A DNA stretch of 64,000 nt from Candidatus Woesearchaeota archaeon. GTDB lineage: Archaea; Nanobdellota; Nanobdellia; Woesearchaeales; GW2011-AR9. Within the stretch, counting starts at the first letter, position 1. Every line of letters starts with the position of its first letter. The stretch lies in assembly GCA_018657845.1 (NCBI GenBank), contig JABHWJ010000020.1, positions 190 to 64,189 on the forward strand, in the 5' to 3' direction. Shown here in pieces: positions 1-64,000 of this stretch. The notes under the pieces were generated by a model, which worked only from the letters and a program-made list of their open reading frames with translations, was not told the DNA's origin and did no database searches. Made by a program: the position numbers and the translations under genes.

Positions 1-1303
1 ATTGTTCCCTTCCACTTAATGTTCCTGCATAATTCTTCAATCCTTTGGCCAATTCCATTTCTACGGCCCCAGCACCTGCAACAACCTTTCTCTCTCTTAA
101 GGCCGCAGCCAAATCTCCAATTGCATCAGTAACTGCTCTTTTAGCTTCTTCGGCAACATGTTCAGTTCCCCCTCCAATAAGCAGAGTCATTGCTTTAGGA
201 TTTTTACACCTTTCCACAAAAATCATTTCTTCATCGCCAACCTTCTCTTCTTTAACCAACCCAGCGTAACCCAAATCTTCTAAACTTAATTCTTTCAAAT
301 TAGTAATTATTTTTCCGCCAGTAGCTCGAGCTAGTTTTTCCATATCTGACTTTTTAACCCGTCTAGCAGCCATGATTCCAGCCTTAGCTAAGAAGTGTTG
401 TGCTAAATCATCAATTCCTTTTTGACAGAATAAAACATTGGCCCCAGAATTTCTAATCCGATCAACCATCTCTCGCAAAGATCTCTCTTCTTGCTCTAAA
501 AAAGCATTCAACTGCCCAGGATCTGTAATTTGAATTTTAGCATCAATCTCTGTATTTTTAATTTCTAAAGCCCCATTTATCAAAGCCACTCTAGCTTCCT
601 CTATTTTTTCTGGCATCCCTGAATGAACTCTTTCTTTATCTAAAACAATTCCTTCAATTAACTCACTATCTTCCGTACTTCCACCAATTCTTTTCTCTAC
701 TTTAATATCATCTAAATCTATTTTCAATTCCCCATTGATCTCTTCAGATATTCCTTTAACAGCTTTTAACACTAACTCCGCTAACTTCTCTTTATTAGTC
801 TCTGCGCCTTTTCCGGTCATTGCTGTAATCGCAACATTTCTCAGAATATCTTCATTTTCTAAAGAAACACCTTCTGCTAAGCTCTTCAAAATCCTTTGTG
901 CTTCAGCTTCTGCTAATCGATAACCCTTAGCTAAAATTGTTGGATGAATTTCTTGATCAAGTAAATCTTCAGCTTTTTTCAATAACTCTCCTGCCAAAAC
1001 AACCGCAGTAGTAGTTCCATCTCCCACTGCATCTTCTTGAGTCTTAGCAACTGCTACTACCATTTTCGCTGCAGGGTGTTCAATCTGCATCTCTTGTAAT
1101 ATAGTCACCCCATCGTTGGTGATAATAACTTCTCCCATCGCATCAACAATCATTTTGTCCATTCCCTTTGGACCTAAAGTTGTACGGACAGTTTGAGCCA
1201 CAGCCTTTCCTGCAGCAATATTATTTCTTTGAGCATCCCTACCAGTAGTTCTCTTAGTATCTTCTGGCAAGATAAAAATTGGTTGTGTATTTGAATTATC
1301 CAT
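1..1303 (-). CDS. ths: Thermosome (group II chaperonin) subunit, N-terminal ~434 codons; C-terminus lies beyond the window start
   Basis: Absent from the ORF track because it runs off the window. Manual minus-strand translation from the ATG at 1303 gives [108 protein letters not shown], the canonical thermosome/CCT N-terminus with the GDGTTT motif. Confidence 0.93.
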
Positions 1304-1304
1304 T

Positions 1305-1862
1305 TTATTCCTCCGCACCCTTCACTCTCTTATAAGTTTCAGTTAAATGTTCTAACTCTTTATCAATAATTTTCTTGGTAAACTGATACACCAATGGATT
1401 TCCCAGAACATAATTAGTTGTAATAAGGGCATACGCTTGTTCTATCCTTTTTACTCCATTCTGACTTGATAATGAATTATATTCATCGGCTGCCACAACT
1501 AAGGATTTTTCCCAAGCTCCAGTCATAGCCTCATCATCATTAAGATCTATTCCATCTGCCTTAACTCTTCTCTCCAGATCAGACCTCAGCTGTTTACAAA
1601 AGATCTTATAAAAAGCATCCTCACTTATCTCTGGAGGCCCATCATAAGCAAAACATCTTTTTTCATTATGTATCATTTCTTCAACAGAACAGTACTTCTC
1701 AATCGTTTTCCATGCCTCTGCAACTGCAGGATTTTGCTTCCTAAATGATTTGTCCTTCATTTGTGGAAACTGTTCTAACAATTCATCCTTTGCTTCCCCA
1801 TAGATTAAAATATCATTAGCAACTTGCTGTTGTACTAAAAAATCATAAACTGATTCTACCAT
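1305..1862 (-). CDS. Hypothetical protein (185 aa), immediately upstream of and abutting the thermosome gene
   Basis: Long ORF with no family motif recognised. Its stop codon (1305-1307) lies 1 nt from the thermosome ATG (1303), implying co-transcription. Confidence 0.6.
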
Positions 1863-1995
1863 TTATAACCACCCAATTAAATTTATTACCTCTTTCAAGC
1901 AGTAACTTCTTTATAAAGATTATGAAAATCATCTTTCTAGTACAATAATCTTTATTAACCCCGTTCCCTCCTACTTTCTTCAAAGGAAAACCCAA

Positions 1996-2811
1996 ATGAC
2001 ATCACAAATAATCTTCTTAGGTACTGCTGGAGATTCTTCAGTTACTGCTAAACAACTACGTGGTTCAGGTGGAATTGTTCTCCAAATCGAAGATTTCCAA
2101 TTTAATCTAGACCCTGGACCCGGAACTCTTAACAAGATGAAGGAATTTAGTCTCAACATAAGAGCTACCACTGCTCTTCTTGCTTCTCATGCCCATTTAA
2201 ATCATTGTAATGATATTAACGCGTTAGTTGATGCCATGACTCTTTCTGGATTAGATAAAAAAGGAGTCCTTATCGCCAATAAAACTATAATTGAAGGTAA
2301 TGAAAATTATAATCCTTATTTAACTAAATATCATAAAAACCTCTTAGAAAAAGTGATCACTTTAGAAAAAGGACAAAAAGTAGGTATTGAGTTAGTAGAA
2401 ATCCACGCCTTAAGTGCAGAACACACCGACCCCAATTCTCTCGGCTTTAAGTTCTACTGTCCACGATTTACTCTAGGTTACACTGGAGACACTAAATACA
2501 ATAAACAATTAGTTGAAGAACTTCAAGGTTCCGACATCTTAATCCTTAACGTTCCCTATCCTGGAAACAAATCTGAAAATCTTAATCTAGATACTGAGTC
2601 TGCAACCAAAATTATTGCCAAAGTAAAACCACGCTTAGCTATTATTACTCACTTTGGATTAGAAATGCTCAAAGCCGATCCAATTGTAGAAGCTCGAGAA
2701 ATTCAACGAGCAACTGGAGTACAAACCATTTCTGCAAAAGAAGGATTAATCATTTCCCCAGAAGCGTACGCAGCTAAATCTCCCCAACACAGATTAAGTA
2801 ATTTTTATTAA
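1996..2811 (+). CDS. Metallo-beta-lactamase-fold hydrolase
   Basis: N-terminal FLGTAG, then LASHAHLNHCND (HxHxDH-type motif, here HAHLNH), with later His/Asp-containing beta-lactamase-fold blocks (EHTD, ITHFG). Confidence 0.7.
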   Translation: MTSQIIFLGTAGDSSVTAKQLRGSGGIVLQIEDFQFNLDPGPGTLNKMKEFSLNIRATTALLASHAHLNHCNDINALVDAMTLSGLDKKGVLIANKTIIEGNENYNPYLTKYHKNLLEKVITLEKGQKVGIELVEIHALSAEHTDPNSLGFKFYCPRFTLGYTGDTKYNKQLVEELQGSDILILNVPYPGNKSENLNLDTESATKIIAKVKPRLAIITHFGLEMLKADPIVEAREIQRATGVQTISAKEGLIISPEAYAAKSPQHRLSNFY

Positions 2812-2822
2812 ACCCTAACTTC

Positions 2823-3698
2823 TTAGATCATTCCAATTAACCAAACAACTAATAATCCTAGAAAACATCCTGCACTGATAAAAGGCATTGCTGGATAAAA
2901 CTTTTCTTTGTCACCTTTCCAAAAGATAACCCACAAACCCGCAGCAGCAAACAAAGGAATCAAAAGAGCCTGCCACAAACCAATTTCCTTCAACACTATT
3001 CCTGCAAATATTAATGGAAACCCAATATCTCCTCCACCCAACATTGCGGTTCTAACTTTCTTCTTCACTGTCTTCTCACCTTTCTTAGGTTTCTTCAATT
3101 TCCCTAATTTATAAGGAATAAATAATCCTGCAAAAATCTTCGCTTTCATTTGTGACTTTGCTAACTTAATCATGTGCTTCGATTTCCAAACCGCATAAGC
3201 ATCATAAATAGAAATTAACACCAATAACACCACTCCTGCCCACAGACTAAATAAAGGAACAAAAATAGCCGCTAACCCCCCATAAATAAAAAGCTCAGTC
3301 CCATTCTGTATCCACACATTAGGTTTAAACACTTTCCACAACCCTAAACCTAACGCCAAAGCCAAAGCAAATCCTTCCCACATAAACGCATTAAAGGAAT
3401 AATCTAATGCTACCACTACTGCCAGTGTAAACCAAATCTTCCACACCAACATCAACTTATATTTCATCATCAAAAAAAGAAACATTGTCCCAATTAATAT
3501 CGCTCCCAAAACAATAAACGGAAAATAAGTTTGTTCTTTAACAGTTGGCTCTTTAACTAACCCTTCCTTAAACACAGTCTTCCCTTCCAGCATACTCTGT
3601 TCTGCATCAATGTAATTCCATAGAACTGCTAGTCCAATAAACTGAGCTAACAAAAATATAACTAACAACACCAAGGTGATCTTTAAAGAATGTTTCAT
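2823..3698 (-). CDS. Presenilin/signal-peptide-peptidase-like intramembrane aspartyl protease (A22 family, archaeal PSH-like)
   Basis: Polytopic membrane protein with a YD motif (ISIYDAYAVW), a GxGD motif (MLGGGDIGFPLIF) and a PAL-like motif (YPAMPF) in the canonical order. Confidence 0.7.
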   Translation of the reverse strand: MKHSLKITLVLLVIFLLAQFIGLAVLWNYIDAEQSMLEGKTVFKEGLVKEPTVKEQTYFPFIVLGAILIGTMFLFLMMKYKLMLVWKIWFTLAVVVALDYSFNAFMWEGFALALALGLGLWKVFKPNVWIQNGTELFIYGGLAAIFVPLFSLWAGVVLLVLISIYDAYAVWKSKHMIKLAKSQMKAKIFAGLFIPYKLGKLKKPKKGEKTVKKKVRTAMLGGGDIGFPLIFAGIVLKEIGLWQALLIPLFAAAGLWVIFWKGDKEKFYPAMPFISAGCFLGLLVVWLIGMI

Positions 3699-3730
3699 TA
3701 CTAAGAGCTAAATTTTCATAGTTTAAATAG

Positions 3731-5293
3731 TTAACTCAATCCAACTCCAGAAAAACTCTGCTCCGCTTTCTCTCCAGTATTACTCAATTTAACAAACTCC
3801 TTAAACAAAGGAACTTTTATTGGAACTGCAAACTTAGTAAATGTAGAAGTAACTAAAGCTTCTCCCTTATCTAAAGAAGCGATATTCCTATTATCCTGCG
3901 AAAGATCTTGAGGTGCACTCTCAATAATCGCTTGTCTCTCAGAACCCATTTCTATTCCCAAAATAATTTTAGTATTCATATTAGCTAAAATATTCTTAGG
4001 GATCTCTGAAGGCAACTGCGTTATCGCAATCAGACCAATTTTAAACTTCCTACCTTCCCTAGCAATACTTTCAAATACATTTGACCCTTGTTCCAAAACC
4101 CTTTTCCCCAAAACCCTAGGAGCTTCTTCCAGAACAATAGAAACTACCGCCTTATCTTCTAAAACTCCTTGTTTCTTATAATATTTATATTTTTCAAAAA
4201 TCTCAGTAGTGATCAAACCACCCACTAAAATCTCAATCGCTCCAGAGAAAAAACTGGTATCAATAATCACAATTTTTCCTTCTTCTAACTCTCGACAAAT
4301 ATCTCCAACTGTATTCTCTCCAGCAAACTCATCGAAAATACCTTGACAACAAACTCTTCCATCTACTAATTCCAACCCTAATAAAGAAATTAATTTCCTT
4401 TTTACAACCGAGATAGTGTCCTCATGAAAATTCATCCCTTCTATCTTCCGTTCCTCAAGCAAACACTTAATCCACTCATCTTTAAATTTCTTAGAATAGG
4501 CATACAAACATTGCCTCTGAGGATCGGATAAATTAACTGCCCCTTGAAAATGTTCTGGCTTCAATCTCTTTAAATTAATCTTCAATGTCCGCGCACCAAC
4601 CGGAGCATTACTAGGGGTATAATAACTAACTCTGTCTTTCTGGGGATGATCCTTTAATCCCAAACCATTTCTTCCATAGTATTCATCATGAGGGTCTAAA
4701 ACCAACATTCCTGCATATCCCTGGCCTAAAACATCCCACAATATGCAACTCATCAAATTACTTTTACCTTTTCCAGTAGAAGCTGGAATCAAAACATGAT
4801 GACTTAAAACTTCTTTTCCTGGAAGAAAAATATCAAAATCCATTTCCTTACTTCCGCTTCTTAATTTTCCTAAGAAAAATGGACTTTCTGGTTTAGTAAT
4901 AAAAAACAAATCTTCTTTTCTAATCTCTCTTACCTTATTAAAAAAAGAAGGCAACATTTTACAACTCCGACTATTCTCGCCAACCGTCAGCATAGGTTTC
5001 AAAAACGCTAATTGATAATTCCTTAAATTACTGTCCATTATCTCAAATGTTCCAGTTTCGCTGGACTGAGAACCATTACTACCTGTATTACTTTCTTCTA
5101 AATTCATTCCCGAAACCAACTCTAGATTTTGCTGAGATAGTTGAGAACCATATTGTAAATCATAAACTTGTAAAATAAATCGCTCGCCAATGTCTTCAAT
5201 CACCATTAACTCCCCTAATTCTACCTGTTCTCCGGCTTTAATTCTAATTACAATCTTTCCAAAATCTCCAGAAATCACCTGCCCCTTTGTCAT
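3731..5293 (-). CDS. HerA-like (DUF87/FtsK-HerA superfamily) P-loop ATPase with N-terminal HAS-barrel-like domain
   Basis: Walker A is [10 protein letters not shown] and Walker B-like is VVSIVLEEA. The N-terminal beta-barrel-like segment ([23 protein letters not shown]) and C-terminal ITQLPSEI...NTKIILG are typical of HerA/DUF87 proteins. Confidence 0.72.
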
Positions 5294-5391
5294 GAATCTT
5301 TAAAAGAAATAGTTCCTATTTAACATTTTGTATTCTTAACTAGAACCATTACCGATACTTTTTTAAATAACCCTCATTTTTACCATTAATC

Positions 5392-5646
5392 ATGGAAGGA
5401 ATCGTAATGCATTTTAGACAAGGACGTCATCACCAGAATACTGGGCAGAACATAATCAAAGTAGCAGAAACTGCTGAAGAAGCAGAAAAAACTATTGGTA
5501 AAACCGTTTCTTGGACCTCTCCTGCTGGCAAAGTGATTAAAGGAAAAATATCTGCATTACATGGTAAAAATGGTAATGTTAGAGCAATTTTTGCAGAAAA
5601 AGGACTTCCCGGCCAAGCTCTTGGTCAAAAAATTAAGATTGAATAA
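5392..5646 (+). CDS. rpl35ae: Ribosomal protein L35Ae
   Basis: GKTVSWTSPAGKVIKGKISALHGKNGNVRAIFAEKGLPGQALGQKIKI matches the L35Ae signature (HG..G.vra.F...lPg.a.G). A TATA-like ttttttaaataa lies about 25 nt upstream. Confidence 0.85.
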   Translation: MEGIVMHFRQGRHHQNTGQNIIKVAETAEEAEKTIGKTVSWTSPAGKVIKGKISALHGKNGNVRAIFAEKGLPGQALGQKIKIE

Positions 5647-5670
5647 TTCTTAAGAAAAAATTCTATAAAA

Positions 5671-6360
5671 TCAAACTTTTTTCAATTCATTTAATATTGG
5701 TAAAGATTGATTCTTAATTGCAGTTAATTGGGCTTTGATCCCATTTACCCGATTATTCCAATTCGCATCAGTTGTTCTTCTTGGTAATTTTCTAATCACT
5801 TCACTTTCTACTTTACTTCTCAGACTTTGTGCCGCAGAAGCATATCTATCAAAGAAACCTTGCCACTCTCCTTCATGTTCAGCACGAGCATGTTTAAGTT
5901 TTCTCCAAGTGTGATGAAATTCTTCTTTAAGATTATCCATCTTACGCTTAGCTTCTCTTCTATTCCCATCAGTTAATAAATTAGCTATCTCCTCTGTCAA
6001 ATTTAAAGCTTTAACTAAAGAATCAATTGGTACTAAAACTGCTTCTTTTCTTTTCCGTTTCTCTTCATCTTCTTTATTCTTCTTCTTCTGCTCTTCTCCA
6101 TGCTCTTTCTTTTCTTTCCTTTTCTTCTCTGCAACAGCCTTTCGATCTCCGATAAACTCTTTAAACTCTTTTCTACGCTTCTCTAGAGTATCATCTTTCT
6201 TTTTCTTTCCCTCAATTACCTTTCCACCACCAATTGATCCAATGAACACAAACTTCACTGCATACCACAGAATCATTGCTGAAACAACTATCAGGGCATA
6301 ATTGATAAAACCATTTATACTAGCTTCAACTGCATTAGAAAGTGTCATTCCAAGTGCCAT
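5671..6360 (-). CDS. Module 3, B-type: N-terminal TM anchor + K/E-rich linker + helical/coiled-coil domain (229 aa), unknown function
   Basis: TM helix is FINYALIVVSAMILWYAVKFVFIG, followed by KKKKDDTLEKRRKEFKEF...EKRKRKE and a helical C-terminus. The ATG shares 1 nt with the stop of the upstream A-type gene (TAATG at 6358-6362). Architecture matches 6989..7864 and 8446..9294. Confidence 0.7.
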   Translation of the reverse strand: MALGMTLSNAVEASINGFINYALIVVSAMILWYAVKFVFIGSIGGGKVIEGKKKKDDTLEKRRKEFKEFIGDRKAVAEKKRKEKKEHGEEQKKKNKEDEEKRKRKEAVLVPIDSLVKALNLTEEIANLLTDGNRREAKRKMDNLKEEFHHTWRKLKHARAEHEGEWQGFFDRYASAAQSLRSKVESEVIRKLPRRTTDANWNNRVNGIKAQLTAIKNQSLPILNELKKV

Positions 6361-6923
6361 TATAACAACTTACCTCCCAATATATTTACATGAGTTCTCA
6401 TTGCCGCTAAAATCCAAAATAAAAGTACACATAAGACTAATTTTAAAAATACATGAAACCTAGTTTCTTCTTCATCATTACCTGGAATTTTAAATAATAA
6501 AAAACCAATCCCTACTACTGGGCCTCCAATTAACAACAAAGCAACCATAGTTGCCCATCCAGTTCCAACACCTAATAATACACTAGGAGACAAAAAGATT
6601 GCTGTGATCGTAGCGAGAATTGCTGCTACTACTCCCCCTTGACCTCTATTCAAAAAACTTAATGCTCCTTTCTTGCCACCCATCATAGTAACTACAGCAA
6701 AAATGATCGTGAACACTAAAATCCAAACTAAAATTCTAGTAAAAGCAACTACTGAATTTCCTGAAGACATATTTAGAAAACCTAATTGTCCCATCCATAA
6801 GAATTTATTCCAGACTCCATTTAACATCCCAGTATTTCCAACTCCGGCAGCGCTAGTTCCACTACACCCCACAATAAATAAATTTAATAAAAACAATAAA
6901 CTATTCTTCACCAACCTTTTCAT
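6360..6923 (-). CDS. Module 3, A-type: lipobox signal peptide + four-TM membrane protein (187 aa), unknown function
   Basis: Signal peptide with lipobox LFIVGC/SG, then four G/A/I/L/V-rich hydrophobic helices. It is a divergent paralog of 7868..8410 and 9299..9883 (shared block VVAFTRILVWILVF vs LGFVRILIGILAF vs AVAFIRVILGVLIGF). Confidence 0.7.
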   Translation of the reverse strand: MKRLVKNSLLFLLNLFIVGCSGTSAAGVGNTGMLNGVWNKFLWMGQLGFLNMSSGNSVVAFTRILVWILVFTIIFAVVTMMGGKKGALSFLNRGQGGVVAAILATITAIFLSPSVLLGVGTGWATMVALLLIGGPVVGIGFLLFKIPGNDEEETRFHVFLKLVLCVLLFWILAAMRTHVNILGGKLL

Positions 6924-6988
6924 TCTCTTAAAGAATAATCTTAAACTTATAAACTTTTTGTTTGATTAGAATATATAAGAAAAATTAA

Positions 6989-7864
6989 CTAACCCATTAA
7001 CTCTCGAGTCTTAACCATAATTCCTTGTAAGTCTGTTACTGCTGCTTCTTGTTTATCTCTTGCTGACTTTAACTCTGCCCTCATAGAATTTCCAGTAGAG
7101 ATATTTAAATTATTCTTAATGGTAGTTAACCTTGACTGAAGGGTAGTTCCTCCCAAATTTCGAGTATAATTTACTGCAGAACCTCCAGTAAAATTAATCA
7201 ATTTAATGTGTCTCAAACTAGATTTAATAACTGTAGTATATTTTGATAAGACTTGATCCCTAAGCAAATCTTTAGTTTCTTTATGTTTCCTTAAAATATC
7301 TTTTTCCAAAGCCATTATTGGTTGTTTATCAACTTCATTATCATCTAAAACTCCCAATAGTCTCTCCATTTCAGTTTCTTGTCTAAAAGTATATCTTCTT
7401 ACTGCCCTAAAATGACTAATAGAATCTTTAATCTTCTGCTCTACAGCTTCAACTGCATTAACTAAAACGTCTCTCTGTCCAACATTGTTAAACTTGGTCC
7501 TTCCTAAAGCTGAATCTATAGCACCAACTGCTCGATCCATCTCAATTTCAATCGCATCAATTTTCTCTAACTCTTTTTCTTCTTCTATATGTTCTCTTAA
7601 AGTTCGAGTATGTGTTCTTCTTAATTTCTTTTTCCTAGACTTCTCTGCTTTATCAGAAGATTTCTTATAAGCATCTTTACCTTTATCCCACAGTTTCTTA
7701 CCGGTACCTTTTCCTAAGCCATACTCTTTACCACTCTTCTTTTCTCCCATAGGGTTAAAAGCAATCAAATATACAAAATAACCTGCACAACCTAATAGAA
7801 CTATCTGTACCCAATTCCCTAACAAGAGAATCCAAGTTACAAATCCATCTAAAGGTCCTGCCAT
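6989..7864 (-). CDS. Module 2, B-type: N-terminal TM anchor + K/E-rich linker + coiled-coil protein (291 aa), unknown function
   Basis: TM helix is WILLLGNWVQIVLLGCAGYFVYLIAF. Clear paralog of 8446..9294 (RRYTFRQETEMERLLGVLDD vs KKITWRQESKMEKLLRDYEE; ALEKDILRKHKET vs VLEKNILGLHEES). Starts 3 nt after the stop of the upstream A-type gene. Confidence 0.75.
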   Translation of the reverse strand: MAGPLDGFVTWILLLGNWVQIVLLGCAGYFVYLIAFNPMGEKKSGKEYGLGKGTGKKLWDKGKDAYKKSSDKAEKSRKKKLRRTHTRTLREHIEEEKELEKIDAIEIEMDRAVGAIDSALGRTKFNNVGQRDVLVNAVEAVEQKIKDSISHFRAVRRYTFRQETEMERLLGVLDDNEVDKQPIMALEKDILRKHKETKDLLRDQVLSKYTTVIKSSLRHIKLINFTGGSAVNYTRNLGGTTLQSRLTTIKNNLNISTGNSMRAELKSARDKQEAAVTDLQGIMVKTRELMG

Positions 7865-7867
7865 TTT

Positions 7868-8410
7868 CTAAACACTCACTCCGGTCACTAAATGAGCCCA
7901 GTGACCTATTTGTGATACTAACCACATTGCAAATAATACTCCCACCAATTTAATAACCGCAATACTTCGGTTAGGAGTTGGTGTACCCAAGATTAACCAC
8001 AAACCTGCGGCAATTGGTGTACCCATTATAATAAACGCAAACAGTACGGCATAAGTCGAAGCTATTGAAGTTAACACCGTTCCTGGTAAAAACACAGATA
8101 CCATCACTGCCAAAATTATTGCGATCCCAATTCCCATTGGCCTAGTTAATCCAGGGATTACTGAAACTCCAAGATAAAATAATATGAATGCTAAAATTCC
8201 AATTAAAATTCTTACAAAGCCCAAAACTTGATTATCTGCATTGGTACCTAAAAACTTTAATCTCCCAACATCTAAAACAGTATACCATGCATTTTTACCA
8301 GTTGTTCCTATATCCTCGAGAAAATTAGTTTGTGCAGAAACAAGAACTGAAGAACTAATTAATAAAATTAGAAACATCATCGATAAAAACATCAAGTTCC
8401 TCTTTTTCAT
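7868..8410 (-). CDS. Module 2, A-type: signal peptide (SPase I-type, VSA/Q) + four-TM membrane protein (180 aa), unknown function
   Basis: Begins MKKRNLMF like module 1 A-type. Shares LILGTPTPNRSIAVIKLVGVLFAMWLV with LILATPTHSRATAVVKIAAVLFMLWLV of 9299..9883. Confidence 0.75.
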   Translation of the reverse strand: MKKRNLMFLSMMFLILLISSSVLVSAQTNFLEDIGTTGKNAWYTVLDVGRLKFLGTNADNQVLGFVRILIGILAFILFYLGVSVIPGLTRPMGIGIAIILAVMVSVFLPGTVLTSIASTYAVLFAFIIMGTPIAAGLWLILGTPTPNRSIAVIKLVGVLFAMWLVSQIGHWAHLVTGVSV

Positions 8411-8445
8411 TTTTTTAATTATTCTCCTTAACTATTTAAAGTTTT

Positions 8446-9294
8446 CTAATGCCACGCTGGTTTAATCTTAGCAATTATTCCTCTCATGTTTTCCAGTGCC
8501 TTTTCTTGTTTATCTTCTGCCTCTTCTAGATTTTTCTTGACGTTTTCCATTTTACCAAACCACCCATCAAATGTTTTTTTAGTGGTGGCAGTAAAATTAA
8601 TCGGCCCACTAATCTTGGCCTTAGCACTTTTCTTTAAATTATTTGAGATTCCTTCTATTTCTTTTTCAGCTCCTTCTACAAATTTTGCGCTTTCTTCATG
8701 TAATCCTAAAATGTTCTTTTCTAAAACCTTGATGGGTCCTAGTTCTTTCTCATCAACCCCTGCTTCTTCATAATCTCTCAACAATTTTTCCATCTTACTT
8801 TCTTGTCTCCAAGTTATTTTTTTCAATTTTCTAAAATTTCTTTTTAAATCATTCAAACTTTCTTTTAAATTAGAAAACGTTTTTGCTAAAGTTTTTACTT
8901 CATCTATAGAATAAAACTTTCGCTTATTATAAATTCCTTCTAATTCTTCTTCAGCATCAGATAATTCTAAATCAACTAAACTTAATTTCTTTAGGTACTT
9001 CTCGTCCCCAACATACTCTCTTAATGCAGTAGTTTTTTCTTTCTTAGCATCTTTCTTGGATTGCTTTAATGCTTCATTCTTCTTTTCAGCATTTTTATCG
9101 GTACCTATCATCCATCCTGGGCCTTTCTTATGGGCTCCCTTCAACTTATCCAAAGACCACTTAGCTTCTTTATGTTCTCCTTCAGTTCCACCTTTAACAA
9201 AAAGGTAACCATAATAAATTAACATACCTACCAGTATTGCGTTCGCCCAACCTGTTAGGTTGGATACCCAGTCCATTAAACTTTCTAATACCAT
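8446..9294 (-). CDS. Module 1, B-type: N-terminal TM anchor + K/E-rich linker + coiled-coil protein (282 aa), unknown function
   Basis: TM helix is WANAILVGMLIYYGYLFV. Paralog of 6989..7864 (see there). Starts 4 nt after the stop of the A-type gene at 9299. Confidence 0.75.
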   Translation of the reverse strand: MVLESLMDWVSNLTGWANAILVGMLIYYGYLFVKGGTEGEHKEAKWSLDKLKGAHKKGPGWMIGTDKNAEKKNEALKQSKKDAKKEKTTALREYVGDEKYLKKLSLVDLELSDAEEELEGIYNKRKFYSIDEVKTLAKTFSNLKESLNDLKRNFRKLKKITWRQESKMEKLLRDYEEAGVDEKELGPIKVLEKNILGLHEESAKFVEGAEKEIEGISNNLKKSAKAKISGPINFTATTKKTFDGWFGKMENVKKNLEEAEDKQEKALENMRGIIAKIKPAWH

Positions 9295-9298
9295 CTTA

Positions 9299-9883
9299 TC
9301 ATAAACCCATTGATCTAAAAATTGTTGAAATAAAACCAGGAGTTGAAGACAATTTATAGGCCCAACTTCCTAATTCATTAACTAACCATAACATAAATAA
9401 CACTGCTGCAATCTTAACTACTGCTGTTGCTCTTGAATGAGTCGGAGTCGCCAATATCAAATACAGACCTATCGCTACTGGAGTAAACACTAATATAAAT
9501 GCAAACACTGCTGCCCAAGTTTCCCCAAACAACAAAATCAAAGAGGGTGGAAAAAATATAGTAACCACAATAGCTAACAATACTGAAATCCCTATTGCTG
9601 CACCATTAGGCAAACCAATTAAAGAGATTCCCAAATAAATTAAAAATCCGATCAACACTCCTAATATAACTCTAATAAATGCTACTGCCTTACTCTGACC
9701 GGTATTCAACCCAAGAGCCTCTAGACTCCCAATATCTACAACCAATTCAATTAATTGTGTCATTCCCAATCCATTAAATCCAGAATCTCCAGATTTTCCA
9801 GGAGAATCTTGAGTGGCACAACCAGAAAATAATAATAGAACTAACAATACAACTAAAAACATCATCAAATTCCTTTTTTTCAT
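9299..9883 (-). CDS. Module 1, A-type: lipobox signal peptide + four-TM membrane protein, unknown function
   Basis: The ORF track starts at 9892 (MELMKKRN). I prefer the ATG at 9883 (MKKRNLMMFLVV) because it matches the paralog start MKKRNLMF and lies about 29 nt from a TATA box at 9907-9919. Lipobox is LLFSGC/AT. Confidence 0.72.
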   Translation of the reverse strand: MKKRNLMMFLVVLLVLLLFSGCATQDSPGKSGDSGFNGLGMTQLIELVVDIGSLEALGLNTGQSKAVAFIRVILGVLIGFLIYLGISLIGLPNGAAIGISVLLAIVVTIFFPPSLILLFGETWAAVFAFILVFTPVAIGLYLILATPTHSRATAVVKIAAVLFMLWLVNELGSWAYKLSSTPGFISTIFRSMGL

Positions 9884-9906
9884 TAACTCCAAGTAAATTT
9901 CTAACC

Positions 9907-9919
9907 TATATAAAGTTTT
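9907..9919 (-). promoter_or_regulatory. Putative BRE/TATA promoter for the six-gene membrane-module cluster
   Basis: The minus strand reads aaaactttatata, resembling other TATA elements in the window (aaaactttataaa, aaacctttataaa). It lies about 29 nt upstream of the ATG at 9883, consistent with a leaderless transcript. Confidence 0.45.
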
Positions 9920-9954
9920 CTCTACCTCACCTTACAGATAACAAAGAAAATGAT

Positions 9955-10027
9955 TGTCTGCTTTGCCAAGAGAGGCGCATGAGTTCGGTGTTTTTGAGAA
10001 CTCATAACCGCGCCGTGCAAGCCGACA
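9955..10027. ncRNA. Candidate structured small RNA: 73-nt three-tier hairpin, GC-rich island, class and strand undetermined
   Basis: Upper stem is atgagttc (9979-9986) / gaactcat (9998-10005), 8 bp perfect. Middle stem is ggcgc (9974-9978) / gcgcc (10010-10014). Lower stem is tgtctgctttgc (9955-9966) / gcaagccgaca (10017-10027), with one mismatch and one bulge. The element is visibly more G+C-rich than its flanks and lies between two divergent TATA boxes, outside any ORF. Confidence 0.35.
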
Positions 10028-10046
10028 AATCACTTACCAAAGAAAA

Positions 10047-10056
10047 CTTTATAAAT
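10047..10056 (+). promoter_or_regulatory. Putative TATA box for the S19e-L39e-L31e-Cbf5 unit
   Basis: ctttataaat is preceded by purine-rich agaaaa (BRE-like). Its centre is about 28 nt upstream of the S19e ATG at 10080. Confidence 0.5.
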
Positions 10057-10079
10057 GAATCCATATCTCAACCTTAACC

Positions 10080-10532
10080 ATGACTCATATTAATCTAGTT
10101 AATCCAAATGAACTTATCAGCAGAGCTGCTGAAGAATTAAAAAACCAAAAACTGGTTCAACCATTAGAGTGGTCCAAGTTTGTTAAGACTGGCCATCACA
10201 AAGAACGTCAACCAGATAGTTTAGATTGGTGGTATGCTAGATCTGCTGCTATTCTTAGAACCATTAATAATAGAGGTCCTGTTGGAACCCAAAAATTAAG
10301 AACCAAATATGGCGGAAAGAAAAACCGAGGCCACAAACCAGAACATGCTTACAAGGCTTCTGGATCAATTATTAGAAAAATTCTTCAACAATTAGAAAAA
10401 TCAGAATTAATTCAAAAAACAGAGAAAGGAGTTCATAAAGGACGTATTCTTACTCCTAAAGGAATCTCTTTCCTTGATAAACTTGCAGTTCAAATTAATA
10501 AAGAAACACAAAAAAATAAACAAATTAAATAA
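10080..10532 (+). CDS. rps19e: Ribosomal protein S19e
   Basis: The sequence EWSKFVKTGHHKERQPDSLDWWYARSAAILRTINNRGPVGTQKLRTKYGG...GSIIRKILQQLEK is the S19e signature. Confidence 0.9.
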   Translation: MTHINLVNPNELISRAAEELKNQKLVQPLEWSKFVKTGHHKERQPDSLDWWYARSAAILRTINNRGPVGTQKLRTKYGGKKNRGHKPEHAYKASGSIIRKILQQLEKSELIQKTEKGVHKGRILTPKGISFLDKLAVQINKETQKNKQIK

Positions 10533-10537
10533 ATAAA

Positions 10538-10711
10538 ATGGCAAGAAATATACATCCTTCCAGAAAAAAGCGGTTAATTAAATTAGCTGGCCAAACTAAA
10601 TGGGCTCCCTTCTGGACTGTTTTCAAGATCTATGGTAAAGGTAGAAAAGTTCACCCTTCTCGTCACACCGATGTTAAAAGAAGTTGGAGAAGAACTAAAA
10701 CTAAAGCTTAA
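10538..10711 (+). CDS. rpl39e: Ribosomal protein L39e (57 aa; below the ORF-track size cutoff)
   Basis: Manual translation gives MARNIHPSRKKRLIKLAGQTKWAPFWTVFKIYGKGRKVHPSRHTDVKRSWRRTKTKA, typical of L39e. It fills the gap between S19e and L31e. Confidence 0.85.
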   Translation: MARNIHPSRKKRLIKLAGQTKWAPFWTVFKIYGKGRKVHPSRHTDVKRSWRRTKTKA

Positions 10712-10733
10712 TCTTGTTTATTAAAATAAAAAA

Positions 10734-11240
10734 ATGGCAAAAAAAGAAACTACTCTTGAAAGAACTTACAACGTTCCTTTACGTAAAGAATTCCAAAAAG
10801 TTCCTCGTTGGAGAAAAACAAAAAAAGCCAGCACCACTTTAAGAGAGTTTATTCAAAAACATATGAAATCTGAAGATGTTAAAATTGGTCCATTCTTAAA
10901 TAAACACCTTTGGAAACATGGAATTAAAAATCCTCCTCATCACGTTAAAATTACTGTTCAAAAAAATGAGAAAGGTGTTGTAAAAGCTGAACTCTTTGGT
11001 CATAAAATAGAAGAAGAAAAAAGTACCAAGAAAAAATCAAAATTGCAAGAAGTAGCTGAGAAAGCAGGTGTAAAGATGCCTAAGAAAACCGAAAAGAAGG
11101 CAGAGAAAAAAGAAGTAAATGAAGAAAAAGTAGAAACTAAAGAAGAAGTAAAAGAAAATAAAGAAGAACCAGTAGAAGAACCTAAAACTGAAGAATCTCC
11201 TGCACCTGAAACCACCGAAGCACCTGAAGAAAAAGAATAA
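10734..11240 (+). CDS. rpl31e: Ribosomal protein L31e with ~75-aa K/E-rich C-terminal extension
   Basis: The L31e core is ERTYNVPLRKEFQKVPRWRKTKKASTTLREFIQKHMKSEDVKIGPFLNKHLWKHGIKNPPHHVKITV. The tail is EEEKSTKKKSKLQE...EESPAPETTEAPEEKE. Confidence 0.88.
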   Translation: MAKKETTLERTYNVPLRKEFQKVPRWRKTKKASTTLREFIQKHMKSEDVKIGPFLNKHLWKHGIKNPPHHVKITVQKNEKGVVKAELFGHKIEEEKSTKKKSKLQEVAEKAGVKMPKKTEKKAEKKEVNEEKVETKEEVKENKEEPVEEPKTEESPAPETTEAPEEKE

Positions 11241-11303
11241 TTCTTTTAATTTTATCCAAAATTTTAAAAACTGTCTTAGTTAGCAATACTAAAATCTTAA
11301 AAA

Positions 11304-12278
11304 ATGAAATCCAAACAAATCTTCACCAAAATCAAAGCCGAAGGAACCTTCGGCAATCTTCCAGAACAACGCTCAATAGAAGAACTAACCAATTATGGAA
11401 TCATCAACTTAGACAAACCAGCCGGACCAACGTCTCATCAAGTTTCAGACAAGATTAAAAAAATATTCAAAGTTAAAAAAGCTGGCCATTCTGGTACATT
11501 AGATCCTCAAGTAACTGGAGTCCAACCCATTGCAATTGGAAGAGCTACCAAAATAACTCAATTTCTTCTTACTGCCCCTAAAGAATATGTGGGGATCATG
11601 CACATCCATAAATTGGTCGAACAAAATATTGTTGAAGAAACAATTAAACAGTTCATCGGGAAAATCCAACAACTTCCCCCAATAAAAAGTGCAGTCAAAC
11701 GTCAAATTCGAACTAGAGAAATTTATGAATTTGAACTTTTAGAAATTAAAAAACAAGATGTCCTTTTCCGTGTCAAATGCCAAGCTGGAACATACATTAG
11801 AAAACTTTGTCATGATCTTGGTCAAGCCATGAACGTCGGAGCACACATGGCAGAACTAAGAAGGACTCAGGCTGGACCATTTACTGAAGCAGACCATCTC
11901 GCATCCCTCCCTGATGTTAAAGATGCTTATCATCTCTACAAAGAAGAAGACAACTCCAAATTTCTAAAAAAGATTCTTCAGCCAATTGAAAACGCCACAG
12001 TTCATCTTCCAAAATGTTGGATCCTTGATACTACTATTACTAGCCTCACCCATGGAAGAGACCTTGCTGTTCCTGGAATCTCCAAATTAGAAAATTTCCG
12101 TAAAGACGAAACTGTTGCCATCCTCACCCTTAAAGGAGAACTTGTCGCAGTGGGAGAGGCCTTAATGTCTGGAGTAGAAATAAACACTAAAGAAAAAGGT
12201 TTAGCAATAAAAATAAGTAAAGTATTCATGGAAGCTATAGAAAATCAAGAAACTAAAAAAACACCACAAAAACAATAA
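11304..12278 (+). CDS. cbf5: tRNA/rRNA pseudouridine synthase Cbf5 (H/ACA RNP catalytic subunit), TruB + PUA domains
   Basis: NLDKPAGPTSHQVSDKIKKIF..KAGHSGTLDPQVTGV contains the TruB catalytic Asp motif. The C-terminal region is PUA-like. Confidence 0.9.
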   Translation: MKSKQIFTKIKAEGTFGNLPEQRSIEELTNYGIINLDKPAGPTSHQVSDKIKKIFKVKKAGHSGTLDPQVTGVQPIAIGRATKITQFLLTAPKEYVGIMHIHKLVEQNIVEETIKQFIGKIQQLPPIKSAVKRQIRTREIYEFELLEIKKQDVLFRVKCQAGTYIRKLCHDLGQAMNVGAHMAELRRTQAGPFTEADHLASLPDVKDAYHLYKEEDNSKFLKKILQPIENATVHLPKCWILDTTITSLTHGRDLAVPGISKLENFRKDETVAILTLKGELVAVGEALMSGVEINTKEKGLAIKISKVFMEAIENQETKKTPQKQ

Positions 12279-12296
12279 TAAACAACGACCAAATAA

Positions 12297-12890
12297 TTAT
12301 AATTCTATAGTCATCCCTTCCCACCCAGGATTAATTACTTTTGTTATTCCAATTTCATCTACTGCTCCTGCAGTTTCATGAATATGTCCGCACACAACTA
12401 ATCTTGGAACTATTCTTTCGATGAATTTTCTAAAATCTTTATTTCCCACATGGTCTTCATTAATTTTATCTGCACTAACTCCAAAAGGTGGGCCATGGGT
12501 AACTAAAATAATTTTTTTATCTTGATACTTCCCGTACCACCCTCTAGCAACTCCTCGAAATTCAGGATCAGATTGAGAGAATCCCCCTCCACCATAACCT
12601 AAAAATACAAAATCCTCTATCTCCACTGCTTTTTTGTGGAAGAAAACAAAATTCTTAAATTCCTTCGCTTTTTTCTCCATCTCTTCTTCAGCTTCATGAT
12701 TTCCATGGATTACTAGAATTTTCTTTCCGATTTTATTTAACTCTTGCATAAGATAACCCAAACTTCGTTCAAATGTAGATAAATCTCCTGCCACTACAAT
12801 AAAATCTATATCATCCTTCTTTGCTCTAGAAATCAACTTCTTTAATATTTTTTTATCTTCGTGCAAATCAACAAAAGTTAAAAATTTCAT
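12297..12890 (-). CDS. Calcineurin-like metallophosphoesterase (YfcE/MJ0936-like)
   Basis: Motifs appear in the canonical order: VDLHED, VVAGDL, HGNHE, VTHGPP, GHIHE. Confidence 0.8.
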   Translation of the reverse strand: MKFLTFVDLHEDKKILKKLISRAKKDDIDFIVVAGDLSTFERSLGYLMQELNKIGKKILVIHGNHEAEEEMEKKAKEFKNFVFFHKKAVEIEDFVFLGYGGGGFSQSDPEFRGVARGWYGKYQDKKIILVTHGPPFGVSADKINEDHVGNKDFRKFIERIVPRLVVCGHIHETAGAVDEIGITKVINPGWEGMTIEL

Positions 12891-12921
12891 TCTTTTTCTT
12901 GACCTCTAAGTCGACCAAAGA

Positions 12922-13677
12922 TTATTCTTGGCCTTCTACTTCGGGTTGAGAATCTTTATTATCTGGTTCTGGTTGAGAATCTTCATTCTTTACTTGGCCC
13001 ACCGAGTTCTCTGTTTCTTCAAGATTCTGTGTTTCTTCAGGCAAGGATTTTTCTTCTTCCTTCTTAACCTTAAGAGTAACTGCCTTTTTTGCTTGAGATT
13101 CTGGTTCTAATTTTACTACCCTAACTAATACATCTTTTACTGGACAGATTTTGCTTAATCTCTTTTTTGTTTCGATTTGGAATTTATTTCTCAATAAATT
13201 TTCCAAGAAAACATCTAAATTAGATTTATTAGCAAAATCAACTAAAGCTTCTCTAACTATCGCTCTCAAATCAGTACAAGTAGAATGGGGCACTTTAAAA
13301 GTAGTTGAAACTAAAGTTTTAATCCTAATAAGTTTACCCTCTTTAGTTCTGGTTATGAAAGATTCATCTGCTCGAGCCCCTCTTCTTTTAACCATTTTTT
13401 TAATGAAAAAAGGAACATAATTATAACCAATTCCTTCTGTTTCTAAATCGCTACCAGAAACACTTTTAACTTTTAAAGAAACATAAACATTTTGATCTCT
13501 TACACTACCAGTTAAATCTCTTAAACTTATTTTCATTTCTCTCCCGACTGCCACATTTGCCTCAGTGAGATAACTCTCTCCTATCTTTTTCTTTCCTAAG
13601 AAAGCAGGAGAATATATTGGGAACCATCTTTTCTTTTTTACTTTTATTTTAGCTGTTTTTTTTTGTGCTTTTGCCAT
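12922..13677 (-). CDS. rps3ae: Ribosomal protein S3Ae (S1e) with acidic C-terminal tail
   Basis: KKKRWFPIYSPAFLGKKKIGESYLTEANVAVGREMKISLRDLTG is the S3Ae N-terminal signature. The tail is EETQNLEETENSVGQVKNEDSQPEPDNKDSQPEVEGQE. Confidence 0.88.
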   Translation of the reverse strand: MAKAQKKTAKIKVKKKRWFPIYSPAFLGKKKIGESYLTEANVAVGREMKISLRDLTGSVRDQNVYVSLKVKSVSGSDLETEGIGYNYVPFFIKKMVKRRGARADESFITRTKEGKLIRIKTLVSTTFKVPHSTCTDLRAIVREALVDFANKSNLDVFLENLLRNKFQIETKKRLSKICPVKDVLVRVVKLEPESQAKKAVTLKVKKEEEKSLPEETQNLEETENSVGQVKNEDSQPEPDNKDSQPEVEGQE

Positions 13678-13990
13678 TTTATTTTATGAACCTCATAATT
13701 GTTATTTTATATTCCTAAATCTAATTTAGATACCCAATTTGTTTTTAAATTAAGAGATTGTTTAAAAAGGTATCGGAAAAATTTTTCTCTTGTGACATCC
13801 AAAAAATCACCTTCATCAAACCTCAAAGATAATTCCTTTTTTTAATAATAAAAATCCCAAAATAAGCCCATTTCTAGCCCCATTTCAAAAAAGAATATAA
13901 TAAATTGCCTTCTAATTAAGAAACCAAGCCCAAAATACCACCAGAAAGGGAAAAGAAACATATTTAAATAAGTGAATCCTCCAAATATCC

Positions 13991-15154
13991 ATGGGAAAAA
14001 AACTAGGTGTGGAATTAGAACTTCTAGTATTAGATTCTCAATTCAGAGAAACCAATCAAGCCGATGTTTTATTGGACGCCGCTAAAAATCAAGATCTTCC
14101 TTTAGTTGGAGAATGTTCACACGCCATGGTTGAACTAAATGGCAAGCCAGGAGATACTTTTTATGTCCTTGAAGACTTCATACATAATATTTCCAAACTA
14201 AATGAATTAGCTCGTAGCTTAAATCTTTATGTCCTCCCAATAGAAACTCCTTTGGACCCAAACTTTACTCCTAAAATCAGAGATCATCCTCGCTATTCCG
14301 CTAAAAGAAAATTATTAGGAGAAGAAAGATTTACGATTAGTGGGAAAGTATTAGGATTCCATACCCATTATGAATTGGAAGAATCAGACCAAAAAAAAGT
14401 TGATCAAATTAATTTCTTAACCTTAATGGATCCTCCAGCAATCACTATTAGTGCCAGTTCTCCTAAAAAAAACCCAGATGGAAGTTTATTCAATAACTGG
14501 AGAACCTATTCATACCGTAACATAGTTCATGAAAACCTTCCCTTTCAAGGCCACTTACAACAATTCAGACAATCATATAACGAATATTTAGAACAACTCG
14601 AAGAAGAATTCTCTAGGTTCATCAACTTAAGTGCGCAACAAGAGATTGATTTCTCTTCTTGTTCAACACAGTATAATTCTATCTGGGGCCCAGTAAGAAT
14701 TAACCCTGGTTACCAAACTGTAGAAATTAGAAGCCCCGGAGCTAATCCAGATTTACATCTTTTGTTCTCTCTCGCAACAATCATTAAGGGAGGATTAAGA
14801 AGAATTGCCGAGGACCCTTCTTCTGCTGAGGATAATGCTTATTTCAAACTCTTATTAAATGATGGAAATCCAGGAGAATCTTTTGAAATTCTTCAAGCCC
14901 TTAGTTATGATTCTATGCAATATGGATTAGCATCCGAGACTGTGACAAACTTTTGTCAAAACGCATACGACTTTTGTAAAGAATCATTAACTCCTAGAGA
15001 ATTAGCCCTCACCCAAAACTTGGACCCCTTTATCTCTTCAAGAAAGAATATGTCCGATTATATTCATTCCCTCAAAGGTTCAACCCAAGATAAATATTCC
15101 CACCTACACGACCTATATTTGGGATCTTTAAAAACATTGAAGGGATTCTTATGA
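13991..15154 (+). CDS. GCS2-family carboxylate-amine ligase (YbdK / glutamate-cysteine ligase family 2-like)
   Basis: LGVELELLVLD, then ECSHAMVELNGKP and GFHTHYE, match the GCS2 pattern G.E.E..lvd / E....qvE..t.p / G.HvHv. A TATA-like atatttaaata lies about 25 nt upstream. Confidence 0.7.
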   Translation: MGKKLGVELELLVLDSQFRETNQADVLLDAAKNQDLPLVGECSHAMVELNGKPGDTFYVLEDFIHNISKLNELARSLNLYVLPIETPLDPNFTPKIRDHPRYSAKRKLLGEERFTISGKVLGFHTHYELEESDQKKVDQINFLTLMDPPAITISASSPKKNPDGSLFNNWRTYSYRNIVHENLPFQGHLQQFRQSYNEYLEQLEEEFSRFINLSAQQEIDFSSCSTQYNSIWGPVRINPGYQTVEIRSPGANPDLHLLFSLATIIKGGLRRIAEDPSSAEDNAYFKLLLNDGNPGESFEILQALSYDSMQYGLASETVTNFCQNAYDFCKESLTPRELALTQNLDPFISSRKNMSDYIHSLKGSTQDKYSHLHDLYLGSLKTLKGFL

Positions 15155-16026
15155 AACAGATGAATCTTGGAGCAATCCTTCGGGCCCCACTGCCACAACT
15201 AATTGCTCAAGAGAATTATTTTGGAGACTATGATCATCTTCTTTTCTTAAAAAACGTGGGTCACAAACTTACAGTTTCCAGAAAAGGAAAACACTTTGAA
15301 CAGATAGCTGATAAAGAATTAGTCTTCTTCTTTGATTTTCCATTTAACTCCCAATTAGCAGAAGAGCTCAGTTCCTATGAACCTCATGTAAAATTTGTTA
15401 ATCAACCCAGCGCAGTCTTAAAAACTTCAGAAAAGGATTTTGAGTTTACTCATTTTAACAAATACTTACCTCCTACTATTTTGATAAGAAACTCCTCTGA
15501 ACTAGAATTAGAAGATTTTATTAAAACTCACAAAAAAGTTATTGCCAAACCCTTGGATGGCACTGGAGGAAAAGATATATTCCCTTTTGATTTATCAGAT
15601 GATTCAACTGAAAACATCGCCAGAAAAGTTTCTGAACTTCACACCAATCATCATTCAGGATACCTTCTCCAAGAGTTCATTGAGAATAAAGGCGACATAA
15701 GAGTTATTTGCTACAATGGAAAAATTCTTGGCCATTTTGGAAGATATAATCCAAACCACCACACCAATAATTTAAGTAATGGTGGATTTGTTACTCGGCC
15801 AGAACTTACTAATAAAGACGCTAACACTTGTGAAGAAGTCTCTTCTTATCTCAAAGATATGGGTGTTTATTACGCTGGAATTGATCTTTTAGAATCTCGC
15901 CTTTTAGAAGTAAACGTAGCTTGTCCTGGAGGGGTTGGAGTAGTCACCCCTCGCTATGGTCGATCTGTACATGATGCTTTTAGAATGTTTGAGCAAGAAA
16001 CATATTCGTTGGTTAAGCAAATTTAA
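15151..16026 (+). CDS. ATP-grasp ligase, glutathione synthetase (GshB)/RimK-like
   Basis: VIAKPLDGTGGKDIF, LLQEFIENKGDIRVICYNGKILG, NLSNGG and GIDLLESRLLEVNVACPGG match the prokaryotic GshB C-terminal ATP-grasp blocks. The start overlaps the upstream stop (ATGA at 15151-15154). Confidence 0.75.
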   Translation: MKQMNLGAILRAPLPQLIAQENYFGDYDHLLFLKNVGHKLTVSRKGKHFEQIADKELVFFFDFPFNSQLAEELSSYEPHVKFVNQPSAVLKTSEKDFEFTHFNKYLPPTILIRNSSELELEDFIKTHKKVIAKPLDGTGGKDIFPFDLSDDSTENIARKVSELHTNHHSGYLLQEFIENKGDIRVICYNGKILGHFGRYNPNHHTNNLSNGGFVTRPELTNKDANTCEEVSSYLKDMGVYYAGIDLLESRLLEVNVACPGGVGVVTPRYGRSVHDAFRMFEQETYSLVKQI

Positions 16027-16052
16027 TAAAGAATAACTCTTCACAAATTAAG

Positions 16053-16661
16053 ATGATTCCATATAAACAAACTACCCCATTTACAACTGCGGCATCTTCT
16101 TTATTAATAATTCTAAACCACTTCAATCCTTCAATAAAACTTACTCAAGAAAATGAATTTGATATTTGGAAAAATACTGTTAACCTCCCCACTCGAGCTT
16201 CTTCAATTTATGCCCTAGCCACTTACGCAAAACGACAAGGATTGAATCCAAAAGTAATTGTCGAAGAAAAAGAATATAATTTTCCAGATTATAGATTTTA
16301 TTGTTATAAAAAAGAAGATATTCAACACGCAGCTTTTTCAGCAGAACAACATCTTAAGGAAGCAGAAAAAAATAATATTTCCATTAAAGAAAAAGAAATC
16401 TTCCTTAAAGATATTAAAAAAGAATTAAATAAAAATCATCTCGTTCTTCTTAGAATAAACACTAAACCCTTAAGAAATGAAAAAAGAAACACCTCTAATT
16501 TTATAGTTGTTCACGGTTACCAAAATGAATTCTTCAATATCATCGATCCCTTATTCGGAGCCTTATCTATTCCCGAAGAGACTATGCAAGAAGCCTTCCA
16601 TACTCTCGAAACAAAAAAATATCGGGATCACCGCATGATCATTTTTGAAACTATCAAATAA
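16053..16661 (+). CDS. Peptidase C39-like (papain-fold) domain protein, catalytic Cys position occupied by Thr
   Basis: KQTTPFTTAASSLLIILNHF aligns to the C39 pattern Q-x5-C-G-x-A-x-L with C->T and G->A. The downstream NFIVVHGYQNEFFNIIDP retains the His and Asp blocks. Assignment is by eye only. Confidence 0.5.
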   Translation: MIPYKQTTPFTTAASSLLIILNHFNPSIKLTQENEFDIWKNTVNLPTRASSIYALATYAKRQGLNPKVIVEEKEYNFPDYRFYCYKKEDIQHAAFSAEQHLKEAEKNNISIKEKEIFLKDIKKELNKNHLVLLRINTKPLRNEKRNTSNFIVVHGYQNEFFNIIDPLFGALSIPEETMQEAFHTLETKKYRDHRMIIFETIK

Positions 16662-16695
16662 TTTTCATTAAATAAAATAACATTAAACTGAAACT

Positions 16696-17433
16696 ATGTG
16701 TCGGATGATTATAGCCATTGGAGAACTTAATTTTAACCCATTAATAGACAGTCTTATCCTCATGGCCGAAGATAAAAATGAACTTCATGAACACAACAAA
16801 AATAACCAAGGAAGTTTCCTCCACAAAGAAGGTTGGGGCATTGCCTACTTAGATCAAGACCAAAATTGGATAATTGAAAAATCTCCCCTTCCAATTTACA
16901 AAGATTCAAAAATAGACCAATGTAGAAACATAAACACCAACCTTGCTATTCTTCATGTTCGCAAAGCCACTAAAGGAATTGTCTCCCTAGAAAACACTCA
17001 CCCTTTCCAACAACAAGATTTTGTTTTCTGTCACAATGGGGGAATCCATGAAGAAATTCTCCACAGCCCTTCTTTTCAACCTCAAGGAAATACTGACTCA
17101 GAAAAACTCTTTTACTCATTATTAACTGAAATAAACCATCATCCTAAGATTGAAGATGCAATTAAAATAAATCTAAACAAGTATCACAATTACTCAGGGA
17201 TAAATTTATTTCTAGCCAACAAAAGCCATTCTTATATTTACATCAAAAAAAATAACCTCAAAGAATATTTCCAAATGAAACTAGGAATAAATAAAAATTT
17301 CTTAATTATCAGCTCAGAAATTCTTCCCAACCTTCCTGAAACTAAATGGCAAATATTGGAACAAGATGACTTAATTACTATCAATAATCAAACCAAAGAA
17401 TTCTCCATCGAAAACACATCTAACTCTCAATAA
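16696..17433 (+). CDS. Class-II (Ntn) glutamine amidotransferase-like protein (YafJ/EgtC-like)
   Basis: N-terminal MC (Cys2 nucleophile) is followed by RMIIAIG. The blocks GWGIAY, LHVRKATKG..SLENTHPF and FCHNGG are typical GATase_2/Ntn. Confidence 0.75.
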   Translation: MCRMIIAIGELNFNPLIDSLILMAEDKNELHEHNKNNQGSFLHKEGWGIAYLDQDQNWIIEKSPLPIYKDSKIDQCRNINTNLAILHVRKATKGIVSLENTHPFQQQDFVFCHNGGIHEEILHSPSFQPQGNTDSEKLFYSLLTEINHHPKIEDAIKINLNKYHNYSGINLFLANKSHSYIYIKKNNLKEYFQMKLGINKNFLIISSEILPNLPETKWQILEQDDLITINNQTKEFSIENTSNSQ

Positions 17434-18520
17434 CTGTTAATCCTTTAGCTATTAAAATCTTCCTCACCGAATTATTTATCTGTTCTTCAGAAATCTCTCC
17501 TCTTTCTACAGCTTCTTTAATTCTTAATATCATTTCCCAAATTTCATTGGGATCTTCGTTAAAGTTAATAATTAAATCATTTCCTGCCACCACTAGATCT
17601 ACATACATATTTTCTATAGCTAAATAATAATCCTTTAAACCCAACATATTCACTTCATCACTAACTATTAATCCTTTAAACCCCTCCTTTACTCCCTTAA
17701 TAACTTCTTTGGAAACAACCGAAGGATATCCCTCAGAATCGACGGCCCCAGAAACGATTATATGACTCACCATTACCATTCCTACTTCTCCTTTCTCAAC
17801 TAGATAATTATAAGGATACAAATCTTCTTCTGCTATTGTCGCCACCACCAAAAATTTATGGGGATCTTTTACAACTAATGTTTTTCCGGGATAATGTTTG
17901 GCTGTAGCAATAACTCCTTCACTTTGCAAACCCAAAATATAAGCTTCTGCCAACTCACCAATTCTTTTTTCATCACCAGGAAAACTCCTACATTTCCAAA
18001 TCTCATCATTCAAATCAACAACAGGGGCATAATTAACATTAAATCCCAATCCTGACAAAAACTTTCCTTCATCACTACCTTTTTCAAATGCCTCTCCAGT
18101 ACTATTAATTTCACTCACTGCCACAAATTGTTTAAAATTAGCAAAAGGATTCCAACAACCCTCTAAATCCACAGTTACAAAAAAAGGTATCTCCATTTCT
18201 TCCTGAAATTTATCAATTATTTCTTTATACAGCTCTCCGTTTTGTAAAGCAAACAAATGAATTCCTCCAACTTGCATATTTTTCCAAGCATGTAAATTAT
18301 GTAATCCCCCATGTACAATAACCATCTGAGCTATCTTTTGTTCCAAACTCATTGAACTTAAATCTACCACTCCATCCTTCACTTCAAATTTCTGTTGTGG
18401 GATCAACCACCCTTTTGCTTTAGCAATATTCAAAGAACCCAACACTAAAACAAGCACTATTAAAACTAAAAAAATCTTTTCACTCAAACCTCTTTTTCTT
18501 TTTTTTATTCTAATCACCAC
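17420..18520 (-). CDS. Glycoside hydrolase family 3 (NagZ-like beta-N-acetylhexosaminidase), N-terminally membrane-anchored
   Basis: GGIHLF, PVVDLN, KHYPG and GLIVSDEVNMLG (nucleophile Asp block) match the GH3 N-domain motifs. The N-terminal helix IFLVLIVLVLVLGSLNIAKA acts as anchor or signal. Confidence 0.78.
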   Translation of the reverse strand: MVIRIKKRKRGLSEKIFLVLIVLVLVLGSLNIAKAKGWLIPQQKFEVKDGVVDLSSMSLEQKIAQMVIVHGGLHNLHAWKNMQVGGIHLFALQNGELYKEIIDKFQEEMEIPFFVTVDLEGCWNPFANFKQFVAVSEINSTGEAFEKGSDEGKFLSGLGFNVNYAPVVDLNDEIWKCRSFPGDEKRIGELAEAYILGLQSEGVIATAKHYPGKTLVVKDPHKFLVVATIAEEDLYPYNYLVEKGEVGMVMVSHIIVSGAVDSEGYPSVVSKEVIKGVKEGFKGLIVSDEVNMLGLKDYYLAIENMYVDLVVAGNDLIINFNEDPNEIWEMILRIKEAVERGEISEEQINNSVRKILIAKGLTVIES

Positions 18521-18535
18521 TAACTCTCTTGAACA

Positions 18536-18886
18536 TCACCAAATAACTGATTGTTGACAATAATTGTAAGCCTTATCATTCAACCAATATTTTAACACCT
18601 TTCCTTCTCCAGTCTTACAAACCCAATCAACATCCCAATCTTCTAATCCTTCTACAACTAATTCGCAACCCAGTTGCTTTCTCACTTCCAAACAACAGGA
18701 ATCAATATCTCCCCACAAAGAATAATCTTCTTTCCAATTAACTACGCAGACTGGTTCTTCTTTATCCAGGAATAATTTTGCCTGTCCTAGTGAAGGTAAT
18801 TCCACTCCAAAAAGATTGATTAACAACAAAACTGCAATCAACCCCAATGAAACATTAATTATTGCCATCACTTTATCGGAAGCCAT
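18536..18886 (-). CDS. Small secreted/anchored Cys-rich protein (116 aa), unknown function
   Basis: The track ORF starts at 18958. I prefer Met25 (MASDKVMAIINVSLGLIAVLLLINLF) at 18886, which lies about 25-30 nt downstream of a minus-strand tatatataa element. Seven Cys follow the TM helix. The gene is 15 nt upstream of the GH3 gene on the same strand. Confidence 0.5.
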   Translation of the reverse strand: MASDKVMAIINVSLGLIAVLLLINLFGVELPSLGQAKLFLDKEEPVCVVNWKEDYSLWGDIDSCCLEVRKQLGCELVVEGLEDWDVDWVCKTGEGKVLKYWLNDKAYNYCQQSVIW

Positions 18887-18986
18887 CTTTAGAAATAATG
18901 AAAAATTATATATAAAACTATCTCCTTCTAAATGAAATAAACAACATAATTGAAACAATAAAAAATAAAAAACAAGAGGTAAAAAA

Positions 18987-19220
18987 ATGACTGTTAAAGT
19001 TTATTCTACACCTACATGTCCCTGGTGTAAAAAATTAAAAGCGTGGTTAAAAGAAAATAAAATTGCCTTCAAAGATCTCAATGTTGCTGAAGACGAAAAA
19101 GCTAGAGCGGAAATGATTGAGAAATCTGGTCAGATGGGCGTTCCTGTAACTGACATTAATGGAACAATTACTGTTGGCTTTGATGAAAAGAAACTTGAAG
19201 AATTATTAAAGAAAAAGTAA
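18987..19220 (+). CDS. Glutaredoxin-like / NrdH-like thioredoxin-fold protein (CPWC)
   Basis: VKVYSTPTCPWCKKLKAWLKENKIAF...GVPVTDING...VGFD has the classic Grx fold pattern with a CPWC active site. Confidence 0.85.
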   Translation: MTVKVYSTPTCPWCKKLKAWLKENKIAFKDLNVAEDEKARAEMIEKSGQMGVPVTDINGTITVGFDEKKLEELLKKK

Positions 19221-19244
19221 TTATTTTTTTATTATTATTTGTTA

Positions 19245-19700
19245 CTACTGTTCTATTTTTATTTTATCTGGCAGTTGATAAATTAACGAACCTTCTTGTA
19301 AATGGTAATCGATTACTAAGGCAGTTAACCCCATATCTATCACTCTCGACCTAGACCACATCGATCTTCCAGAAAGAAAATCAAAACATTCTTTATTTTT
19401 TGCTGCAGATTCGAGATATTGACACAAATCATCCCTATACAAAAATTCTTGTAAAATTCCTCTAGTTAAAGTATACTCTGGAAGTTCTTGTCTTCCGGCA
19501 TATAATGATTCAATATGTTCCGAAAGATAGAAACCCATCAAGTTATCAAGAAAACCTGCCGGAATTGCGCCTTTAAACCTTTCTGAAACTTTTAATTTTG
19601 GATGTTCATCGGGTGCCGGATTTCTAAGCACACCTACATTTATCGCATCAATAAACAATTCCAAAACATCATTATCCGAATTAACATCAAATAAAACCAT
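19245..19700 (-). CDS. Hypothetical protein (151 aa)
   Basis: An ORF of reasonable length in an otherwise unoccupied interval. No motif recognised. Confidence 0.5.
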   Translation of the reverse strand: MVLFDVNSDNDVLELFIDAINVGVLRNPAPDEHPKLKVSERFKGAIPAGFLDNLMGFYLSEHIESLYAGRQELPEYTLTRGILQEFLYRDDLCQYLESAAKNKECFDFLSGRSMWSRSRVIDMGLTALVIDYHLQEGSLIYQLPDKIKIEQ

Positions 19701-19753
19701 AAAAAATAAAAATAAAAAGAGTTTATATTAATTTCGTTAGTACAATACTTAAT

Positions 19754-20698
19754 TCATAACTTTTTCAAAACTTCTTTTGGATCTTTTCCTTCAAAAAGTA
19801 TCTCATACAAACCAGTTATCAAGGGTAACTCTAATCCAAACTTTTTCTTCAATCCAATTGCTTCCTTCAAGGTTGTTACTCCTTCAGCCACCATCGCCAT
19901 TTCATCAATCACTTCTTGCAACTTTCTCCCTTGACCCACTTCTTTACCAACTTTCCGATTTCTAGAATGCTCACTATTACAAGTAACAATTAAATCTCCC
20001 ACTCCTGCTAAACTCAAAAAAGTTTCTTCCTTTGCACCATAAGCAATTCCAACTTTCTTAATCTCTTCCAATCCACGAGTCATAATAAATGCTTGAGCAT
20101 TATCTCCTAAGCCCATTCCATCTAACACTCCCACAAACACGGCTACAACATTCTTCAACGCCGCTGCCACTTGCACCCCAATAATATCTTCTGTCAAATC
20201 AACAACCAAGTTCTCAGATTCAATAAGCTTACCTAACTCCTCCCTGCCTTCTCCTCCAGCTAACACGATTCCCGAAAACATTTTTTTACAAACTTCTTCT
20301 GCATGAGTTGGCCCATAAAGACAATACACTTCTCCCTTGACCTTCTCACCAATAACTTCACTAAGCAATCTTAAATCAGAACCAAAACCTTTTGAACAAA
20401 TAATAACTTCTTGTCCTTTCAAAAACTGAACAGATTGTTCCATTGTTTTCTCAGCATGATTTGAAGGAACCACCAACAATACTAACTCAGTCCCAGGAAT
20501 AACTTCTTCCATTTTATGGGAAGCAAAGATATTCTCGGGTAACTTTGCATCTGGCAATAATCTACAAACTCTTTCTTCTTGCATTTCCTTTGCTTGTTCT
20601 TCAATAAATTCCCAGACTTTGATTTCGTGACCATTTCCAGCCAGGTGCACAGCCAAAGCTGTCCCCCAACTTCCTCCACCCAAAATTGCGATTTTCAT
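19754..20698 (-). CDS. gpsA: NAD(P)H-dependent sn-glycerol-3-phosphate dehydrogenase (bacterial GpsA type)
   Basis: MKIAILGGGSWGTALAVHLAGNGHEIKVWE is the Rossmann motif. GPTHAEEV and CNSEHSRNRKVGKEVGQG match the GpsA blocks GPSfA.EV and S..SRNr..G..lg.G. Confidence 0.88.
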   Translation of the reverse strand: MKIAILGGGSWGTALAVHLAGNGHEIKVWEFIEEQAKEMQEERVCRLLPDAKLPENIFASHKMEEVIPGTELVLLVVPSNHAEKTMEQSVQFLKGQEVIICSKGFGSDLRLLSEVIGEKVKGEVYCLYGPTHAEEVCKKMFSGIVLAGGEGREELGKLIESENLVVDLTEDIIGVQVAAALKNVVAVFVGVLDGMGLGDNAQAFIMTRGLEEIKKVGIAYGAKEETFLSLAGVGDLIVTCNSEHSRNRKVGKEVGQGRKLQEVIDEMAMVAEGVTTLKEAIGLKKKFGLELPLITGLYEILFEGKDPKEVLKKL

Positions 20699-20737
20699 AT
20701 TTTAACAAAACCTCTTTTAGTTTAAATAAATTCTGCA

Positions 20738-21229
20738 TCACTCTACTACAATTATTCCAGTTTTGCCTATTACTATCCCATCCACATAAGTAAATCTTCC
20801 TTTTTCAGAGAACGTCCACCTAAATTCCTCACCCTCATTCAAAAACCCACTATTAATATTAGAAATCTTCCTCATTCCTCTAATTAAAACAGCAGTATAT
20901 TTCCTTGAATTTTTCCAACTCACTTCTTGTCCCACTTTAACTATTACCTCCTCTGGCTCAAAACCATCTTCAGTAACCATTATTTCCATTGGTTCAAAAT
21001 TCCAAGAACTCTCTTCATTTATGTATGGTTGATATTTCAAAAAAATCTCATCTTCTTCTTTTTTTATCTCTTCATTATTTAATCTAACAAATTTACTAAT
21101 CTCACAAGCATCTTCTCGACAATAATCAAAAAATGTTTCTCCTAAAACCAATTCCAAATTAACCACAAAACAAAAAACTACTATTAAACCTATAAGTATT
21201 CTTTTCAAACATCTCACCTTTCCTAACAA
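20738..21229 (-). CDS. Membrane-anchored/secreted protein, possibly cupredoxin-like beta-sandwich (tentative)
   Basis: N-terminal helix is ILIGLIVVFCFVVNLELVLG. The C-terminus, EEVIVKVGQEVSWKNSRKYTAVL...GEEFRWTFSEKGRFTYV, resembles cupredoxin-like domains, but no Cu ligands were seen. Confidence 0.4.
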   Translation of the reverse strand: MLGKVRCLKRILIGLIVVFCFVVNLELVLGETFFDYCREDACEISKFVRLNNEEIKKEEDEIFLKYQPYINEESSWNFEPMEIMVTEDGFEPEEVIVKVGQEVSWKNSRKYTAVLIRGMRKISNINSGFLNEGEEFRWTFSEKGRFTYVDGIVIGKTGIIVVE

Positions 21230-21300
21230 CTCACCAAACCATTATATATAGTTAATGAAACAAAAAATATATATACTTTCTACGCTCCCACTTCTTAAAA

Positions 21301-21564
21301 ATGAATGTAAACCTTTATGTGGTCCCCACTTGTTTGTGGTGTAAGAAGGCCAGAAATTTCCTCAAAAAGAAAAAAATTCCTTTCGAAGAACTAGATATTA
21401 ATGAAGAATCCCAATATCGAGAAGAAATCTTAGAAAAAACTAGTCAAATGGCCGTCCCAGTTATCGAGATTGATGGAGAAATTATCATCGGCTACAAAGA
21501 ACAAGAGATCAATGAACTAATCAAAAAAACTAAAGCAAATAACAAATTAGAAGAGGATATTTAA
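21301..21564 (+). CDS. Glutaredoxin-like thioredoxin-fold protein (CLWC)
   Basis: LYVVPTCLWCKKARNFLKKKKIPFEELDI...AVPVIEIDGEIIIGY has the Grx fold pattern. Confidence 0.82.
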   Translation: MNVNLYVVPTCLWCKKARNFLKKKKIPFEELDINEESQYREEILEKTSQMAVPVIEIDGEIIIGYKEQEINELIKKTKANNKLEEDI

Positions 21565-21565
21565 A

Positions 21566-21802
21566 ATGGTAAAATACAAAGTAACCCTTTTGAAAAATGA
21601 GTGTATTATGTGTGGTGCTTGTGCCGCAATCTGTCCAGATTTCTTTGAAATGGATGAAGATAATGTTTCTCATCTCAAGAACAGTATCCAAAATGGCGAC
21701 AAATGGGAATTAATTATAAATACCGAAAATGAAAAAGCAGAAATTCAAGAAGCTGTTGATGCTTGTCCAGTCGACATCATCAAAATCGAAGAAGAAAATT
21801 AA
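21566..21802 (+). CDS. Small ferredoxin (Fe-S cluster protein)
   Basis: CIMCGACAAICP...AVDACPVDII carries a CxxCxxC...CP cluster motif. It starts 1 nt after the stop of the Grx-like gene. Confidence 0.75.
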   Translation: MVKYKVTLLKNECIMCGACAAICPDFFEMDEDNVSHLKNSIQNGDKWELIINTENEKAEIQEAVDACPVDIIKIEEEN

Positions 21803-21812
21803 TTCTAATTTT

Positions 21813-22094
21813 TTATCTTACTTTATGTTCTTTTCTTAATTCATTAGCATATACTACTTGATGTTGTCTCAATTTTGTTAAAATGCGATTATGTTTCTTT
21901 AATAAAGTTCTAATATCTTCTCCTGCCTCTGCATGTCTTTTGGCATGTTTGTGAACACGCCCAAAATCACTCTCTCGCTCACCTCTCTTTTTATGCTTCT
22001 CTGCATTTTTACTCAACCGTTTCAATTTCTTATTTAAAACAATCAACTCTTTAGAATGAACATACAAATATGCTGCATGATTAACCAAGCTCAT
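21813..22094 (-). CDS. Hypothetical basic helical protein (93 aa)
   Basis: K/R/H-rich ORF. A minus-strand ttttataaag TATA lies about 25 nt upstream of the ATG. Confidence 0.45.
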   Translation of the reverse strand: MSLVNHAAYLYVHSKELIVLNKKLKRLSKNAEKHKKRGERESDFGRVHKHAKRHAEAGEDIRTLLKKHNRILTKLRQHQVVYANELRKEHKVR

Positions 22095-22125
22095 AACCCT
22101 AAGAATTACTTTTAACTTTATAAAA

Positions 22126-22800
22126 CTATTTTTTCTTCACAATAATCATACAATGATCTAATTGGAAAGGTTCCAAAGATTTAAAGTCAGCTACAATAAA
22201 CTCTTTTTCCAACTCTTGGCGAATCTCATTAAAAATACCTTTTGGCTTCCGCTTCACATCAATACTTCTTGCCTTCACTGCCAATAATCCATAGCCATCT
22301 TTCTTCAAAAACATTTTACAATTTTTGATAAATATCTCTGCTTGATTTTTTTGAGCAATATCTTGGTATACAATATCTACCAAACAAACCTTGTCTACAT
22401 ACTCCTCTGGGTGATTTGCATTAGATAACATGGGCACCAAATTTTTCCTATTCTCCGCCAAAAATACAAAATCCCTCATTACTCGAGGCGCAGGATCTAT
22501 TCCAAAAATTAATCCTTCTTCTCCCACTACATCAGAAAGATATGAACACGTATATCCATGTGAGGCTCCCAAATAAAGAATCACATCTCCTTTTCTTATC
22601 CCTATATTATGTGCTCCTTTCACAATCGCCGCCGCTAACTTACTTCGACGAGGTTCAAACTCTCGATAATCCACCCCACCATCTCTAACTACCCGTTCAC
22701 TAAATGGAGTTCCCTTAACAATACTTTTAGTATAAATCCTTTTACCTTTAATCTCTTGATAAATTTCAAAGATTTGATGATTCTTAATTTTCTTACTCAT
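22126..22800 (-). CDS. flpA: Fibrillarin (C/D box sRNP 2'-O-methyltransferase)
   Basis: SKLAAAIVKG, ILYLGASHGYTCSYLSDVVGEEGLIFGID, and VDIVYQDIAQKNQAEIF...LAVKARSIDV form the fibrillarin SAM-MTase signature. Confidence 0.92.
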   Translation of the reverse strand: MSKKIKNHQIFEIYQEIKGKRIYTKSIVKGTPFSERVVRDGGVDYREFEPRRSKLAAAIVKGAHNIGIRKGDVILYLGASHGYTCSYLSDVVGEEGLIFGIDPAPRVMRDFVFLAENRKNLVPMLSNANHPEEYVDKVCLVDIVYQDIAQKNQAEIFIKNCKMFLKKDGYGLLAVKARSIDVKRKPKGIFNEIRQELEKEFIVADFKSLEPFQLDHCMIIVKKK

Positions 22801-23726
22801 TGTCCAAATTTCTCCTCTAAATCTTTCTTATATTCTAATGCTTTAAACTCTCCCTTAAAATAATCTAAACGGATACACAAAATTAATTTATCTGCCAAAC
22901 TCCTAGCTACTTTCCCTCGTTCTTGTTTCTTAGCATTTTGGATAAGTGGATGATTGATTATAACTCCATATTTGGGACTCTTTGACCCGGTTTTAATATG
23001 TCTAAACAAAGCTTTCTCTGCCCCTAATAATTGTATTGTAGAAGCAGGCAACATAGCTAAATGTTTCAAACTTCTACCCAATTCAAACAATTTCGCCCCA
23101 ATAGTTACTCCAGCTAAAGCGAGTAAATTTGGACAATATGTTTTCATTATTTTCTGTAAATAATCTTCATGTTTTTTTCTCAAAGAATGCAAGCTTAAAA
23201 TTTCGTTACCCAGTAAAATCATCTCCCTAACATCCTCTTTACCTAAATCACTCCCCATTGTATCTTCTATTCCCAATTCTTTCATCAAATCTTTCTTGCT
23301 TCTCTCAACAATTAATTCTGTAAATTTCTCATTATCTTCTAAAGACTCCGCAAACTCCGGCAAATACCAAGAATACCATTCTCTCAAACGACGAGATAAC
23401 AGATTACAAACCTTATCCAACTCAATATAATTACTTATTGCTTGTATTATTAATAGGTCTTCAGAAACAGAACTCTTAATTTTTTTTTTAGTTAATACTA
23501 AATTCTGATTATAAAACTGAGTAAAATAATCTTTCTTCTTCAAAAAAGCTAGAACTTCTCCTAATTTCTCTTCAGGAACCTTCTTCAAATCTTTATACTT
23601 TTTCTTTAATCCTTCTTCAACACTCTTTCCACTTAACTTCCCTTTCTTAAATCTAACTTCTTCTACTAAGTTAAAATTGTTATCAAAAACAAAACTTCCT
23701 ACAATACTAGTAAATAAATACTTCAT
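22797..23726 (-). CDS. nop5: Nop5 (Nop56/58 homolog), C/D box sRNP core protein
   Basis: The NOP domain is LLALAGVTIGAKLFELGRSLKHLAMLPASTIQLLGAEKALFRHIKTGSKSPKYGVIINHP. The track start at 23789 was trimmed to Met22 (MKYLFTSIVGSFVF) at 23726, which is typical of Nop5 and lies about 25 nt from a tatatataaatatt element. A 4-nt overlap with fibrillarin is seen. Confidence 0.88.
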   Translation of the reverse strand: MKYLFTSIVGSFVFDNNFNLVEEVRFKKGKLSGKSVEEGLKKKYKDLKKVPEEKLGEVLAFLKKKDYFTQFYNQNLVLTKKKIKSSVSEDLLIIQAISNYIELDKVCNLLSRRLREWYSWYLPEFAESLEDNEKFTELIVERSKKDLMKELGIEDTMGSDLGKEDVREMILLGNEILSLHSLRKKHEDYLQKIMKTYCPNLLALAGVTIGAKLFELGRSLKHLAMLPASTIQLLGAEKALFRHIKTGSKSPKYGVIINHPLIQNAKKQERGKVARSLADKLILCIRLDYFKGEFKALEYKKDLEEKFGQ

Positions 23727-23804
23727 AATTATTCGATTTACAAAAAGATATATAAATATTCCCTGTCCTTTCGCCTTCACAACCAGCAAAGGTATGTTAA
23801 TCTA

Positions 23805-24080
23805 ATGAAAGACCAATTTATCAAAAATGACTGTCTCAAAAATTGCCTCTCTTGTTCTACAGCGTTAAAAGAAGAAAATTGGAATTCTATTTGGGAAGGA
23901 GAACACCATTATAAAACTAACACCTGCAATAATTGTGGAGAAAAATCCTGGATCAAAGTTAATTTTGATGGATCTGGAGATGATGACTGGAAACCTTTAG
24001 AACAAGAGAAAGAAGAACCAAATCTTGATGGTTTAATTGGCGCCACCAAATTAAATAAAAGTTTTGTTAGAGAGGGATAA
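23805..24080 (+). CDS. Small zinc-ribbon protein (91 aa), unknown function
   Basis: Carries two CxxC pairs, CLSCSTAL and CNNCGEKSW. Confidence 0.5.
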   Translation: MKDQFIKNDCLKNCLSCSTALKEENWNSIWEGEHHYKTNTCNNCGEKSWIKVNFDGSGDDDWKPLEQEKEEPNLDGLIGATKLNKSFVREG

Positions 24081-24110
24081 CTCTCTAAATTGAATTCTCC
24101 TCGATTTTAG

Positions 24111-24123
24111 AAACCTTTATAAA
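24111..24123 (+). promoter_or_regulatory. Putative BRE/TATA promoter of the ribosomal superoperon
   Basis: aaacctttataaa is identical to the 13-mer at 39436-39448 upstream of L34e. It lies about 243-255 nt upstream of the L3 ATG, implying a ~220-nt leader. Confidence 0.45.
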
Positions 24124-24345
24124 CAACCTCTTCTCCCAAGCCATAACTTAATCGAATCATGATCACACTGCTCTTAAAGAGTAAATGAATATGGTTTTAT
24201 TTGGCCTGAAAAAGTGAACATCCCCAATCTCAGATTCTGGATGTGATCTGCAATAGGCTGTTTAACACAAACAATGGAGACAAAGTATTATCATCTTTGT
24301 GACACTAAGCTTACAGAGTAAGCGCACGTGGCACATCTTTGGATG

Positions 24346-24365
24346 GTAACCTTTGTAAAGGTTAC
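24346..24365 (+). promoter_or_regulatory. Perfect 9-bp inverted repeat/hairpin ending at the base before the L3 start codon
   Basis: gtaaccttt gt aaaggttac is immediately followed by ATG (24366). It is a candidate translational operator or protein-binding palindrome. Confidence 0.4.
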
Positions 24366-25328
24366 ATGGGAAAAGCACATGCGTCAAGACGTGGAAGTAT
24401 GCAGTTCTGGCCGAGAAAACGGTCCAGGCACAATCTAGCTAGAATTAGATCTTGGCCCAGTAACAATGTCGCCAAACCATTAGGGTTTATTGGTTATAAA
24501 GCGGGAATGACCCACCTTATGGCGGAAGACAACCATCCAAAATCCATTACCAAAGGTCAAGAAATTTCTCTTCCTACCACAATTATCGATTGCCCACCAA
24601 TGTTTGTTTGTGGCGTTTCATTCTATAAAAAATCAATTCTTGGTTTACAAAAATCTTCTCAAATTTTTGCTGAAAAATTAAACAAAGACCTTTCTCGAAA
24701 AATTCAACTTCCTAAGAAAACAATTAATAAAATAAATGACATCACTGAATTTGCTGATCTTAGACTATTAGTACAAAGTCAACCTAAATTAACAACTACG
24801 GGAGATAAAAAACCACGATTACTTGAAATCGCTTTAGGCGGATCCAAAGAAGACAAACTTGCTTATGCTAAAGAAAAATTAGGACAAGAAATCAAAATTG
24901 AAGAAGTTTTAAACGAAGGTGATGCCTTAGATGTTCATGGAATCACTAAAGGTAAAGGATTCCAAGGAACAGTTAAGAGATTTGGAGTAATGGTCAGATC
25001 CCATAAAGCTGAAAAAACAAAACGAGGAATTGGAAACTTAGGAGCTTGGACCCCTAAAAGAGTGGATTATCGTGTTCCTCAGCCCGGAAAAATGGGTTTT
25101 CACTTAAGAACCGAATATAATAAACAAATTTTAAAAATTTCCTCTAATCCTGAAGAAGTAAACTCTAAACGTGGATTACATAAATATGGACTTATCAAAT
25201 CATCTTTCCTTTTAATTAAAGGGTCAGTTCCTGGACCAAGAAAAAGAGCATTAGTCTTGATTCCTACAATTCGACCTAACAAAAAAACTCACCCTGAAGC
25301 TCCAGCTATCAGTTATATTGCTAAATGA
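24366..25328 (+). CDS. rpl3: Ribosomal protein L3
   Basis: MGKAHASRRGSMQFWPRKRSRHNLARIRSWPS aligns with archaeal L3 N-termini (M..k.rPRrGSl.f.PRKRa...p.irsWP). The track start at 24339 was trimmed by 9 codons. Confidence 0.92.
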   Translation: MGKAHASRRGSMQFWPRKRSRHNLARIRSWPSNNVAKPLGFIGYKAGMTHLMAEDNHPKSITKGQEISLPTTIIDCPPMFVCGVSFYKKSILGLQKSSQIFAEKLNKDLSRKIQLPKKTINKINDITEFADLRLLVQSQPKLTTTGDKKPRLLEIALGGSKEDKLAYAKEKLGQEIKIEEVLNEGDALDVHGITKGKGFQGTVKRFGVMVRSHKAEKTKRGIGNLGAWTPKRVDYRVPQPGKMGFHLRTEYNKQILKISSNPEEVNSKRGLHKYGLIKSSFLLIKGSVPGPRKRALVLIPTIRPNKKTHPEAPAISYIAK

Positions 25329-26137
25329 AAATGAAATTACCACTACATGACCTAAAGAACCAGAAAAAATCTGAAGTAGAACTTCCTCTTCAATTTGAAG
25401 AAGAATATCGTCCAGATTTAATCAAAAGATCAGTGTTATCTCTACAGAGTAAATCTCGTCAGAAATACGGAGCTTCTCCCGAAGCAGGTATGCGTCATTC
25501 TGCCGAACTTAGTAGAAGAAGAAGAAAATACCGTGGTTCTTACGGATTGGGTATCTCTAGAGTAACTAGAAAAATCCTTTCTAGAAGAGGAACAAGAATG
25601 TATTGGGTAGGTGCACTTGCTCCTAGTACTGTTGGTGGTAGAAGAGCTCACCCACCTAAAGCAGAGAAAAACTGGGAACAAAAAATAAATAAAAAAGAAA
25701 ATCGAAAAGCTATCCGATCTGCAATGGCTGCTACCTTAAATAAAGACTTAGTACAACAAAGAGGTCATCACTTACCAGAAAGTTATCCTTTTATTATTGA
25801 TAATTCCTTAGAACAAATCTCTAAAACCAAAGAAATTAAAGAAACTTTAGAAAGCCTAGGATTTACTAAAGAACTAGAGAGATCTGCTATTAAAAAAATC
25901 CGTGCTGGAATGGGTAAACTTCGAGGAAGAAAATATCAAAAGAAAAAAGGCCCATTAATAGTTGTTGGAGAAGATTGCCCTTTAACTAAAGCTGCTAAAA
26001 ATATTCCAGGGATCGAAATCGTTCGAGCAGATCAAATAAATACCCACTTACTTGCTCCAGGTACTGCTCCCGGCAGAGTCACCATTTGGACAGATAACGC
26101 AATTAAACAAATCACTGAAAAAAAATTATTCATATAA
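25325..26137 (+). CDS. rpl4: Ribosomal protein L4 (L4/L1e)
   Basis: YRPDLIKRSVLSLQSKSRQKYGASPEAGMRHSAELSRRRRKYRGSYGLGISRV is the L4 signature. ATGA overlap with L3. Confidence 0.9.
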   Translation: MKMKLPLHDLKNQKKSEVELPLQFEEEYRPDLIKRSVLSLQSKSRQKYGASPEAGMRHSAELSRRRRKYRGSYGLGISRVTRKILSRRGTRMYWVGALAPSTVGGRRAHPPKAEKNWEQKINKKENRKAIRSAMAATLNKDLVQQRGHHLPESYPFIIDNSLEQISKTKEIKETLESLGFTKELERSAIKKIRAGMGKLRGRKYQKKKGPLIVVGEDCPLTKAAKNIPGIEIVRADQINTHLLAPGTAPGRVTIWTDNAIKQITEKKLFI

Positions 26138-26138
26138 C

Positions 26139-26441
26139 ATGGCTAAAAAAACTCAAACAGAATCTGTACCAAAGGATAACTTTGACCCATACCAAATAGT
26201 CAAATATCCTTCTTCAACAGAAAAAAGTATTCGTCAGATTGAGTTTGGTAACAAATTAACTTTTGTAGTTGATTCCCAAGCAAAAAAACCGGAGATCAAA
26301 CGAGCAATAGAGGAACTCTTCAAAGTTAAAGTAGTGAAAGTTAACATTCAAAATTCGCCAAAAGGAAAAAAATTAGCTTACGTTAAACTTTCTCCAGAAA
26401 GTCTAGCTTCAGATGTAAGCGCAGAATTAGGACTAATATAA
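26139..26441 (+). CDS. rpl23: Ribosomal protein L23
   Basis: PYQIVKYPSSTEKSIRQIEFGNKLTFVVDSQAKKPEIKRAIEELFKVKVVKVN matches L23. The track start at 26052 lies inside L4, so it was trimmed to the ATG 1 nt after the L4 stop. Confidence 0.9.
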   Translation: MAKKTQTESVPKDNFDPYQIVKYPSSTEKSIRQIEFGNKLTFVVDSQAKKPEIKRAIEELFKVKVVKVNIQNSPKGKKLAYVKLSPESLASDVSAELGLI

Positions 26442-26442
26442 A

Positions 26443-27150
26443 ATGGGTAAAAGACTAATCTCTCAAAGACGTGGACGTGGCACCGGACCATACAAATCTC
26501 CTGGCCACCGCTTTAAAGGAAAAATTGCCCTACCTAAGGCCATTGAAACTAATGGTGAAGTTTTAGATATTATTCATTGTGCAGGTCATTCTGCCCCTTT
26601 AATCAGCGTAATTTATGATAATGATGAAAAAACCCTTACTCCTGCCCCTCAGGGAATTAAAGTAGGAGACAAAATTGAAGTAGGAAAAACAAAAGATATT
26701 AAAGCAGGTAATATTCTCGAGCTTAAAGATATTCCTGAAGGAACTTCAGTTTACAATCTTGAACTAAAACCTGGAGATGGAGGTAAGTTTTGTCGAGCTT
26801 CAGGTACCTTTGCTAAAGTTGTTGCAAAAACCTCCAAACAAATTACTATCAAACTTCCTTCAAAAAAAGAAAAACACTTTCTTCCTGCCTGCCGAGCAGT
26901 TATTGGAACTGTGGCTGGATCAGGAAGAACAGAAAAACCTTTCCTTAAGGCAGGTACAAGAATGTTCGCTAAGCGAGCTAGAAACAAACTTTACCCTCGA
27001 GTATGTGGAATATCTATGAATGCAGTTGATCACCCATTTGGTGGAACTGGATCTCACCACAAGGGTCGACCAGATCAATCATCTAGACATGATCCTCCTG
27101 GAAGAAAAGCAGGTAAAATAGCTCCTAGCAGAACTGGTAAGAAACGATAA
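26443..27150 (+). CDS. rpl2: Ribosomal protein L2
   Basis: GKRLISQRRGRGT.., GDGGKFCRASGTFAKVV and MNAVDHPFGGTGSHHKG are the L2 signature blocks. Confidence 0.95.
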   Translation: MGKRLISQRRGRGTGPYKSPGHRFKGKIALPKAIETNGEVLDIIHCAGHSAPLISVIYDNDEKTLTPAPQGIKVGDKIEVGKTKDIKAGNILELKDIPEGTSVYNLELKPGDGGKFCRASGTFAKVVAKTSKQITIKLPSKKEKHFLPACRAVIGTVAGSGRTEKPFLKAGTRMFAKRARNKLYPRVCGISMNAVDHPFGGTGSHHKGRPDQSSRHDPPGRKAGKIAPSRTGKKR

Positions 27151-27162
27151 AGGTGAAAAAAT

Positions 27163-27543
27163 ATGGCAAAAGAATTCAAATGGCAAGGACTAGCAGAAGA
27201 AGAAATTAAAAACCTTGACTTAAAGGAATTCCTAAAACTTATTCCCGCTAGAGCTAGAAGATCTCTAAAACGAGGACATACTGAAGATCAAAAAACCCTT
27301 TTAAGTAAAATTGAAAAGAATGAAAAAAATATCAAAACTCATTGTCGTAACTTAATCATAATGCCTCAGATGATTGGTCTATCTATTGGAATATATAATG
27401 GAAGAACCTTTGTCCCTCTTATAATTACTGCAGAAATGCTTGGTCATACCTTGGGAGAATTTTCCCAATCAAGAAAAAATGTATCTCACAGTGCCGCTGG
27501 TGTTGGAGCTACTAGGTCCAGTAAGGCAATTTCAGCTAGATAA
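27163..27543 (+). CDS. rps19: Ribosomal protein S19
   Basis: THCRNLIIMPQMIGLSIGIYNGRTFVPLIITAEMLGHTLGEFSQSRK matches S19. An aggtga SD-like motif lies upstream. Confidence 0.92.
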   Translation: MAKEFKWQGLAEEEIKNLDLKEFLKLIPARARRSLKRGHTEDQKTLLSKIEKNEKNIKTHCRNLIIMPQMIGLSIGIYNGRTFVPLIITAEMLGHTLGEFSQSRKNVSHSAAGVGATRSSKAISAR

Positions 27544-27545
27544 AC

Positions 27546-28232
27546 ATGAAACCAAAACAAATCCTTAACCCAGAACACATCGCCAAAGCTTCAACTAGAA
27601 ACGTCCCTGTTTCTACAAAGCATTGCGTAGAAATTAGTTCCCACTTAAGGTATAAAACAACTGAACTAGCAAAAAGCATCCTTGAAGAAGTTGTCGAATT
27701 AAAAAGAGCAATTCCTTTCAAAAAATTCAACAAAGACATGGGCCATAAACCAGGGATGGCTGCTGGCCGTTATCCTAAAAAAGCTGCTCAAGAAGTATTA
27801 AACTTAATTCACTCTGTAGAAGCAAATGCCCAGTTTAAGGGATTAAATACCTCTGCACTTAAAATAATCAAAATTTTAGCTAACAAAGCTTCAATCCCTG
27901 CAACTGGTGGAAGAAAGAGAACTGGAACCAAAAGAACCCATTTAGAGATTGAAGTAAAAGAAATTAAACTTAGAAAAAAAGAAAGAACTAAAAAATCAGC
28001 TACAAAAGATACTAAAGACACAAAAGTTACCAAAGAAACTCCTCAAACTCAAGAGATTAAACCAGTAGAAAATAAAATAGAAGAACTTAAAGAAGATAAG
28101 CAAGAAGAAAAAACTGAAGCAGTAGAAGAAAAAGTCGAAGAACAGCCAGTTAAAGAGACTGAAACAGAAACTCCTATAGAAGAAGAAGTTAAAGAAGTCA
28201 AGGAAGAAACAAAAGGTGAACAGAAAAAATGA
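27546..28232 (+). CDS. rpl22: Ribosomal protein L22 with ~75-aa K/E-rich C-terminal extension
   Basis: The L22 core is STKHCVEISSHLRYKTTELAKSILEEVVELKRAIPFKKFNKDMGHKPGMAAGRYPKKAA. The tail runs KKERTKKSATKDTKDTK...EEKVEEQPVKETETETPIEEE. Confidence 0.9.
   Translation: MKPKQILNPEHIAKASTRNVPVSTKHCVEISSHLRYKTTELAKSILEEVVELKRAIPFKKFNKDMGHKPGMAAGRYPKKAAQEVLNLIHSVEANAQFKGLNTSALKIIKILANKASIPATGGRKRTGTKRTHLEIEVKEIKLRKKERTKKSATKDTKDTKVTKETPQTQEIKPVENKIEELKEDKQEEKTEAVEEKVEEQPVKETETETPIEEEVKEVKEETKGEQKK
28122..28175 (+). repeat. 54-nt module in the L22 tail, copy 1 of 2 (49/54 identical to 28943..28996)
   Basis: gtagaagaaaaagtcgaagaacagccagttaaagagactgaaacagaaactcct encodes VEEKVEEQPVKETETETP. Aligned by eye to copy 2 with 5 substitutions and no gaps. 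Confidence 0.8.
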
Positions 28233-29218
28233 TGGAAAGAGACTTCATCTCCCAGAAGATCAAAGAATTTCAGATTAAGAAACACATAGAATCTAAATTA
28301 AACCAAGTAGGACTATCTCAGATTAGACTTAAAAAGATTCCTTTAGGTGAAAAAATAATTATTTTTACTTCCCGGCCAAGTTTAATTGTTGGTTCCAAGG
28401 GAGCTAATATCAAAGATCTTACTCGTCAATTAAAAACAAAATTCAAATTAGAAAATCCACAAATTGAAATCAATGAAGTAAAAGATATCTTTTTAGACGC
28501 AAATGTTGTTGCAGAAAGAATCGTTTCTTCATTAGAAAGATTTGGATCTGCTCGATTCAAAGGCGTAGGACACAAAACTATGGATAATGTCTTGAAGGCA
28601 GGAGCAATCGGAGTAGAAATTATAATCTCTGGAAAAATCCCTGGATCTCGAGCTAAAAATTGGAGATTTTACCAAGGTTACTTAAAGAAATGTGGAGATA
28701 TCTCTGTATCTGGAGTTAGATCTGCTAAGAAAAGCGCCCTATTAAAAAGTGGAATTATAGGGATAAAAGTTAGCATCATGCCACCAGACATAGAATTACC
28801 CGATAATATTGAAATCCTCAACGAACCAGTAGAAATTATTGAAGAAATTTCTATTGAAAAAGAAACAGAGAAGAAAGTAGAAAAACCAAAAAAGAAACCC
28901 GCGGCTAAAAAAAGAAAAGCAACTAAAAAGAAAACAGAAAAAGTAGAAAAAAAAGTCGAAGAACAACCAGTTAAAGAAGCTGAAAAAGAAACTCCTGTTG
29001 AAGAAAAAGTAGAAAAAGAAATCAAAGAAGAAGTTAAAGAACCAATCGAAAAGAAAGAAAGCCAACCTAAAGAAAAACAAGAGAAACCAGCAGAAGAACC
29101 TAAGGTTGAAGAAAAACCTCAAGAAGCTCCTGCTGAAAAAAAAACTGAAGATCAAACAGAAAACGCAGAAGTTCCTGCAAAAACTGAAGATAACGAGAAA
29201 TCACCCGAAACACAATGA
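28229..29218 (+). CDS. rps3: Ribosomal protein S3 with ~130-aa K/E/P-rich C-terminal extension
   Basis: The KH-domain core is RLKKIPLGEKIIIFTSRPSLIVGSKGANIKDLTRQLK...GVEIIISGKIPGSRAKNWRFYQGYLKKCG. ATGA overlap with L22. Confidence 0.92.
   Translation: MMERDFISQKIKEFQIKKHIESKLNQVGLSQIRLKKIPLGEKIIIFTSRPSLIVGSKGANIKDLTRQLKTKFKLENPQIEINEVKDIFLDANVVAERIVSSLERFGSARFKGVGHKTMDNVLKAGAIGVEIIISGKIPGSRAKNWRFYQGYLKKCGDISVSGVRSAKKSALLKSGIIGIKVSIMPPDIELPDNIEILNEPVEIIEEISIEKETEKKVEKPKKKPAAKKRKATKKKTEKVEKKVEEQPVKEAEKETPVEEKVEKEIKEEVKEPIEKKESQPKEKQEKPAEEPKVEEKPQEAPAEKKTEDQTENAEVPAKTEDNEKSPETQ
28943..28996 (+). repeat. 54-nt module in the S3 tail, copy 2 of 2
   Basis: gtagaaaaaaaagtcgaagaacaaccagttaaagaagctgaaaaagaaactcct encodes VEKKVEEQPVKEAEKETP. 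Confidence 0.8.
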
Positions 29219-29415
29219 AAGCAAAAGAATTATCTAAATTGGAAGCGAACGAATTGAATGAAAAAATCAAAGAACTTCGTAGAGAATTAATTAAAGATAA
29301 TGCTCAAGTTCACTCTGGTGGGTCTCCTCCAAATCCTGGAAAACTAAGACAAACCAAAAAGAATATTGCCAGGATCTTAACTATTTTAAAACAAAAAGAG
29401 GTCAAAGTTAAATAA
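29215..29415 (+). CDS. rpl29: Ribosomal protein L29
   Basis: MKAKELSKLEANELNEKIKELRRELIKDNAQ matches L29, as do the position and size in the operon. Confidence 0.88.
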   Translation: MKAKELSKLEANELNEKIKELRRELIKDNAQVHSGGSPPNPGKLRQTKKNIARILTILKQKEVKVK

Positions 29416-29419
29416 AATC

Positions 29420-29725
29420 ATGGCAGAAGTATGTTCACAATGCGGGTTACCTCAAGATCTTTGTATCTGCGAAGTTATCGCCCGAGAACAACAAAAAATA
29501 GAAGTCAAGATTGAACGAAGAAAATTCGGAAAAAAATACACGATCATCACTGGCATCAAAAAAGAAGCCAACATCTCAGAGATTACCAAAAAACTGAAAG
29601 TAAAACTCGCCTGCGGTGGAACAGCCAAAGGAGATCAAGTTGAACTTCAGGGCGATCACAAATCGAGAATAAAACCACTCTTGGTGGAATTGGGTTTCCC
29701 CGAAGAGACGATCGAAATTAAATGA
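29420..29725 (+). CDS. sui1: Translation initiation factor SUI1 (aSUI1/eIF1)
   Basis: KIEVKIERRKFGKKYTIITGI...KLKVKLACGGTAKGDQVELQGDHKSRIKPLLVELGF is the SUI1 signature. Confidence 0.9.
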   Translation: MAEVCSQCGLPQDLCICEVIAREQQKIEVKIERRKFGKKYTIITGIKKEANISEITKKLKVKLACGGTAKGDQVELQGDHKSRIKPLLVELGFPEETIEIK

Positions 29726-29985
29726 TTTCGGTTAAGAAAATAAAAACTTTCCCTCACGAATTGATTGGACAGGAAATCGAAATCATCGATTCCACAAACA
29801 AAAGTGAACTTGGTTTGCAAGGGAAAGTCGTTGATGAAACAAAAAATATTTTGACCATCTCTCATGAAGGGAATGTCAAAAAATTAATCAAAAAAAACAT
29901 CACTTTCAAAATAAAATCTCTCAACTTAATAATTGAGGGAATGGCAATCACCAAAAGGCCTGAAGACAGAATCAAAGGAAAATAA
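29722..29985 (+). CDS. rnp1: RNase P protein component 1 (Rpp29/Pop4)
   Basis: HELIGQEIEIIDSTNKSELGLQGKVVDETKNILTI matches Rpp29. The conserved archaeal position between L29/SUI1 and S17 agrees. Confidence 0.85.
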   Translation: MISVKKIKTFPHELIGQEIEIIDSTNKSELGLQGKVVDETKNILTISHEGNVKKLIKKNITFKIKSLNLIIEGMAITKRPEDRIKGK

Positions 29986-29995
29986 GGATAACAAA

Positions 29996-30382
29996 ATGAA
30001 AAAAGAAATATTCGGCATTAAGTCGCCAGAAAAAGAATGTACTGACAAAAACTGTCCATTTCACGGACAAATAAATGTCAAAAAAGAATTCATTAAAGGT
30101 ACGATTATTAAAAGAGACATCCATGGTTCGGCAACAATCGTCTGGGAAAGATCTTATTTTATTCCTAAATATGAACGTTACGCTACTAGAAAAGCTAAAC
30201 TTAGAGCTCACAACCCTCATTGCATTGATGCCCAAATCGGACAAAAAGTCCTTGCTGTTAGAAGTCGACCTTTGAGTAAAATGAAAAATCATATTATCCT
30301 TCAAGTAATTGAAGAAGAATTAAAAAAAGAAGCACCTAAAAAAACCAATAAAGGTGCTCAACCAAAGGCAATATTAAAATGA
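29996..30382 (+). CDS. rps17: Ribosomal protein S17
   Basis: CTDKNCPFHGQINVKKEFIKGTIIKRDIHGSATIVWERSYFIPKYERYATRKAKLRAHNP matches S17. The track start at 29933 lies inside rnp1 and was trimmed to Met22. Confidence 0.9.
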   Translation: MKKEIFGIKSPEKECTDKNCPFHGQINVKKEFIKGTIIKRDIHGSATIVWERSYFIPKYERYATRKAKLRAHNPHCIDAQIGQKVLAVRSRPLSKMKNHIILQVIEEELKKEAPKKTNKGAQPKAILK

Positions 30383-30780
30383 AAGCAATAAAAGCAAATA
30401 TCACTCGGTCCTTACCATCTCAAGCCCGTATAATTTCCTGTGATAATTCAGGAGCTAAAATACTTAAAATTATTGCAGTTAAAGGCCATAAAACTTGCAA
30501 GGGAAGACTTCCTGCTGCAGGCGTAGGCGATTTAATTTTTGCTTCAGTTAAAAAAGGTAAATTAGATATTAGAAAAACAGTAGTTCCTGCAGTTGTTGTT
30601 CGGCAAAAAAAAGAATACCGTAGGCCTGATGGAACAAGAATAAAATTTGAAGACAATGCCGCAGTAGTCCTTAAAGATTTAAAAGGTAACCCTAAGGGAA
30701 CCATCCTCAAAGGACCAGTTGCTAAAGAAGCATGTGAACGTTGGCCAGCAATTGCCAAACTTGCTACAATCATAGTATAA
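30379..30780 (+). CDS. rpl14: Ribosomal protein L14
   Basis: ARIISCDNSGAKILKIIAVKG...GDLIFASVKKG...AVVVRQKKEYRRPDGTRIKFEDNAAVVL is the L14 signature. Confidence 0.95.
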   Translation: MKAIKANITRSLPSQARIISCDNSGAKILKIIAVKGHKTCKGRLPAAGVGDLIFASVKKGKLDIRKTVVPAVVVRQKKEYRRPDGTRIKFEDNAAVVLKDLKGNPKGTILKGPVAKEACERWPAIAKLATIIV

Positions 30781-30809
30781 AAATAATAAATAAATAAAAA
30801 CCAATAAAA

Positions 30810-31232
30810 ATGTCACAACAATTTTCCACAACTTGGAACGCGAGTAAACAACCTCGTAAACAGCGTAAATATAGATATAACGCCCCATTACATACAAAAC
30901 AAAAATTCCTTCAAGTTCACCTTTCCCCTGAATTAAGAAAGAAATACTCCTTAAGAAATATCCTAGTTAAAAAAGGAGATAAAATAAAAGTTCTTAGAGG
31001 ACAATTCAAAAAACAAGAAGGGAAAGTAGAGAAAGTATCTTTGAAATATGAACGAGTTTTTGTAACTGGTTTAGAAAAGATCAAAAAGGACGGAACAAAA
31101 ATTCCTGTTGCTTTTAACCCTTCCAATTTAATGATCCTTGAATTAAATTTAGATGACAAAAAGAGAAAACAAAAGGTAGAAACAAAGATGGATAAACCCA
31201 AAAGTAAACAACCTACTGAGGAGAAAAAATGA
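30810..31232 (+). CDS. rpl24: Ribosomal protein L24 (KOW)
   Basis: NAPLHTKQKFLQVHLSPELRKKYSLRNILVKKGDKIKVLRGQFKKQEGKVEKV matches L24. Confidence 0.9.
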   Translation: MSQQFSTTWNASKQPRKQRKYRYNAPLHTKQKFLQVHLSPELRKKYSLRNILVKKGDKIKVLRGQFKKQEGKVEKVSLKYERVFVTGLEKIKKDGTKIPVAFNPSNLMILELNLDDKKRKQKVETKMDKPKSKQPTEEKK

Positions 31233-31915
31233 AGAATCACTTAAAAGCTATTGCTGTGCCTAAAACTTGGCCAATTGACAGAAAGAAGAATGTATATATC
31301 ACTCGACCTAAGCCCGGTACTCATAAACTTTACTTTGGTATGCCTTTAGGTGTAATCCTTAGAGATTTCCTTCACCTTACTTCCACTATAAGAGAGGCAG
31401 GCAAACTGCTTAATAATAATGAACTTTTGGTTGATGGCAAGCGTGTAAAAGACACTCGAGCAATAGTTGGTTTATTTGATGCTATCTCTATCCCCAATAC
31501 TAAACAAAACTTCAGAATCCTTTTAGATAAAAAAGGACGCCTAACTATTCATGAAATTGACGCTAAAGAAAGTAAAATTAAACCATGTAAAGTAATTAAT
31601 AAAACCATCTTACCTAAAGGAAAAATACAAATTAATCTTTATGATGGAAGAAATATAACTTCAGACCAAAAATGTGCAGTGGGAGATACAGTTGTCTTTG
31701 ATACTACTAAAAATACAATATCTACAGTCCTCGAACTTAAACCTGGTGTTTTAATTTTCCTTACCCAAGGTAAACACGCAGGAAATGTTGGAGAACTAGT
31801 GGAATTAAATGGAGAAAAAGCAATCTGTAAATTGAACGGTGAAAATATTGAAACCACTAAAAAATACCTATTTGTATTAGGAGAAAAAAAGCCAGTTATA
31901 AAATTAATGGAATAA
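31229..31915 (+). CDS. rps4e: Ribosomal protein S4e
   Basis: HLKAIAVPKTWPIDRKKNVYITRPKPGTHKL...VDGKRVKDTRAIVGLFDAISI matches S4e. Confidence 0.92.
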   Translation: MKNHLKAIAVPKTWPIDRKKNVYITRPKPGTHKLYFGMPLGVILRDFLHLTSTIREAGKLLNNNELLVDGKRVKDTRAIVGLFDAISIPNTKQNFRILLDKKGRLTIHEIDAKESKIKPCKVINKTILPKGKIQINLYDGRNITSDQKCAVGDTVVFDTTKNTISTVLELKPGVLIFLTQGKHAGNVGELVELNGEKAICKLNGENIETTKKYLFVLGEKKPVIKLME

Positions 31916-31925
31916 AAATAGAACC

Positions 31926-32444
31926 ATGACCGAAACAAAATCAAATTTAATGAACGAAATCAAAGTTGCCAAGATCACTCTAAATATAGGTTCTGGTAAA
32001 GAGGAAAGTCGGCTTAAGAAAGCTCTTAAGTTATTACAAAAACTTGCCCCCAATAATCCAGTTAAAACTACCGCCAAAAAAAGAATTCCAGGATGGGGTT
32101 TAAGGCCAGGATTACCTATTGGTTGCAAAGTTACTATTAGAAAAGATTGTGACGAACTAATCAAAAGATTATTCGCAGCTAAAGAAAATACTTTGCCTCG
32201 GAAAAAATTTGACTCGCAAGGAAACTTTTCCTTTGGAATCCCAGAATATATTGAAATCACTGGATTAGAATATGATCCTGAATTAAAAATAATGGGCTTA
32301 GAAGTCGCCGTTACTTTAGAAAGACCAGGATTCCGGATTAAAAAAAGAAGAAACAAACAACAAAAAATTGGTAAAAACCAATTGATCAGTCAAGAAGACG
32401 CTATCAATTTTGTTCAACAAAAATTTAACGTACAGGTAAACTAG
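31926..32444 (+). CDS. rpl5: Ribosomal protein L5
   Basis: KITLNIGSGKEESRLKKALKLLQKL...RIPGWGLRPGLPIGCKVTIRK matches L5. Confidence 0.92.
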   Translation: MTETKSNLMNEIKVAKITLNIGSGKEESRLKKALKLLQKLAPNNPVKTTAKKRIPGWGLRPGLPIGCKVTIRKDCDELIKRLFAAKENTLPRKKFDSQGNFSFGIPEYIEITGLEYDPELKIMGLEVAVTLERPGFRIKKRRNKQQKIGKNQLISQEDAINFVQQKFNVQVN

Positions 32445-32454
32445 GTGAAATATT

Positions 32455-32685
32455 ATGACAACTTCAAACTACACTAAAGTTTTCAAACAATTGGACGCTA
32501 AACCAATAAAGAAAGCTAAATTCATAAAATTTAATCAACCTAACGAACGTTCCTGTGGCCGAGCCTTAAAACATTGCCGTAATTGTAACCGTAACGGTGC
32601 CCATATCGGTAAGTATGGCCTTAACCTTTGTCGCCAGTGTTTCCGAGAAATGGCTACAGAATTAGGATTTAAAAAATACTCATGA
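32455..32685 (+). CDS. rps14: Ribosomal protein S14 (zinc-ribbon type)
   Basis: [36 protein letters not shown] carries CxxC-x16-CxxC. An aggtga SD-like motif lies upstream. Confidence 0.9.
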
Positions 32686-32695
32686 GGATAAAAAA

Positions 32696-33085
32696 ATGTT
32701 AAACGACCCTTTGGCAGCAGCTTTGTCGAAAATTATGAACGCTGAAAAGTCCGGCAAGAAAGAAGTATTGATTAAACCTATCTCTAAAACCCTTAAGACG
32801 ACCCTTACTATCATGAATGACCATGGATACATTGGTTCCTTTGAGGAAACTGAAGATGGTAAAGGAAATTTCCTTAAAGTCAATCTACTTGGTAATATCA
32901 ATAAATGTGGAGTTATAAAACCAAGATTCTCCACCAAAAAAACCCAATTCGAAAAATGGGAAAAACGTTATCTTCCCGCTAAAGATTTTGGTTTAATCAT
33001 CGTCTCTACACCCAAAGGCATTATGATTCACAATCAAGCTAAAGAAAATAGTACTGGAGGAAAACTCTTAGCATACTGTTATTAG
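32696..33085 (+). CDS. rps8: Ribosomal protein S8
   Basis: MLNDPLAAALSKIMNAEKSGKKEVLIKPISK...IIVSTPKGIMIHNQAKENSTGGKLLAYCY matches S8. Confidence 0.93.
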   Translation: MLNDPLAAALSKIMNAEKSGKKEVLIKPISKTLKTTLTIMNDHGYIGSFEETEDGKGNFLKVNLLGNINKCGVIKPRFSTKKTQFEKWEKRYLPAKDFGLIIVSTPKGIMIHNQAKENSTGGKLLAYCY

Positions 33086-33094
33086 TTTCATAAA

Positions 33095-33634
33095 ATGAAA
33101 AACGATCTTAGAGAAGAAATTGAACTGCCCCAAGGCGTTACTGTGACTATTGGTGATCTTATCAAAGTTACTGGCCCCAAGGGAGAGGTAGAAAAAAAGT
33201 TAAGTCATCCCAGAGTAGATATTTCTCTCCAAGACAATAAAATAGTTCTCGAATCTAAAAAGGTCACTAAACGAGAAATAAAAAACCTTAACACTTTCCG
33301 CGCTCATTTAAGAAACATGGTCCAAGGAGTTCAAGAAAAATTTATCTATACTGTAAAAATTTGTTCAGGTCATTTCCCAATGAATGTTTCTGTATCTAAA
33401 AATGAATTAATAATCAAAAATTTCCTAGGAGAATCTCATCCTAGAAAACTTCCTATTAAACCAGGAGCAGAAGTAAAAATTGAAGGCACAGAAGTAATTA
33501 TTTCCTCTTGCTCCAAAGAAACCGCCGGCCAAACTGCAGCCGGTATCGAACAGCTTTGCAGAATAACCAATCGTGATAATCGAATTTTCCAAGATGGTTG
33601 CTACATTATTAACAAGGCAGGAAAGGAGATCTAA
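33095..33634 (+). CDS. rpl6: Ribosomal protein L6
   Basis: IELPQGVTVTIGDLIKVTGPKGEVEKKL... and the repeated L6 domain pattern, plus operon position. Confidence 0.9.
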   Translation: MKNDLREEIELPQGVTVTIGDLIKVTGPKGEVEKKLSHPRVDISLQDNKIVLESKKVTKREIKNLNTFRAHLRNMVQGVQEKFIYTVKICSGHFPMNVSVSKNELIIKNFLGESHPRKLPIKPGAEVKIEGTEVIISSCSKETAGQTAAGIEQLCRITNRDNRIFQDGCYIINKAGKEI

Positions 33635-33636
33635 AA

Positions 33637-34251
33637 ATGGAAAAAACAAAATTAATTGAAGTTAGGAACGCAGCTAAAAAAAGAAAACCTACATTTGTAA
33701 TAAAAGATACTCATAAAAAATCCAGAGTTCCTGCTCGTTGGAGAAAACCAAGAGGAAAACACTCTCCAGTTAGACAACACTATAAAGGAAAACCAAAAGT
33801 AGTTTCCACGGGATACTCCTCACCTAAGGCTGTTAAACACCTTCACTCTTCAGGATTACAAAAGATCCCAGTTAATAATAAAAAAGATCTTGAAACTATT
33901 GATCCCCTAACTCAGGGAATAGTTATCTCAAGTAATGTAGGAAATAAAAACAGAATCGAATTAATCAAAATTGCTTTAGAAAAGAAAATTAATGTTTTAA
34001 ATCTAAAAGATGCTCAAAAACACCTGGATTCCTTGCTTCAAAGCTTCCAAGAAAGAAAGAAAACCCAAGAAAGTAAACAAGTAGAAAAATCTAAAATAGA
34101 AGCAGACAAGAAAAAAGAAGCTGAAGAAAAAACTAAAAGGGAAGCAGAAGAGAAGAAAAAAGAAAACAGTGAAAAAAACCAAGAAGAAAAAATAGAGAAA
34201 AAAGAAGCAGAAAAGAAAGAATTCGATAAAACTCTAACTAAAAAACAATAG
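33637..34251 (+). CDS. rpl32e: Ribosomal protein L32e with K/E-rich C-terminal extension
   Basis: RKPTFVIKDTHKKSRVPARWRKPRGKHSPVRQHYKGKPKVVSTGYSSPKAVKHLHSSG matches L32e. Confidence 0.9.
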   Translation: MEKTKLIEVRNAAKKRKPTFVIKDTHKKSRVPARWRKPRGKHSPVRQHYKGKPKVVSTGYSSPKAVKHLHSSGLQKIPVNNKKDLETIDPLTQGIVISSNVGNKNRIELIKIALEKKINVLNLKDAQKHLDSLLQSFQERKKTQESKQVEKSKIEADKKKEAEEKTKREAEEKKKENSEKNQEEKIEKKEAEKKEFDKTLTKKQ

Positions 34252-34258
34252 GATCAAA

Positions 34259-34711
34259 ATGAAAAACAAAAAAGCATTAGCATCAAGAATCTTGAAAACA
34301 TCACCTAAAAAAATCAAATTCACAGCTGATGCTCTCGAAGAAATTAAAAAAGCAATTACTGGATCAGACATCCGGGGATTAATCGCAATCAAAAAGATTA
34401 CCAAATCCAAAGCCCCTCACCAATCTAGAGTAAGAGCTAGAAAAATAGCTGAACAAAAGAAAAAAGGAAGACAAAAGGGCCATGGAAGTAAAAAAGGAAA
34501 GAAATTTTCTCAGATCACCAAAAAAGAAAGATGGATGACTAAAGTAAGAACTCAGAGAAAGTTTATTAAAGAACTCAAGGAAAACCAACTCATCATAGCT
34601 AAAAATTATCGTCTATTGTACTCCCGAGTTAAAAGCGGTTACTTTAGAAACAAAAGACATATTAAACTTTACATTCAAGAAAATAACTTAATTACGAAAA
34701 ATGAGAAATAA
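34259..34711 (+). CDS. rpl19e: Ribosomal protein L19e
   Basis: LASRILKTSPKKIKF...IRGLIAIKKITKSKAPHQSRVRARKIAEQKKKGRQKGHGSKKG matches L19e. Confidence 0.9.
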   Translation: MKNKKALASRILKTSPKKIKFTADALEEIKKAITGSDIRGLIAIKKITKSKAPHQSRVRARKIAEQKKKGRQKGHGSKKGKKFSQITKKERWMTKVRTQRKFIKELKENQLIIAKNYRLLYSRVKSGYFRNKRHIKLYIQENNLITKNEK

Positions 34712-35282
34712 ACCAAAAGTATTACCATTTAAAAGAAGAAGAGAAGGTAAAACTAATTACAAAAAGCGTCTAAGGCTTTTGCTTTCCAAAAAACCTCGTC
34801 TAGTTATTAGAATGACCAATCAAAGAATAATTGCTCAGTTAGTTGAATTCCAGAACACCGGCGACTTAGTTAAAGTAGGAGTAGATTCTTATCAACTAAA
34901 AAATTATGGTTGGAATTTTTCTTTAAAGAACATGCCTGCAGCTTACTTGACTGGATACTTAATCGCTAAAAAGGCATTAGCAAGTAATATCTCTCAAGCC
35001 ATCTTAGATACTGGAAACAAAAGTGTGATTAAAGGCAATAAATTGTTTGCTTTCTTAAAAGGTGCAGTGGATGGTGGATTAGAAATTCCTCATTCAGAAG
35101 ACCTTTATCCTAGTGAAGAAAAAATCAGTGGACAACACATTGGTGATTATGCTACAAAAATTAAAGAAAATACCGAAGTTTATCAAAGAATATTTTCTAA
35201 TTATCTAAAAAATAAACTTGATCCCACCAAAATGGCGGAACAATTTAAGAAAACTAAAGAACAATTGGAACAATTAAAATAA
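34701..35282 (+). CDS. rpl18: Ribosomal protein L18
   Basis: FKRRREGKTNYKKRLRLLLSKKPRLVIRMTNQRIIAQLV matches L18. An 11-nt overlap with L19e is seen. Confidence 0.92.
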   Translation: MRNKPKVLPFKRRREGKTNYKKRLRLLLSKKPRLVIRMTNQRIIAQLVEFQNTGDLVKVGVDSYQLKNYGWNFSLKNMPAAYLTGYLIAKKALASNISQAILDTGNKSVIKGNKLFAFLKGAVDGGLEIPHSEDLYPSEEKISGQHIGDYATKIKENTEVYQRIFSNYLKNKLDPTKMAEQFKKTKEQLEQLK

Positions 35283-35283
35283 A

Positions 35284-36120
35284 ATGGCTAAAACTAATCC
35301 TCAAAATAAAAAAGGAAGATTCAATCGTCGAGACTCAAATAGATCTAGAGCTCCTGAAGAAAGAGTTGACCCTAGAGAAAATTGGAAACCAAAAACACAA
35401 CTGGGCCACCAAGTTAAAGATGGAACTGTTGTTGATATAAATGAAATTTTTGATAGTGGTGAAAGAATCCTAGAAGCAGAAATTGTAGAGGTCATTTTAC
35501 CAGACCTTAAATCTGACTTACTCTTAATTGGACAAGCTAAAGGTAAATTTGGTGGCGGGCAAAGAAGAATATTTAGACAAACTCAAAAGAAAACTAGAGA
35601 AGGAAATAAAATTAAATTTACTACTTGTGCTTTAGTTGGAAATGAAAATGGTTATTTTGGAGTATCTTTTGGAAAAAGCAAAGAAACTGTTCCTGCCCGA
35701 GACAAATCTATTAGAAAAGCCAAACTAGGCCTTACTAAGATTAGAAGGGGATGCGGATCTTGGGCCTGTAATTGTGGAACTCCTCATTCAATACCATTCA
35801 CAATCGAAGGAAAATGTGGATCTACCATCGTTAAACTTATGCCTGCTCCAAAAGGTAATGGTCTTTGTGTAGAAAAAGAATGTGCAAAAATTCTTAAGCT
35901 AGCTGGTATTAAAGATGTATTAAGTAAAACCAAAGGTCAAACCAAAACTAAAGTTAATCTCATCAAAGCCTTACTTCAAGCCCTTTCTAAATTAGGAGAA
36001 ACCAAAATTAAACCAGACCATATTGCTAAGTTAGGTTTAGTTGAAGGTCACCTTAAGGAAGTTGAAAGAGAAGAAGTAGAAGAAATCAAGGAAGATAAAA
36101 AAGATAAAAAAGAAAAATAA
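35284..36120 (+). CDS. rps5: Ribosomal protein S5 (with N- and C-terminal charged extensions)
   Basis: RRIFRQTQKKTREGNKIKFTTCALVGNENGYFGVSFGKSKETVPARDKSIRKAKL matches S5. Confidence 0.92.
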   Translation: MAKTNPQNKKGRFNRRDSNRSRAPEERVDPRENWKPKTQLGHQVKDGTVVDINEIFDSGERILEAEIVEVILPDLKSDLLLIGQAKGKFGGGQRRIFRQTQKKTREGNKIKFTTCALVGNENGYFGVSFGKSKETVPARDKSIRKAKLGLTKIRRGCGSWACNCGTPHSIPFTIEGKCGSTIVKLMPAPKGNGLCVEKECAKILKLAGIKDVLSKTKGQTKTKVNLIKALLQALSKLGETKIKPDHIAKLGLVEGHLKEVEREEVEEIKEDKKDKKEK

Positions 36121-36138
36121 ACTGATTATCAAACCAAA

Positions 36139-36642
36139 ATGACAGAAGAAAAAACCTCAGAACCAAAAACAGAAACTAAAGAACCTGCGACAACTAGCGA
36201 CAATAGTAAAAATAAGTTTGCGGCAGTTTTGGTTAGGGGACGTATTAACATACCTCAACCACTTAAAGATACTTTAGATATGCTTAAACTTCGGCGTAAA
36301 AACCACTGTGCAATAGTAGAAAATAATCCAGTTAATTTAGGAATGCTCAAAAAAGTTAAAGATTATATTACTTGGGGCGAAGTTTCTGAAGAAACAACCA
36401 AAGAACTCTTTGAAAAAAGAGGAGAAGAATACGCTGGACCTGAACAAGATCCTAAAGGGAAGATTGATTACTCCCGTAAATTTACTAAATATAATAACAA
36501 AAAATACAAAAAAAGATTTTGTCTTAGTCCTCCTAGAAAAGGATTTGGTAGAAAAGGAATTAAATTTCCTTTTACATTAGGAGGGGCTCTTGGTTACAGG
36601 GGAGATAAAATCAATGACTTGATTAAAAGAATGATCGAGTAA
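36139..36642 (+). CDS. rpl30: Ribosomal protein L30
   Basis: AAVLVRGRINIPQPLKDTLDMLKLRRKNHCAIVENNPVNLGMLKKVKDYITWGE matches L30. Confidence 0.9.
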   Translation: MTEEKTSEPKTETKEPATTSDNSKNKFAAVLVRGRINIPQPLKDTLDMLKLRRKNHCAIVENNPVNLGMLKKVKDYITWGEVSEETTKELFEKRGEEYAGPEQDPKGKIDYSRKFTKYNNKKYKKRFCLSPPRKGFGRKGIKFPFTLGGALGYRGDKINDLIKRMIE

Positions 36643-36688
36643 TTAAAAACATAAGATAATAAAAATAATAATAAAATCCTAAAAAAAA

Positions 36689-37180
36689 ATGGTTACTACT
36701 AAAAACAAAAAAGTTACTAAGTACCGAGCCCACACCACTCACGGCGGAGGTCATCGAAAAAAACGTCGTGGCGCAGGTAACCGTGGAGGTCGAGGTATGG
36801 CCGGTAGTGGAAAAAGAGCTTGTCAAAAGAAACAAAAGCATAGAAAATCATTTGGTGGCAAAGGATTCCATTCACATTGCCCAAGAACCATTAAATCCAT
36901 TCACCTTGGTGACCTAACAAAATTAATTATTAAAACTTCAGATTCTGAAGCTATTCAGAAAAAAGGTGATATCTATCAAGTAGATTTACTTAAATTAGGT
37001 TACCAAAAATTAATTGGTACTGGCAGTACTTCATTAAAGTTAGAAGTAAATGTTTCTGCTTTCACTAAAAAAGCAGAAGAAAAGATTGCTGCCGCTGGAG
37101 GAAAGATTGTTTATTCTAAGAATGAAGCTGTCAAAGTTAAGACCGAATCTTCCCCAGACCAAGAAAAATCAGAGGAATAA
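36689..37180 (+). CDS. rpl15: Ribosomal protein L15
   Basis: KYRAHTTHGGGHRKKRRGAGNRGGRGMAGSGKR matches L15. Confidence 0.9.
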   Translation: MVTTKNKKVTKYRAHTTHGGGHRKKRRGAGNRGGRGMAGSGKRACQKKQKHRKSFGGKGFHSHCPRTIKSIHLGDLTKLIIKTSDSEAIQKKGDIYQVDLLKLGYQKLIGTGSTSLKLEVNVSAFTKKAEEKIAAAGGKIVYSKNEAVKVKTESSPDQEKSEE

Positions 37181-37188
37181 GCAATAAA

Positions 37189-38577
37189 ATGTCTCTTTTG
37201 GACACTATTATCAATAATCTACCTGAAGTACGTGGCCCTAAGCAGAAACGTCTTTCTTTTAAAGAAAAATTAAAGTGGACCTTAATTATTTTGGTTCTTT
37301 TCTTTGTAATGGGTTTGGTTCCCCTATTTGGTTTAGGAGAAAACGCCCTTCAACAATTCGAATTTTTATCTATTATCTTAGGAGCAAGTTTTGGAAGTAT
37401 TCTTTCATTAGGAATTGGTCCTATCGTTACCTCATCTATTGTACTCCAACTCTTAGTTGGTACTGGTATTCTTAATTTAGATATGACTTCCACTCCCGGT
37501 CGTCAACGTTTTCAAGGAATGCAAAAAATTTTAGCAGTGTTCTTTATTATCTTTGAGGCAGCAATCTATATTTTAATGGGTGGACTCGCTCCATCTCCAG
37601 CATTAGCAGGAACACCACTTTTTGCCCAAATGCAAATGATTTTAATCTTCCAATTATTCTTGGGAGGAATACTCATTTTATTCATGGACGAAGTTATCAG
37701 TAAATGGGGCTTTGGTTCTGGAGTAAGTTTATTTATTGCCGCAGGAGTAGCCCAACAGATATTTATCCGTGCTTTTAATTTTCTTCCTGCGCCAAACCAA
37801 CCAGAACTTGCTGCTGGTGCAATCCCTGCCTTGTTCCAATCACTTTCGACGGGAAACCTCACTAATGCAGGGTTACAATTAGCCGCCTTAATTTCCACCA
37901 TACTGGTATTTATGATCTGTGTATATGGTCAGTCTATTAAAGCAGAGATTCCATTAAGCTTTGGTAAAGTCCGAGGTTATGGAATGAGATGGCCATTAAA
38001 CTTTTTTTATACCTCTAATATCCCAGTTATCCTAGTTGCCGCCCTTATGGCTAACATTCAGCTATTCGCTCGTCTTCTTGAACGTTGGGGTCATCCTATT
38101 TTCGGAACCTTTTCAGGAAACTCTCCAATTTCTGGATTAGTCTATTGGATTAATTCTCCTGATGTAGTTCAAAACATCATCAAAGGTAGTTTTAGTTTAA
38201 CTCAATTAGGTCAAGCTGCGATCTATGTCTCCCTTATGGTTGGTGGAGCAATAATCTTTAGTATCTTCTGGATGCAGACTGCTAATATGGATGCTAGAAG
38301 TCAAGCCAAACAAATCCTTTCTTCAGGATTACAAATTCCCGGATTTAGAAGAGATGAACGAGTTTTAGAAAAAATCTTAAGTAGATATATTTGGCCATTA
38401 ACCATTGTTGGTGGGGCATCTGTAGGTTTATTAGCTGCTTTGGCAGATTTGACCGGAGCCTTATCTAGAGGAACTGGTATCTTACTTGCAGTTATGATCA
38501 TCTATAAACTTTACGAAGAAATTGCCAAACAACACATGATGGATATGCATCCATCTATGCGTAAGTTCATGGAATAA
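37189..38577 (+). CDS. secY: Preprotein translocase subunit SecY
   Basis: A 10-TM protein at the conserved end of the spc-like operon. LKWTLIILVLFFVMGLVPLFG, GIGPIVTSSIVLQLL and GTGILLAVMIIYKLYEEI are typical SecY blocks. Confidence 0.93.
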   Translation: MSLLDTIINNLPEVRGPKQKRLSFKEKLKWTLIILVLFFVMGLVPLFGLGENALQQFEFLSIILGASFGSILSLGIGPIVTSSIVLQLLVGTGILNLDMTSTPGRQRFQGMQKILAVFFIIFEAAIYILMGGLAPSPALAGTPLFAQMQMILIFQLFLGGILILFMDEVISKWGFGSGVSLFIAAGVAQQIFIRAFNFLPAPNQPELAAGAIPALFQSLSTGNLTNAGLQLAALISTILVFMICVYGQSIKAEIPLSFGKVRGYGMRWPLNFFYTSNIPVILVAALMANIQLFARLLERWGHPIFGTFSGNSPISGLVYWINSPDVVQNIIKGSFSLTQLGQAAIYVSLMVGGAIIFSIFWMQTANMDARSQAKQILSSGLQIPGFRRDERVLEKILSRYIWPLTIVGGASVGLLAALADLTGALSRGTGILLAVMIIYKLYEEIAKQHMMDMHPSMRKFME

Positions 38578-38641
38578 TTATTTAATATTCCCTAAACCAT
38601 AACAATTATAAATAAACACAAACAAAGCATAACCAAACAAA

Positions 38642-39412
38642 ATGTCATTTTTAGATACCTTATTAAATCCAGTATTTGATCCTTTACTAAAGGCCACTGG
38701 ACCTTTTTTATCAATTCTAATTATTTCTTTACTTATCTCTGTAGTCATCACTTTTGTATACAAATGGGTGACTAATCAGACCCTTATGAAATCTCTTAAA
38801 GAAAAACAAAAAGAATTTCAACAAAAAATCAAAGGTCTTAGGGATAATCCTGGCGAGATGATGAAAGTACAAAAAGAAGCCATGAAAGTAAACATGGACT
38901 ATATGAAACAATCCTTTAAACCCACTTTAATCACTATGATTCCAGTCTTAATAATTTTTGGTTGGATGGCTGCTCATTTAGCTTTTGAACCAATCTTTCC
39001 CGGAGAACAATTTAGTGTTACTGCTGAATTTGAACCGGGCACTACAGATTACGCAGAATTAATTGTGGGAGAAGAACTTCAACTCCTCTCAGATAGTCAA
39101 CAAAAAATTGAAGAAAGCGTCACTTGGAAACTTACAGGTTCTCCAGGAGATCATATTTTGGAATTAAAACATGCTGACCAAGCTTATACTAAAAAAGTAC
39201 ATGTAGGTACAGATTTTAATTTGGCTGAGCAGATAACTCCATTTGAAGACTCCTCAATAAAATTGATTAAAATTGATTACAAAAAGTTAAAACCTCTTGG
39301 TCCAACATTTACCATTCCTGTAATTAAATGGCAACCTGGATGGCTTGGAATTTACATTATATTTTCTATTGTATTTAGTATGGGTTTAAGAAAAATTTTA
39401 AAAATTTATTAA
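38642..39412 (+). CDS. DUF106 / archaeal YidC-Oxa1-EMC3-like membrane insertase homolog with ~115-aa insertion before the last TM
   Basis: TM1 is followed by a charged coiled-coil hairpin (KSLKEKQKEFQQKIKGLRDNPGEMMKVQKEAMKVNMDYMKQSFKP), TM2 and a final TM. Its position after secY is conserved in archaea. Confidence 0.7.
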   Translation: MSFLDTLLNPVFDPLLKATGPFLSILIISLLISVVITFVYKWVTNQTLMKSLKEKQKEFQQKIKGLRDNPGEMMKVQKEAMKVNMDYMKQSFKPTLITMIPVLIIFGWMAAHLAFEPIFPGEQFSVTAEFEPGTTDYAELIVGEELQLLSDSQQKIEESVTWKLTGSPGDHILELKHADQAYTKKVHVGTDFNLAEQITPFEDSSIKLIKIDYKKLKPLGPTFTIPVIKWQPGWLGIYIIFSIVFSMGLRKILKIY

Positions 39413-39435
39413 TTCTAAACTCATCAAAATTACCC

Positions 39436-39448
39436 AAACCTTTATAAA
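39436..39448 (+). promoter_or_regulatory. Putative BRE/TATA promoter for L34e-L14e
   Basis: aaacctttataaa is identical to the 13-mer at 24111-24123. It lies about 125 nt upstream of the L34e ATG, implying a ~95-nt leader. Confidence 0.45.
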
Positions 39449-39493
39449 TAATCTTCTTAACAAGATCTTAAATCCCTTGAGGATTGATCTGAA

Positions 39494-39529
39494 GGCAACT
39501 TAGATCAGAAATGATATTTCTGAGTTGCT
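39494..39529 (+). promoter_or_regulatory. Two-tier hairpin in the L34e leader, with a competing alternative stem (39485-39490 / 39502-39507)
   Basis: Outer stem is ggcaact / agttgct, 7 bp including one G-U. Inner stem is cagaaat / atttctg, 7 bp with loop gat. The alternative pairing tgatct / agatca overlaps the bulge and inner stem. An SD-like gaggt lies at 39561-39565. Confidence 0.35.
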
Positions 39530-39571
39530 TATAAAATAAATAAAAATAAACAAACTAGACGAGGTTAAAAA

Positions 39572-39844
39572 ATGCCCAGAGGAATGTATAAATCCGGAAG
39601 ATTAAGAAAAATCTTTGTCAAGACACCTGGTGGAGAATCCACCATCCATTATAGACAAAGAAAACCATCCAAAGCAATCTGCGCTGATTGTAAAAAACAA
39701 CTTGCTGGAGTCCCTAGAGAACTCCCAGGAAAGTTAACCAAAATACCTAAAACGGCCAGAAGGCCAGACCGACCATATGGTGGAGTTCTTTGTTCTACCT
39801 GTATGAGAAAAAAACTACTACAACAAGTGAGGGAAGAAAAATGA
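39572..39844 (+). CDS. rpl34e: Ribosomal protein L34e
   Basis: YKSGRLRKIFVKTPGGESTIHYRQRKPSKAICADCKKQLAGVPR matches L34e. Confidence 0.9.
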   Translation: MPRGMYKSGRLRKIFVKTPGGESTIHYRQRKPSKAICADCKKQLAGVPRELPGKLTKIPKTARRPDRPYGGVLCSTCMRKKLLQQVREEK

Positions 39845-40320
39845 GCCTATTCACTATTGGAAGATTATGTGTAAAGTTAGCTGGAAGAGACGCAGGAAAA
39901 AAGTGTGTAGTTGTAGAAGAAATTGACAATACTTTTGTTCTTGTTGATGGAAACGTGCGTAGAAAAAGAGTTAACACTAAACACTTAGAACCATTAAAAG
40001 AAACCTTAGATCTTAAAGCTAAAGCTTCTCATGAACAAGTTAAAGCAGCTTTCGAAACATTAGGCCTATCTGTTTGGGACAAGAAATCAAAACAGTCTAC
40101 TGAAAGACCTAGAAGAATAAGAGCTATTAAAGAAAAAGTTGCCGAAGCAAAAAAAGAAGCAAAAGTTAAGAAAGAGAAAAAAACAGAAGCTACTTCTAAG
40201 GAAACTCCAACTAAAGGAATCGAAGCTACAGTGACTAAAGAAACTGAAACTGAAGAGAAGCCAGAAACTGAAAAACCTGAAGAAACATCTGAGAACCAAG
40301 AAGTTACAGAACAACAATAA
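39841..40320 (+). CDS. rpl14e: Ribosomal protein L14e (KOW) with ~80-aa K/E/T-rich tail
   Basis: MSLFTIGRLCVKLAGRDAGKKCVVVEEIDNTFVLVDGNVRRKRVNTKHLEPL matches L14e. The track start at 39790 lies inside L34e and was trimmed to the ATGA overlap at 39841. Confidence 0.88.
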   Translation: MSLFTIGRLCVKLAGRDAGKKCVVVEEIDNTFVLVDGNVRRKRVNTKHLEPLKETLDLKAKASHEQVKAAFETLGLSVWDKKSKQSTERPRRIRAIKEKVAEAKKEAKVKKEKKTEATSKETPTKGIEATVTKETETEEKPETEKPEETSENQEVTEQQ

Positions 40321-40375
40321 ACTTTTTCTTATTTCTTTTATTTTTATTTAATAAAAAAATAAAATAAAAAATAGA

Positions 40376-40960
40376 TTACATAGGAAAGCTTTTTGAAATC
40401 CATCCAAAAAACAAAATCGCCAACCCTAAAAAGATTGCCCCAAAAAGAACTGTTGGAACTAAAACTGCCGCCACACTTCTTGCCAAACTCAACTTCTGTC
40501 GTTCACTTAATCCAATTACCTGTAAGATTACAGAATAAATTGAAGCCAGCCAACCCAAAAGAGGAATTGAAGATAATACTCCTGGTGCAGAACCATAAGC
40601 CATAGCCTTAAACGTTTCTTTATATTCTTTTATTCCACCAAAAGCCCTAACAAATAAATGTATGACTCCTGCCCCCACAAACATCATTCCCCAAGATAAA
40701 AAAATCATCACAACAACTGTTAATATTCCTAATAATAGTCCAACCAAGATTCCTACGCCGCCAAACAATGAACTCACCAAAGAGAATCCCCCACTTGGAA
40801 TTAACCAAAACCCCATCACTATTGCGACCAGTAACCAAGAAATTGTTTGTAACTTCAAATAAAATATTGAAGGTTCTCTCAACCCCATTTTATTAGGCAG
40901 TTTAGAGAAAAATACTTTTGGGTCTAAGATCACTGTTTTCCATGTTTTAAAAAATCCCAT
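40376..40960 (-). CDS. Yip1-domain-like polytopic membrane protein
   Basis: The N-terminus WKTVILDPKVFFSKLP is followed by five hydrophobic helices, an architecture typical of the Yip1/DUF1282 family. Confidence 0.5.
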   Translation of the reverse strand: MGFFKTWKTVILDPKVFFSKLPNKMGLREPSIFYLKLQTISWLLVAIVMGFWLIPSGGFSLVSSLFGGVGILVGLLLGILTVVVMIFLSWGMMFVGAGVIHLFVRAFGGIKEYKETFKAMAYGSAPGVLSSIPLLGWLASIYSVILQVIGLSERQKLSLARSVAAVLVPTVLFGAIFLGLAILFFGWISKSFPM

Positions 40961-40975
40961 TTTTAATTCACCTCA

Positions 40976-41728
40976 TTATATTGGGGTGTCAACTTTAATA
41001 AATTTTGTCTTCACTCCAAACTTCTCCTTCACTAACTTCTGCAAGATCTTAACTCCCACAGTTTCAGTGGCATAATGTCCACCTACAATTAAACTTAATC
41101 CTAAATCTCTTGCTCGATTGTAATCTCCTAACTTAATTTCACCAACAATAAAACAATCTAGTCCTTCCTTAACAGCTTCACCAATAAACTCTCCGGCCCC
41201 TCCCGAAACAACCCCTATGGTTTTAATTTTCTTTTTCCCAAAATTATAAATTTTACAATCTGCCCCTAATTCTTTATCTAAAACCCTCTTTATCCAACTT
41301 AAACTCTTAACGTTAGCAAACTCTCCCTTATAACCCACCTTACTAGAACCATAACGACCAAATTTTCTTCTCTTCCCTAACCTCAAGAGCTCACATAAAC
41401 CAATATTATTTCCATATTTGTAATGTGCATCTAAAGGCAAATGAACAGCATACAAAGACATTCCTGTTTTCTTCACTGCTTCCGCTCTCAATTTATTTAC
41501 TTTTCTTTCTTTATCAAGTTTCCACTTAATCCCATGATGAACAACTAACAAATCCACCTTCTCTCGACTAGCTTTCTTAAACGTGGGCAAGTTAGCATCC
41601 ACTGCAAAACCTACATTCTTAATCTCTTTTCTCCCTTTAACTTGCAATCCATTTTTAGAATAATCTTTTAATTTACTTGTATCCAATTCGCGATTCAAGA
41701 AACCAACTACTTCTTTTACTTTTACCAT
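40976..41728 (-). CDS. NIF3-family dinuclear metal-centre protein (GTP cyclohydrolase 1 type 2-like)
   Basis: DYSKNGLQVKGRKEIKNVGFAVDA, VDLLVVHHG, AVHLPLDAH and GGHYATE are NIF3 signature blocks. Confidence 0.85.
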   Translation of the reverse strand: MVKVKEVVGFLNRELDTSKLKDYSKNGLQVKGRKEIKNVGFAVDANLPTFKKASREKVDLLVVHHGIKWKLDKERKVNKLRAEAVKKTGMSLYAVHLPLDAHYKYGNNIGLCELLRLGKRRKFGRYGSSKVGYKGEFANVKSLSWIKRVLDKELGADCKIYNFGKKKIKTIGVVSGGAGEFIGEAVKEGLDCFIVGEIKLGDYNRARDLGLSLIVGGHYATETVGVKILQKLVKEKFGVKTKFIKVDTPI

Positions 41729-41748
41729 TGTATTAAAATTTATTCAAA

Positions 41749-43419
41749 TTATTTAACTAATGAAAAAATCTTTCTTAAATCCAACTCTAATGCTGCAAGT
41801 GGCATAGCTAAACCCCAATTATCCAAAACCTGCGGAGAAACCTCTCCAATGATTCCCACTTCTTCCTTGCCAACATAAACATTCCCAGCCCTACCTGAAA
41901 TAAAAGAACCATGCTCTACTTCATTAATACTATATTCCAAACCAATAAAAGAAAACACCCCATCTAACACTTGCTTAATCTGAGTAAAATCTATTTTTTC
42001 TTCACATAACCCACAAACTAGTTTCTCAACATTTCTTGATTTAACATCGGCTTTCTTATCCGGATGAACCACAATCCCCACTTCAAAAACATTATGAGGA
42101 TATTCTTTATTTCTATTAGCAACCAATGATTTTATCACCTCAGGAATCAACCAGGACCTCACCATACTCAACCCCTTATCTTCAGTATTTTTACCTAAGG
42201 CCACATGTTCACTTTCTTTAATATCCATCTTAACATATTGATCTTGGTGATTAGTTAACGCAAAAGTTTTAACTTCCACCAAACCTCTTCCCACCAAAAG
42301 ATTACAAAGATCTTCAACAAAAATATTAAATGGTAACCTTTCTCCGATAGTAGAAACATTTGGCAAAGTTGGTTTTATATTATTGTATCCATAAGCCCTA
42401 GCTACATCATCAGCAATATCAACTTCATGCCAAACATCTGTTCTCACTGAAGGAATCTCTACAGTCACCCCTTCACCCTTAACAGTTGATACATTATATT
42501 GCATCTTTGGAAGAAATTTCACCAAATCTTTTGTTTTAAGATTTAATCCAATTAATTTATTAACAAGATTAGCAGTAATTTTTCTTTTCCCTTTTTTCAG
42601 ATTAGGACAATTTACAGATTTCTTTCCATCCTTAATCTCCACAGAAAAAATCTTTCCTCCCCAATCATTAAACATTGTCGCCAATATGTTCATCACATCA
42701 TCCAATGCTTCTTCACTCGGACCAGTACACTCAACAAAAATATCCTCAGTCTCTGAATCTATTTTCCCCAATCTAGCCGAATTTATTATTGGGGGCATAG
42801 ATAAAACTTCGCTATTATTATCTATTTGCAATGGAAACTTATCACTTCCTTCTAACAAATGTGCATAATCTCTTCCAGTTGGATGTCTCTGAAGAATCTT
42901 CATTCCACTTAACTCTTCTCTCATCCCTAAGGGAACAAAATTGATTAACTCTGGCTTTTTAGCACAATAAGTAACTGGAAAATTAATTTTACTTAAATCA
43001 TAAACTCCAATCGCAACCTTCTTTCTTTTCCTTCCATAAGTATCATGGAGTTTTTCTTGAATCCACATTAAAGATTTTATATTCTCATCATCAAAATCTA
43101 CACCCTTAACTACAAAAGATCGCGTAAACGGACGATACTTCTTCACCGAAGAATCAATCTTATGAACATATTTACTTTTATTAATTTTAATTTCTTCATA
43201 TTTTTTAACAAATCCTTTGTAACTATTAATTGCCCTAGCCAATCCTTCAGGAGTAATCAAATCTACTCTTTCTGCAGTTATCTCTATCTTAATTTCATCA
43301 CCTTCAACTTCATCAAGCTCCATCCCAAGATCTACTAAAGTTTCTTCTAGTTCTTCCAAAGAAATTTTCTTCTTTACTAATCCTTGTAATTTTTTAAAGC
43401 TAGTATCTACAATTACCAT
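41749..43419 (-). CDS. pheT: Phenylalanyl-tRNA synthetase beta subunit (archaeal type)
   Basis: MVIVDTSFKKLQGLVKKKISLEELEETL is the typical archaeal PheT start. B3/4 and B5 domain blocks (e.g. IDIADDVARAYGYNNI) are present. The track start at 43479 lies inside pheS and was trimmed to Met21. Confidence 0.9.
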   Translation of the reverse strand: MVIVDTSFKKLQGLVKKKISLEELEETLVDLGMELDEVEGDEIKIEITAERVDLITPEGLARAINSYKGFVKKYEEIKINKSKYVHKIDSSVKKYRPFTRSFVVKGVDFDDENIKSLMWIQEKLHDTYGRKRKKVAIGVYDLSKINFPVTYCAKKPELINFVPLGMREELSGMKILQRHPTGRDYAHLLEGSDKFPLQIDNNSEVLSMPPIINSARLGKIDSETEDIFVECTGPSEEALDDVMNILATMFNDWGGKIFSVEIKDGKKSVNCPNLKKGKRKITANLVNKLIGLNLKTKDLVKFLPKMQYNVSTVKGEGVTVEIPSVRTDVWHEVDIADDVARAYGYNNIKPTLPNVSTIGERLPFNIFVEDLCNLLVGRGLVEVKTFALTNHQDQYVKMDIKESEHVALGKNTEDKGLSMVRSWLIPEVIKSLVANRNKEYPHNVFEVGIVVHPDKKADVKSRNVEKLVCGLCEEKIDFTQIKQVLDGVFSFIGLEYSINEVEHGSFISGRAGNVYVGKEEVGIIGEVSPQVLDNWGLAMPLAALELDLRKIFSLVK

Positions 43420-43420
43420 T

Positions 43421-44959
43421 TTACAAAATCTTAACCCTCTTATGTCTTCTAATCCAATCCAGATCAACTTCTGGACCAAACAACTCCTTAAGTTTACTTT
43501 TCCCAGTTAACAATGCTGCAATTCTTGAAGAACCCATCCCCCAAGCAATTACAGATTTTTTAATTCCATAAGGAGCCAAAGCTTCTGGTCTAAAGATTCC
43601 CGAATTGATTAATGCATACCACTTCCCCAATTTCTCATTATAATAATGAGCCTCCATACTAGGTTCAGTATACGGATTAAAAGTGGGCTTAAACTTTATT
43701 TTTGTTATTCCTAGTTTGGCATAAAACTCTTTTACAAAACCCATCAAATCTGCTAAATTTAAATCATCGCCCATGATAAACCCTTCTGCCTGCCCAAACT
43801 CTGGTAAATGAGTTGCATCAGTCGCTTCATTTCTAAAATTGTCTGCAATATAAAAATACTTACAATCGCAATTTAATTTCTTTTCATAAAAATATCTAAA
43901 TGTCGTAGCAGTACTATGTTGCCTTAAAATTAACTTTTTAGCTGCTCCTTGATCCCACAATTTAGTATGTCCTGTAGATCCAGTACCGCCACCATTTTCA
44001 TGAGCGGCCTTAACTTTAGAAACAAACTTCGCATCAGGCAAATTTCCATCTTGGTCTAAATAAAAAGTATCTTGGGCTTCCCTCATAGGATGATCTTGAG
44101 CAATCCACATTGAATCCATCCCCCAAAAAGCTGTTTCTACCCATGGTCCTTCCATTTCTTTAAAACCCATTTCTAAAAAAGAATCTCTAATAATATTCAA
44201 AGCTTCATTGTATGGATGTCTTCTTCCTCCCTGAACCTTAGGAACATTAACTTCTACATCATAAGCCCTAAAATTTTTACCCTTCCAACTCCCTGTTTTC
44301 AACATCCCGGGAGTTAATCTATTAACTACATCTTCTCCTAAGTCTTTCTTGACTAACCGCTTTCCAAGTGCAGTCAACATCACAGAAACACTTCTTTCCT
44401 CTTCAACCTTCAATAAATTCTTTCTCTTCTTCAACTCATCAAAAGCAAATTTATCAATATCTTTAATAGAATCAAAATCAATAGATTTCTCTTTCTTAAA
44501 TCTCCGTAAAAACTGTTCTTCTAAACTTCCTTCTTTTAACAGTTTATCTCCTTGTGGCCCCATTTTAAAGATTAACTGTCCTTCTTTCTGAACATCAATT
44601 GCTACTTTCCGTTTCAATAATCCAATACAAGCATTAATCTCTTCCTTACTTAACCCAGATTTTTTAGCCACTTCATCTAAATTAATGAACTTATCACCCA
44701 ATACTGAAAGAAATTTCCTCTCGGGCAATCCCTCTTTAAGATATTTCTTTCCATTTTTATCTAAAACTACAACTTTCTTTTTCTCACTATCAATTTTCAA
44801 AACTTCTTTGTTCTCTAACCATTGTAATGCTCGCATAACTTCTACTTCTTTCAACTTAGCAGCCTTAACAATTCTAGAAAGCTCACTCTCCTTCTTCAAC
44901 ACCGGTAGAACAGTTCTCTCTAAGGGATGAAGCTTAGACACCAAAGATTTAAGTTCCAT
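43421..44959 (-). CDS. pheS: Phenylalanyl-tRNA synthetase alpha subunit
   Basis: N-terminal winged-helix repeats are followed by a class II core (HPMREAQDTFY, FRNEATDATHLPEFGQAEG, GMGSSRIAAL). Confidence 0.92.
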   Translation of the reverse strand: MELKSLVSKLHPLERTVLPVLKKESELSRIVKAAKLKEVEVMRALQWLENKEVLKIDSEKKKVVVLDKNGKKYLKEGLPERKFLSVLGDKFINLDEVAKKSGLSKEEINACIGLLKRKVAIDVQKEGQLIFKMGPQGDKLLKEGSLEEQFLRRFKKEKSIDFDSIKDIDKFAFDELKKRKNLLKVEEERSVSVMLTALGKRLVKKDLGEDVVNRLTPGMLKTGSWKGKNFRAYDVEVNVPKVQGGRRHPYNEALNIIRDSFLEMGFKEMEGPWVETAFWGMDSMWIAQDHPMREAQDTFYLDQDGNLPDAKFVSKVKAAHENGGGTGSTGHTKLWDQGAAKKLILRQHSTATTFRYFYEKKLNCDCKYFYIADNFRNEATDATHLPEFGQAEGFIMGDDLNLADLMGFVKEFYAKLGITKIKFKPTFNPYTEPSMEAHYYNEKLGKWYALINSGIFRPEALAPYGIKKSVIAWGMGSSRIAALLTGKSKLKELFGPEVDLDWIRRHKRVKIL

Positions 44960-45004
44960 CTCCCAATAGAACCAATCATCATTTATAAAATTAACTTACT
45001 CTGC

Positions 45005-46426
45005 TCAAGATCCAACACATTTAAGATAGAAAACAATGATATCGGCAAACTTTGATAATGCTCTTCTTATAGGAATCGCGTGAATTCTGTCTAAAGGACT
45101 AGTTAGAACTTTTACTTTGTGTAAACCCACTTCTTCAACTCCTGCGGTTTGTTTGTTCAAAAACCAACTGGGATATCCTCCAGGCAATGATGTTAATTCT
45201 TTTAGAAAGTTTTCGGGACCAGTTCCACCCATACCCATTCTAGCATCGACAGAAAATGCTCCTGAATAGACAATCCCCTTTGGTCCAACTGCAGATTGTA
45301 ATGTCATCTGCCCCAGATGGAGGTTCATTCCAGTAGCAGAATATTCATCCAAGATCAAAACATTTTTCCCCAAGAGTTCCTTCTTTTGTCTTGGTGAATA
45401 AAACTCACCATGTTCTCTAATAAATTTTAACTTCACTCTTCTGCTTTTAGGGATCCGATTAATCACCCATGCCACCACTAACCCCAAGATTCTTGCACTT
45501 CTATCTAAAGCGTAAATAAAATCGATTTTTTTGTTGTTTACTACCCTAACTACTCGACTCGAAAAAATCACCAGTGCCCAAATTTCCATCAAAGTGATAT
45601 GGTTGTAAATCTTTGATTTTATTATCTTTTTAATAGTCTTACTGATAGTGTCCCAAGATGGGCTTACTTTTGGATGAGCATATAATTTTTGGAACAAAAG
45701 TAATATCTCTCGTACTTCTCTCATTCTCCCTCTGTCTATTTGGCCCAGAGAATGGCCACCCTTAATTAACTGGTAAGTCAAATCCACCAAATCTCCTATT
45801 TCCTGTCTAGCAATTAATAAAAACTTCTTTTCTCCTTCATCCCGAGAGTACTTTAATTTGGCAGATATTTCTTTTTCCAATGCTGTTTGAATTCCTTCTT
45901 TTAATCTTTTTTTTGTTCCAGAGTGTTTGAAAGTAAGTTTATCCAACAAAGATAATAATGCAAGAATATCTTCTTCAGCTTCTTTGGCTTCTTTATCCAG
46001 TTCATCCCAATTAATATCTTCTTCTTTTAATTCTTTTCCAAACGTTCCCGTCATTCGTGATAATTTTTTTGCCAACCTATTTCCATATAACTCTAAATGT
46101 TCTCGTAGTTTTTTCTTAGGAACATCACTAAATGCAATAACCAAATTATTCTCATAACCCATTTCTTCCAAGTTTTTTAATAATTCATGAAGAAGCTTGT
46201 CTTGGATTCGTTCTTCTACCCAGAGTCCCCTCCGACTAAATCCCCCTCTTAAAATGCTTTTGAGTTCAGCAACAGCAGCTTGGTTGATTGCCTCAACTTT
46301 TTTTGGATCTTTTTCTTTATCTGTATTTATTTTTCTTATTTTAAGAAGTTGTAAAACAATCTTTAGATCCTTGTGTTGTTTAAGCAAGTAATCCCTATCT
46401 TCCATAACTGGTAATATTTTCTCCAT
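45005..46426 (-). CDS. Two-domain protein: N-terminal ~270-aa charged helical domain + C-terminal type-I phosphoribosyltransferase-like domain
   Basis: GKNVLILDEYSATGMNL matches the PRPP-binding loop pattern (four hydrophobic residues, two acidic, then xxTG). IDFIYALDRSARILGLVVAWVI resembles the PRT core helix. The N-domain has no recognised motif. Confidence 0.5.
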   Translation of the reverse strand: MEKILPVMEDRDYLLKQHKDLKIVLQLLKIRKINTDKEKDPKKVEAINQAAVAELKSILRGGFSRRGLWVEERIQDKLLHELLKNLEEMGYENNLVIAFSDVPKKKLREHLELYGNRLAKKLSRMTGTFGKELKEEDINWDELDKEAKEAEEDILALLSLLDKLTFKHSGTKKRLKEGIQTALEKEISAKLKYSRDEGEKKFLLIARQEIGDLVDLTYQLIKGGHSLGQIDRGRMREVREILLLFQKLYAHPKVSPSWDTISKTIKKIIKSKIYNHITLMEIWALVIFSSRVVRVVNNKKIDFIYALDRSARILGLVVAWVINRIPKSRRVKLKFIREHGEFYSPRQKKELLGKNVLILDEYSATGMNLHLGQMTLQSAVGPKGIVYSGAFSVDARMGMGGTGPENFLKELTSLPGGYPSWFLNKQTAGVEEVGLHKVKVLTSPLDRIHAIPIRRALSKFADIIVFYLKCVGS

Positions 46427-46510
46427 TTGAAATAAAATAAAGTTAATCTATTTAAACTTTTTTCACAAGTAAAATAAATAAATTAAAAGAAGAAAAAATA
46501 AAAACAAGAA

Positions 46511-47305
46511 TTACGCCTTGTTCCAAATTGCATTAAACATGCCATCCATTGCTGATGCAAAATAAGGAGTCTTTACCCACACACCCATATCATAAGTCGG
46601 GTGAACTTCTTGATCACTCATCAGCATAAACACTAAATCATTACTATCAATAGTAACAAACCTAGAGCTTATTTTATCTACATGTTTAACCTCAGCAATT
46701 CCTTTTAATTCATTAGATAAGTGCTTATTCTCTTTATTCAATGGGGCAGCAATCCTAATCTTAACTCCTTTTTTCTTTGCAAGCTCCAACAAAGGCTTAA
46801 GAGATTCAGTTTTTCTCAAGAATCCTTGATGAGAAGTCATAATATTAATACTTGTTTTAGCATCTTTGACCATCATATCTAAGTGATTATAAAGATTATG
46901 CCTTCCTCTTAAACAACCACTTAATTCATTTGGATCAACTAAAGAAATTCCATTAGTGTGTAATGAATCTAATTCTTTCAATAAATCAGAACTTTTTAAA
47001 TTATCTAATCGCTTGATTTTTTCTTGTGCATTTAAATGCATATTTTTCTTTACCCGATCAACCACTTCATTCGGAGGAATTGCAATATACTTAATTGGCT
47101 TACCCAATTTCATCATTACAAATCCTTTTTTCTCTAAACTTTCTAGAACATCATAACTCCTAGACCTAGGAACATCAGCAATATCAGATAACTCTCCCGC
47201 GGTAGAAACTCCCCTGGAAAGAATAGATGCCCACAATTTCACCTCGTACAAGTTTAAGTCGAAGTATCTTCTTAACTTGCTTAACATTTCTTCTTTAACA
47301 ATCAT
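46511..47305 (-). CDS. TrmB-family transcriptional regulator
   Basis: LNLYEVKLWASILSRGVSTAGELSDIADVPRSRSYDVLESLEKKGFV is the TrmB wHTH signature. A TrmB-like C-terminal domain follows. Confidence 0.82.
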   Translation of the reverse strand: MIVKEEMLSKLRRYFDLNLYEVKLWASILSRGVSTAGELSDIADVPRSRSYDVLESLEKKGFVMMKLGKPIKYIAIPPNEVVDRVKKNMHLNAQEKIKRLDNLKSSDLLKELDSLHTNGISLVDPNELSGCLRGRHNLYNHLDMMVKDAKTSINIMTSHQGFLRKTESLKPLLELAKKKGVKIRIAAPLNKENKHLSNELKGIAEVKHVDKISSRFVTIDSNDLVFMLMSDQEVHPTYDMGVWVKTPYFASAMDGMFNAIWNKA

Positions 47306-47327
47306 TTTTTACACAACCCCCTTTTTG

Positions 47328-47345
47328 TTACTTGGGTATAAGTAA
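47328..47345. promoter_or_regulatory. Palindrome TTACTT-N6-AAGTAA in the TrmB-family gene promoter region (candidate operator)
   Basis: Lies 23-40 nt upstream of the ATG at 47305 and overlaps the TATA-like region. It is nested inside a second inverted repeat, cacaacc (47312-47318) / ggttgtg (47364-47370). Confidence 0.35.
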
Positions 47346-47434
47346 AATTAACTACTATTAAAAGGTTGTGGTTTTGCAGGATATAGTTCTTTTAACCCTT
47401 TTTACAAAAGCTATAAAAAAACCAATAAAAAAGT

Positions 47435-48481
47435 TTACCATTCTAATTTGTACCTCAATAAAGCGCCAATTCCGCCCAGTCCTTTTAACTTCTTTCCGGC
47501 TTCATGTTCACTAGAAATTATGTGTACCTTTCCCTTAAGCAAATCTACCTGTTTCATGATTGCATCTAACGCTTCATACTCCCCTTTCTCTCTTAACTCT
47601 CTAATTAAATTATCTCCCACCAGCAAAGTACTTACTGCTCCAGCATCTACTGCATTCTTTACTTCCTTAAATCCATAAGCCACTAAACCCTCTTTGCTTA
47701 TTTCTACTAATAAATCTTCCACTAATAACTTTTCTTCCCTAGATCTAGATTTCCTAAAAGCATCATTTAATTCTGGTCTCTTTAATACTTCATCAACTGC
47801 ATTTTCACTTACCGAACTACACGTAGCTAAAATAACTTTTTTCTTTAATTCTTCCTCAGAAATCTTCCGATGTAAATCTTCTTTAAAAAAAGCTGGACTT
47901 GCCACCACAATATTCTCTGGGTTGTGTCGTTCATTATAACTTTGCAAGGCATTAATTATTTCTTGATAAAAATCTCCTTTGGCTACAACCCCTTCACTTT
48001 TTTTAGAAACATCTCCTTTTAATCTTAACAGAATCTCAAACCCTCTCCGTTTAGATAAAGCAAATAATGCATCTTCTCTATCCATCACACAAATTAAAAA
48101 ACTAAATTTTTTCTCTGTCGCTTCTTTTAATTTTTGTTTCTGATAATCTAACCAAGACGGTTTTTCCAAAGTAAATTCTTCTCCTTCACTTAAACTAATG
48201 GTATGATAACTTCCCTTAGGAACTTCTTCAGGACCTTCTGTCACAGTCCCATTTAATCTTAATTGTTCTCCCAATTCTACTTTTTCTACTTCAACCCTCA
48301 AAAAATAAGTTTTCTTAACTGTTTTAGCATTCTCTCCTTCTCCAATCTTAACTTTCCTAGTCGTTTTTCCTTTAACTAAATCTCCGATGTCAATTATGTG
48401 ACTTAAGTACCACAAATCGTCAATATCTTCGACCTTTAACTTAACAATACCTTTCCCAAAATCAGAGTGGATTAAATTCAT
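47435..48481 (-). CDS. pelA: Pelota (Dom34) mRNA surveillance / ribosome rescue factor
   Basis: GIVKLKVEDIDDLWYLSHIIDIGDLVKGKTTRKV matches Pelota. The C-terminal eRF1-like domains include AVDAGAVSTLLV. Confidence 0.9.
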   Translation of the reverse strand: MNLIHSDFGKGIVKLKVEDIDDLWYLSHIIDIGDLVKGKTTRKVKIGEGENAKTVKKTYFLRVEVEKVELGEQLRLNGTVTEGPEEVPKGSYHTISLSEGEEFTLEKPSWLDYQKQKLKEATEKKFSFLICVMDREDALFALSKRRGFEILLRLKGDVSKKSEGVVAKGDFYQEIINALQSYNERHNPENIVVASPAFFKEDLHRKISEEELKKKVILATCSSVSENAVDEVLKRPELNDAFRKSRSREEKLLVEDLLVEISKEGLVAYGFKEVKNAVDAGAVSTLLVGDNLIRELREKGEYEALDAIMKQVDLLKGKVHIISSEHEAGKKLKGLGGIGALLRYKLEW

Positions 48482-48496
48482 ACCTTACAGAAAAGG

Positions 48497-48506
48497 TTTA
48501 TATATT
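48497..48506 (+). promoter_or_regulatory. Putative TATA box for the surface-protein cluster
   Basis: tttatatatt is preceded by aaaagg and lies about 25 nt upstream of the ATG at 48527 (leaderless geometry). Confidence 0.45.
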
Positions 48507-48526
48507 ATAAAGGTTTTCGAAAAGAC

Positions 48527-49714
48527 ATGATCGCTACTAATAAAAGAGGACAAGCTGCTGCGGCTGCAGTTTTCATTGCCATCCTTCTCGGATTAATCAT
48601 TATGTATATTGTTATAATTCCTCCTTCAGAGAGGGCTGAACTCCTTGGAGAAGAAACTACCACTACTACTTCAGATGGAACAACTATTACTTCATCTGGT
48701 GCTGATGTCCTCCTGATTAGCAAACCTGGAAAAATTGATTACTTGGCTCAAGACACCATTGAACATCCATTATCCTCAATAAATATTTTTACTAAAACCG
48801 AAGATAAAATTCTAGATGAAAAAGATAGTCTGATTACTAAAACTGGTCTTTTTTCAAAAAAATCTGCGAATATGACTTTTTTTATCTCTGACTTAAAAAA
48901 TACTGAAAACCACATTCTTAATTTTAACATCAAAGAAGCAGATGGTACTCTTTACATTAATCTAAATGGTCAAGAAGTTTTTGCTAAAGAATTAAGTTCT
49001 GGACAAAACCCAGTAATAAAATTGCCTACCTCTGCCTTAAAAGAAGGAAATTTTTTAGAATTTGTAGTTTCCTCACCTGGTGCAGCATTCTGGTCAACTA
49101 ATGAATATGCTTTAGAAAACATCAAAGTAGTAGCTTCTGTAACTAGCATCTCTGCTCAAAATTCCAAAAGTACTTTCTTAATTTCAGAAACAGAAAAAAA
49201 TAACTTGAAAACAGTTGTCTTGGAATTTTATCCTGAATGTATTGAAAAAACAGGGAAACTAACTGCTTGGGTAAACAACAAAGAAATCTATTCTGGCCTT
49301 CCTTCGTGTGGCGCAGAAAAAATTGAATTAGAAGTTGCTCCTGAATTGATTAATCAAGGAGAAAATTCTCTTGCCTTTAAGGTAGATGAAGGAGAATACA
49401 CTATCTCTCCCGTAGCCATAATCTCCGAATTAGAAGAAATTGAATTCCCTACTTTTTATTTCGAATTAACCAATGAACAATATAATGAAATCCAAGATGA
49501 AGACAACACTGTAAAACTTGCTCTTTCCTTTGTAGATATCGTTGATATTAACAAAGGAGATCTTGTTATTAATGGAGAAACAGTTCCTTTTGAGATTAGC
49601 GATGCTTCTCACAAAATTGATATCTCCAATAAAATTGTTCAAGGAAGCAACTCCATTAAAATTAGACCAAAGAAAACTTTAGAAGTAAGAGAACTTAAAG
49701 TAACCCTAGAATAA
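48527..49714 (+). CDS. Secreted/surface protein with type-IV-pilin-like (class III) signal peptide and three internal beta-rich repeats
   Basis: The N-terminus MIATNKRG/QAAAAAVFIAILLGLIIMYIVII fits the archaeal prepilin motif ([KR]G followed by a hydrophobic helix). A T/S-rich linker follows. Three repeats appear: LYINLNGQEVF...LKEGNFLEFVV, LTAWVNNKEIY...INQGENSLAFKV and DLVINGETVPF...IVQGSNSIKIRP. Confidence 0.6.
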   Translation: MIATNKRGQAAAAAVFIAILLGLIIMYIVIIPPSERAELLGEETTTTTSDGTTITSSGADVLLISKPGKIDYLAQDTIEHPLSSINIFTKTEDKILDEKDSLITKTGLFSKKSANMTFFISDLKNTENHILNFNIKEADGTLYINLNGQEVFAKELSSGQNPVIKLPTSALKEGNFLEFVVSSPGAAFWSTNEYALENIKVVASVTSISAQNSKSTFLISETEKNNLKTVVLEFYPECIEKTGKLTAWVNNKEIYSGLPSCGAEKIELEVAPELINQGENSLAFKVDEGEYTISPVAIISELEEIEFPTFYFELTNEQYNEIQDEDNTVKLALSFVDIVDINKGDLVINGETVPFEISDASHKIDISNKIVQGSNSIKIRPKKTLEVRELKVTLE

Positions 49715-49770
49715 ATTAAGTAGTTTTGGTGAAATAACTCTTATATTCATTATTCAAAAAGAGGATAAAG

Positions 49771-51708
49771 ATGAAGGATGTGGGTAGTGGCATTAACAGT
49801 TATCTCCATAAATCTAATTCTAATTATGAAAAAACCTTTCACGAAAAAAGTTTCTTTGAAGAAGAGGAAGAAGAATCTACTGACAAAGAGTACAAAACTT
49901 TGACCGGCCGTCAACAATCAATAATTAAACAACAAATGACTTCTGGATCAAGCACCTTGGAAGAAACAAAAGAACTAAAAAAAATATCTGCCCGGCTCAG
50001 AGAACTAGAAGGAGAAGAAGGAGATGTTGCAAAAGAAGAAAAAGGAGCCGCTAAAGAAGAAGAAACAGCTGCAAAAGAAGGAGAAAAAGCATCTGAAGCC
50101 CAAGAAAGCTATTGGAAAAAAATGCTTAAATCTGGAGGGAAAAGCACTTGGGACTCCCTCAACAAAGAAAGATCTTTTCCTAAAAAAGAACCCAAAGAAA
50201 AATCAACTGGAACATCTTCTAGTCTTGCTTTGTATGTACTCTTATTTATTATTGCTGCTTTAGACTTATTTGCAAAAAAAAGTATTGGTTATGAACCTAA
50301 AGCTGCCCTTTTAATTTCCACAGTTACTGGAATAATTTTCTTCCTCTCCACCAAAAGCCATCCTGGACAAAGATTAACAGTTATTGGTGCATTTGTACTT
50401 GATGCAGCCTTCTCCCAAGGCCTTCTTTACCTAGTTCCAGAAACAGGAATTAAAGAAACCTTAATCGCCATTCATGTTTTCATTTGGATTATCTTAGCAG
50501 TTATTCTTTTCCTCTGGAATTTCTTTGAACATCTTGCTGAAGGACACAAACCTTCAGTACTGGCTGATTTAACATTTGTAGCCATTCTTGGCTTTATTAT
50601 TTTCATATCTTATCCTTTGATTATAGAAACCCAATTAATTCAAGCCAATACTCATTCAGACTATTTCCAAGTCGCTAAAGAAAAAGCAGAAGAAGTTAAA
50701 GTTAAATTTTCAGAAACTTCTCAAAAATGGTCAGATTATCTTCAATGTTCTTTAGAAAAAGATGCTAAAGACCCAAGTATTCAACCTTGTCTAAAAAAGA
50801 AACGCGCTGAACGTTTCTGTGAAAATGATAACAAACCTCTCTCTCCAAATTACAATAAATGTGTTCAAAACTTACTTGAAGAAGGTAAAGCAATAGGGGG
50901 AAAAACTGATTCTTCATACACCGAACATTCTTCTTTAAAATTTAACACAGAAGAATTCCCTGGAACTGTTTATACTGGTCTCCCTAACCCAAAAATAATA
51001 CTTGAAATTAATAATCCCCGCGAACTTTCTCTAAGTGTAGACTTTTACTGCAATTTCTCTAAATTAAAAGAGAATTTCCCCGGAACTCCCAGCCCCATAA
51101 CTCTCACCAAATTAGATGATAATTTCAAAGAAATACCCCTGACCTGCAAACCCCCTAAAAAGTTAGAAAAGGGAAGTTGGAGAGTTTCTTATTCGGCCGA
51201 AGTTTCTGGTTTAGAAACAAAATCTACTCTTCAAAAAATTTATGTAAATCCTGAGAAAACAAAACAACAAAAAGACCAAACCAAATCCCAATTTTACTCT
51301 GGAAAAGGTTATGTTTCCTCTTCATCTCCAGAACTTGCTAGAATCAATTTTATGATAGAATCTTCTAAAAATCCTTTGATTGAACTTGACAATGATAAAT
51401 TCCCTATCCTCTCCTCTTCCATTGAAAACCTTGGTTCAGGAGAAATAATCTCTATTCAAGAATATTCTATTGACCTTAAGAAAGATCTGGATATTGTTGA
51501 CAAAAATTTTGATAAAGAGTGTTTATTCAAATCCTCTCCTCAAGTTAATTTTAAAGATAAAAAAATCCCCTTAACCTCTTGCACGTTAGAGCTTGTTAGA
51601 AATGAATTAGCTAGCATCAAACATTTCGTTCCTAGAACTTACCACGCACTCTTAAAATATAAATATAGAATGACCAAAGAACTAACTATGGAGGTGGCAG
51701 CATCATGA
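49771..51708 (+). CDS. Large membrane protein: ~150-aa acidic/K-rich N-domain, five TM helices, ~340-aa Cys-containing C-terminal domain related to the downstream lipoproteins
   Basis: TM helices begin at LALYVLLFIIAALDLFA. The C-terminus YHALLKYKYRMTKELTMEV resembles the paralog endings LKFEYDYELTMPF, ITLDYNYMESI and LTFEYVYKELI. ATGA overlap with the next gene. Confidence 0.6.
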   Translation: MKDVGSGINSYLHKSNSNYEKTFHEKSFFEEEEEESTDKEYKTLTGRQQSIIKQQMTSGSSTLEETKELKKISARLRELEGEEGDVAKEEKGAAKEEETAAKEGEKASEAQESYWKKMLKSGGKSTWDSLNKERSFPKKEPKEKSTGTSSSLALYVLLFIIAALDLFAKKSIGYEPKAALLISTVTGIIFFLSTKSHPGQRLTVIGAFVLDAAFSQGLLYLVPETGIKETLIAIHVFIWIILAVILFLWNFFEHLAEGHKPSVLADLTFVAILGFIIFISYPLIIETQLIQANTHSDYFQVAKEKAEEVKVKFSETSQKWSDYLQCSLEKDAKDPSIQPCLKKKRAERFCENDNKPLSPNYNKCVQNLLEEGKAIGGKTDSSYTEHSSLKFNTEEFPGTVYTGLPNPKIILEINNPRELSLSVDFYCNFSKLKENFPGTPSPITLTKLDDNFKEIPLTCKPPKKLEKGSWRVSYSAEVSGLETKSTLQKIYVNPEKTKQQKDQTKSQFYSGKGYVSSSSPELARINFMIESSKNPLIELDNDKFPILSSSIENLGSGEIISIQEYSIDLKKDLDIVDKNFDKECLFKSSPQVNFKDKKIPLTSCTLELVRNELASIKHFVPRTYHALLKYKYRMTKELTMEVAAS

Positions 51709-52607
51709 GAAAGCTTTTCATCTTCACTTCAATATTAATTCTTTTAATTATCTCTTCTTGTCAACAAGGCCCCGGAGAAGAAGTCTTGGGCACAGATTTC
51801 AAAAACAATTACATTGGGGAAGTAGTCATCGATTTGATTCCTTTGATGCCTCCTGAAAAAGTTCATGAAGACTCTGATTTTAGAGTTGGAACATACATCC
51901 GTAACCAAGGAGGTTATAAAGCTACAAATGTAGAATTAACCTTGGTTGGTTTTGACGAAGATCAATTTTATTATGGTTTAAATAACGGAAAACAATACTT
52001 TGATTTTGCCGAAACTCTTAAAACCATTGGCACCTTAGAAGGTAAACGTCTTGAAAATTCTCAAGGAGACTTCGACAGAGTGGAATATCTTGGTAGAACA
52101 AAAACTCTTCCCGAAGGACAAGAACAGATTTCCTTCAATTACGGGTTAATTTTAAACTACCATTATAGCAATGAATTAGTTCAAGAAATCTGCATTAACC
52201 CTAAGTTTTATGATGTTTCTTCGGTAGGTTGCCAATCTCATAATGTTGATGGTCAAGATGTTCGTTTAGAAGACGGTATTTCTTTAATCGGCCAAGGGTC
52301 TCCATTAGGAGTTAAAGAAATGGAAGTTGTTATCCACCCGGGAGACAAACCAACCTTAGAAGTTCGTTTTGATGTAAAGAATCTTGGCCAAGGGATAGCT
52401 AAAAACATTCAATTAAATTTGGGACAATTAATCACCAAACCTATGAAGTGTGAAGTTAAACAAAAAAACTTCCGGGATGAACAAGAAGCTACCATTGTTT
52501 GTAACTTCAACCTTAATGATCAATCATCATACACTGCCCCCGTTTATCTAAAATTCGAATATGATTATGAATTAACTATGCCTTTCCCATTTAACTTTGT
52601 TGAGTAA
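51705..52607 (+). CDS. Lipobox protein, paralog 1 (two beta-sandwich, CARDB-like domains; tentative)
   Basis: Lipobox is LLIISSC/QQG. The blocks FRVGTYIRNQGGYKATNVELTLVG and SPLGVKEMEVVIHPGDKPTLEVRFDVKNLGQG are shared with 52662..53600 and 53686..54594. Confidence 0.65.
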   Translation: MRKLFIFTSILILLIISSCQQGPGEEVLGTDFKNNYIGEVVIDLIPLMPPEKVHEDSDFRVGTYIRNQGGYKATNVELTLVGFDEDQFYYGLNNGKQYFDFAETLKTIGTLEGKRLENSQGDFDRVEYLGRTKTLPEGQEQISFNYGLILNYHYSNELVQEICINPKFYDVSSVGCQSHNVDGQDVRLEDGISLIGQGSPLGVKEMEVVIHPGDKPTLEVRFDVKNLGQGIAKNIQLNLGQLITKPMKCEVKQKNFRDEQEATIVCNFNLNDQSSYTAPVYLKFEYDYELTMPFPFNFVE

Positions 52608-52661
52608 ACTTATCTTTATACTCAAATAACCAAAAGACTTATATAACAAAAAATAATATCT

Positions 52662-53600
52662 ATGTCAATGAAAAAGAAGGTGTTTAAGGTAATTTTGTTA
52701 GTAATCGTTTTAATTTTAATAGCTTCTTGTGGATTCAAACCAAGTACTGGAGAAACTCCTCAAGAAACTTCAGTTATTCTAAAACAAGTTCAGACTGGAA
52801 CTCAAGGAATTGTAGCAAATTTCGTTCCTAATTATCCTCCTCCAGATATGTATGACATTACAGAACTTTTAGTTTTAGCAGAAATAAAAAACAAAGGAAA
52901 TTATGACCTTGAACCTGGAGCCTGCCATATTCATTTAACTGGATATGCTGACCAAATCATTAAAGGTATGCCTACTTATCTTCCTTGTGGAATGATTGAA
53001 GGAAAAGACATCCACAACTTAGAAGGAGGATTCAATCAATTAGAATTTCGCTCCAGTAACATAAAACTTCCTCCAAAATTATTTGATTATCATGCTCCTT
53101 TAAATTTATTAGCTTGTTATAAATATCAAACTGTTGCTAACCCTCAAGTCTGTGTCGAGAATAACCTCTACCAGATTGCTTCCGAACAAAAAGCTTGTAT
53201 TGTTAAAGATGTTTCTGGAGGTGGTGGCCAAGGAGCTCCACTCGGAGTAAGTTATGTCAGACCCCAAATGGCTGGTAGTAAAGCAATCTTTGAAATATCT
53301 ATTCAAAACTTTGGTACTGGAAAAGTTCTTTCTCCAACTATTGGCACTCACCAATGTGCTAAAGACCTCACCTATAAAGACTATGATTTAGTTGCTTATT
53401 CCGTTAAATTATCTGGAGTAAATAACCTCCTCTGTAAACCCCAAGGATTCCTTCGTCTTTACAATGGTCAAGGAAAAATTATTTGTTCTGCCATCGTCCC
53501 TAACACTCCTGCCTATGAAACTCCCATTACAATTACCTTAGATTATAATTATATGGAATCCATTCTTAAAACTATTCAGATCATTAAAACACCAGAATAA
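52662..53600 (+). CDS. Lipobox protein, paralog 2
   Basis: Lipobox is LILIASC/GFK. The blocks LLVLAEIKNKGNYDLEPGACHIHLTG and GAPLGVSYVRPQMAGSKAIFEISIQNFGTG are present. It has its own upstream cttatataac TATA. Confidence 0.65.
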   Translation: MSMKKKVFKVILLVIVLILIASCGFKPSTGETPQETSVILKQVQTGTQGIVANFVPNYPPPDMYDITELLVLAEIKNKGNYDLEPGACHIHLTGYADQIIKGMPTYLPCGMIEGKDIHNLEGGFNQLEFRSSNIKLPPKLFDYHAPLNLLACYKYQTVANPQVCVENNLYQIASEQKACIVKDVSGGGGQGAPLGVSYVRPQMAGSKAIFEISIQNFGTGKVLSPTIGTHQCAKDLTYKDYDLVAYSVKLSGVNNLLCKPQGFLRLYNGQGKIICSAIVPNTPAYETPITITLDYNYMESILKTIQIIKTPE

Positions 53601-53685
53601 GCAGAAAATTTATATATCTTAAATAATTCTATTCTCTATTAAAATAAAATTTAAAATAAAACTTAAATTAAAAGAGGCGATTGTT

Positions 53686-54594
53686 ATGAAAAAATATATT
53701 TTACCAGTTCTAGTATTGGGGCTAATGTTACTTGTTGCTTGTGAGGGGGGAGAAGATCCAGTCACAAACGGAGGAGCATTTATCGGAGGAACAGATGGAT
53801 TACTTGCTTCCTTTGAACCATTAAGTGTACTTGACGATGGAGTTTACACTATTTTTGATACAGAAGACTTTCCTTTAGAAGTTATTCTTAACAATAAAGG
53901 AGAACAAACTCTTGTTGCTGGAGAAGTTACTCTTAAATTACTTGGCCCAGCCAAACCAGACTTTGACGGAATTTCCTCATGGGAACTTCAAAACAACGAA
54001 GAAATTGAGAAAATTTCTGAATTCAATCCTTCTGGGGGAGAAGAAGTTATTTCATTTACTCCTAACGCTTATGCTAAATACAAAAGCGAAGTTATTGGTT
54101 ACACAGACATAACTTGGAATCTTGAATATGATTACAATTATAAAACATATTTAATTGTTAATGATGTTTGCTTTAAAGAAGACACCACCGATCCAAAAGT
54201 TTGTACAGTAAAAGAAGCTAAAACTTTCTCTGTATCTTCCGCACCAATTACTGTGACTAGTGTAGAAGAAGACGCTGGAGGAAAAGGAATTATTTTAGTT
54301 AAGGTTGCTATTAGTAACGCTGGAACTGGACAATCCACTAACCCGGGTGAAGAATTTGACCTTAGATTTGATCAAGTTTCTTATGTAATTGATGAACCAG
54401 AACTTTGGGAATGTAAATCTGGTGGTCGAGAAGGAGAAGCTCGTCTTGTTGACGGAACTGCAGAAGTTATTTGTAGATTAAAAGAACCATTGGCAGAAGG
54501 AGAAATCTACACTAAGCCAGTTAAGCTAACTTTTGAGTATGTCTATAAAGAACTTATTCAAGAAAAGTTAAGAGTTAAAGAAAGCGCAGAATAA
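53686..54594 (+). CDS. Lipobox protein, paralog 3
   Basis: Lipobox is MLLVAC/EGG. The blocks FPLEVILNNKGEQTLVAGEVTLKLLG and SAPITVTSVEEDAGGKGIILVKVAISNAGTG are present. It has its own upstream atttatatatc TATA. Confidence 0.65.
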   Translation: MKKYILPVLVLGLMLLVACEGGEDPVTNGGAFIGGTDGLLASFEPLSVLDDGVYTIFDTEDFPLEVILNNKGEQTLVAGEVTLKLLGPAKPDFDGISSWELQNNEEIEKISEFNPSGGEEVISFTPNAYAKYKSEVIGYTDITWNLEYDYNYKTYLIVNDVCFKEDTTDPKVCTVKEAKTFSVSSAPITVTSVEEDAGGKGIILVKVAISNAGTGQSTNPGEEFDLRFDQVSYVIDEPELWECKSGGREGEARLVDGTAEVICRLKEPLAEGEIYTKPVKLTFEYVYKELIQEKLRVKESAE

Positions 54595-54622
54595 GTTTTT
54601 TAATTTCTTTTTTTTATATTTT
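54595..54622 (+). terminator. Oligo-T tract terminator candidate after the surface cluster
   Basis: T6 (54596-54601), T8 (54608-54615) and T6 (54619-54624) follow the stop codon directly. Archaeal RNAP terminates at oligo-T. Confidence 0.4.
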
Positions 54623-55162
54623 TTAAGAAAGTTCTCTTTTTAGAATTTTATGAGCATTATTTATTTTTTTGAACTTTTCTATAGAACCGCCCAAAACATC
54701 AGGGTGATATGTTTTAGCCATTTTTTTATAACTTTGATTAATTATTTCTAAATCATTACAATCTTCTTCAACTCCCAAAAGTTCCCTCGCTTCTTTACGT
54801 TTTTCTTCAACGTTTTCATCTTCAGAAAAATCAATAATAAACTGCTTAACCGTCTTTTCTTCATTAAGCACAGCATTAATTTCCCCTTCAATTACTTTAA
54901 GCACCACATAAAGATTTTCAACAAACTTTCTAGATTGATTATAACTATAATAAAGACGCTCACCGTTTAAGTACCAAAAAGCAAACGCACGTCCTCTTTT
55001 ATACGCAACTGGTTGCAAATGTACTTCCACATCATCTTCAGTTAACCCTAGTTTCTTAAGCAAAGAGAGAATACTGTTTTTATATTGTATTGCTCTCCTA
55101 TCAAACGAATCTCTGACTAGCGGAGCGTTAAATTCATGTCCCTTCACTGTGATTTTAGCCAT
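54623..55162 (-). CDS. Protein with C-terminal J-domain (DnaJ-like, HPD motif) and unknown N-terminal domain
   Basis: The C-terminus DLEIINQSYKKMAKTYHPDVLGGSIEKFKKINNAHKIL has J-domain helices II-III with HPD. Confidence 0.7.
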   Translation of the reverse strand: MAKITVKGHEFNAPLVRDSFDRRAIQYKNSILSLLKKLGLTEDDVEVHLQPVAYKRGRAFAFWYLNGERLYYSYNQSRKFVENLYVVLKVIEGEINAVLNEEKTVKQFIIDFSEDENVEEKRKEARELLGVEEDCNDLEIINQSYKKMAKTYHPDVLGGSIEKFKKINNAHKILKRELS

Positions 55163-55314
55163 TTTTCTTTATGATTACATCAAAATCGACCGTTTGTTTA
55201 TAAATCTAAGTGAAAAAATGAGATTAAACACCCAATAAGAACATTAACTAGTAAAATATCTTGACTTATATTAAACATCAAATGATTCCCGAAGATTTAC
55301 TTTTTCTAGATTCA

Positions 55315-56078
55315 TTATGAATACTGCATTATAAAGTCCACAATTGAACCAGTTACTTTTTCAAATTCCCCTGGCCCTTTAAAAAAATGATCGGCATTTT
55401 CAATAACTTCTAATTTACAAATGGGAATCAAAGAAGTGGTTTTCTTGCTTTGTTCTATGGGAACTGTGATATCTTTGTCTCCATGAACAATTAAAGTAGG
55501 GGTCTTGATTTTTCTATAATTCTCATAATTACCATTATAAGTTTCAGCATCCTCAAAGAAAGAATAGTTTAGTTTTATTTTTCCTTTTGGGCCACTAAGA
55601 TAATTAATAAATCCATTTTCTTTCCAATTATTAATCTCTTCTTTACTTTTTTGAGCAATAAGTTTTCCGAGATAATCAGAAACGGGGGCTTTAAGTGCTA
55701 AAACAAACAAGTCTTCAGTTTTAGAAGCAGCAACCAAACTAGCCATCCCTCCAAAACTACTACCAACTAAACCAATTTTAGTATAATCTTTTTCTTTTAG
55801 GAATTTAATTGCAGAAAGAACGGCAGCTACTGCTAAAGAAATAGTGGTATCTGCAAACTCGCCTTCACTTTCACCATGACCATAAAAATCAAAACGAAAA
55901 GTAGAAATATTTTTTTGTTTAAAGATTCTTGTAAAGCAACATAAGTCCTACTATTTTTACTAGAACTAAAACCATGACATAAAATAATTATTGGTTTGTC
56001 TTTATTTCCTGTAGGGTTTGATAAGATTCCAGAAAGTTTGTTTCCCATATTATCCACAAAAGATATTTTTTCTTCCAT
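55315..56078 (-). pseudogene. Alpha/beta-fold hydrolase interrupted by a frameshift in an A7 tract (T-run 55910-55916 on + strand)
   Basis: Frame 1 (56078 down) reads ...PIIILCHGFSSSKNSRTYVALQESLNKK and then becomes nonsense. Re-reading one A gives NISTFRFDFYGHGESEGEFADTTISLAVAAVLSAIKFLKEKDYTKIGLVGSSFGGMASLVAASK..., continuous and in frame with track ORF 55315..55746 (verified codon by codon). The GSSFGG nucleophile elbow and C-terminal ENADHFF are present. Confidence 0.8.
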
Positions 56079-57040
56079 TATCTACTTCCAACCAATAAAA
56101 CAAAAGCTAAAAAACTCTCTAACTGTACATACTCATCAGAACCTTCTACCATTCTAAATTCAATTTCTCCACATTTATCCACTAATTCCACTTTCTTACG
56201 ATCTTCTAACTCCAGGTTCCATATTTCTCTTTGAATCTGTTTGATTACATCCAATCCACTTAAACCATAATCCAACATCAAAGATAATAACTTCTTTCTA
56301 GAATCTAAAAAATCTCCTTTAGCAGCCACTTCTAAAATTTCCTTAACCTCTTTTGGTTTAGCCACAGAAGCCATTGAATACACATTCTCTGCAGTTATTA
56401 CATTATTTGATCCAGTTGCACTACAACTCTGCATCACGTTCTCTAATCGCCTACAATCTCCTTCTGTGACTTCAAATAAAGCTTTCTTTGCTTCTTCATC
56501 AATCTGTAAATTCTCCTCACTGGCAATCTTATTGATCATTTCAAAAATATTTTCTTCACTCAACGGCTTAAATCTAAACACTGCACATCTTGATTGAATC
56601 GGATCAATTATTTTAGAAGAATAATTACAACTCAAAATGAACCGACAAGTCCTAGTATAATTCTCCATCGTACGACGAAGTGCCTGTTGAGCTTCTTTAG
56701 TCAAAGCATCACTTTCATCCAAGTAAATTAATTTAAAGGGAACATTACCAATAGATTTGGTTCTCGCAAAATCTTTAACTTTAACCCTAACTACATCTAT
56801 TCCTCTTTCATCAGAAGCATTTAACTCAAGAACATTTTGTTTCCAATTTTCACCAAATAATTCTTTGGCAATAACTAAAGACAAAGTAGTTTTTCCTACA
56901 CCTGCAGGCCCAGAAAATAACAAATGAGGCATACTTCCAGTACTAACAAAAGCCTTAACTTTAGAAACTATTTCTTCCTGGCCCTTAACTTCTCCAAAAG
57001 TTTGTGGCCTATATTTCTCAGTCCAGATAGCTGAATCCAT
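56078..57040 (-). CDS. rfcS: Replication factor C small subunit
   Basis: WTEKYRPQTFGEVKGQEEIV, LLFSGPAGVGKTT, IYLDESDALT and SRC-type CRFILSCNYSSKIIDPIQSRC are RFC boxes. Confidence 0.93.
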   Translation of the reverse strand: MDSAIWTEKYRPQTFGEVKGQEEIVSKVKAFVSTGSMPHLLFSGPAGVGKTTLSLVIAKELFGENWKQNVLELNASDERGIDVVRVKVKDFARTKSIGNVPFKLIYLDESDALTKEAQQALRRTMENYTRTCRFILSCNYSSKIIDPIQSRCAVFRFKPLSEENIFEMINKIASEENLQIDEEAKKALFEVTEGDCRRLENVMQSCSATGSNNVITAENVYSMASVAKPKEVKEILEVAAKGDFLDSRKKLLSLMLDYGLSGLDVIKQIQREIWNLELEDRKKVELVDKCGEIEFRMVEGSDEYVQLESFLAFVLLVGSR

Positions 57041-57103
57041 AATAATTTCACAACAACGCTACTTTATAAGTTTTACCTGTCTACAAACAACTCATCCTAA
57101 TTC

Positions 57104-58156
57104 CTAATCCTTCTTCAAATGAATTGTCCTAGTAGGGAATGCTATCTCAATTCCTTCTTTAACTAAAGTCTGATAAATCTTCTCAGTCGCTTCTAACCAT
57201 TTAGAATAAGCATCATCCCAATCTACCCAAAACCGAGCTTGGAATTCTAGACTAGAATCTCCCATTTTAACAAAAATAACATCCATATATGGATCATCAT
57301 AAATATCTTGAATTTTCTTTAACGCTGCAAGAACAACAGTCTTAACTCTTCCAATATCTGCTCCATAAATTACTCCAAATTCAACAATTTTACGCACCCT
57401 AGTATTGGGTTCAACATAATTCCTAATCTTCATGTTTGCTAATTGTCCGTTAGGAACAAATAATATTTCTGCATTATAAGTTTTTATTTTAGTACTTCTT
57501 AACCCAATATCTTGTACAACGCCTAAATCACCACTTTCTAATCTTATTGGATCTCCTACCTTAAAATTCTTATCTACCAGAATAGAGATCCCACCAAAAA
57601 CATTTTTTAATGAATCTTGTAATGAAAAACCCAACACTATTCCTAAAATTCCTGCCCCCGCTAAATAAGGGGTTATGTTTATTTCCCATATTCTCAAAAT
57701 CCACAAAATTCCAATAATTATAAACACCACTTTCACAATCTTATGAAACAGAGGCAATAAAACATCATCCAAGTTACTTTTAGTTTTTTTAGCAATGGTC
57801 TCTCCCCAAACATCAATAATTACGTCCGCAGTCTTAGATATAATCAACACAAACACAATTGCCATCAAAGAATTAACTAATTTATTTACAATCCCGTTGA
57901 TACCTAAATTTAATATCGCTAATTTCAAACCCAATGCAAGAATAAAATAAAACAATGGATTCTTAATATTTTCAAAAATCAAGTCATCAACTTTAGTTTT
58001 AGTCTTTTCGGCCCATTTTTGTAAATATTTTCCAAAGATCCACAGGGTTATTGCCCCCAAGAATCCCATAATAATCAAAATCAACAGAGATTGAACATAC
58101 ACATTATTTATGTAAGGAACTCCTTCCGTCAAACCCAATAATCTATCTATAATCAT
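57104..58156 (-). CDS. Small-conductance mechanosensitive channel (MscS family)
   Basis: N-terminal TM helices precede the MscS core GFSLQDSLKNVFGGISILVDKNFKVGDPIRLESGDLGVVQDIGLRSTKIKTYNAEILFVPNGQLANMKIRNY. Confidence 0.88.
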   Translation of the reverse strand: MIIDRLLGLTEGVPYINNVYVQSLLILIIMGFLGAITLWIFGKYLQKWAEKTKTKVDDLIFENIKNPLFYFILALGLKLAILNLGINGIVNKLVNSLMAIVFVLIISKTADVIIDVWGETIAKKTKSNLDDVLLPLFHKIVKVVFIIIGILWILRIWEINITPYLAGAGILGIVLGFSLQDSLKNVFGGISILVDKNFKVGDPIRLESGDLGVVQDIGLRSTKIKTYNAEILFVPNGQLANMKIRNYVEPNTRVRKIVEFGVIYGADIGRVKTVVLAALKKIQDIYDDPYMDVIFVKMGDSSLEFQARFWVDWDDAYSKWLEATEKIYQTLVKEGIEIAFPTRTIHLKKD

Positions 58157-59937
58157 TTTTTATTCAAGCTTTTCTTAGCAAAATCATTTAATTCTATATG
58201 TACTTCTTTGAGCTCTTTCTGATCAACAACCAAAGGACAACCATCCATCAGATTTTCTGCAGACTTTGATTTTGGAAACGCAATCACTTCTCGAATATCT
58301 TCTGTCCCACACATTAAAGCCACCAATCTATCAAATCCTAAACCAAATCCTGCGTGAACCGGCCCACCATAACGATACGCCTCCAAAAGAAATCCAAATT
58401 TATCCTTTGCTTCTTCTTTACTCATCCCAATAACCTTCATCATTCTCTCTTGAATTTCTACATTACTATTCCTTATCGAACCAGAGTAAAGTTCAGTTCC
58501 ATTCAAAACTAAATCATATAGCTGTCCGTAAACTTTAGACGGATCTTTTTCTAAATACTTTAAATCTCCTTCTCGAGGAGCAGTAAAAATATGATGCATT
58601 GGATCCCATTTTTCCTCATCTGAGTTCCATTCAAATAAAGGAAAATCAGTGATAATACAAAAATTAAATTCTTTCTCATTAATTAAATTTAGTTCTTGTC
58701 CTAATCTTTGTCTCACCCTACTCAAAGTACCATTAGTAACTTTAACAGAATCTCCAACTAAGAAAATCATATCTCCTTCTTTTGCTCCTAATGTTTTAAT
58801 CAATTCCTTTTGAATCTTCTCAGAGAAAAATTTGGCGACATTACTTTCTAATACTCCTTTACTAACTTTCATCCAGACCATTCCTCCGGCCCCACAACTT
58901 CTAGCATAATCTAAATAAGTATCAATCTTCTTTCTACTAAACTCTCCTCCTCTAGGAACAAGAATTCCTTTAACAATCCCTTTGTTCTTAGCCACTTCTT
59001 TAAAAACCTTGAACTCTCCTCCTTTAACAATGGAAGTGACATCCTTTAGTTCCAAACCAAACCTTAAATCTGGTTTATCATTTCCATATCTTAACATGGA
59101 TTCATCGTAAGTCATTCGTAAAAAAGGAGTTTTTAATTTAACATTCAAAACTTTCTTAAATATTTGTTCCATTAATTCTTCAGTCAACTCAAAAATATCT
59201 TCTTGTTCTGCAAAACACATTTCCACATCTAATTGTGTATGTTCTGGCTGCCTATCTGACCTTAAATCTTCATCCCTTAAACATCGAGGGAATTGAAAAT
59301 ATCTATCAAAACCGGCCACCATCAAAATTTGCTTATATAACTGTGGACTTTGAGGAAGAGAATAAAATTTTCCTGGATGAACTCTTGAAGGAACAATGTA
59401 ATCTCTCGCCCCTTCGGGAGTTGGTTTAATTAACATTGGCGTTTCAATCTCCAAAAAATCCCTAGCTGATAAAAATTCTCTTGCTACTTGCATAGTTTTA
59501 TGTCGAATTACAAACTTTTCTTGTACAGAAGGTCTTCTCAGATCTAAATACCTATACTTCATCCTTGTATCTTCGCCAGAAGGTTTTCGATCATCTATTT
59601 CTATTGGAGGAACCTCTGATTTATTGAATACTTTTAATTCTGAAACAATTACTTCTATTTCTCCAGTTTTTAACTTAGGATTAGCCATCCCCTTTGTTCT
59701 AGACCTAACTGCTCCTTTAGCCTGGATTACATCTTCTCTCCTTAACTTATCAGCCATCTTGTGGACTTCTTTATTATGAGAAGGATCAAAAACTATTTGG
59801 GTCAACCCATATCTGTCTCTTAAGTCAATAAAAATAACTCCTCCGTGATCTCTTCGCGAGTGTACCCACCCACATAAAGAAACTTTTTTCTTTAATTCCT
59901 TCTTGCTTAATTCTCCACAAGTGTTTGTTCTTAACAT
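58153..59937 (-). CDS. aspS: Aspartyl-tRNA synthetase, long bacterial-type form (594 aa, with GAD-like insertion)
   Basis: MLRTNTCGELSKKELKKKVSLCGWVHSRRDHGGVIFIDLRDRYGLTQIVFDP matches the bacterial AspS N-terminus. Class II motifs are present (FRCLRDEDLRSDRQPEHTQLD, GFGLGFDRLV). Length and the insertion fit the bacterial type, not the archaeal ~430-aa type. Confidence 0.9.
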   Translation of the reverse strand: MLRTNTCGELSKKELKKKVSLCGWVHSRRDHGGVIFIDLRDRYGLTQIVFDPSHNKEVHKMADKLRREDVIQAKGAVRSRTKGMANPKLKTGEIEVIVSELKVFNKSEVPPIEIDDRKPSGEDTRMKYRYLDLRRPSVQEKFVIRHKTMQVAREFLSARDFLEIETPMLIKPTPEGARDYIVPSRVHPGKFYSLPQSPQLYKQILMVAGFDRYFQFPRCLRDEDLRSDRQPEHTQLDVEMCFAEQEDIFELTEELMEQIFKKVLNVKLKTPFLRMTYDESMLRYGNDKPDLRFGLELKDVTSIVKGGEFKVFKEVAKNKGIVKGILVPRGGEFSRKKIDTYLDYARSCGAGGMVWMKVSKGVLESNVAKFFSEKIQKELIKTLGAKEGDMIFLVGDSVKVTNGTLSRVRQRLGQELNLINEKEFNFCIITDFPLFEWNSDEEKWDPMHHIFTAPREGDLKYLEKDPSKVYGQLYDLVLNGTELYSGSIRNSNVEIQERMMKVIGMSKEEAKDKFGFLLEAYRYGGPVHAGFGLGFDRLVALMCGTEDIREVIAFPKSKSAENLMDGCPLVVDQKELKEVHIELNDFAKKSLNKK

Positions 59938-60007
59938 AAGTTCTTTTTATTCATATATTTTATATAAATGTTACTGCTTCTGAAACACCAAAAACATTAA
60001 ATATTTC

Positions 60008-60217
60008 TTGTTATTTCTAGTAACTATGGAATTGATTACTTTATTAATTGTTATCTGCATTGCAATAGGCGTAGTAATCTTAGGAAGCCTATTTTCTTAT
60101 GTCTTAAGGTTCCTCTTCTATGCCCTTTTAGTGAGCTTAGCTGCAGTCTTCTTATTTGGCGTTTCTTTCTCAGAACTCATTGAATTCGTCAAGAACTTGG
60201 TCTTTTTAGCTTTCTAA
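60008..60217 (+). CDS. Small two-TM membrane protein, unknown function
   Basis: A hydrophobic 69-aa ORF, possibly starting at MELITLL (60026). No motif recognised. Confidence 0.4.
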   Translation: MLFLVTMELITLLIVICIAIGVVILGSLFSYVLRFLFYALLVSLAAVFLFGVSFSELIEFVKNLVFLAF

Positions 60218-60268
60218 ATTCTTCAACTCACCGTAACATTTAAAACCTTTAATTCTTTTCTGCAGAAC

Positions 60269-60631
60269 ATGGGACTATTTGGTAAATTATTTCATAGGCA
60301 CAAAGAAGATGACTTATTTGGAGATAAATCTTTTGGAAAAGATACCTTAGGATTACAAAGTTCTTCTCCGTTTCCAGAATCTACTCCTGAACCAACAACT
60401 CCAGATCCTTTTGCTTCTACAGAACCATCTCATCCGATGACTTCTGAGTCTGCTTCCCCTTTCGCTCAACCAACAACCCCTCAATTAACTCAACCAGGTA
60501 CAATGGACCGTGACTTAGAATTAATTAATAGTAAACTTGATACTCTTAAAGCCATTCTTACTTCTATAGATCAAAGGATTGCTCAATTAGAAAAAGCCGC
60601 CGGTATTGAAGAAAAAAAGTTGCCATGGTAA
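60269..60631 (+). CDS. Hypothetical protein: N-terminal amphipathic MGLFGKLF, P/T/S-rich disordered middle, C-terminal coiled coil
   Basis: ORF overlaps the lspA start by 7 nt. The C-terminus is DLELINSKLDTLKAILTSIDQRIAQLEKAAG. Confidence 0.5.
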   Translation: MGLFGKLFHRHKEDDLFGDKSFGKDTLGLQSSSPFPESTPEPTTPDPFASTEPSHPMTSESASPFAQPTTPQLTQPGTMDRDLELINSKLDTLKAILTSIDQRIAQLEKAAGIEEKKLPW

Positions 60632-61059
60632 AAAAATATCCTCAGTTAACTCTTTTCACAATTATAACCTTAGTAATAATTCTTCTTGACCAACTCACAA
60701 AATATATCATCTTAAAATTCCAACCAAATCTAAACCTAAAAATTCTTTCCATTCAATTTATCCAAAACACTGGTGCGGGATTCGGAATCTTCAAAGGACA
60801 AACATTCATCCTAGCAATTATCTCTTTAATTGTTGCAATAGTCATCCTCGCTTATTACAAAAGAATCCCTAAAGAAAACATTCCTCAAGTTCTAGTTGCC
60901 CTATTACTCGGAGGAACCCTAGGCAACATGATTGACCGATTCTTCCGTGGCTATGTAATTGATTTCCTTAACTTCCACTTCTGGCCAGCCTTCAACATTG
61001 CTGACGCTGCCCTATCGATCTCAGTAATCGGATTAATCATTTACTTCTGGAAGAAATAA
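60625..61059 (+). CDS. lspA: Lipoprotein signal peptidase (signal peptidase II, LspA; A8 aspartyl protease)
   Basis: The conserved LspA boxes appear in order: DQLTK, IQNTGAGFGIF, GGTLGNMIDRFFRGYVIDFL and WPAFNIADAALSISVIGLII. The protein has four TM helices and is 144 aa. Confidence 0.88.
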   Translation: MVKKYPQLTLFTIITLVIILLDQLTKYIILKFQPNLNLKILSIQFIQNTGAGFGIFKGQTFILAIISLIVAIVILAYYKRIPKENIPQVLVALLLGGTLGNMIDRFFRGYVIDFLNFHFWPAFNIADAALSISVIGLIIYFWKK

Positions 61060-61084
61060 AATTTATAAAAAAGAAATAAAAAAA

Positions 61085-61573
61085 TTAAATATATTCTCTT
61101 GTAGGATTATCTCCAATAAAAGAAGTTACTAACTTTTTACTTGGTTCCTCTACCTTACTAAGATCCACCACATATAAACTTCCTTCTCTTTTTCCTACTT
61201 CCATCAGATAATCTGTAACTAAACCTTCTCCAGCAGTAAGACAAGGAAATAATTTTCCTGGAAGAGTAAAATCTCCGTCCACTTCCCATTCACTATCACC
61301 CAAGGCAACATAAGCTGTACTTCCTTCTCTTGATAATGAGAATGGTTGACTTTCCATACTTCCACCCAAGAAATCAAATTTAACTTCAATATCCATTATA
61401 TCTTCAATCCCTTCACCGGTTAAATCTTTATATTTAGCTACCTCTCTAACTGGTTGAGAACTATTAACTCCATATTCCACAGTTCCACTTTTACCATAAC
61501 TATTAAGAGCTAAATTATATCGATAAACCATATTCTCAACTAAATTCATCAAATCCATTTTCAATTCCTCCAA
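61085..61573 (-). CDS. Hypothetical protein (162 aa)
   Basis: ORF in an otherwise empty interval. No motif recognised. Confidence 0.5.
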   Translation of the reverse strand: MEELKMDLMNLVENMVYRYNLALNSYGKSGTVEYGVNSSQPVREVAKYKDLTGEGIEDIMDIEVKFDFLGGSMESQPFSLSREGSTAYVALGDSEWEVDGDFTLPGKLFPCLTAGEGLVTDYLMEVGKREGSLYVVDLSKVEEPSKKLVTSFIGDNPTREYI

Positions 61574-61600
61574 TCAATAGAATAAATAAAATAAAAAAAA

Positions 61601-62188
61601 TTAAACACAATTATGTGCTTTGTATCCTTTTTTCTTCGCTTCTGCGTCGTTTGTAAACCATACTTGACGATTCTCAACAATCTTCTTCGCCCAACTACAA
61701 GTAGCTACGTGATACACAGAACCCATTTTACTAGCAACATATTTACCTGGTTCATAAACAGCCTTAGTTTCTTCTTCAACAATTTCTACCGGAGGTGCAG
61801 GAGCTTCTAGAACCATACTATGGGGTTCTTCTGTAGTCTGGCATTCAGAATGGCAAACATTACTCCGACTAGGTAGGCTCATTAAAAATCCTACCAAAGT
61901 CAGGAATAACACTACTAAATACACTTCGCCTCTAAAAAACCATATTGCTGCCACGTTTAACAAGTTCAACCAAAACATGACAAACAATACTCTTTCTCCC
62001 CAAATTCTTCTAAAACCGGCTAACCCGATTAGAGTTAAAAACATTAACACTAAGATCAACACTAACTCTGCTTTGAGTAATTTTCCTCCAAAAGAAACAA
62101 CTATTTGGGCCATAACCAAAAACAAAGCTAAAAACAAAACCAAATAAACAAAATATTTTCCTAATCTTTTTTCGTTTACCATACTCAC
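61601..62188 (-). CDS. Four-TM membrane protein with C-terminal Ada-like metal-binding domain
   Basis: The C-terminus YHVATCSWAKKIVENRQVWFTNDAEAKKKGYKAHNCV matches the Ada_Zn_binding-type pattern yH...C...k.i...N...F.....A...GY..C..C. Confidence 0.55.
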   Translation of the reverse strand: MSMVNEKRLGKYFVYLVLFLALFLVMAQIVVSFGGKLLKAELVLILVLMFLTLIGLAGFRRIWGERVLFVMFWLNLLNVAAIWFFRGEVYLVVLFLTLVGFLMSLPSRSNVCHSECQTTEEPHSMVLEAPAPPVEIVEEETKAVYEPGKYVASKMGSVYHVATCSWAKKIVENRQVWFTNDAEAKKKGYKAHNCV

Positions 62189-62269
62189 TCGAGGAAAAAC
62201 CAGTTATATAAGTATTTCCATTTTAGAGTAGATACAAAGAAACCTATATAATTAAAACATAAAATATGC

Positions 62270-62587
62270 TTAAAACTCTTCTTCGATGTTCTTCAAATAA
62301 CCTTTTCTCTTCAAGAATGCAACTTCTGCCTTACTTCGATATTTATAAACAACATCTCCTTTAGCATCTCCACCCAATTCCCAGGGCTCTATTAATACTA
62401 CATCATTTTCTCTAACCCACAGCCTTCTTCTTAATCGGCCAGGAATCCTACAAAGTCTCTCTTTTCCATCCAAACAAAGGACTCTCATCCGACTTCCTCC
62501 CAATCTTTGTTGCACTACCCCTAATACTTCTCTACCTTGAGGTAATCTTACTCTTAACAAAGCTGGTTGTTCTGGTGGTTTACCCAT
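62270..62587 (-). CDS. eif1a: Translation initiation factor aIF-1A
   Basis: VLGVVQQRLGGSRMRVLCLDGKERLCRIPGRLRRRLWVRENDVVLIEPWE...VVYKYRSKAEVAFLKRKGYL is the S1-like eIF1A signature. A minus-strand ttttataaag TATA lies about 30 nt upstream. Confidence 0.92.
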   Translation of the reverse strand: MGKPPEQPALLRVRLPQGREVLGVVQQRLGGSRMRVLCLDGKERLCRIPGRLRRRLWVRENDVVLIEPWELGGDAKGDVVYKYRSKAEVAFLKRKGYLKNIEEEF

Positions 62588-62690
62588 TTAAAAACAAATA
62601 ATTAGCAGTACTTTATAAAACTTTACGGAAATAACTCTTTTTTATTACACTTAATAAATTTAATCCAAATTATAGAAAACTCTCCAAATC

Positions 62691-62710
62691 AACTAGACAA
62701 CTAGACAACC
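62691..62710 (+). repeat. Tandem 8-mer aactagac x2.5 directly upstream of the Hef promoter
   Basis: The sequence aactagac aactagac aacc is followed by ctatttaaatta (TATA-like, 62720-62731) and the ATG at 62750. Confidence 0.6.
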
Positions 62711-62749
62711 ACCACAAAACTATTTAAATTACCTTAACTAAAAAAATCC

Positions 62750-64000
62750 ATGATCAAAAACTTCACTCCCAGACTTTATCAACAAACTATTCTGGGTACT
62801 GTCAATAATTTCAACGCCTTAGTTGTTCTTCCTACTGGCCTTGGAAAAACCGCCGTTGCCTTCCTTCTTGCCGCCCAACGCCTTCACCAACATCCTAATT
62901 CTAAAATTCTTTTCCTTGCCCCAACCAAACCATTATGTGAACAACACCTTCAAACCTTAAAAGATCATCTTGACCTCCCCGAAGAAAAATTCACCATTTT
63001 CACTGGGAACGTTCCCCCTAAAAAACGTCAAGAACTTTGGAAAGATTCTCAAATTATTATCTCTACTCCTCAAGGATTAGAAAATGATATCATCAACAAC
63101 CGCATCAACTTAAAAGAAGTCTCCCTTGTCATCTTTGATGAAGCCCACCACGCCACTGGAGATTATGCTTATGTCTGGATTGCTAAACAGTATGACAAAA
63201 CTTCCCCACAATCAAGAATCCTTGCCCTCACTGCTTCTCCTGGATCTGATTTAGAAAAAATAAAAGAAGTTTGTCAAAACCTTAAAATAGAGAGGGTTGA
63301 AGTAAGAACAGAAGATGACCCGGACGTCAAGCCTTATATTCAAGAAGTGAAAACCAACTGGCTCAAGGTAGATTTTCCACCCCAATTACAAGCCATCCAA
63401 AAAAAATTAAAAGAATCTGTAAAAAGTAAACTTATTGAAGCCCAAAATCATGGTTATTGTAACTCTTCTAATCTAACTAAAGGACAACTCCTTTTTCTCC
63501 AAATCCAATTACAAAAAAAGATATCTTCCGGTTACCGCAATTTCGAAATCCTAAAATCTATTTCCTTAATTGCAGAAGCCCTCAAAATAGAACATGCCCT
63601 CGAACTCCTTGAATCACAAGGCCTCGTTCCTTTAAACCATTATTTTAAAAAATTAAGGAGTGAATCTCTCAATTCTAAAGTAAAGGCAGTAAAAAATCTC
63701 ATGATTGATGAGAATTTCAAATCTGCGATTTATCTCACTGAACAACTTATTGATCAAGGATTTTCTCACCCCAAAATAATTAGACTTAAAGAAATTGTCC
63801 AAGAAACCCACACAAAAAACCCTCAAGCTAAACTGATTATCTTCACTCAATTCCGTGATTCTGCTGAAGAAATTACTAAACACCTAGATCAATTAAAAAT
63901 AAGTAACCACCTTTTCTTTGGACAAGCAAAAAGAAAGGGAGTTGGTTTTTCTCAAAAAGAACAAAAACAAATTCTCGATCGTTTTCGTGTTGGGGAATTT
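62750..64000 (+). CDS. hef: Hef/FANCM-like superfamily 2 helicase, N-terminal ~417 codons (continues past window end)
   Basis: Absent from the ORF track because it is open-ended. Manual translation gives MIKNFTPRLYQQTILGTVNNFNALVVLPTGLGKTAVAFLLAA (motif I), VIFDEAHHATG (DEAH, motif II), LALTASPG (motif III) and IIFTQFRDSAEEI (motif IV region). Confidence 0.88.
   Translation, partial: MIKNFTPRLYQQTILGTVNNFNALVVLPTGLGKTAVAFLLAAQRLHQHPNSKILFLAPTKPLCEQHLQTLKDHLDLPEEKFTIFTGNVPPKKRQELWKDSQIIISTPQGLENDIINNRINLKEVSLVIFDEAHHATGDYAYVWIAKQYDKTSPQSRILALTASPGSDLEKIKEVCQNLKIERVEVRTEDDPDVKPYIQEVKTNWLKVDFPPQLQAIQKKLKESVKSKLIEAQNHGYCNSSNLTKGQLLFLQIQLQKKISSGYRNFEILKSISLIAEALKIEHALELLESQGLVPLNHYFKKLRSESLNSKVKAVKNLMIDENFKSAIYLTEQLIDQGFSHPKIIRLKEIVQETHTKNPQAKLIIFTQFRDSAEEITKHLDQLKISNHLFFGQAKRKGVGFSQKEQKQILDRFRVGEF

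What the first reader, a model, noticed from the sequence alone, without database searches (positions are those of the whole stretch)
48527..54594. Surface-protein cluster: pilin-signal protein, 5-TM protein and three paralogous lipobox proteins sharing a two-domain ectodomain
Five co-directional genes occupy ~6 kb and none carries a recognisable enzymatic motif. Gene 1 has a type-IV-pilin-like signal. Gene 2 (645 aa) has an acidic/K-rich N-domain, five TM helices and a ~340-aa Cys-containing C-terminal ectodomain, and it overlaps gene 3 by ATGA. Genes 3-5 (300, 312, 302 aa) each have a lipobox (IISSC, LIASC, LLVAC) and are clear paralogs. They share blocks x-I/V-x-N-x-G (IRNQGG / IKNKGN / LNNKGE), S/A-P-L/I-G/T-V followed by V-x-I/V-x-N-x-G-x-G (VKNLGQG / IQNFGTG / ISNAGTG), paired Cys, and the ending F/L-x-Y-x-Y. 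The ending recurs at the C-terminus of gene 2 (LLKYKYRMTKELTMEV). The N-x-G strands look CARDB/Ig-like, but this is a tentative call. Genes 4 and 5 have their own TATA boxes, so paralogs may be expressed independently. For a reduced, probably host-dependent archaeon, a diversified set of lipid-anchored ectodomains plus a pilin-like protein is a plausible envelope or attachment apparatus. No assembly ATPase, platform protein or prepilin peptidase is present in the window.
Basis: partly seen in the sequence, partly recalled or inferred. Interest (0 to 1): 0.7.

Follow-up and report, generated by a model that had tools for sequence, protein, structure and literature searches.

The report
Conserved glycan-free archaeal envelope protein module
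Five neighbouring genes of a tiny, probably host-dependent archaeon (Woesearchaeota) encode a conserved set of membrane-tethered surface proteins with common folds but no known relatives. They look like one fixed protein complex on the cell surface rather than a variable set of adhesins, and three of them have been strongly selected to avoid sugar-attachment sites.

Summary
Five co-directional ORFs sit at 48527-54594, and g3, g4 and g5 are true distant paralogs. They carry conserved lipoboxes, N-x-G motifs, paired Cys and a Y-x-Y ending. The last ~100 residues of g2 probably match their second domain (hhalign 80%, E 1e-5).

AlphaFold models are confident. g4 is two Ig-like sandwiches (pLDDT 89). 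g1 is an N-terminal helix, a disordered stalk and tandem CBM-like jelly rolls (pLDDT 92). Neither has a specific PDB or Pfam relative.

The interpretation needs revision. This is not a diversified adhesin set. Each gene is a single-copy ortholog conserved across Woesearchaeota/Nanoarchaeota MAGs, and the g1 family alone has 897 clusters at 50% identity. The genes form two sub-modules, g1-g2-g3 and g4-g5, in housekeeping surroundings. g1, g4 and g5 evolve about as slowly as Pelota. No pilus genes accompany the module in ~160 loci.

A new finding is N-glycosylation sequon avoidance. The g4 family has 9 sequons against 271 expected, while other secreted proteins in the same loci are essentially normal.

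Best reading: a fixed heteromeric, glycan-free, membrane-proximal envelope complex. Its function is unproven.

The parts
48482..48526 (.). Divergent intergenic region between Pelota (-) and g1 (+). It holds a TATA-like TTTATATA about 30 nt upstream of the g1 ATG.
   Evidence: Sequence read directly. The Pelota-g1 divergent arrangement is conserved in 32 of 52 informative loci. Promoter function is not tested.
48527..49714 (+). g1, 395 aa. Layout: KRGQ motif plus hydrophobic helix (aa 9-30); conserved PPxERxxLL; disordered T/S-rich stalk (aa 43-57); all-beta ectodomain (aa 60-395) of tandem galactose-binding-like/CBM-like jelly rolls; one Cys pair (C238, C261).
   Evidence: AF2 pLDDT 92, pTM 0.72. 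Foldseek hits to GH35/GH2 accessory domains, BcsB, reelin, PNGase F and AftD. Family of 897 representative clusters. Invariant residues. Weak Glyco_hydro_2_N and CBM-like hits in 4 of 62 members each.
49771..50217 (+). g2 N-terminal cytoplasmic low-complexity region (aa 1-149). It is E/K-rich here and A/G-rich in orthologs.
   Evidence: Sequence. Not conserved in orthologs. No sequon depletion here: 14 observed against 20 expected.
50218..50637 (+). g2 membrane region (aa ~150-289), about five hydrophobic helices with no conserved residues. It reads as an anchor.
   Evidence: Hydropathy. Conservation profile of 17 orthologs.
50638..51708 (+). g2 ectodomain (aa ~290-645). It has a Cys-rich helical part, then two beta domains. 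The last domain (aa 541-643) resembles domain 2 of g3/g5. Invariant residues are C427, C459, N553, G557, C584 and C604.
   Evidence: hhalign probability 80-81%, E~1e-5. Invariant columns. Sequons 77 against 183 expected.
51705..52607 (+). g3, 300 aa lipobox protein (IISSC). It is the fast-evolving paralog and always follows g2.
   Evidence: CARDB E 0.0035, below the Pfam cut-off.
52662..53600 (+). g4, 312 aa lipobox protein (LIASC). It has a ~25-aa tether and two Ig-like beta-sandwich domains (aa ~50-165 and ~194-308), with 8 conserved Cys. It is the most sequon-depleted member.
   Evidence: AF2 pLDDT 89, pTM 0.80. Foldseek. 88 homologs. Invariant residues. Sequons 9 against 271 expected.
53686..54594 (+). 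g5, 302 aa lipobox protein (LLVAC). It is the constant partner of g4. An oligo-T tract follows its stop codon.

Best explanation
The five genes encode the subunits of one conserved, vertically inherited complex on the outer face of the cytoplasmic membrane of Woesearchaeota-type DPANN archaea.

Four subunits carry the same tandem Ig-like (remotely CARDB-like), disulfide-stabilised ectodomain. g2 holds it on a variable polytopic anchor with a disordered cytoplasmic tail. g3, g4 and g5 hold it on an N-terminal lipid anchor with a ~25-residue tether. The fifth subunit, g1, is anchored by an N-terminal helix, possibly after class III signal-peptide processing. It presents tandem carbohydrate-binding-module-like jelly rolls on a short stalk that often carries sequons.

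I infer that the paralogs pack against each other in a fixed stoichiometry as a membrane-proximal scaffold, with g4-g5 as the conserved core pair and g1-g2-g3 as the second sub-module. The packing surfaces must stay free of N-glycans. g1 would be the glycan-contacting part, binding either the cell's own envelope glycans or a partner's.

Shown: the gene set, paralogy, folds, signals, conservation, synteny and sequon avoidance. Inferred: physical association, stoichiometry, and a structural rather than adhesive role.
For: - Fixed gene set and order. g1-g2-g3 is always contiguous. Three lipoproteins follow in 17 of 37 informative g1-centred loci. g4-g5 occurs as a pair in 35 of 49 g4-centred loci. 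160 of 164 loci are co-directional.
- The cluster persists in lineages where g1 is only 30-37% identical.
- The surroundings are housekeeping genes: Pelota, TrmB, PheRS, RFC, fibrillarin/Nop56 and ribosomal proteins. No other conserved partner was found.
- Evolutionary rates. Identity to the window proteins is g5 48%, g4 46% and g1 41%, against Pelota 51% in the same genomes. g3 is 30% and g2 is 28%.
- Extracytoplasmic location. Lipoboxes are conserved. Cys counts are even and Cys pairs are invariant.
- Sequon avoidance. Observed against shuffled expectation: g4 9/271, g5 19/189, g3 40/175, g1 130/310, g2 ectodomain 77/183. The reversed motif is normal. The g2 cytoplasmic tail is normal (14/20). 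Cytoplasmic neighbours are normal (1002/939). Other lipobox proteins (41/54.5) and other signal/anchor proteins (123/128) are close to normal.
- Residual sequons sit at a few fixed sites and in the g1 stalk.
- The g2 membrane region has no conserved residue, so it is an anchor and not an enzyme.
- Folds.
Against: - No direct evidence that the five proteins touch each other. No multimer prediction was possible.
- The split into two sub-modules in many genomes shows that co-transcription is not required.
- g2 and g3 evolve fast, which would also fit a role in contacting a variable partner.
- The CBM-like call for g1 rests on fold resemblance with low global TM-scores (0.25 or less) and a few weak Pfam hits.
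- High ribosomal-like codon usage of g1, g4 and g5 (ranks 4-6 of 71) is confounded by strand.
- Sequon avoidance proves selection, not what the selection is for.
Confidence: 0.45

Rival explanations
1. Host- or substrate-attachment apparatus. The complex is an adhesin in which the g1 CBM-like modules, or the fast-evolving g2/g3 ectodomains, bind the surface of a host cell.
For: The lineage is thought to be host-dependent. g1 has lectin-like folds. g2 and g3 evolve fast at 27-30% identity. Some lineages enlarge g3/g4 with extra domains or add a fourth paralog. Many DPANN-specific families are extracellular and of unknown function (PMC8204110).
Against: g1, g4 and g5 are conserved like Pelota and are single-copy. 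Paralog number is essentially fixed. Tethers are short, about 20-25 residues, so the domains stay near the cell's own membrane. The genes sit among housekeeping genes, not in variable islands.
Confidence: 0.22
2. The proteins are the S-layer itself, or a multi-component lattice. Ig-like domains are the usual building blocks of archaeal S-layers.
For: Tandem Ig-like domains. High ribosomal-like codon usage of g1, g4 and g5 (confounded by strand). Core-genome status.
Against: As far as I know, archaeal S-layer proteins are typically N-glycosylated, whereas g3-g5 are selected to have no sequons. The proteins are small at ~30 kDa. Woesearchaeota metatranscriptomes list separately annotated S-layer genes among the top transcripts (PMC11606122). 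A sequon-rich secreted protein occurs near one locus, with 29 sequons in 733 aa (L079).
Confidence: 0.12
3. A type IV filament-related system. g1 is a pilin-like subunit processed by a PibD/EppA-type peptidase and assembled into, or docked on, a pilus or bindosome-like structure. g2-g5 are accessory proteins.
For: [KR][GA]Q is conserved in 113 of 148 g1 family N-termini and is followed by ~20 hydrophobic residues. Woesearchaeota express archaellins, so a class III peptidase exists in the lineage (PMC11606122). In Sulfolobus, class III signal peptides occur on non-filament surface proteins (bindosome; bioRxiv 10.64898/2026.04.22.720090).
Against: No ATPase, platform protein or peptidase is a conserved neighbour in ~160 loci, and none was found among the window ORFs scanned. 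Only 29 of 148 members fit the strict FlaFind-type pattern, because an A/G-rich stretch follows the Q. The helix is separated from the globular part by a disordered stalk. The invariant PPxERxxLL after the helix suggests a membrane-interface anchor.
Confidence: 0.08
4. A glycan-capture complex analogous to the SusE/SusF surface glycan-binding lipoproteins. The beta-sandwich lipoproteins and the CBM-like g1 would hold polysaccharide at the surface for uptake.
For: Lipoproteins built of tandem beta-sandwiches plus CBM-like domains. A signal-anchored GH3 hydrolase occurs in the window and near some loci.
Against: No transporter or glycoside hydrolase is consistently linked. GH3 lies 30 kb away in the window. 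The Ig-like domains show no CBM signature by sequence.
Confidence: 0.06

Closest known systems
CARDB / DUF11-type Ig-like domains of archaeal and bacterial cell-surface proteins (Pfam PF07705 and relatives)
   Same: Beta-sandwich fold with N-x-G-containing strands, extracellular location, tandem arrangement. There are weak CARDB hits: g3 E 0.0035, and 3 of 41 g3/g5 family members with best E 7e-5. A DUF11 protein appears among the Foldseek viral hits.
   Different: All window proteins score below the Pfam gathering threshold. None of 50 g4 family members hits CARDB. The fixed two-domain unit with conserved Cys pairs, the Y-x-Y ending and the lipobox defines separate, unannotated families.
Archaeal lipobox lipoproteins (AliA/AliB pathway, Haloferax volcanii; PMC12462473)
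   Same: N-terminal signal peptide ending in [LI][STVA][SAG]C, conserved in the g3, g4 and g5 families. Lipoproteins are reported as prevalent in DPANN, and AliA as present there.
   Different: Lipidation is untested here. The passenger domains are not solute-binding proteins but Ig-like paralogs locked into a five-gene module.
Class III (type IV pilin-like) signal-peptide proteins that are not filament subunits, such as Sulfolobus bindosome sugar-binding proteins
   Same: A basic residue, then G/A, then Q, followed by a hydrophobic helix at the N-terminus of a large globular surface protein.
   Different: The motif is atypical because of the A/G-rich insert. There are no linked assembly genes, there is no SBP fold, and cleavage is untested.
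BcsB of bacterial cellulose synthase, and similar membrane-anchored proteins with tandem carbohydrate-binding jelly rolls
   Same: Single-helix membrane anchor plus tandem galactose-binding-like beta domains facing outward. Foldseek probability 1.0.
   Different: TM-score is only 0.2-0.25. The anchor is N-terminal, not C-terminal. There are no flavodoxin-like domains and no synthase gene nearby.
Enterococcus/Lactobacillus WxL surface-complex loci (WxLIP, two Ig-like domains plus an anchor)
   Same: A small operon of co-assembling, non-enzymatic surface proteins that includes a two-Ig-domain membrane-anchored subunit. WxLIP is among the Foldseek hits to g4.
   Different: TM-score is ~0.25. There are no WxL or LPXTG proteins, the domain of life differs, and the anchoring differs. 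This is an analogy of organisation only.

Membership tests
Type IV pilin / class III signal-peptide protein (g1) | Cleavage motif [KR]-[GA] followed directly by a ~20-residue hydrophobic stretch | tested here: inconclusive
   [KR][GA]Q occurs in 113 of 148 family members, but only 29 of 148 fit the strict FlaFind-like pattern. A 5-8 residue A/G-rich stretch precedes the hydrophobic core.
Type IV pilin / class III signal-peptide protein (g1) | Genomic association with an assembly ATPase, a platform protein and a prepilin peptidase | tested here: not met
   None is among the conserved neighbour families in ~160 loci. None was found in the window ORFs scanned. Presence elsewhere in the genome could not be tested.
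Type IV pilin / class III signal-peptide protein (g1) | N-terminal helix continuous with, and packed onto, the globular domain, as in filament subunits | tested here: not met
   The AF2 model has the helix at 9-30 and a short helix at 33-39. A disordered stalk at 43-57 (pLDDT below 50) precedes the beta domains.
Lipobox lipoprotein (g3, g4, g5) | Basic n-region, hydrophobic h-region, then [LVI][ASTVI][GAS]C | tested here: met
   IISSC, LIASC and LLVAC in the window. Conserved in 18/19, 37/41 and 38/41 orthologs; most misses are mis-called or truncated ORF starts and one is a variant box.
Lipobox lipoprotein (g3, g4, g5) | Actual lipidation and cleavage, with AliA/AliB present | not testable with these tools
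   This needs the whole genome and biochemistry. AliA is reported in DPANN generally (PMC12462473).
CARDB (PF07705) | Score above the Pfam gathering threshold | tested here: not met
   g3 scores 17.9 bits against a cut-off of 22.7. g4 and g5 have no hit. 0 of 50 g4 family members and 3 of 41 g3/g5 family members hit at E<0.01.
CARDB (PF07705) | Ig-like beta-sandwich fold | tested here: met
   The g4 model has two beta-sandwiches. Foldseek hits include integrin leg domains, transglutaminase barrels, WxLIP, the AglB soluble domain and DUF11.
Archaeal S-layer glycoprotein | N-glycosylated surface protein rich in sequons | tested here: not met
   g3-g5 have no sequons. Family-wide depletion is 4- to 30-fold.
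Archaeal S-layer glycoprotein | Forms a 2-D lattice and is a dominant envelope protein | not testable with these tools
   Only a confounded codon-usage proxy is available.
Solute-binding protein / ABC-transporter lipoprotein | SBP fold and an adjacent permease or ATPase | tested here: not met
   The proteins have an all-beta Ig-like fold. No transporter genes are linked.
Galactose-binding-like / CBM jelly roll (g1 ectodomain) | Jelly-roll fold and sequence similarity to sugar-binding modules | tested here: inconclusive
   Foldseek probability is 1.0 against GH35/GH2 accessory domains, BcsB, PNGase F and AftD, but the query-normalised TM-score is 0.25 or less. 4 of 62 members weakly hit Glyco_hydro_2_N and 4 of 62 hit CBM-like, best E 1e-3. 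Ligand binding is untested.

The most novel reading that the evidence does not exclude
The module is a previously unrecognised, lineage-defining envelope machine of Woesearchaeota-type DPANN archaea. It would be a pseudo-symmetric heteromer of four paralogous, deliberately glycan-free Ig-like subunits (one polytopic, three lipid-anchored) plus a lectin-like subunit. It would physically couple the membrane to the glycosylated outer envelope, or to a partner cell's envelope. On this reading, sequon avoidance exists so that the complex does not carry the very glycans its lectin subunit recognises, or so that the subunits can pack or contact a membrane.
Probability: 0.15. Interest if true: 0.8.

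Novelty: new variant of a known kind. Interest (0 to 1): 0.55.

Why it matters
DPANN archaea make up a large share of archaeal diversity. How their envelopes are built, and how they contact hosts, is largely unknown for the uncultured Woesearchaeota.

This module offers five unannotated protein families with confident structure models, a clear topology and a defined distribution. They behave like core genes, which makes them concrete targets for envelope proteomics, cryo-ET labelling and recombinant binding studies.

The near-total avoidance of N-glycosylation sequons in three of the proteins is unusual. It is also a cheap computable signature. It gives independent evidence of topology and of an active glycosylation system in these organisms. 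It could be used to find other surface proteins that must stay glycan-free.

Tried and rejected
- Family libraries. Pfam, NCBIfam and PHROGs scans of all five proteins gave nothing significant.
- PDB sequence-profile searches with the g4, g1 and g3/g5 alignments gave nothing.
- Foldseek against PDB and BFVD gave only generic beta-sandwich or jelly-roll hits with low TM-scores.
- The full-length g2 search was swamped by its low-complexity N-terminus. The repeat without that region found only three proteins, so no deep alignment or structure model of g2 was made.
- g2 as an enzyme or signal peptidase for the adjacent lipoproteins: rejected, because its membrane region has no conserved residue.
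- Provirus or mobile element: rejected. The surroundings are conserved housekeeping genes and there are no IMG/VR relatives.
- Extra conserved partners. The candidates downstream of g3 turned out to be GpsA, an anchored GH3, an amidotransferase, S3Ae and a phosphoesterase.
- A conserved cytoplasmic motif in g2: none found.
- The first metagenome scan with the wide g1 alignment failed for lack of a conserved stretch. It worked with a narrower alignment.
- Literature searches found no description of this module.
- Codon usage as an expression proxy is confounded by strand.

Full report
**1. The observation**

The window is AT-rich (about 34% GC). It carries archaeal housekeeping genes: Pelota, TrmB, RFC small subunit, fibrillarin/Nop56, Cbf5, AspRS and a ribosomal superoperon. 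The exact proteins are on record as hypothetical proteins of a Candidatus Woesearchaeota MAG.

| Gene | Coordinates | Length |
|---|---|---|
| g1 | 48527-49714 | 395 aa |
| g2 | 49771-51708 | 645 aa |
| g3 | 51705-52607 | 300 aa |
| g4 | 52662-53600 | 312 aa |
| g5 | 53686-54594 | 302 aa |

g2 and g3 overlap by ATGA. Every quoted motif is present in the translations.

g3, g4 and g5 are real but distant paralogs. BLASTP gives E 1e-12, 1e-12 and 1e-3 at 21-24% identity. Profile-profile comparison gives 99.8-100% probability over the full length.

The claim that g2 shares their ending is not significant by BLASTP. It gets moderate support from profiles: g2 541-643 against domain 2 of g3 and g5, probability 80-81%, E about 1e-5. 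The only invariant residues of g2 (C427, C459, N553, G557, C584, C604) fall on the N-x-G-x-G and paired-Cys positions.

**2. What the proteins look like**

The g4 model, built from 50 homologs, is confident (pLDDT 89, pTM 0.80). It shows a signal helix, a ~25-residue low-confidence tether after the lipobox Cys, and two beta-sandwich domains. Foldseek finds only generic tandem Ig-like matches: integrin alpha leg domains, transglutaminase C-terminal barrels, WxLIP, the AglB soluble domain and DUF11. TM-scores are 0.2-0.25. By sequence, CARDB is hit weakly by g3 (E 0.0035, below cut-off) and by 3 of 41 g3/g5 family members. No g4 family member hits it. The tentative Ig/CARDB-like call therefore holds as a remote relationship, not as membership.

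The g1 model, built from 62 homologs, has pLDDT 92. It shows a helix at 9-30, a short helix at 33-39, a disordered T/S-rich stalk at 43-57, and an all-beta ectodomain. The ectodomain resembles the galactose-binding-like/CBM jelly rolls of GH35 and GH2 enzymes, BcsB, reelin, PNGase F and AftD, again with low global TM-scores. Four of 62 family members weakly hit Glyco_hydro_2_N, and four hit CBM-like.

g2 has a low-complexity cytoplasmic N-terminus that differs completely between orthologs. It has about five hydrophobic helices in which no residue is conserved, and a 355-residue ectodomain. It is an anchor carrying an ectodomain, not an enzyme or channel.

**3. Evidence for surface location**

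- The lipobox is conserved in 18/19 g3, 37/41 g4 and 38/41 g5 orthologs. Most misses are ORFs whose start was mis-called or that are truncated, and one carries a variant box.
- Every ectodomain has an even number of Cys (2, 8, 4, 8, 4), and the pairs are invariant in the families.
- The third line of evidence is the sequon pattern described in section 5.

**4. Distribution and gene order**

- g4 has 88 homologs at 30-55% identity in the word-indexed search. All are unannotated, and the named ones are from Woesearchaeota or Nanoarchaeota.
- A pattern-limited scan of GTDB species genomes found 140 relatives.
- The g1 family has 897 representative clusters at E<=1e-3, of which 412 are at E<=1e-30.
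- There are no relatives in IMG/VR.

Gene order was analysed in 164 fetched loci.

- g1-g2-g3 is contiguous wherever the flank allows.
- Among 37 g1-centred loci with enough downstream sequence, 17 have g2 plus three lipoproteins and 2 have four. Eleven have g1-g2-g3 only and 2 have two lipoproteins. In the remaining 5, g2 is too divergent for the HMM but a gap of the right size is present.
- Among 49 g4-centred loci, 10 are full clusters, 35 are a g4-g5 pair and 4 have g4 alone.
- 160 of 164 loci are co-directional.
- The full five-gene order persists in the most divergent lineages, where g1 is 30-37% identical. This suggests it is ancestral. A few of these lineages enlarge g3/g4 to 430-680 aa or add a second g5.
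- Pelota lies directly upstream of g1 in 32 of 52 informative loci.

All other recurrent neighbours are housekeeping genes. No pilus ATPase, platform protein, prepilin peptidase, glycosyltransferase or transporter is linked.

Mean identity to the window proteins across the same genomes:

| Protein | Mean identity |
|---|---|
| RFC | 75% |
| TrmB | 68% |
| Pelota | 51% |
| g5 | 48% |
| g4 | 46% |
| g1 | 41% |
| g3 | 30% |
| g2 | 28% |

These are therefore single-copy, vertically inherited, core-like genes with a fixed number of paralogs. That contradicts the picture of a diversified, strain-variable adhesin set.

**5. An unexpected feature: avoidance of N-glycosylation sequons**

In the window, g3, g4 and g5 have no N-x-S/T, and g1 and g2 have one each. 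The table gives counts across orthologs.

| Protein set | N-x-S/T observed | Expected from within-protein shuffles | Reversed motif [ST]-x-N |
|---|---|---|---|
| g4 family (110 proteins, 35,778 residues) | 9 | 271 ± 14 | 251 |
| g5 family | 19 | 189 | 147 |
| g3 family | 40 | 175 | 158 |
| g1 family | 130 | 310 | 378 |
| g2 ectodomain | 77 | 183 | 176 |
| g2 cytoplasmic N-terminus | 14 | 20 | 13 |
| Conserved cytoplasmic neighbours | 1002 | 939 | 931 |
| Other predicted lipobox proteins, same loci | 41 | 54.5 ± 6.4 | 60 |
| Other signal/anchor proteins, same loci | 123 | 128 | 122 |

101 of 110 g4 orthologs and 95 of 109 g5 orthologs have no sequon at all.

The sequons that remain are position-specific. 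In g1, 50 lie in the stalk (residues 41-60) and 26 at one site near 321-340. In g2 they cluster at two sites, 421-440 and 461-480.

The simplest reading has two parts. First, these ectodomains are exposed to an active oligosaccharyltransferase. Second, glycans are tolerated only at a few sites and are selected against on the Ig-like domains, most strongly on the two most conserved subunits. This is inference from sequence statistics. Relatedness of the sequences inflates apparent significance, but the reversed-motif control and the other-protein controls argue against an artefact.

**6. Best explanation and rivals**

I consider the most likely explanation to be a fixed heteromeric complex on the outer face of the membrane. 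It would have four paralogous Ig-like ectodomains, one on a polytopic anchor and three on lipid anchors. They would pack tightly, which would explain why they are glycan-free, close to the membrane. g4-g5 would be the conserved core. g1 would add lectin-like modules on a stalk that often carries sequons. Physical association, stoichiometry and a structural role are all inferred.

The rivals are listed below.

- **Host-attachment apparatus.** This is possible. The fast evolution of g2/g3 and the lectin-like g1 fit it. The conservation, fixed copy number and short tethers do not favour it.
- **The S-layer itself.** It is disfavoured by sequon avoidance and small protein size. Separately annotated S-layer genes are also among the top Woesearchaeota transcripts (PMC11606122).
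- **A type IV filament-related system.** The [KR][GA]Q motif is conserved in 113 of 148 members and archaellins exist in the lineage. Against it, the motif is atypical and the helix is separated from the globular part by a disordered stalk. No assembly genes are linked.
- **A SusE/F-like glycan-capture complex.** No linked transporter or hydrolase supports it.

**7. Comparison with known systems and novelty**

The folds are common and the anchoring types are known. Archaeal lipobox proteins are reported as prevalent in DPANN (PMC12462473). The five families themselves have no Pfam or NCBIfam model and no specific structural relative.

I found no description of a module that combines a polytopic-anchored paralog, three lipid-anchored paralogs and a CBM-like protein with a pilin-type N-terminus. 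Castelle et al. 2021 note only that most DPANN-specific families lack function predictions and that many are membrane-bound or extracellular (PMC8204110).

I rate the finding as a new variant of a known kind, namely non-enzymatic surface-protein complexes built of Ig-like domains. Interest is moderate to good, mainly because of the core-like conservation in a poorly understood lineage and the striking sequon avoidance.

**8. Limits**

- No signal-peptide predictor, multimer prediction or whole-genome access was available.
- No structure model of g2 was made.
- The taxonomic range rests on record titles. Some titles say 'uncultured Methanosarcinales', although their RFC proteins are at least 56% identical to the window's.

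Noticed in passing
window 2823-9892 (- strand): There are three tandem copies of a two-gene unit. Each unit pairs a signal- or lipobox-bearing ~4-5 TM protein (9299-9892, 7868-8410, 6360-6923) with an N-terminal-TM plus K/E-rich coiled-coil protein (8446-9294, 6989-7864, 5671-6360). They are followed by a HerA/DUF87 ATPase (3731-5293) and a presenilin-type signal-peptide peptidase (2823-3698). The three of the small genes that were scanned have no Pfam match. This may be an ATPase-driven membrane machine.
   Followed up: partly
g1-g5 orthologs across L001-L164; window 51705-54594: N-x-S/T sequons are depleted up to 30-fold in the g3-g5 families, and the few retained sequons sit at fixed positions in g1 and g2. 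The signature could be used more widely to find surface proteins that must stay unglycosylated.
   Followed up: yes
window 45005-46426 (-): A 473-aa protein lies between TrmB and PheRS. It has no Pfam match and no detectable homolog in any of the ~160 related loci, although its flanking genes are conserved. It has a K/E-rich N-terminal half, and its C-terminal half contains a phosphoribosyltransferase-like motif (VLILDEYSATG). It may be a lineage-specific insertion.
   Followed up: no
L079:18637-20838 (+): A 733-aa secreted protein has 29 N-x-S/T sequons and Cys-rich C-terminal repeats. It is a candidate heavily glycosylated envelope (S-layer-like) protein in a relative, in contrast to the sequon-free module.
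   Followed up: no
window 17420-18520 (-); L105, L110, L116, L119, L123, L143: A signal-anchored GH3 (NagZ-like) glycoside hydrolase is conserved in the lineage. In several genomes it lies 2-3 kb downstream of g1-g2-g3, and in the window it lies 30 kb away. Linkage to the module is weak.
   Followed up: partly
L005, L007, L018, L026, L027 and many others: Many GTDB records that carry the module are titled 'uncultured Methanosarcinales archaeon' (binchicken co-assemblies). Their synteny and their RFC proteins (at least 56% identical to the window's) place them with the Woesearchaeota-type genomes, so the titles look like mislabels.
   Followed up: partly
whole window: Ribosomal-referenced codon adaptation tracks gene strand. 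Genes on the + strand score 0.64-0.77 and genes on the - strand score 0.51-0.69. This points to a strong strand-linked compositional bias that confounds expression proxies.
   Followed up: no
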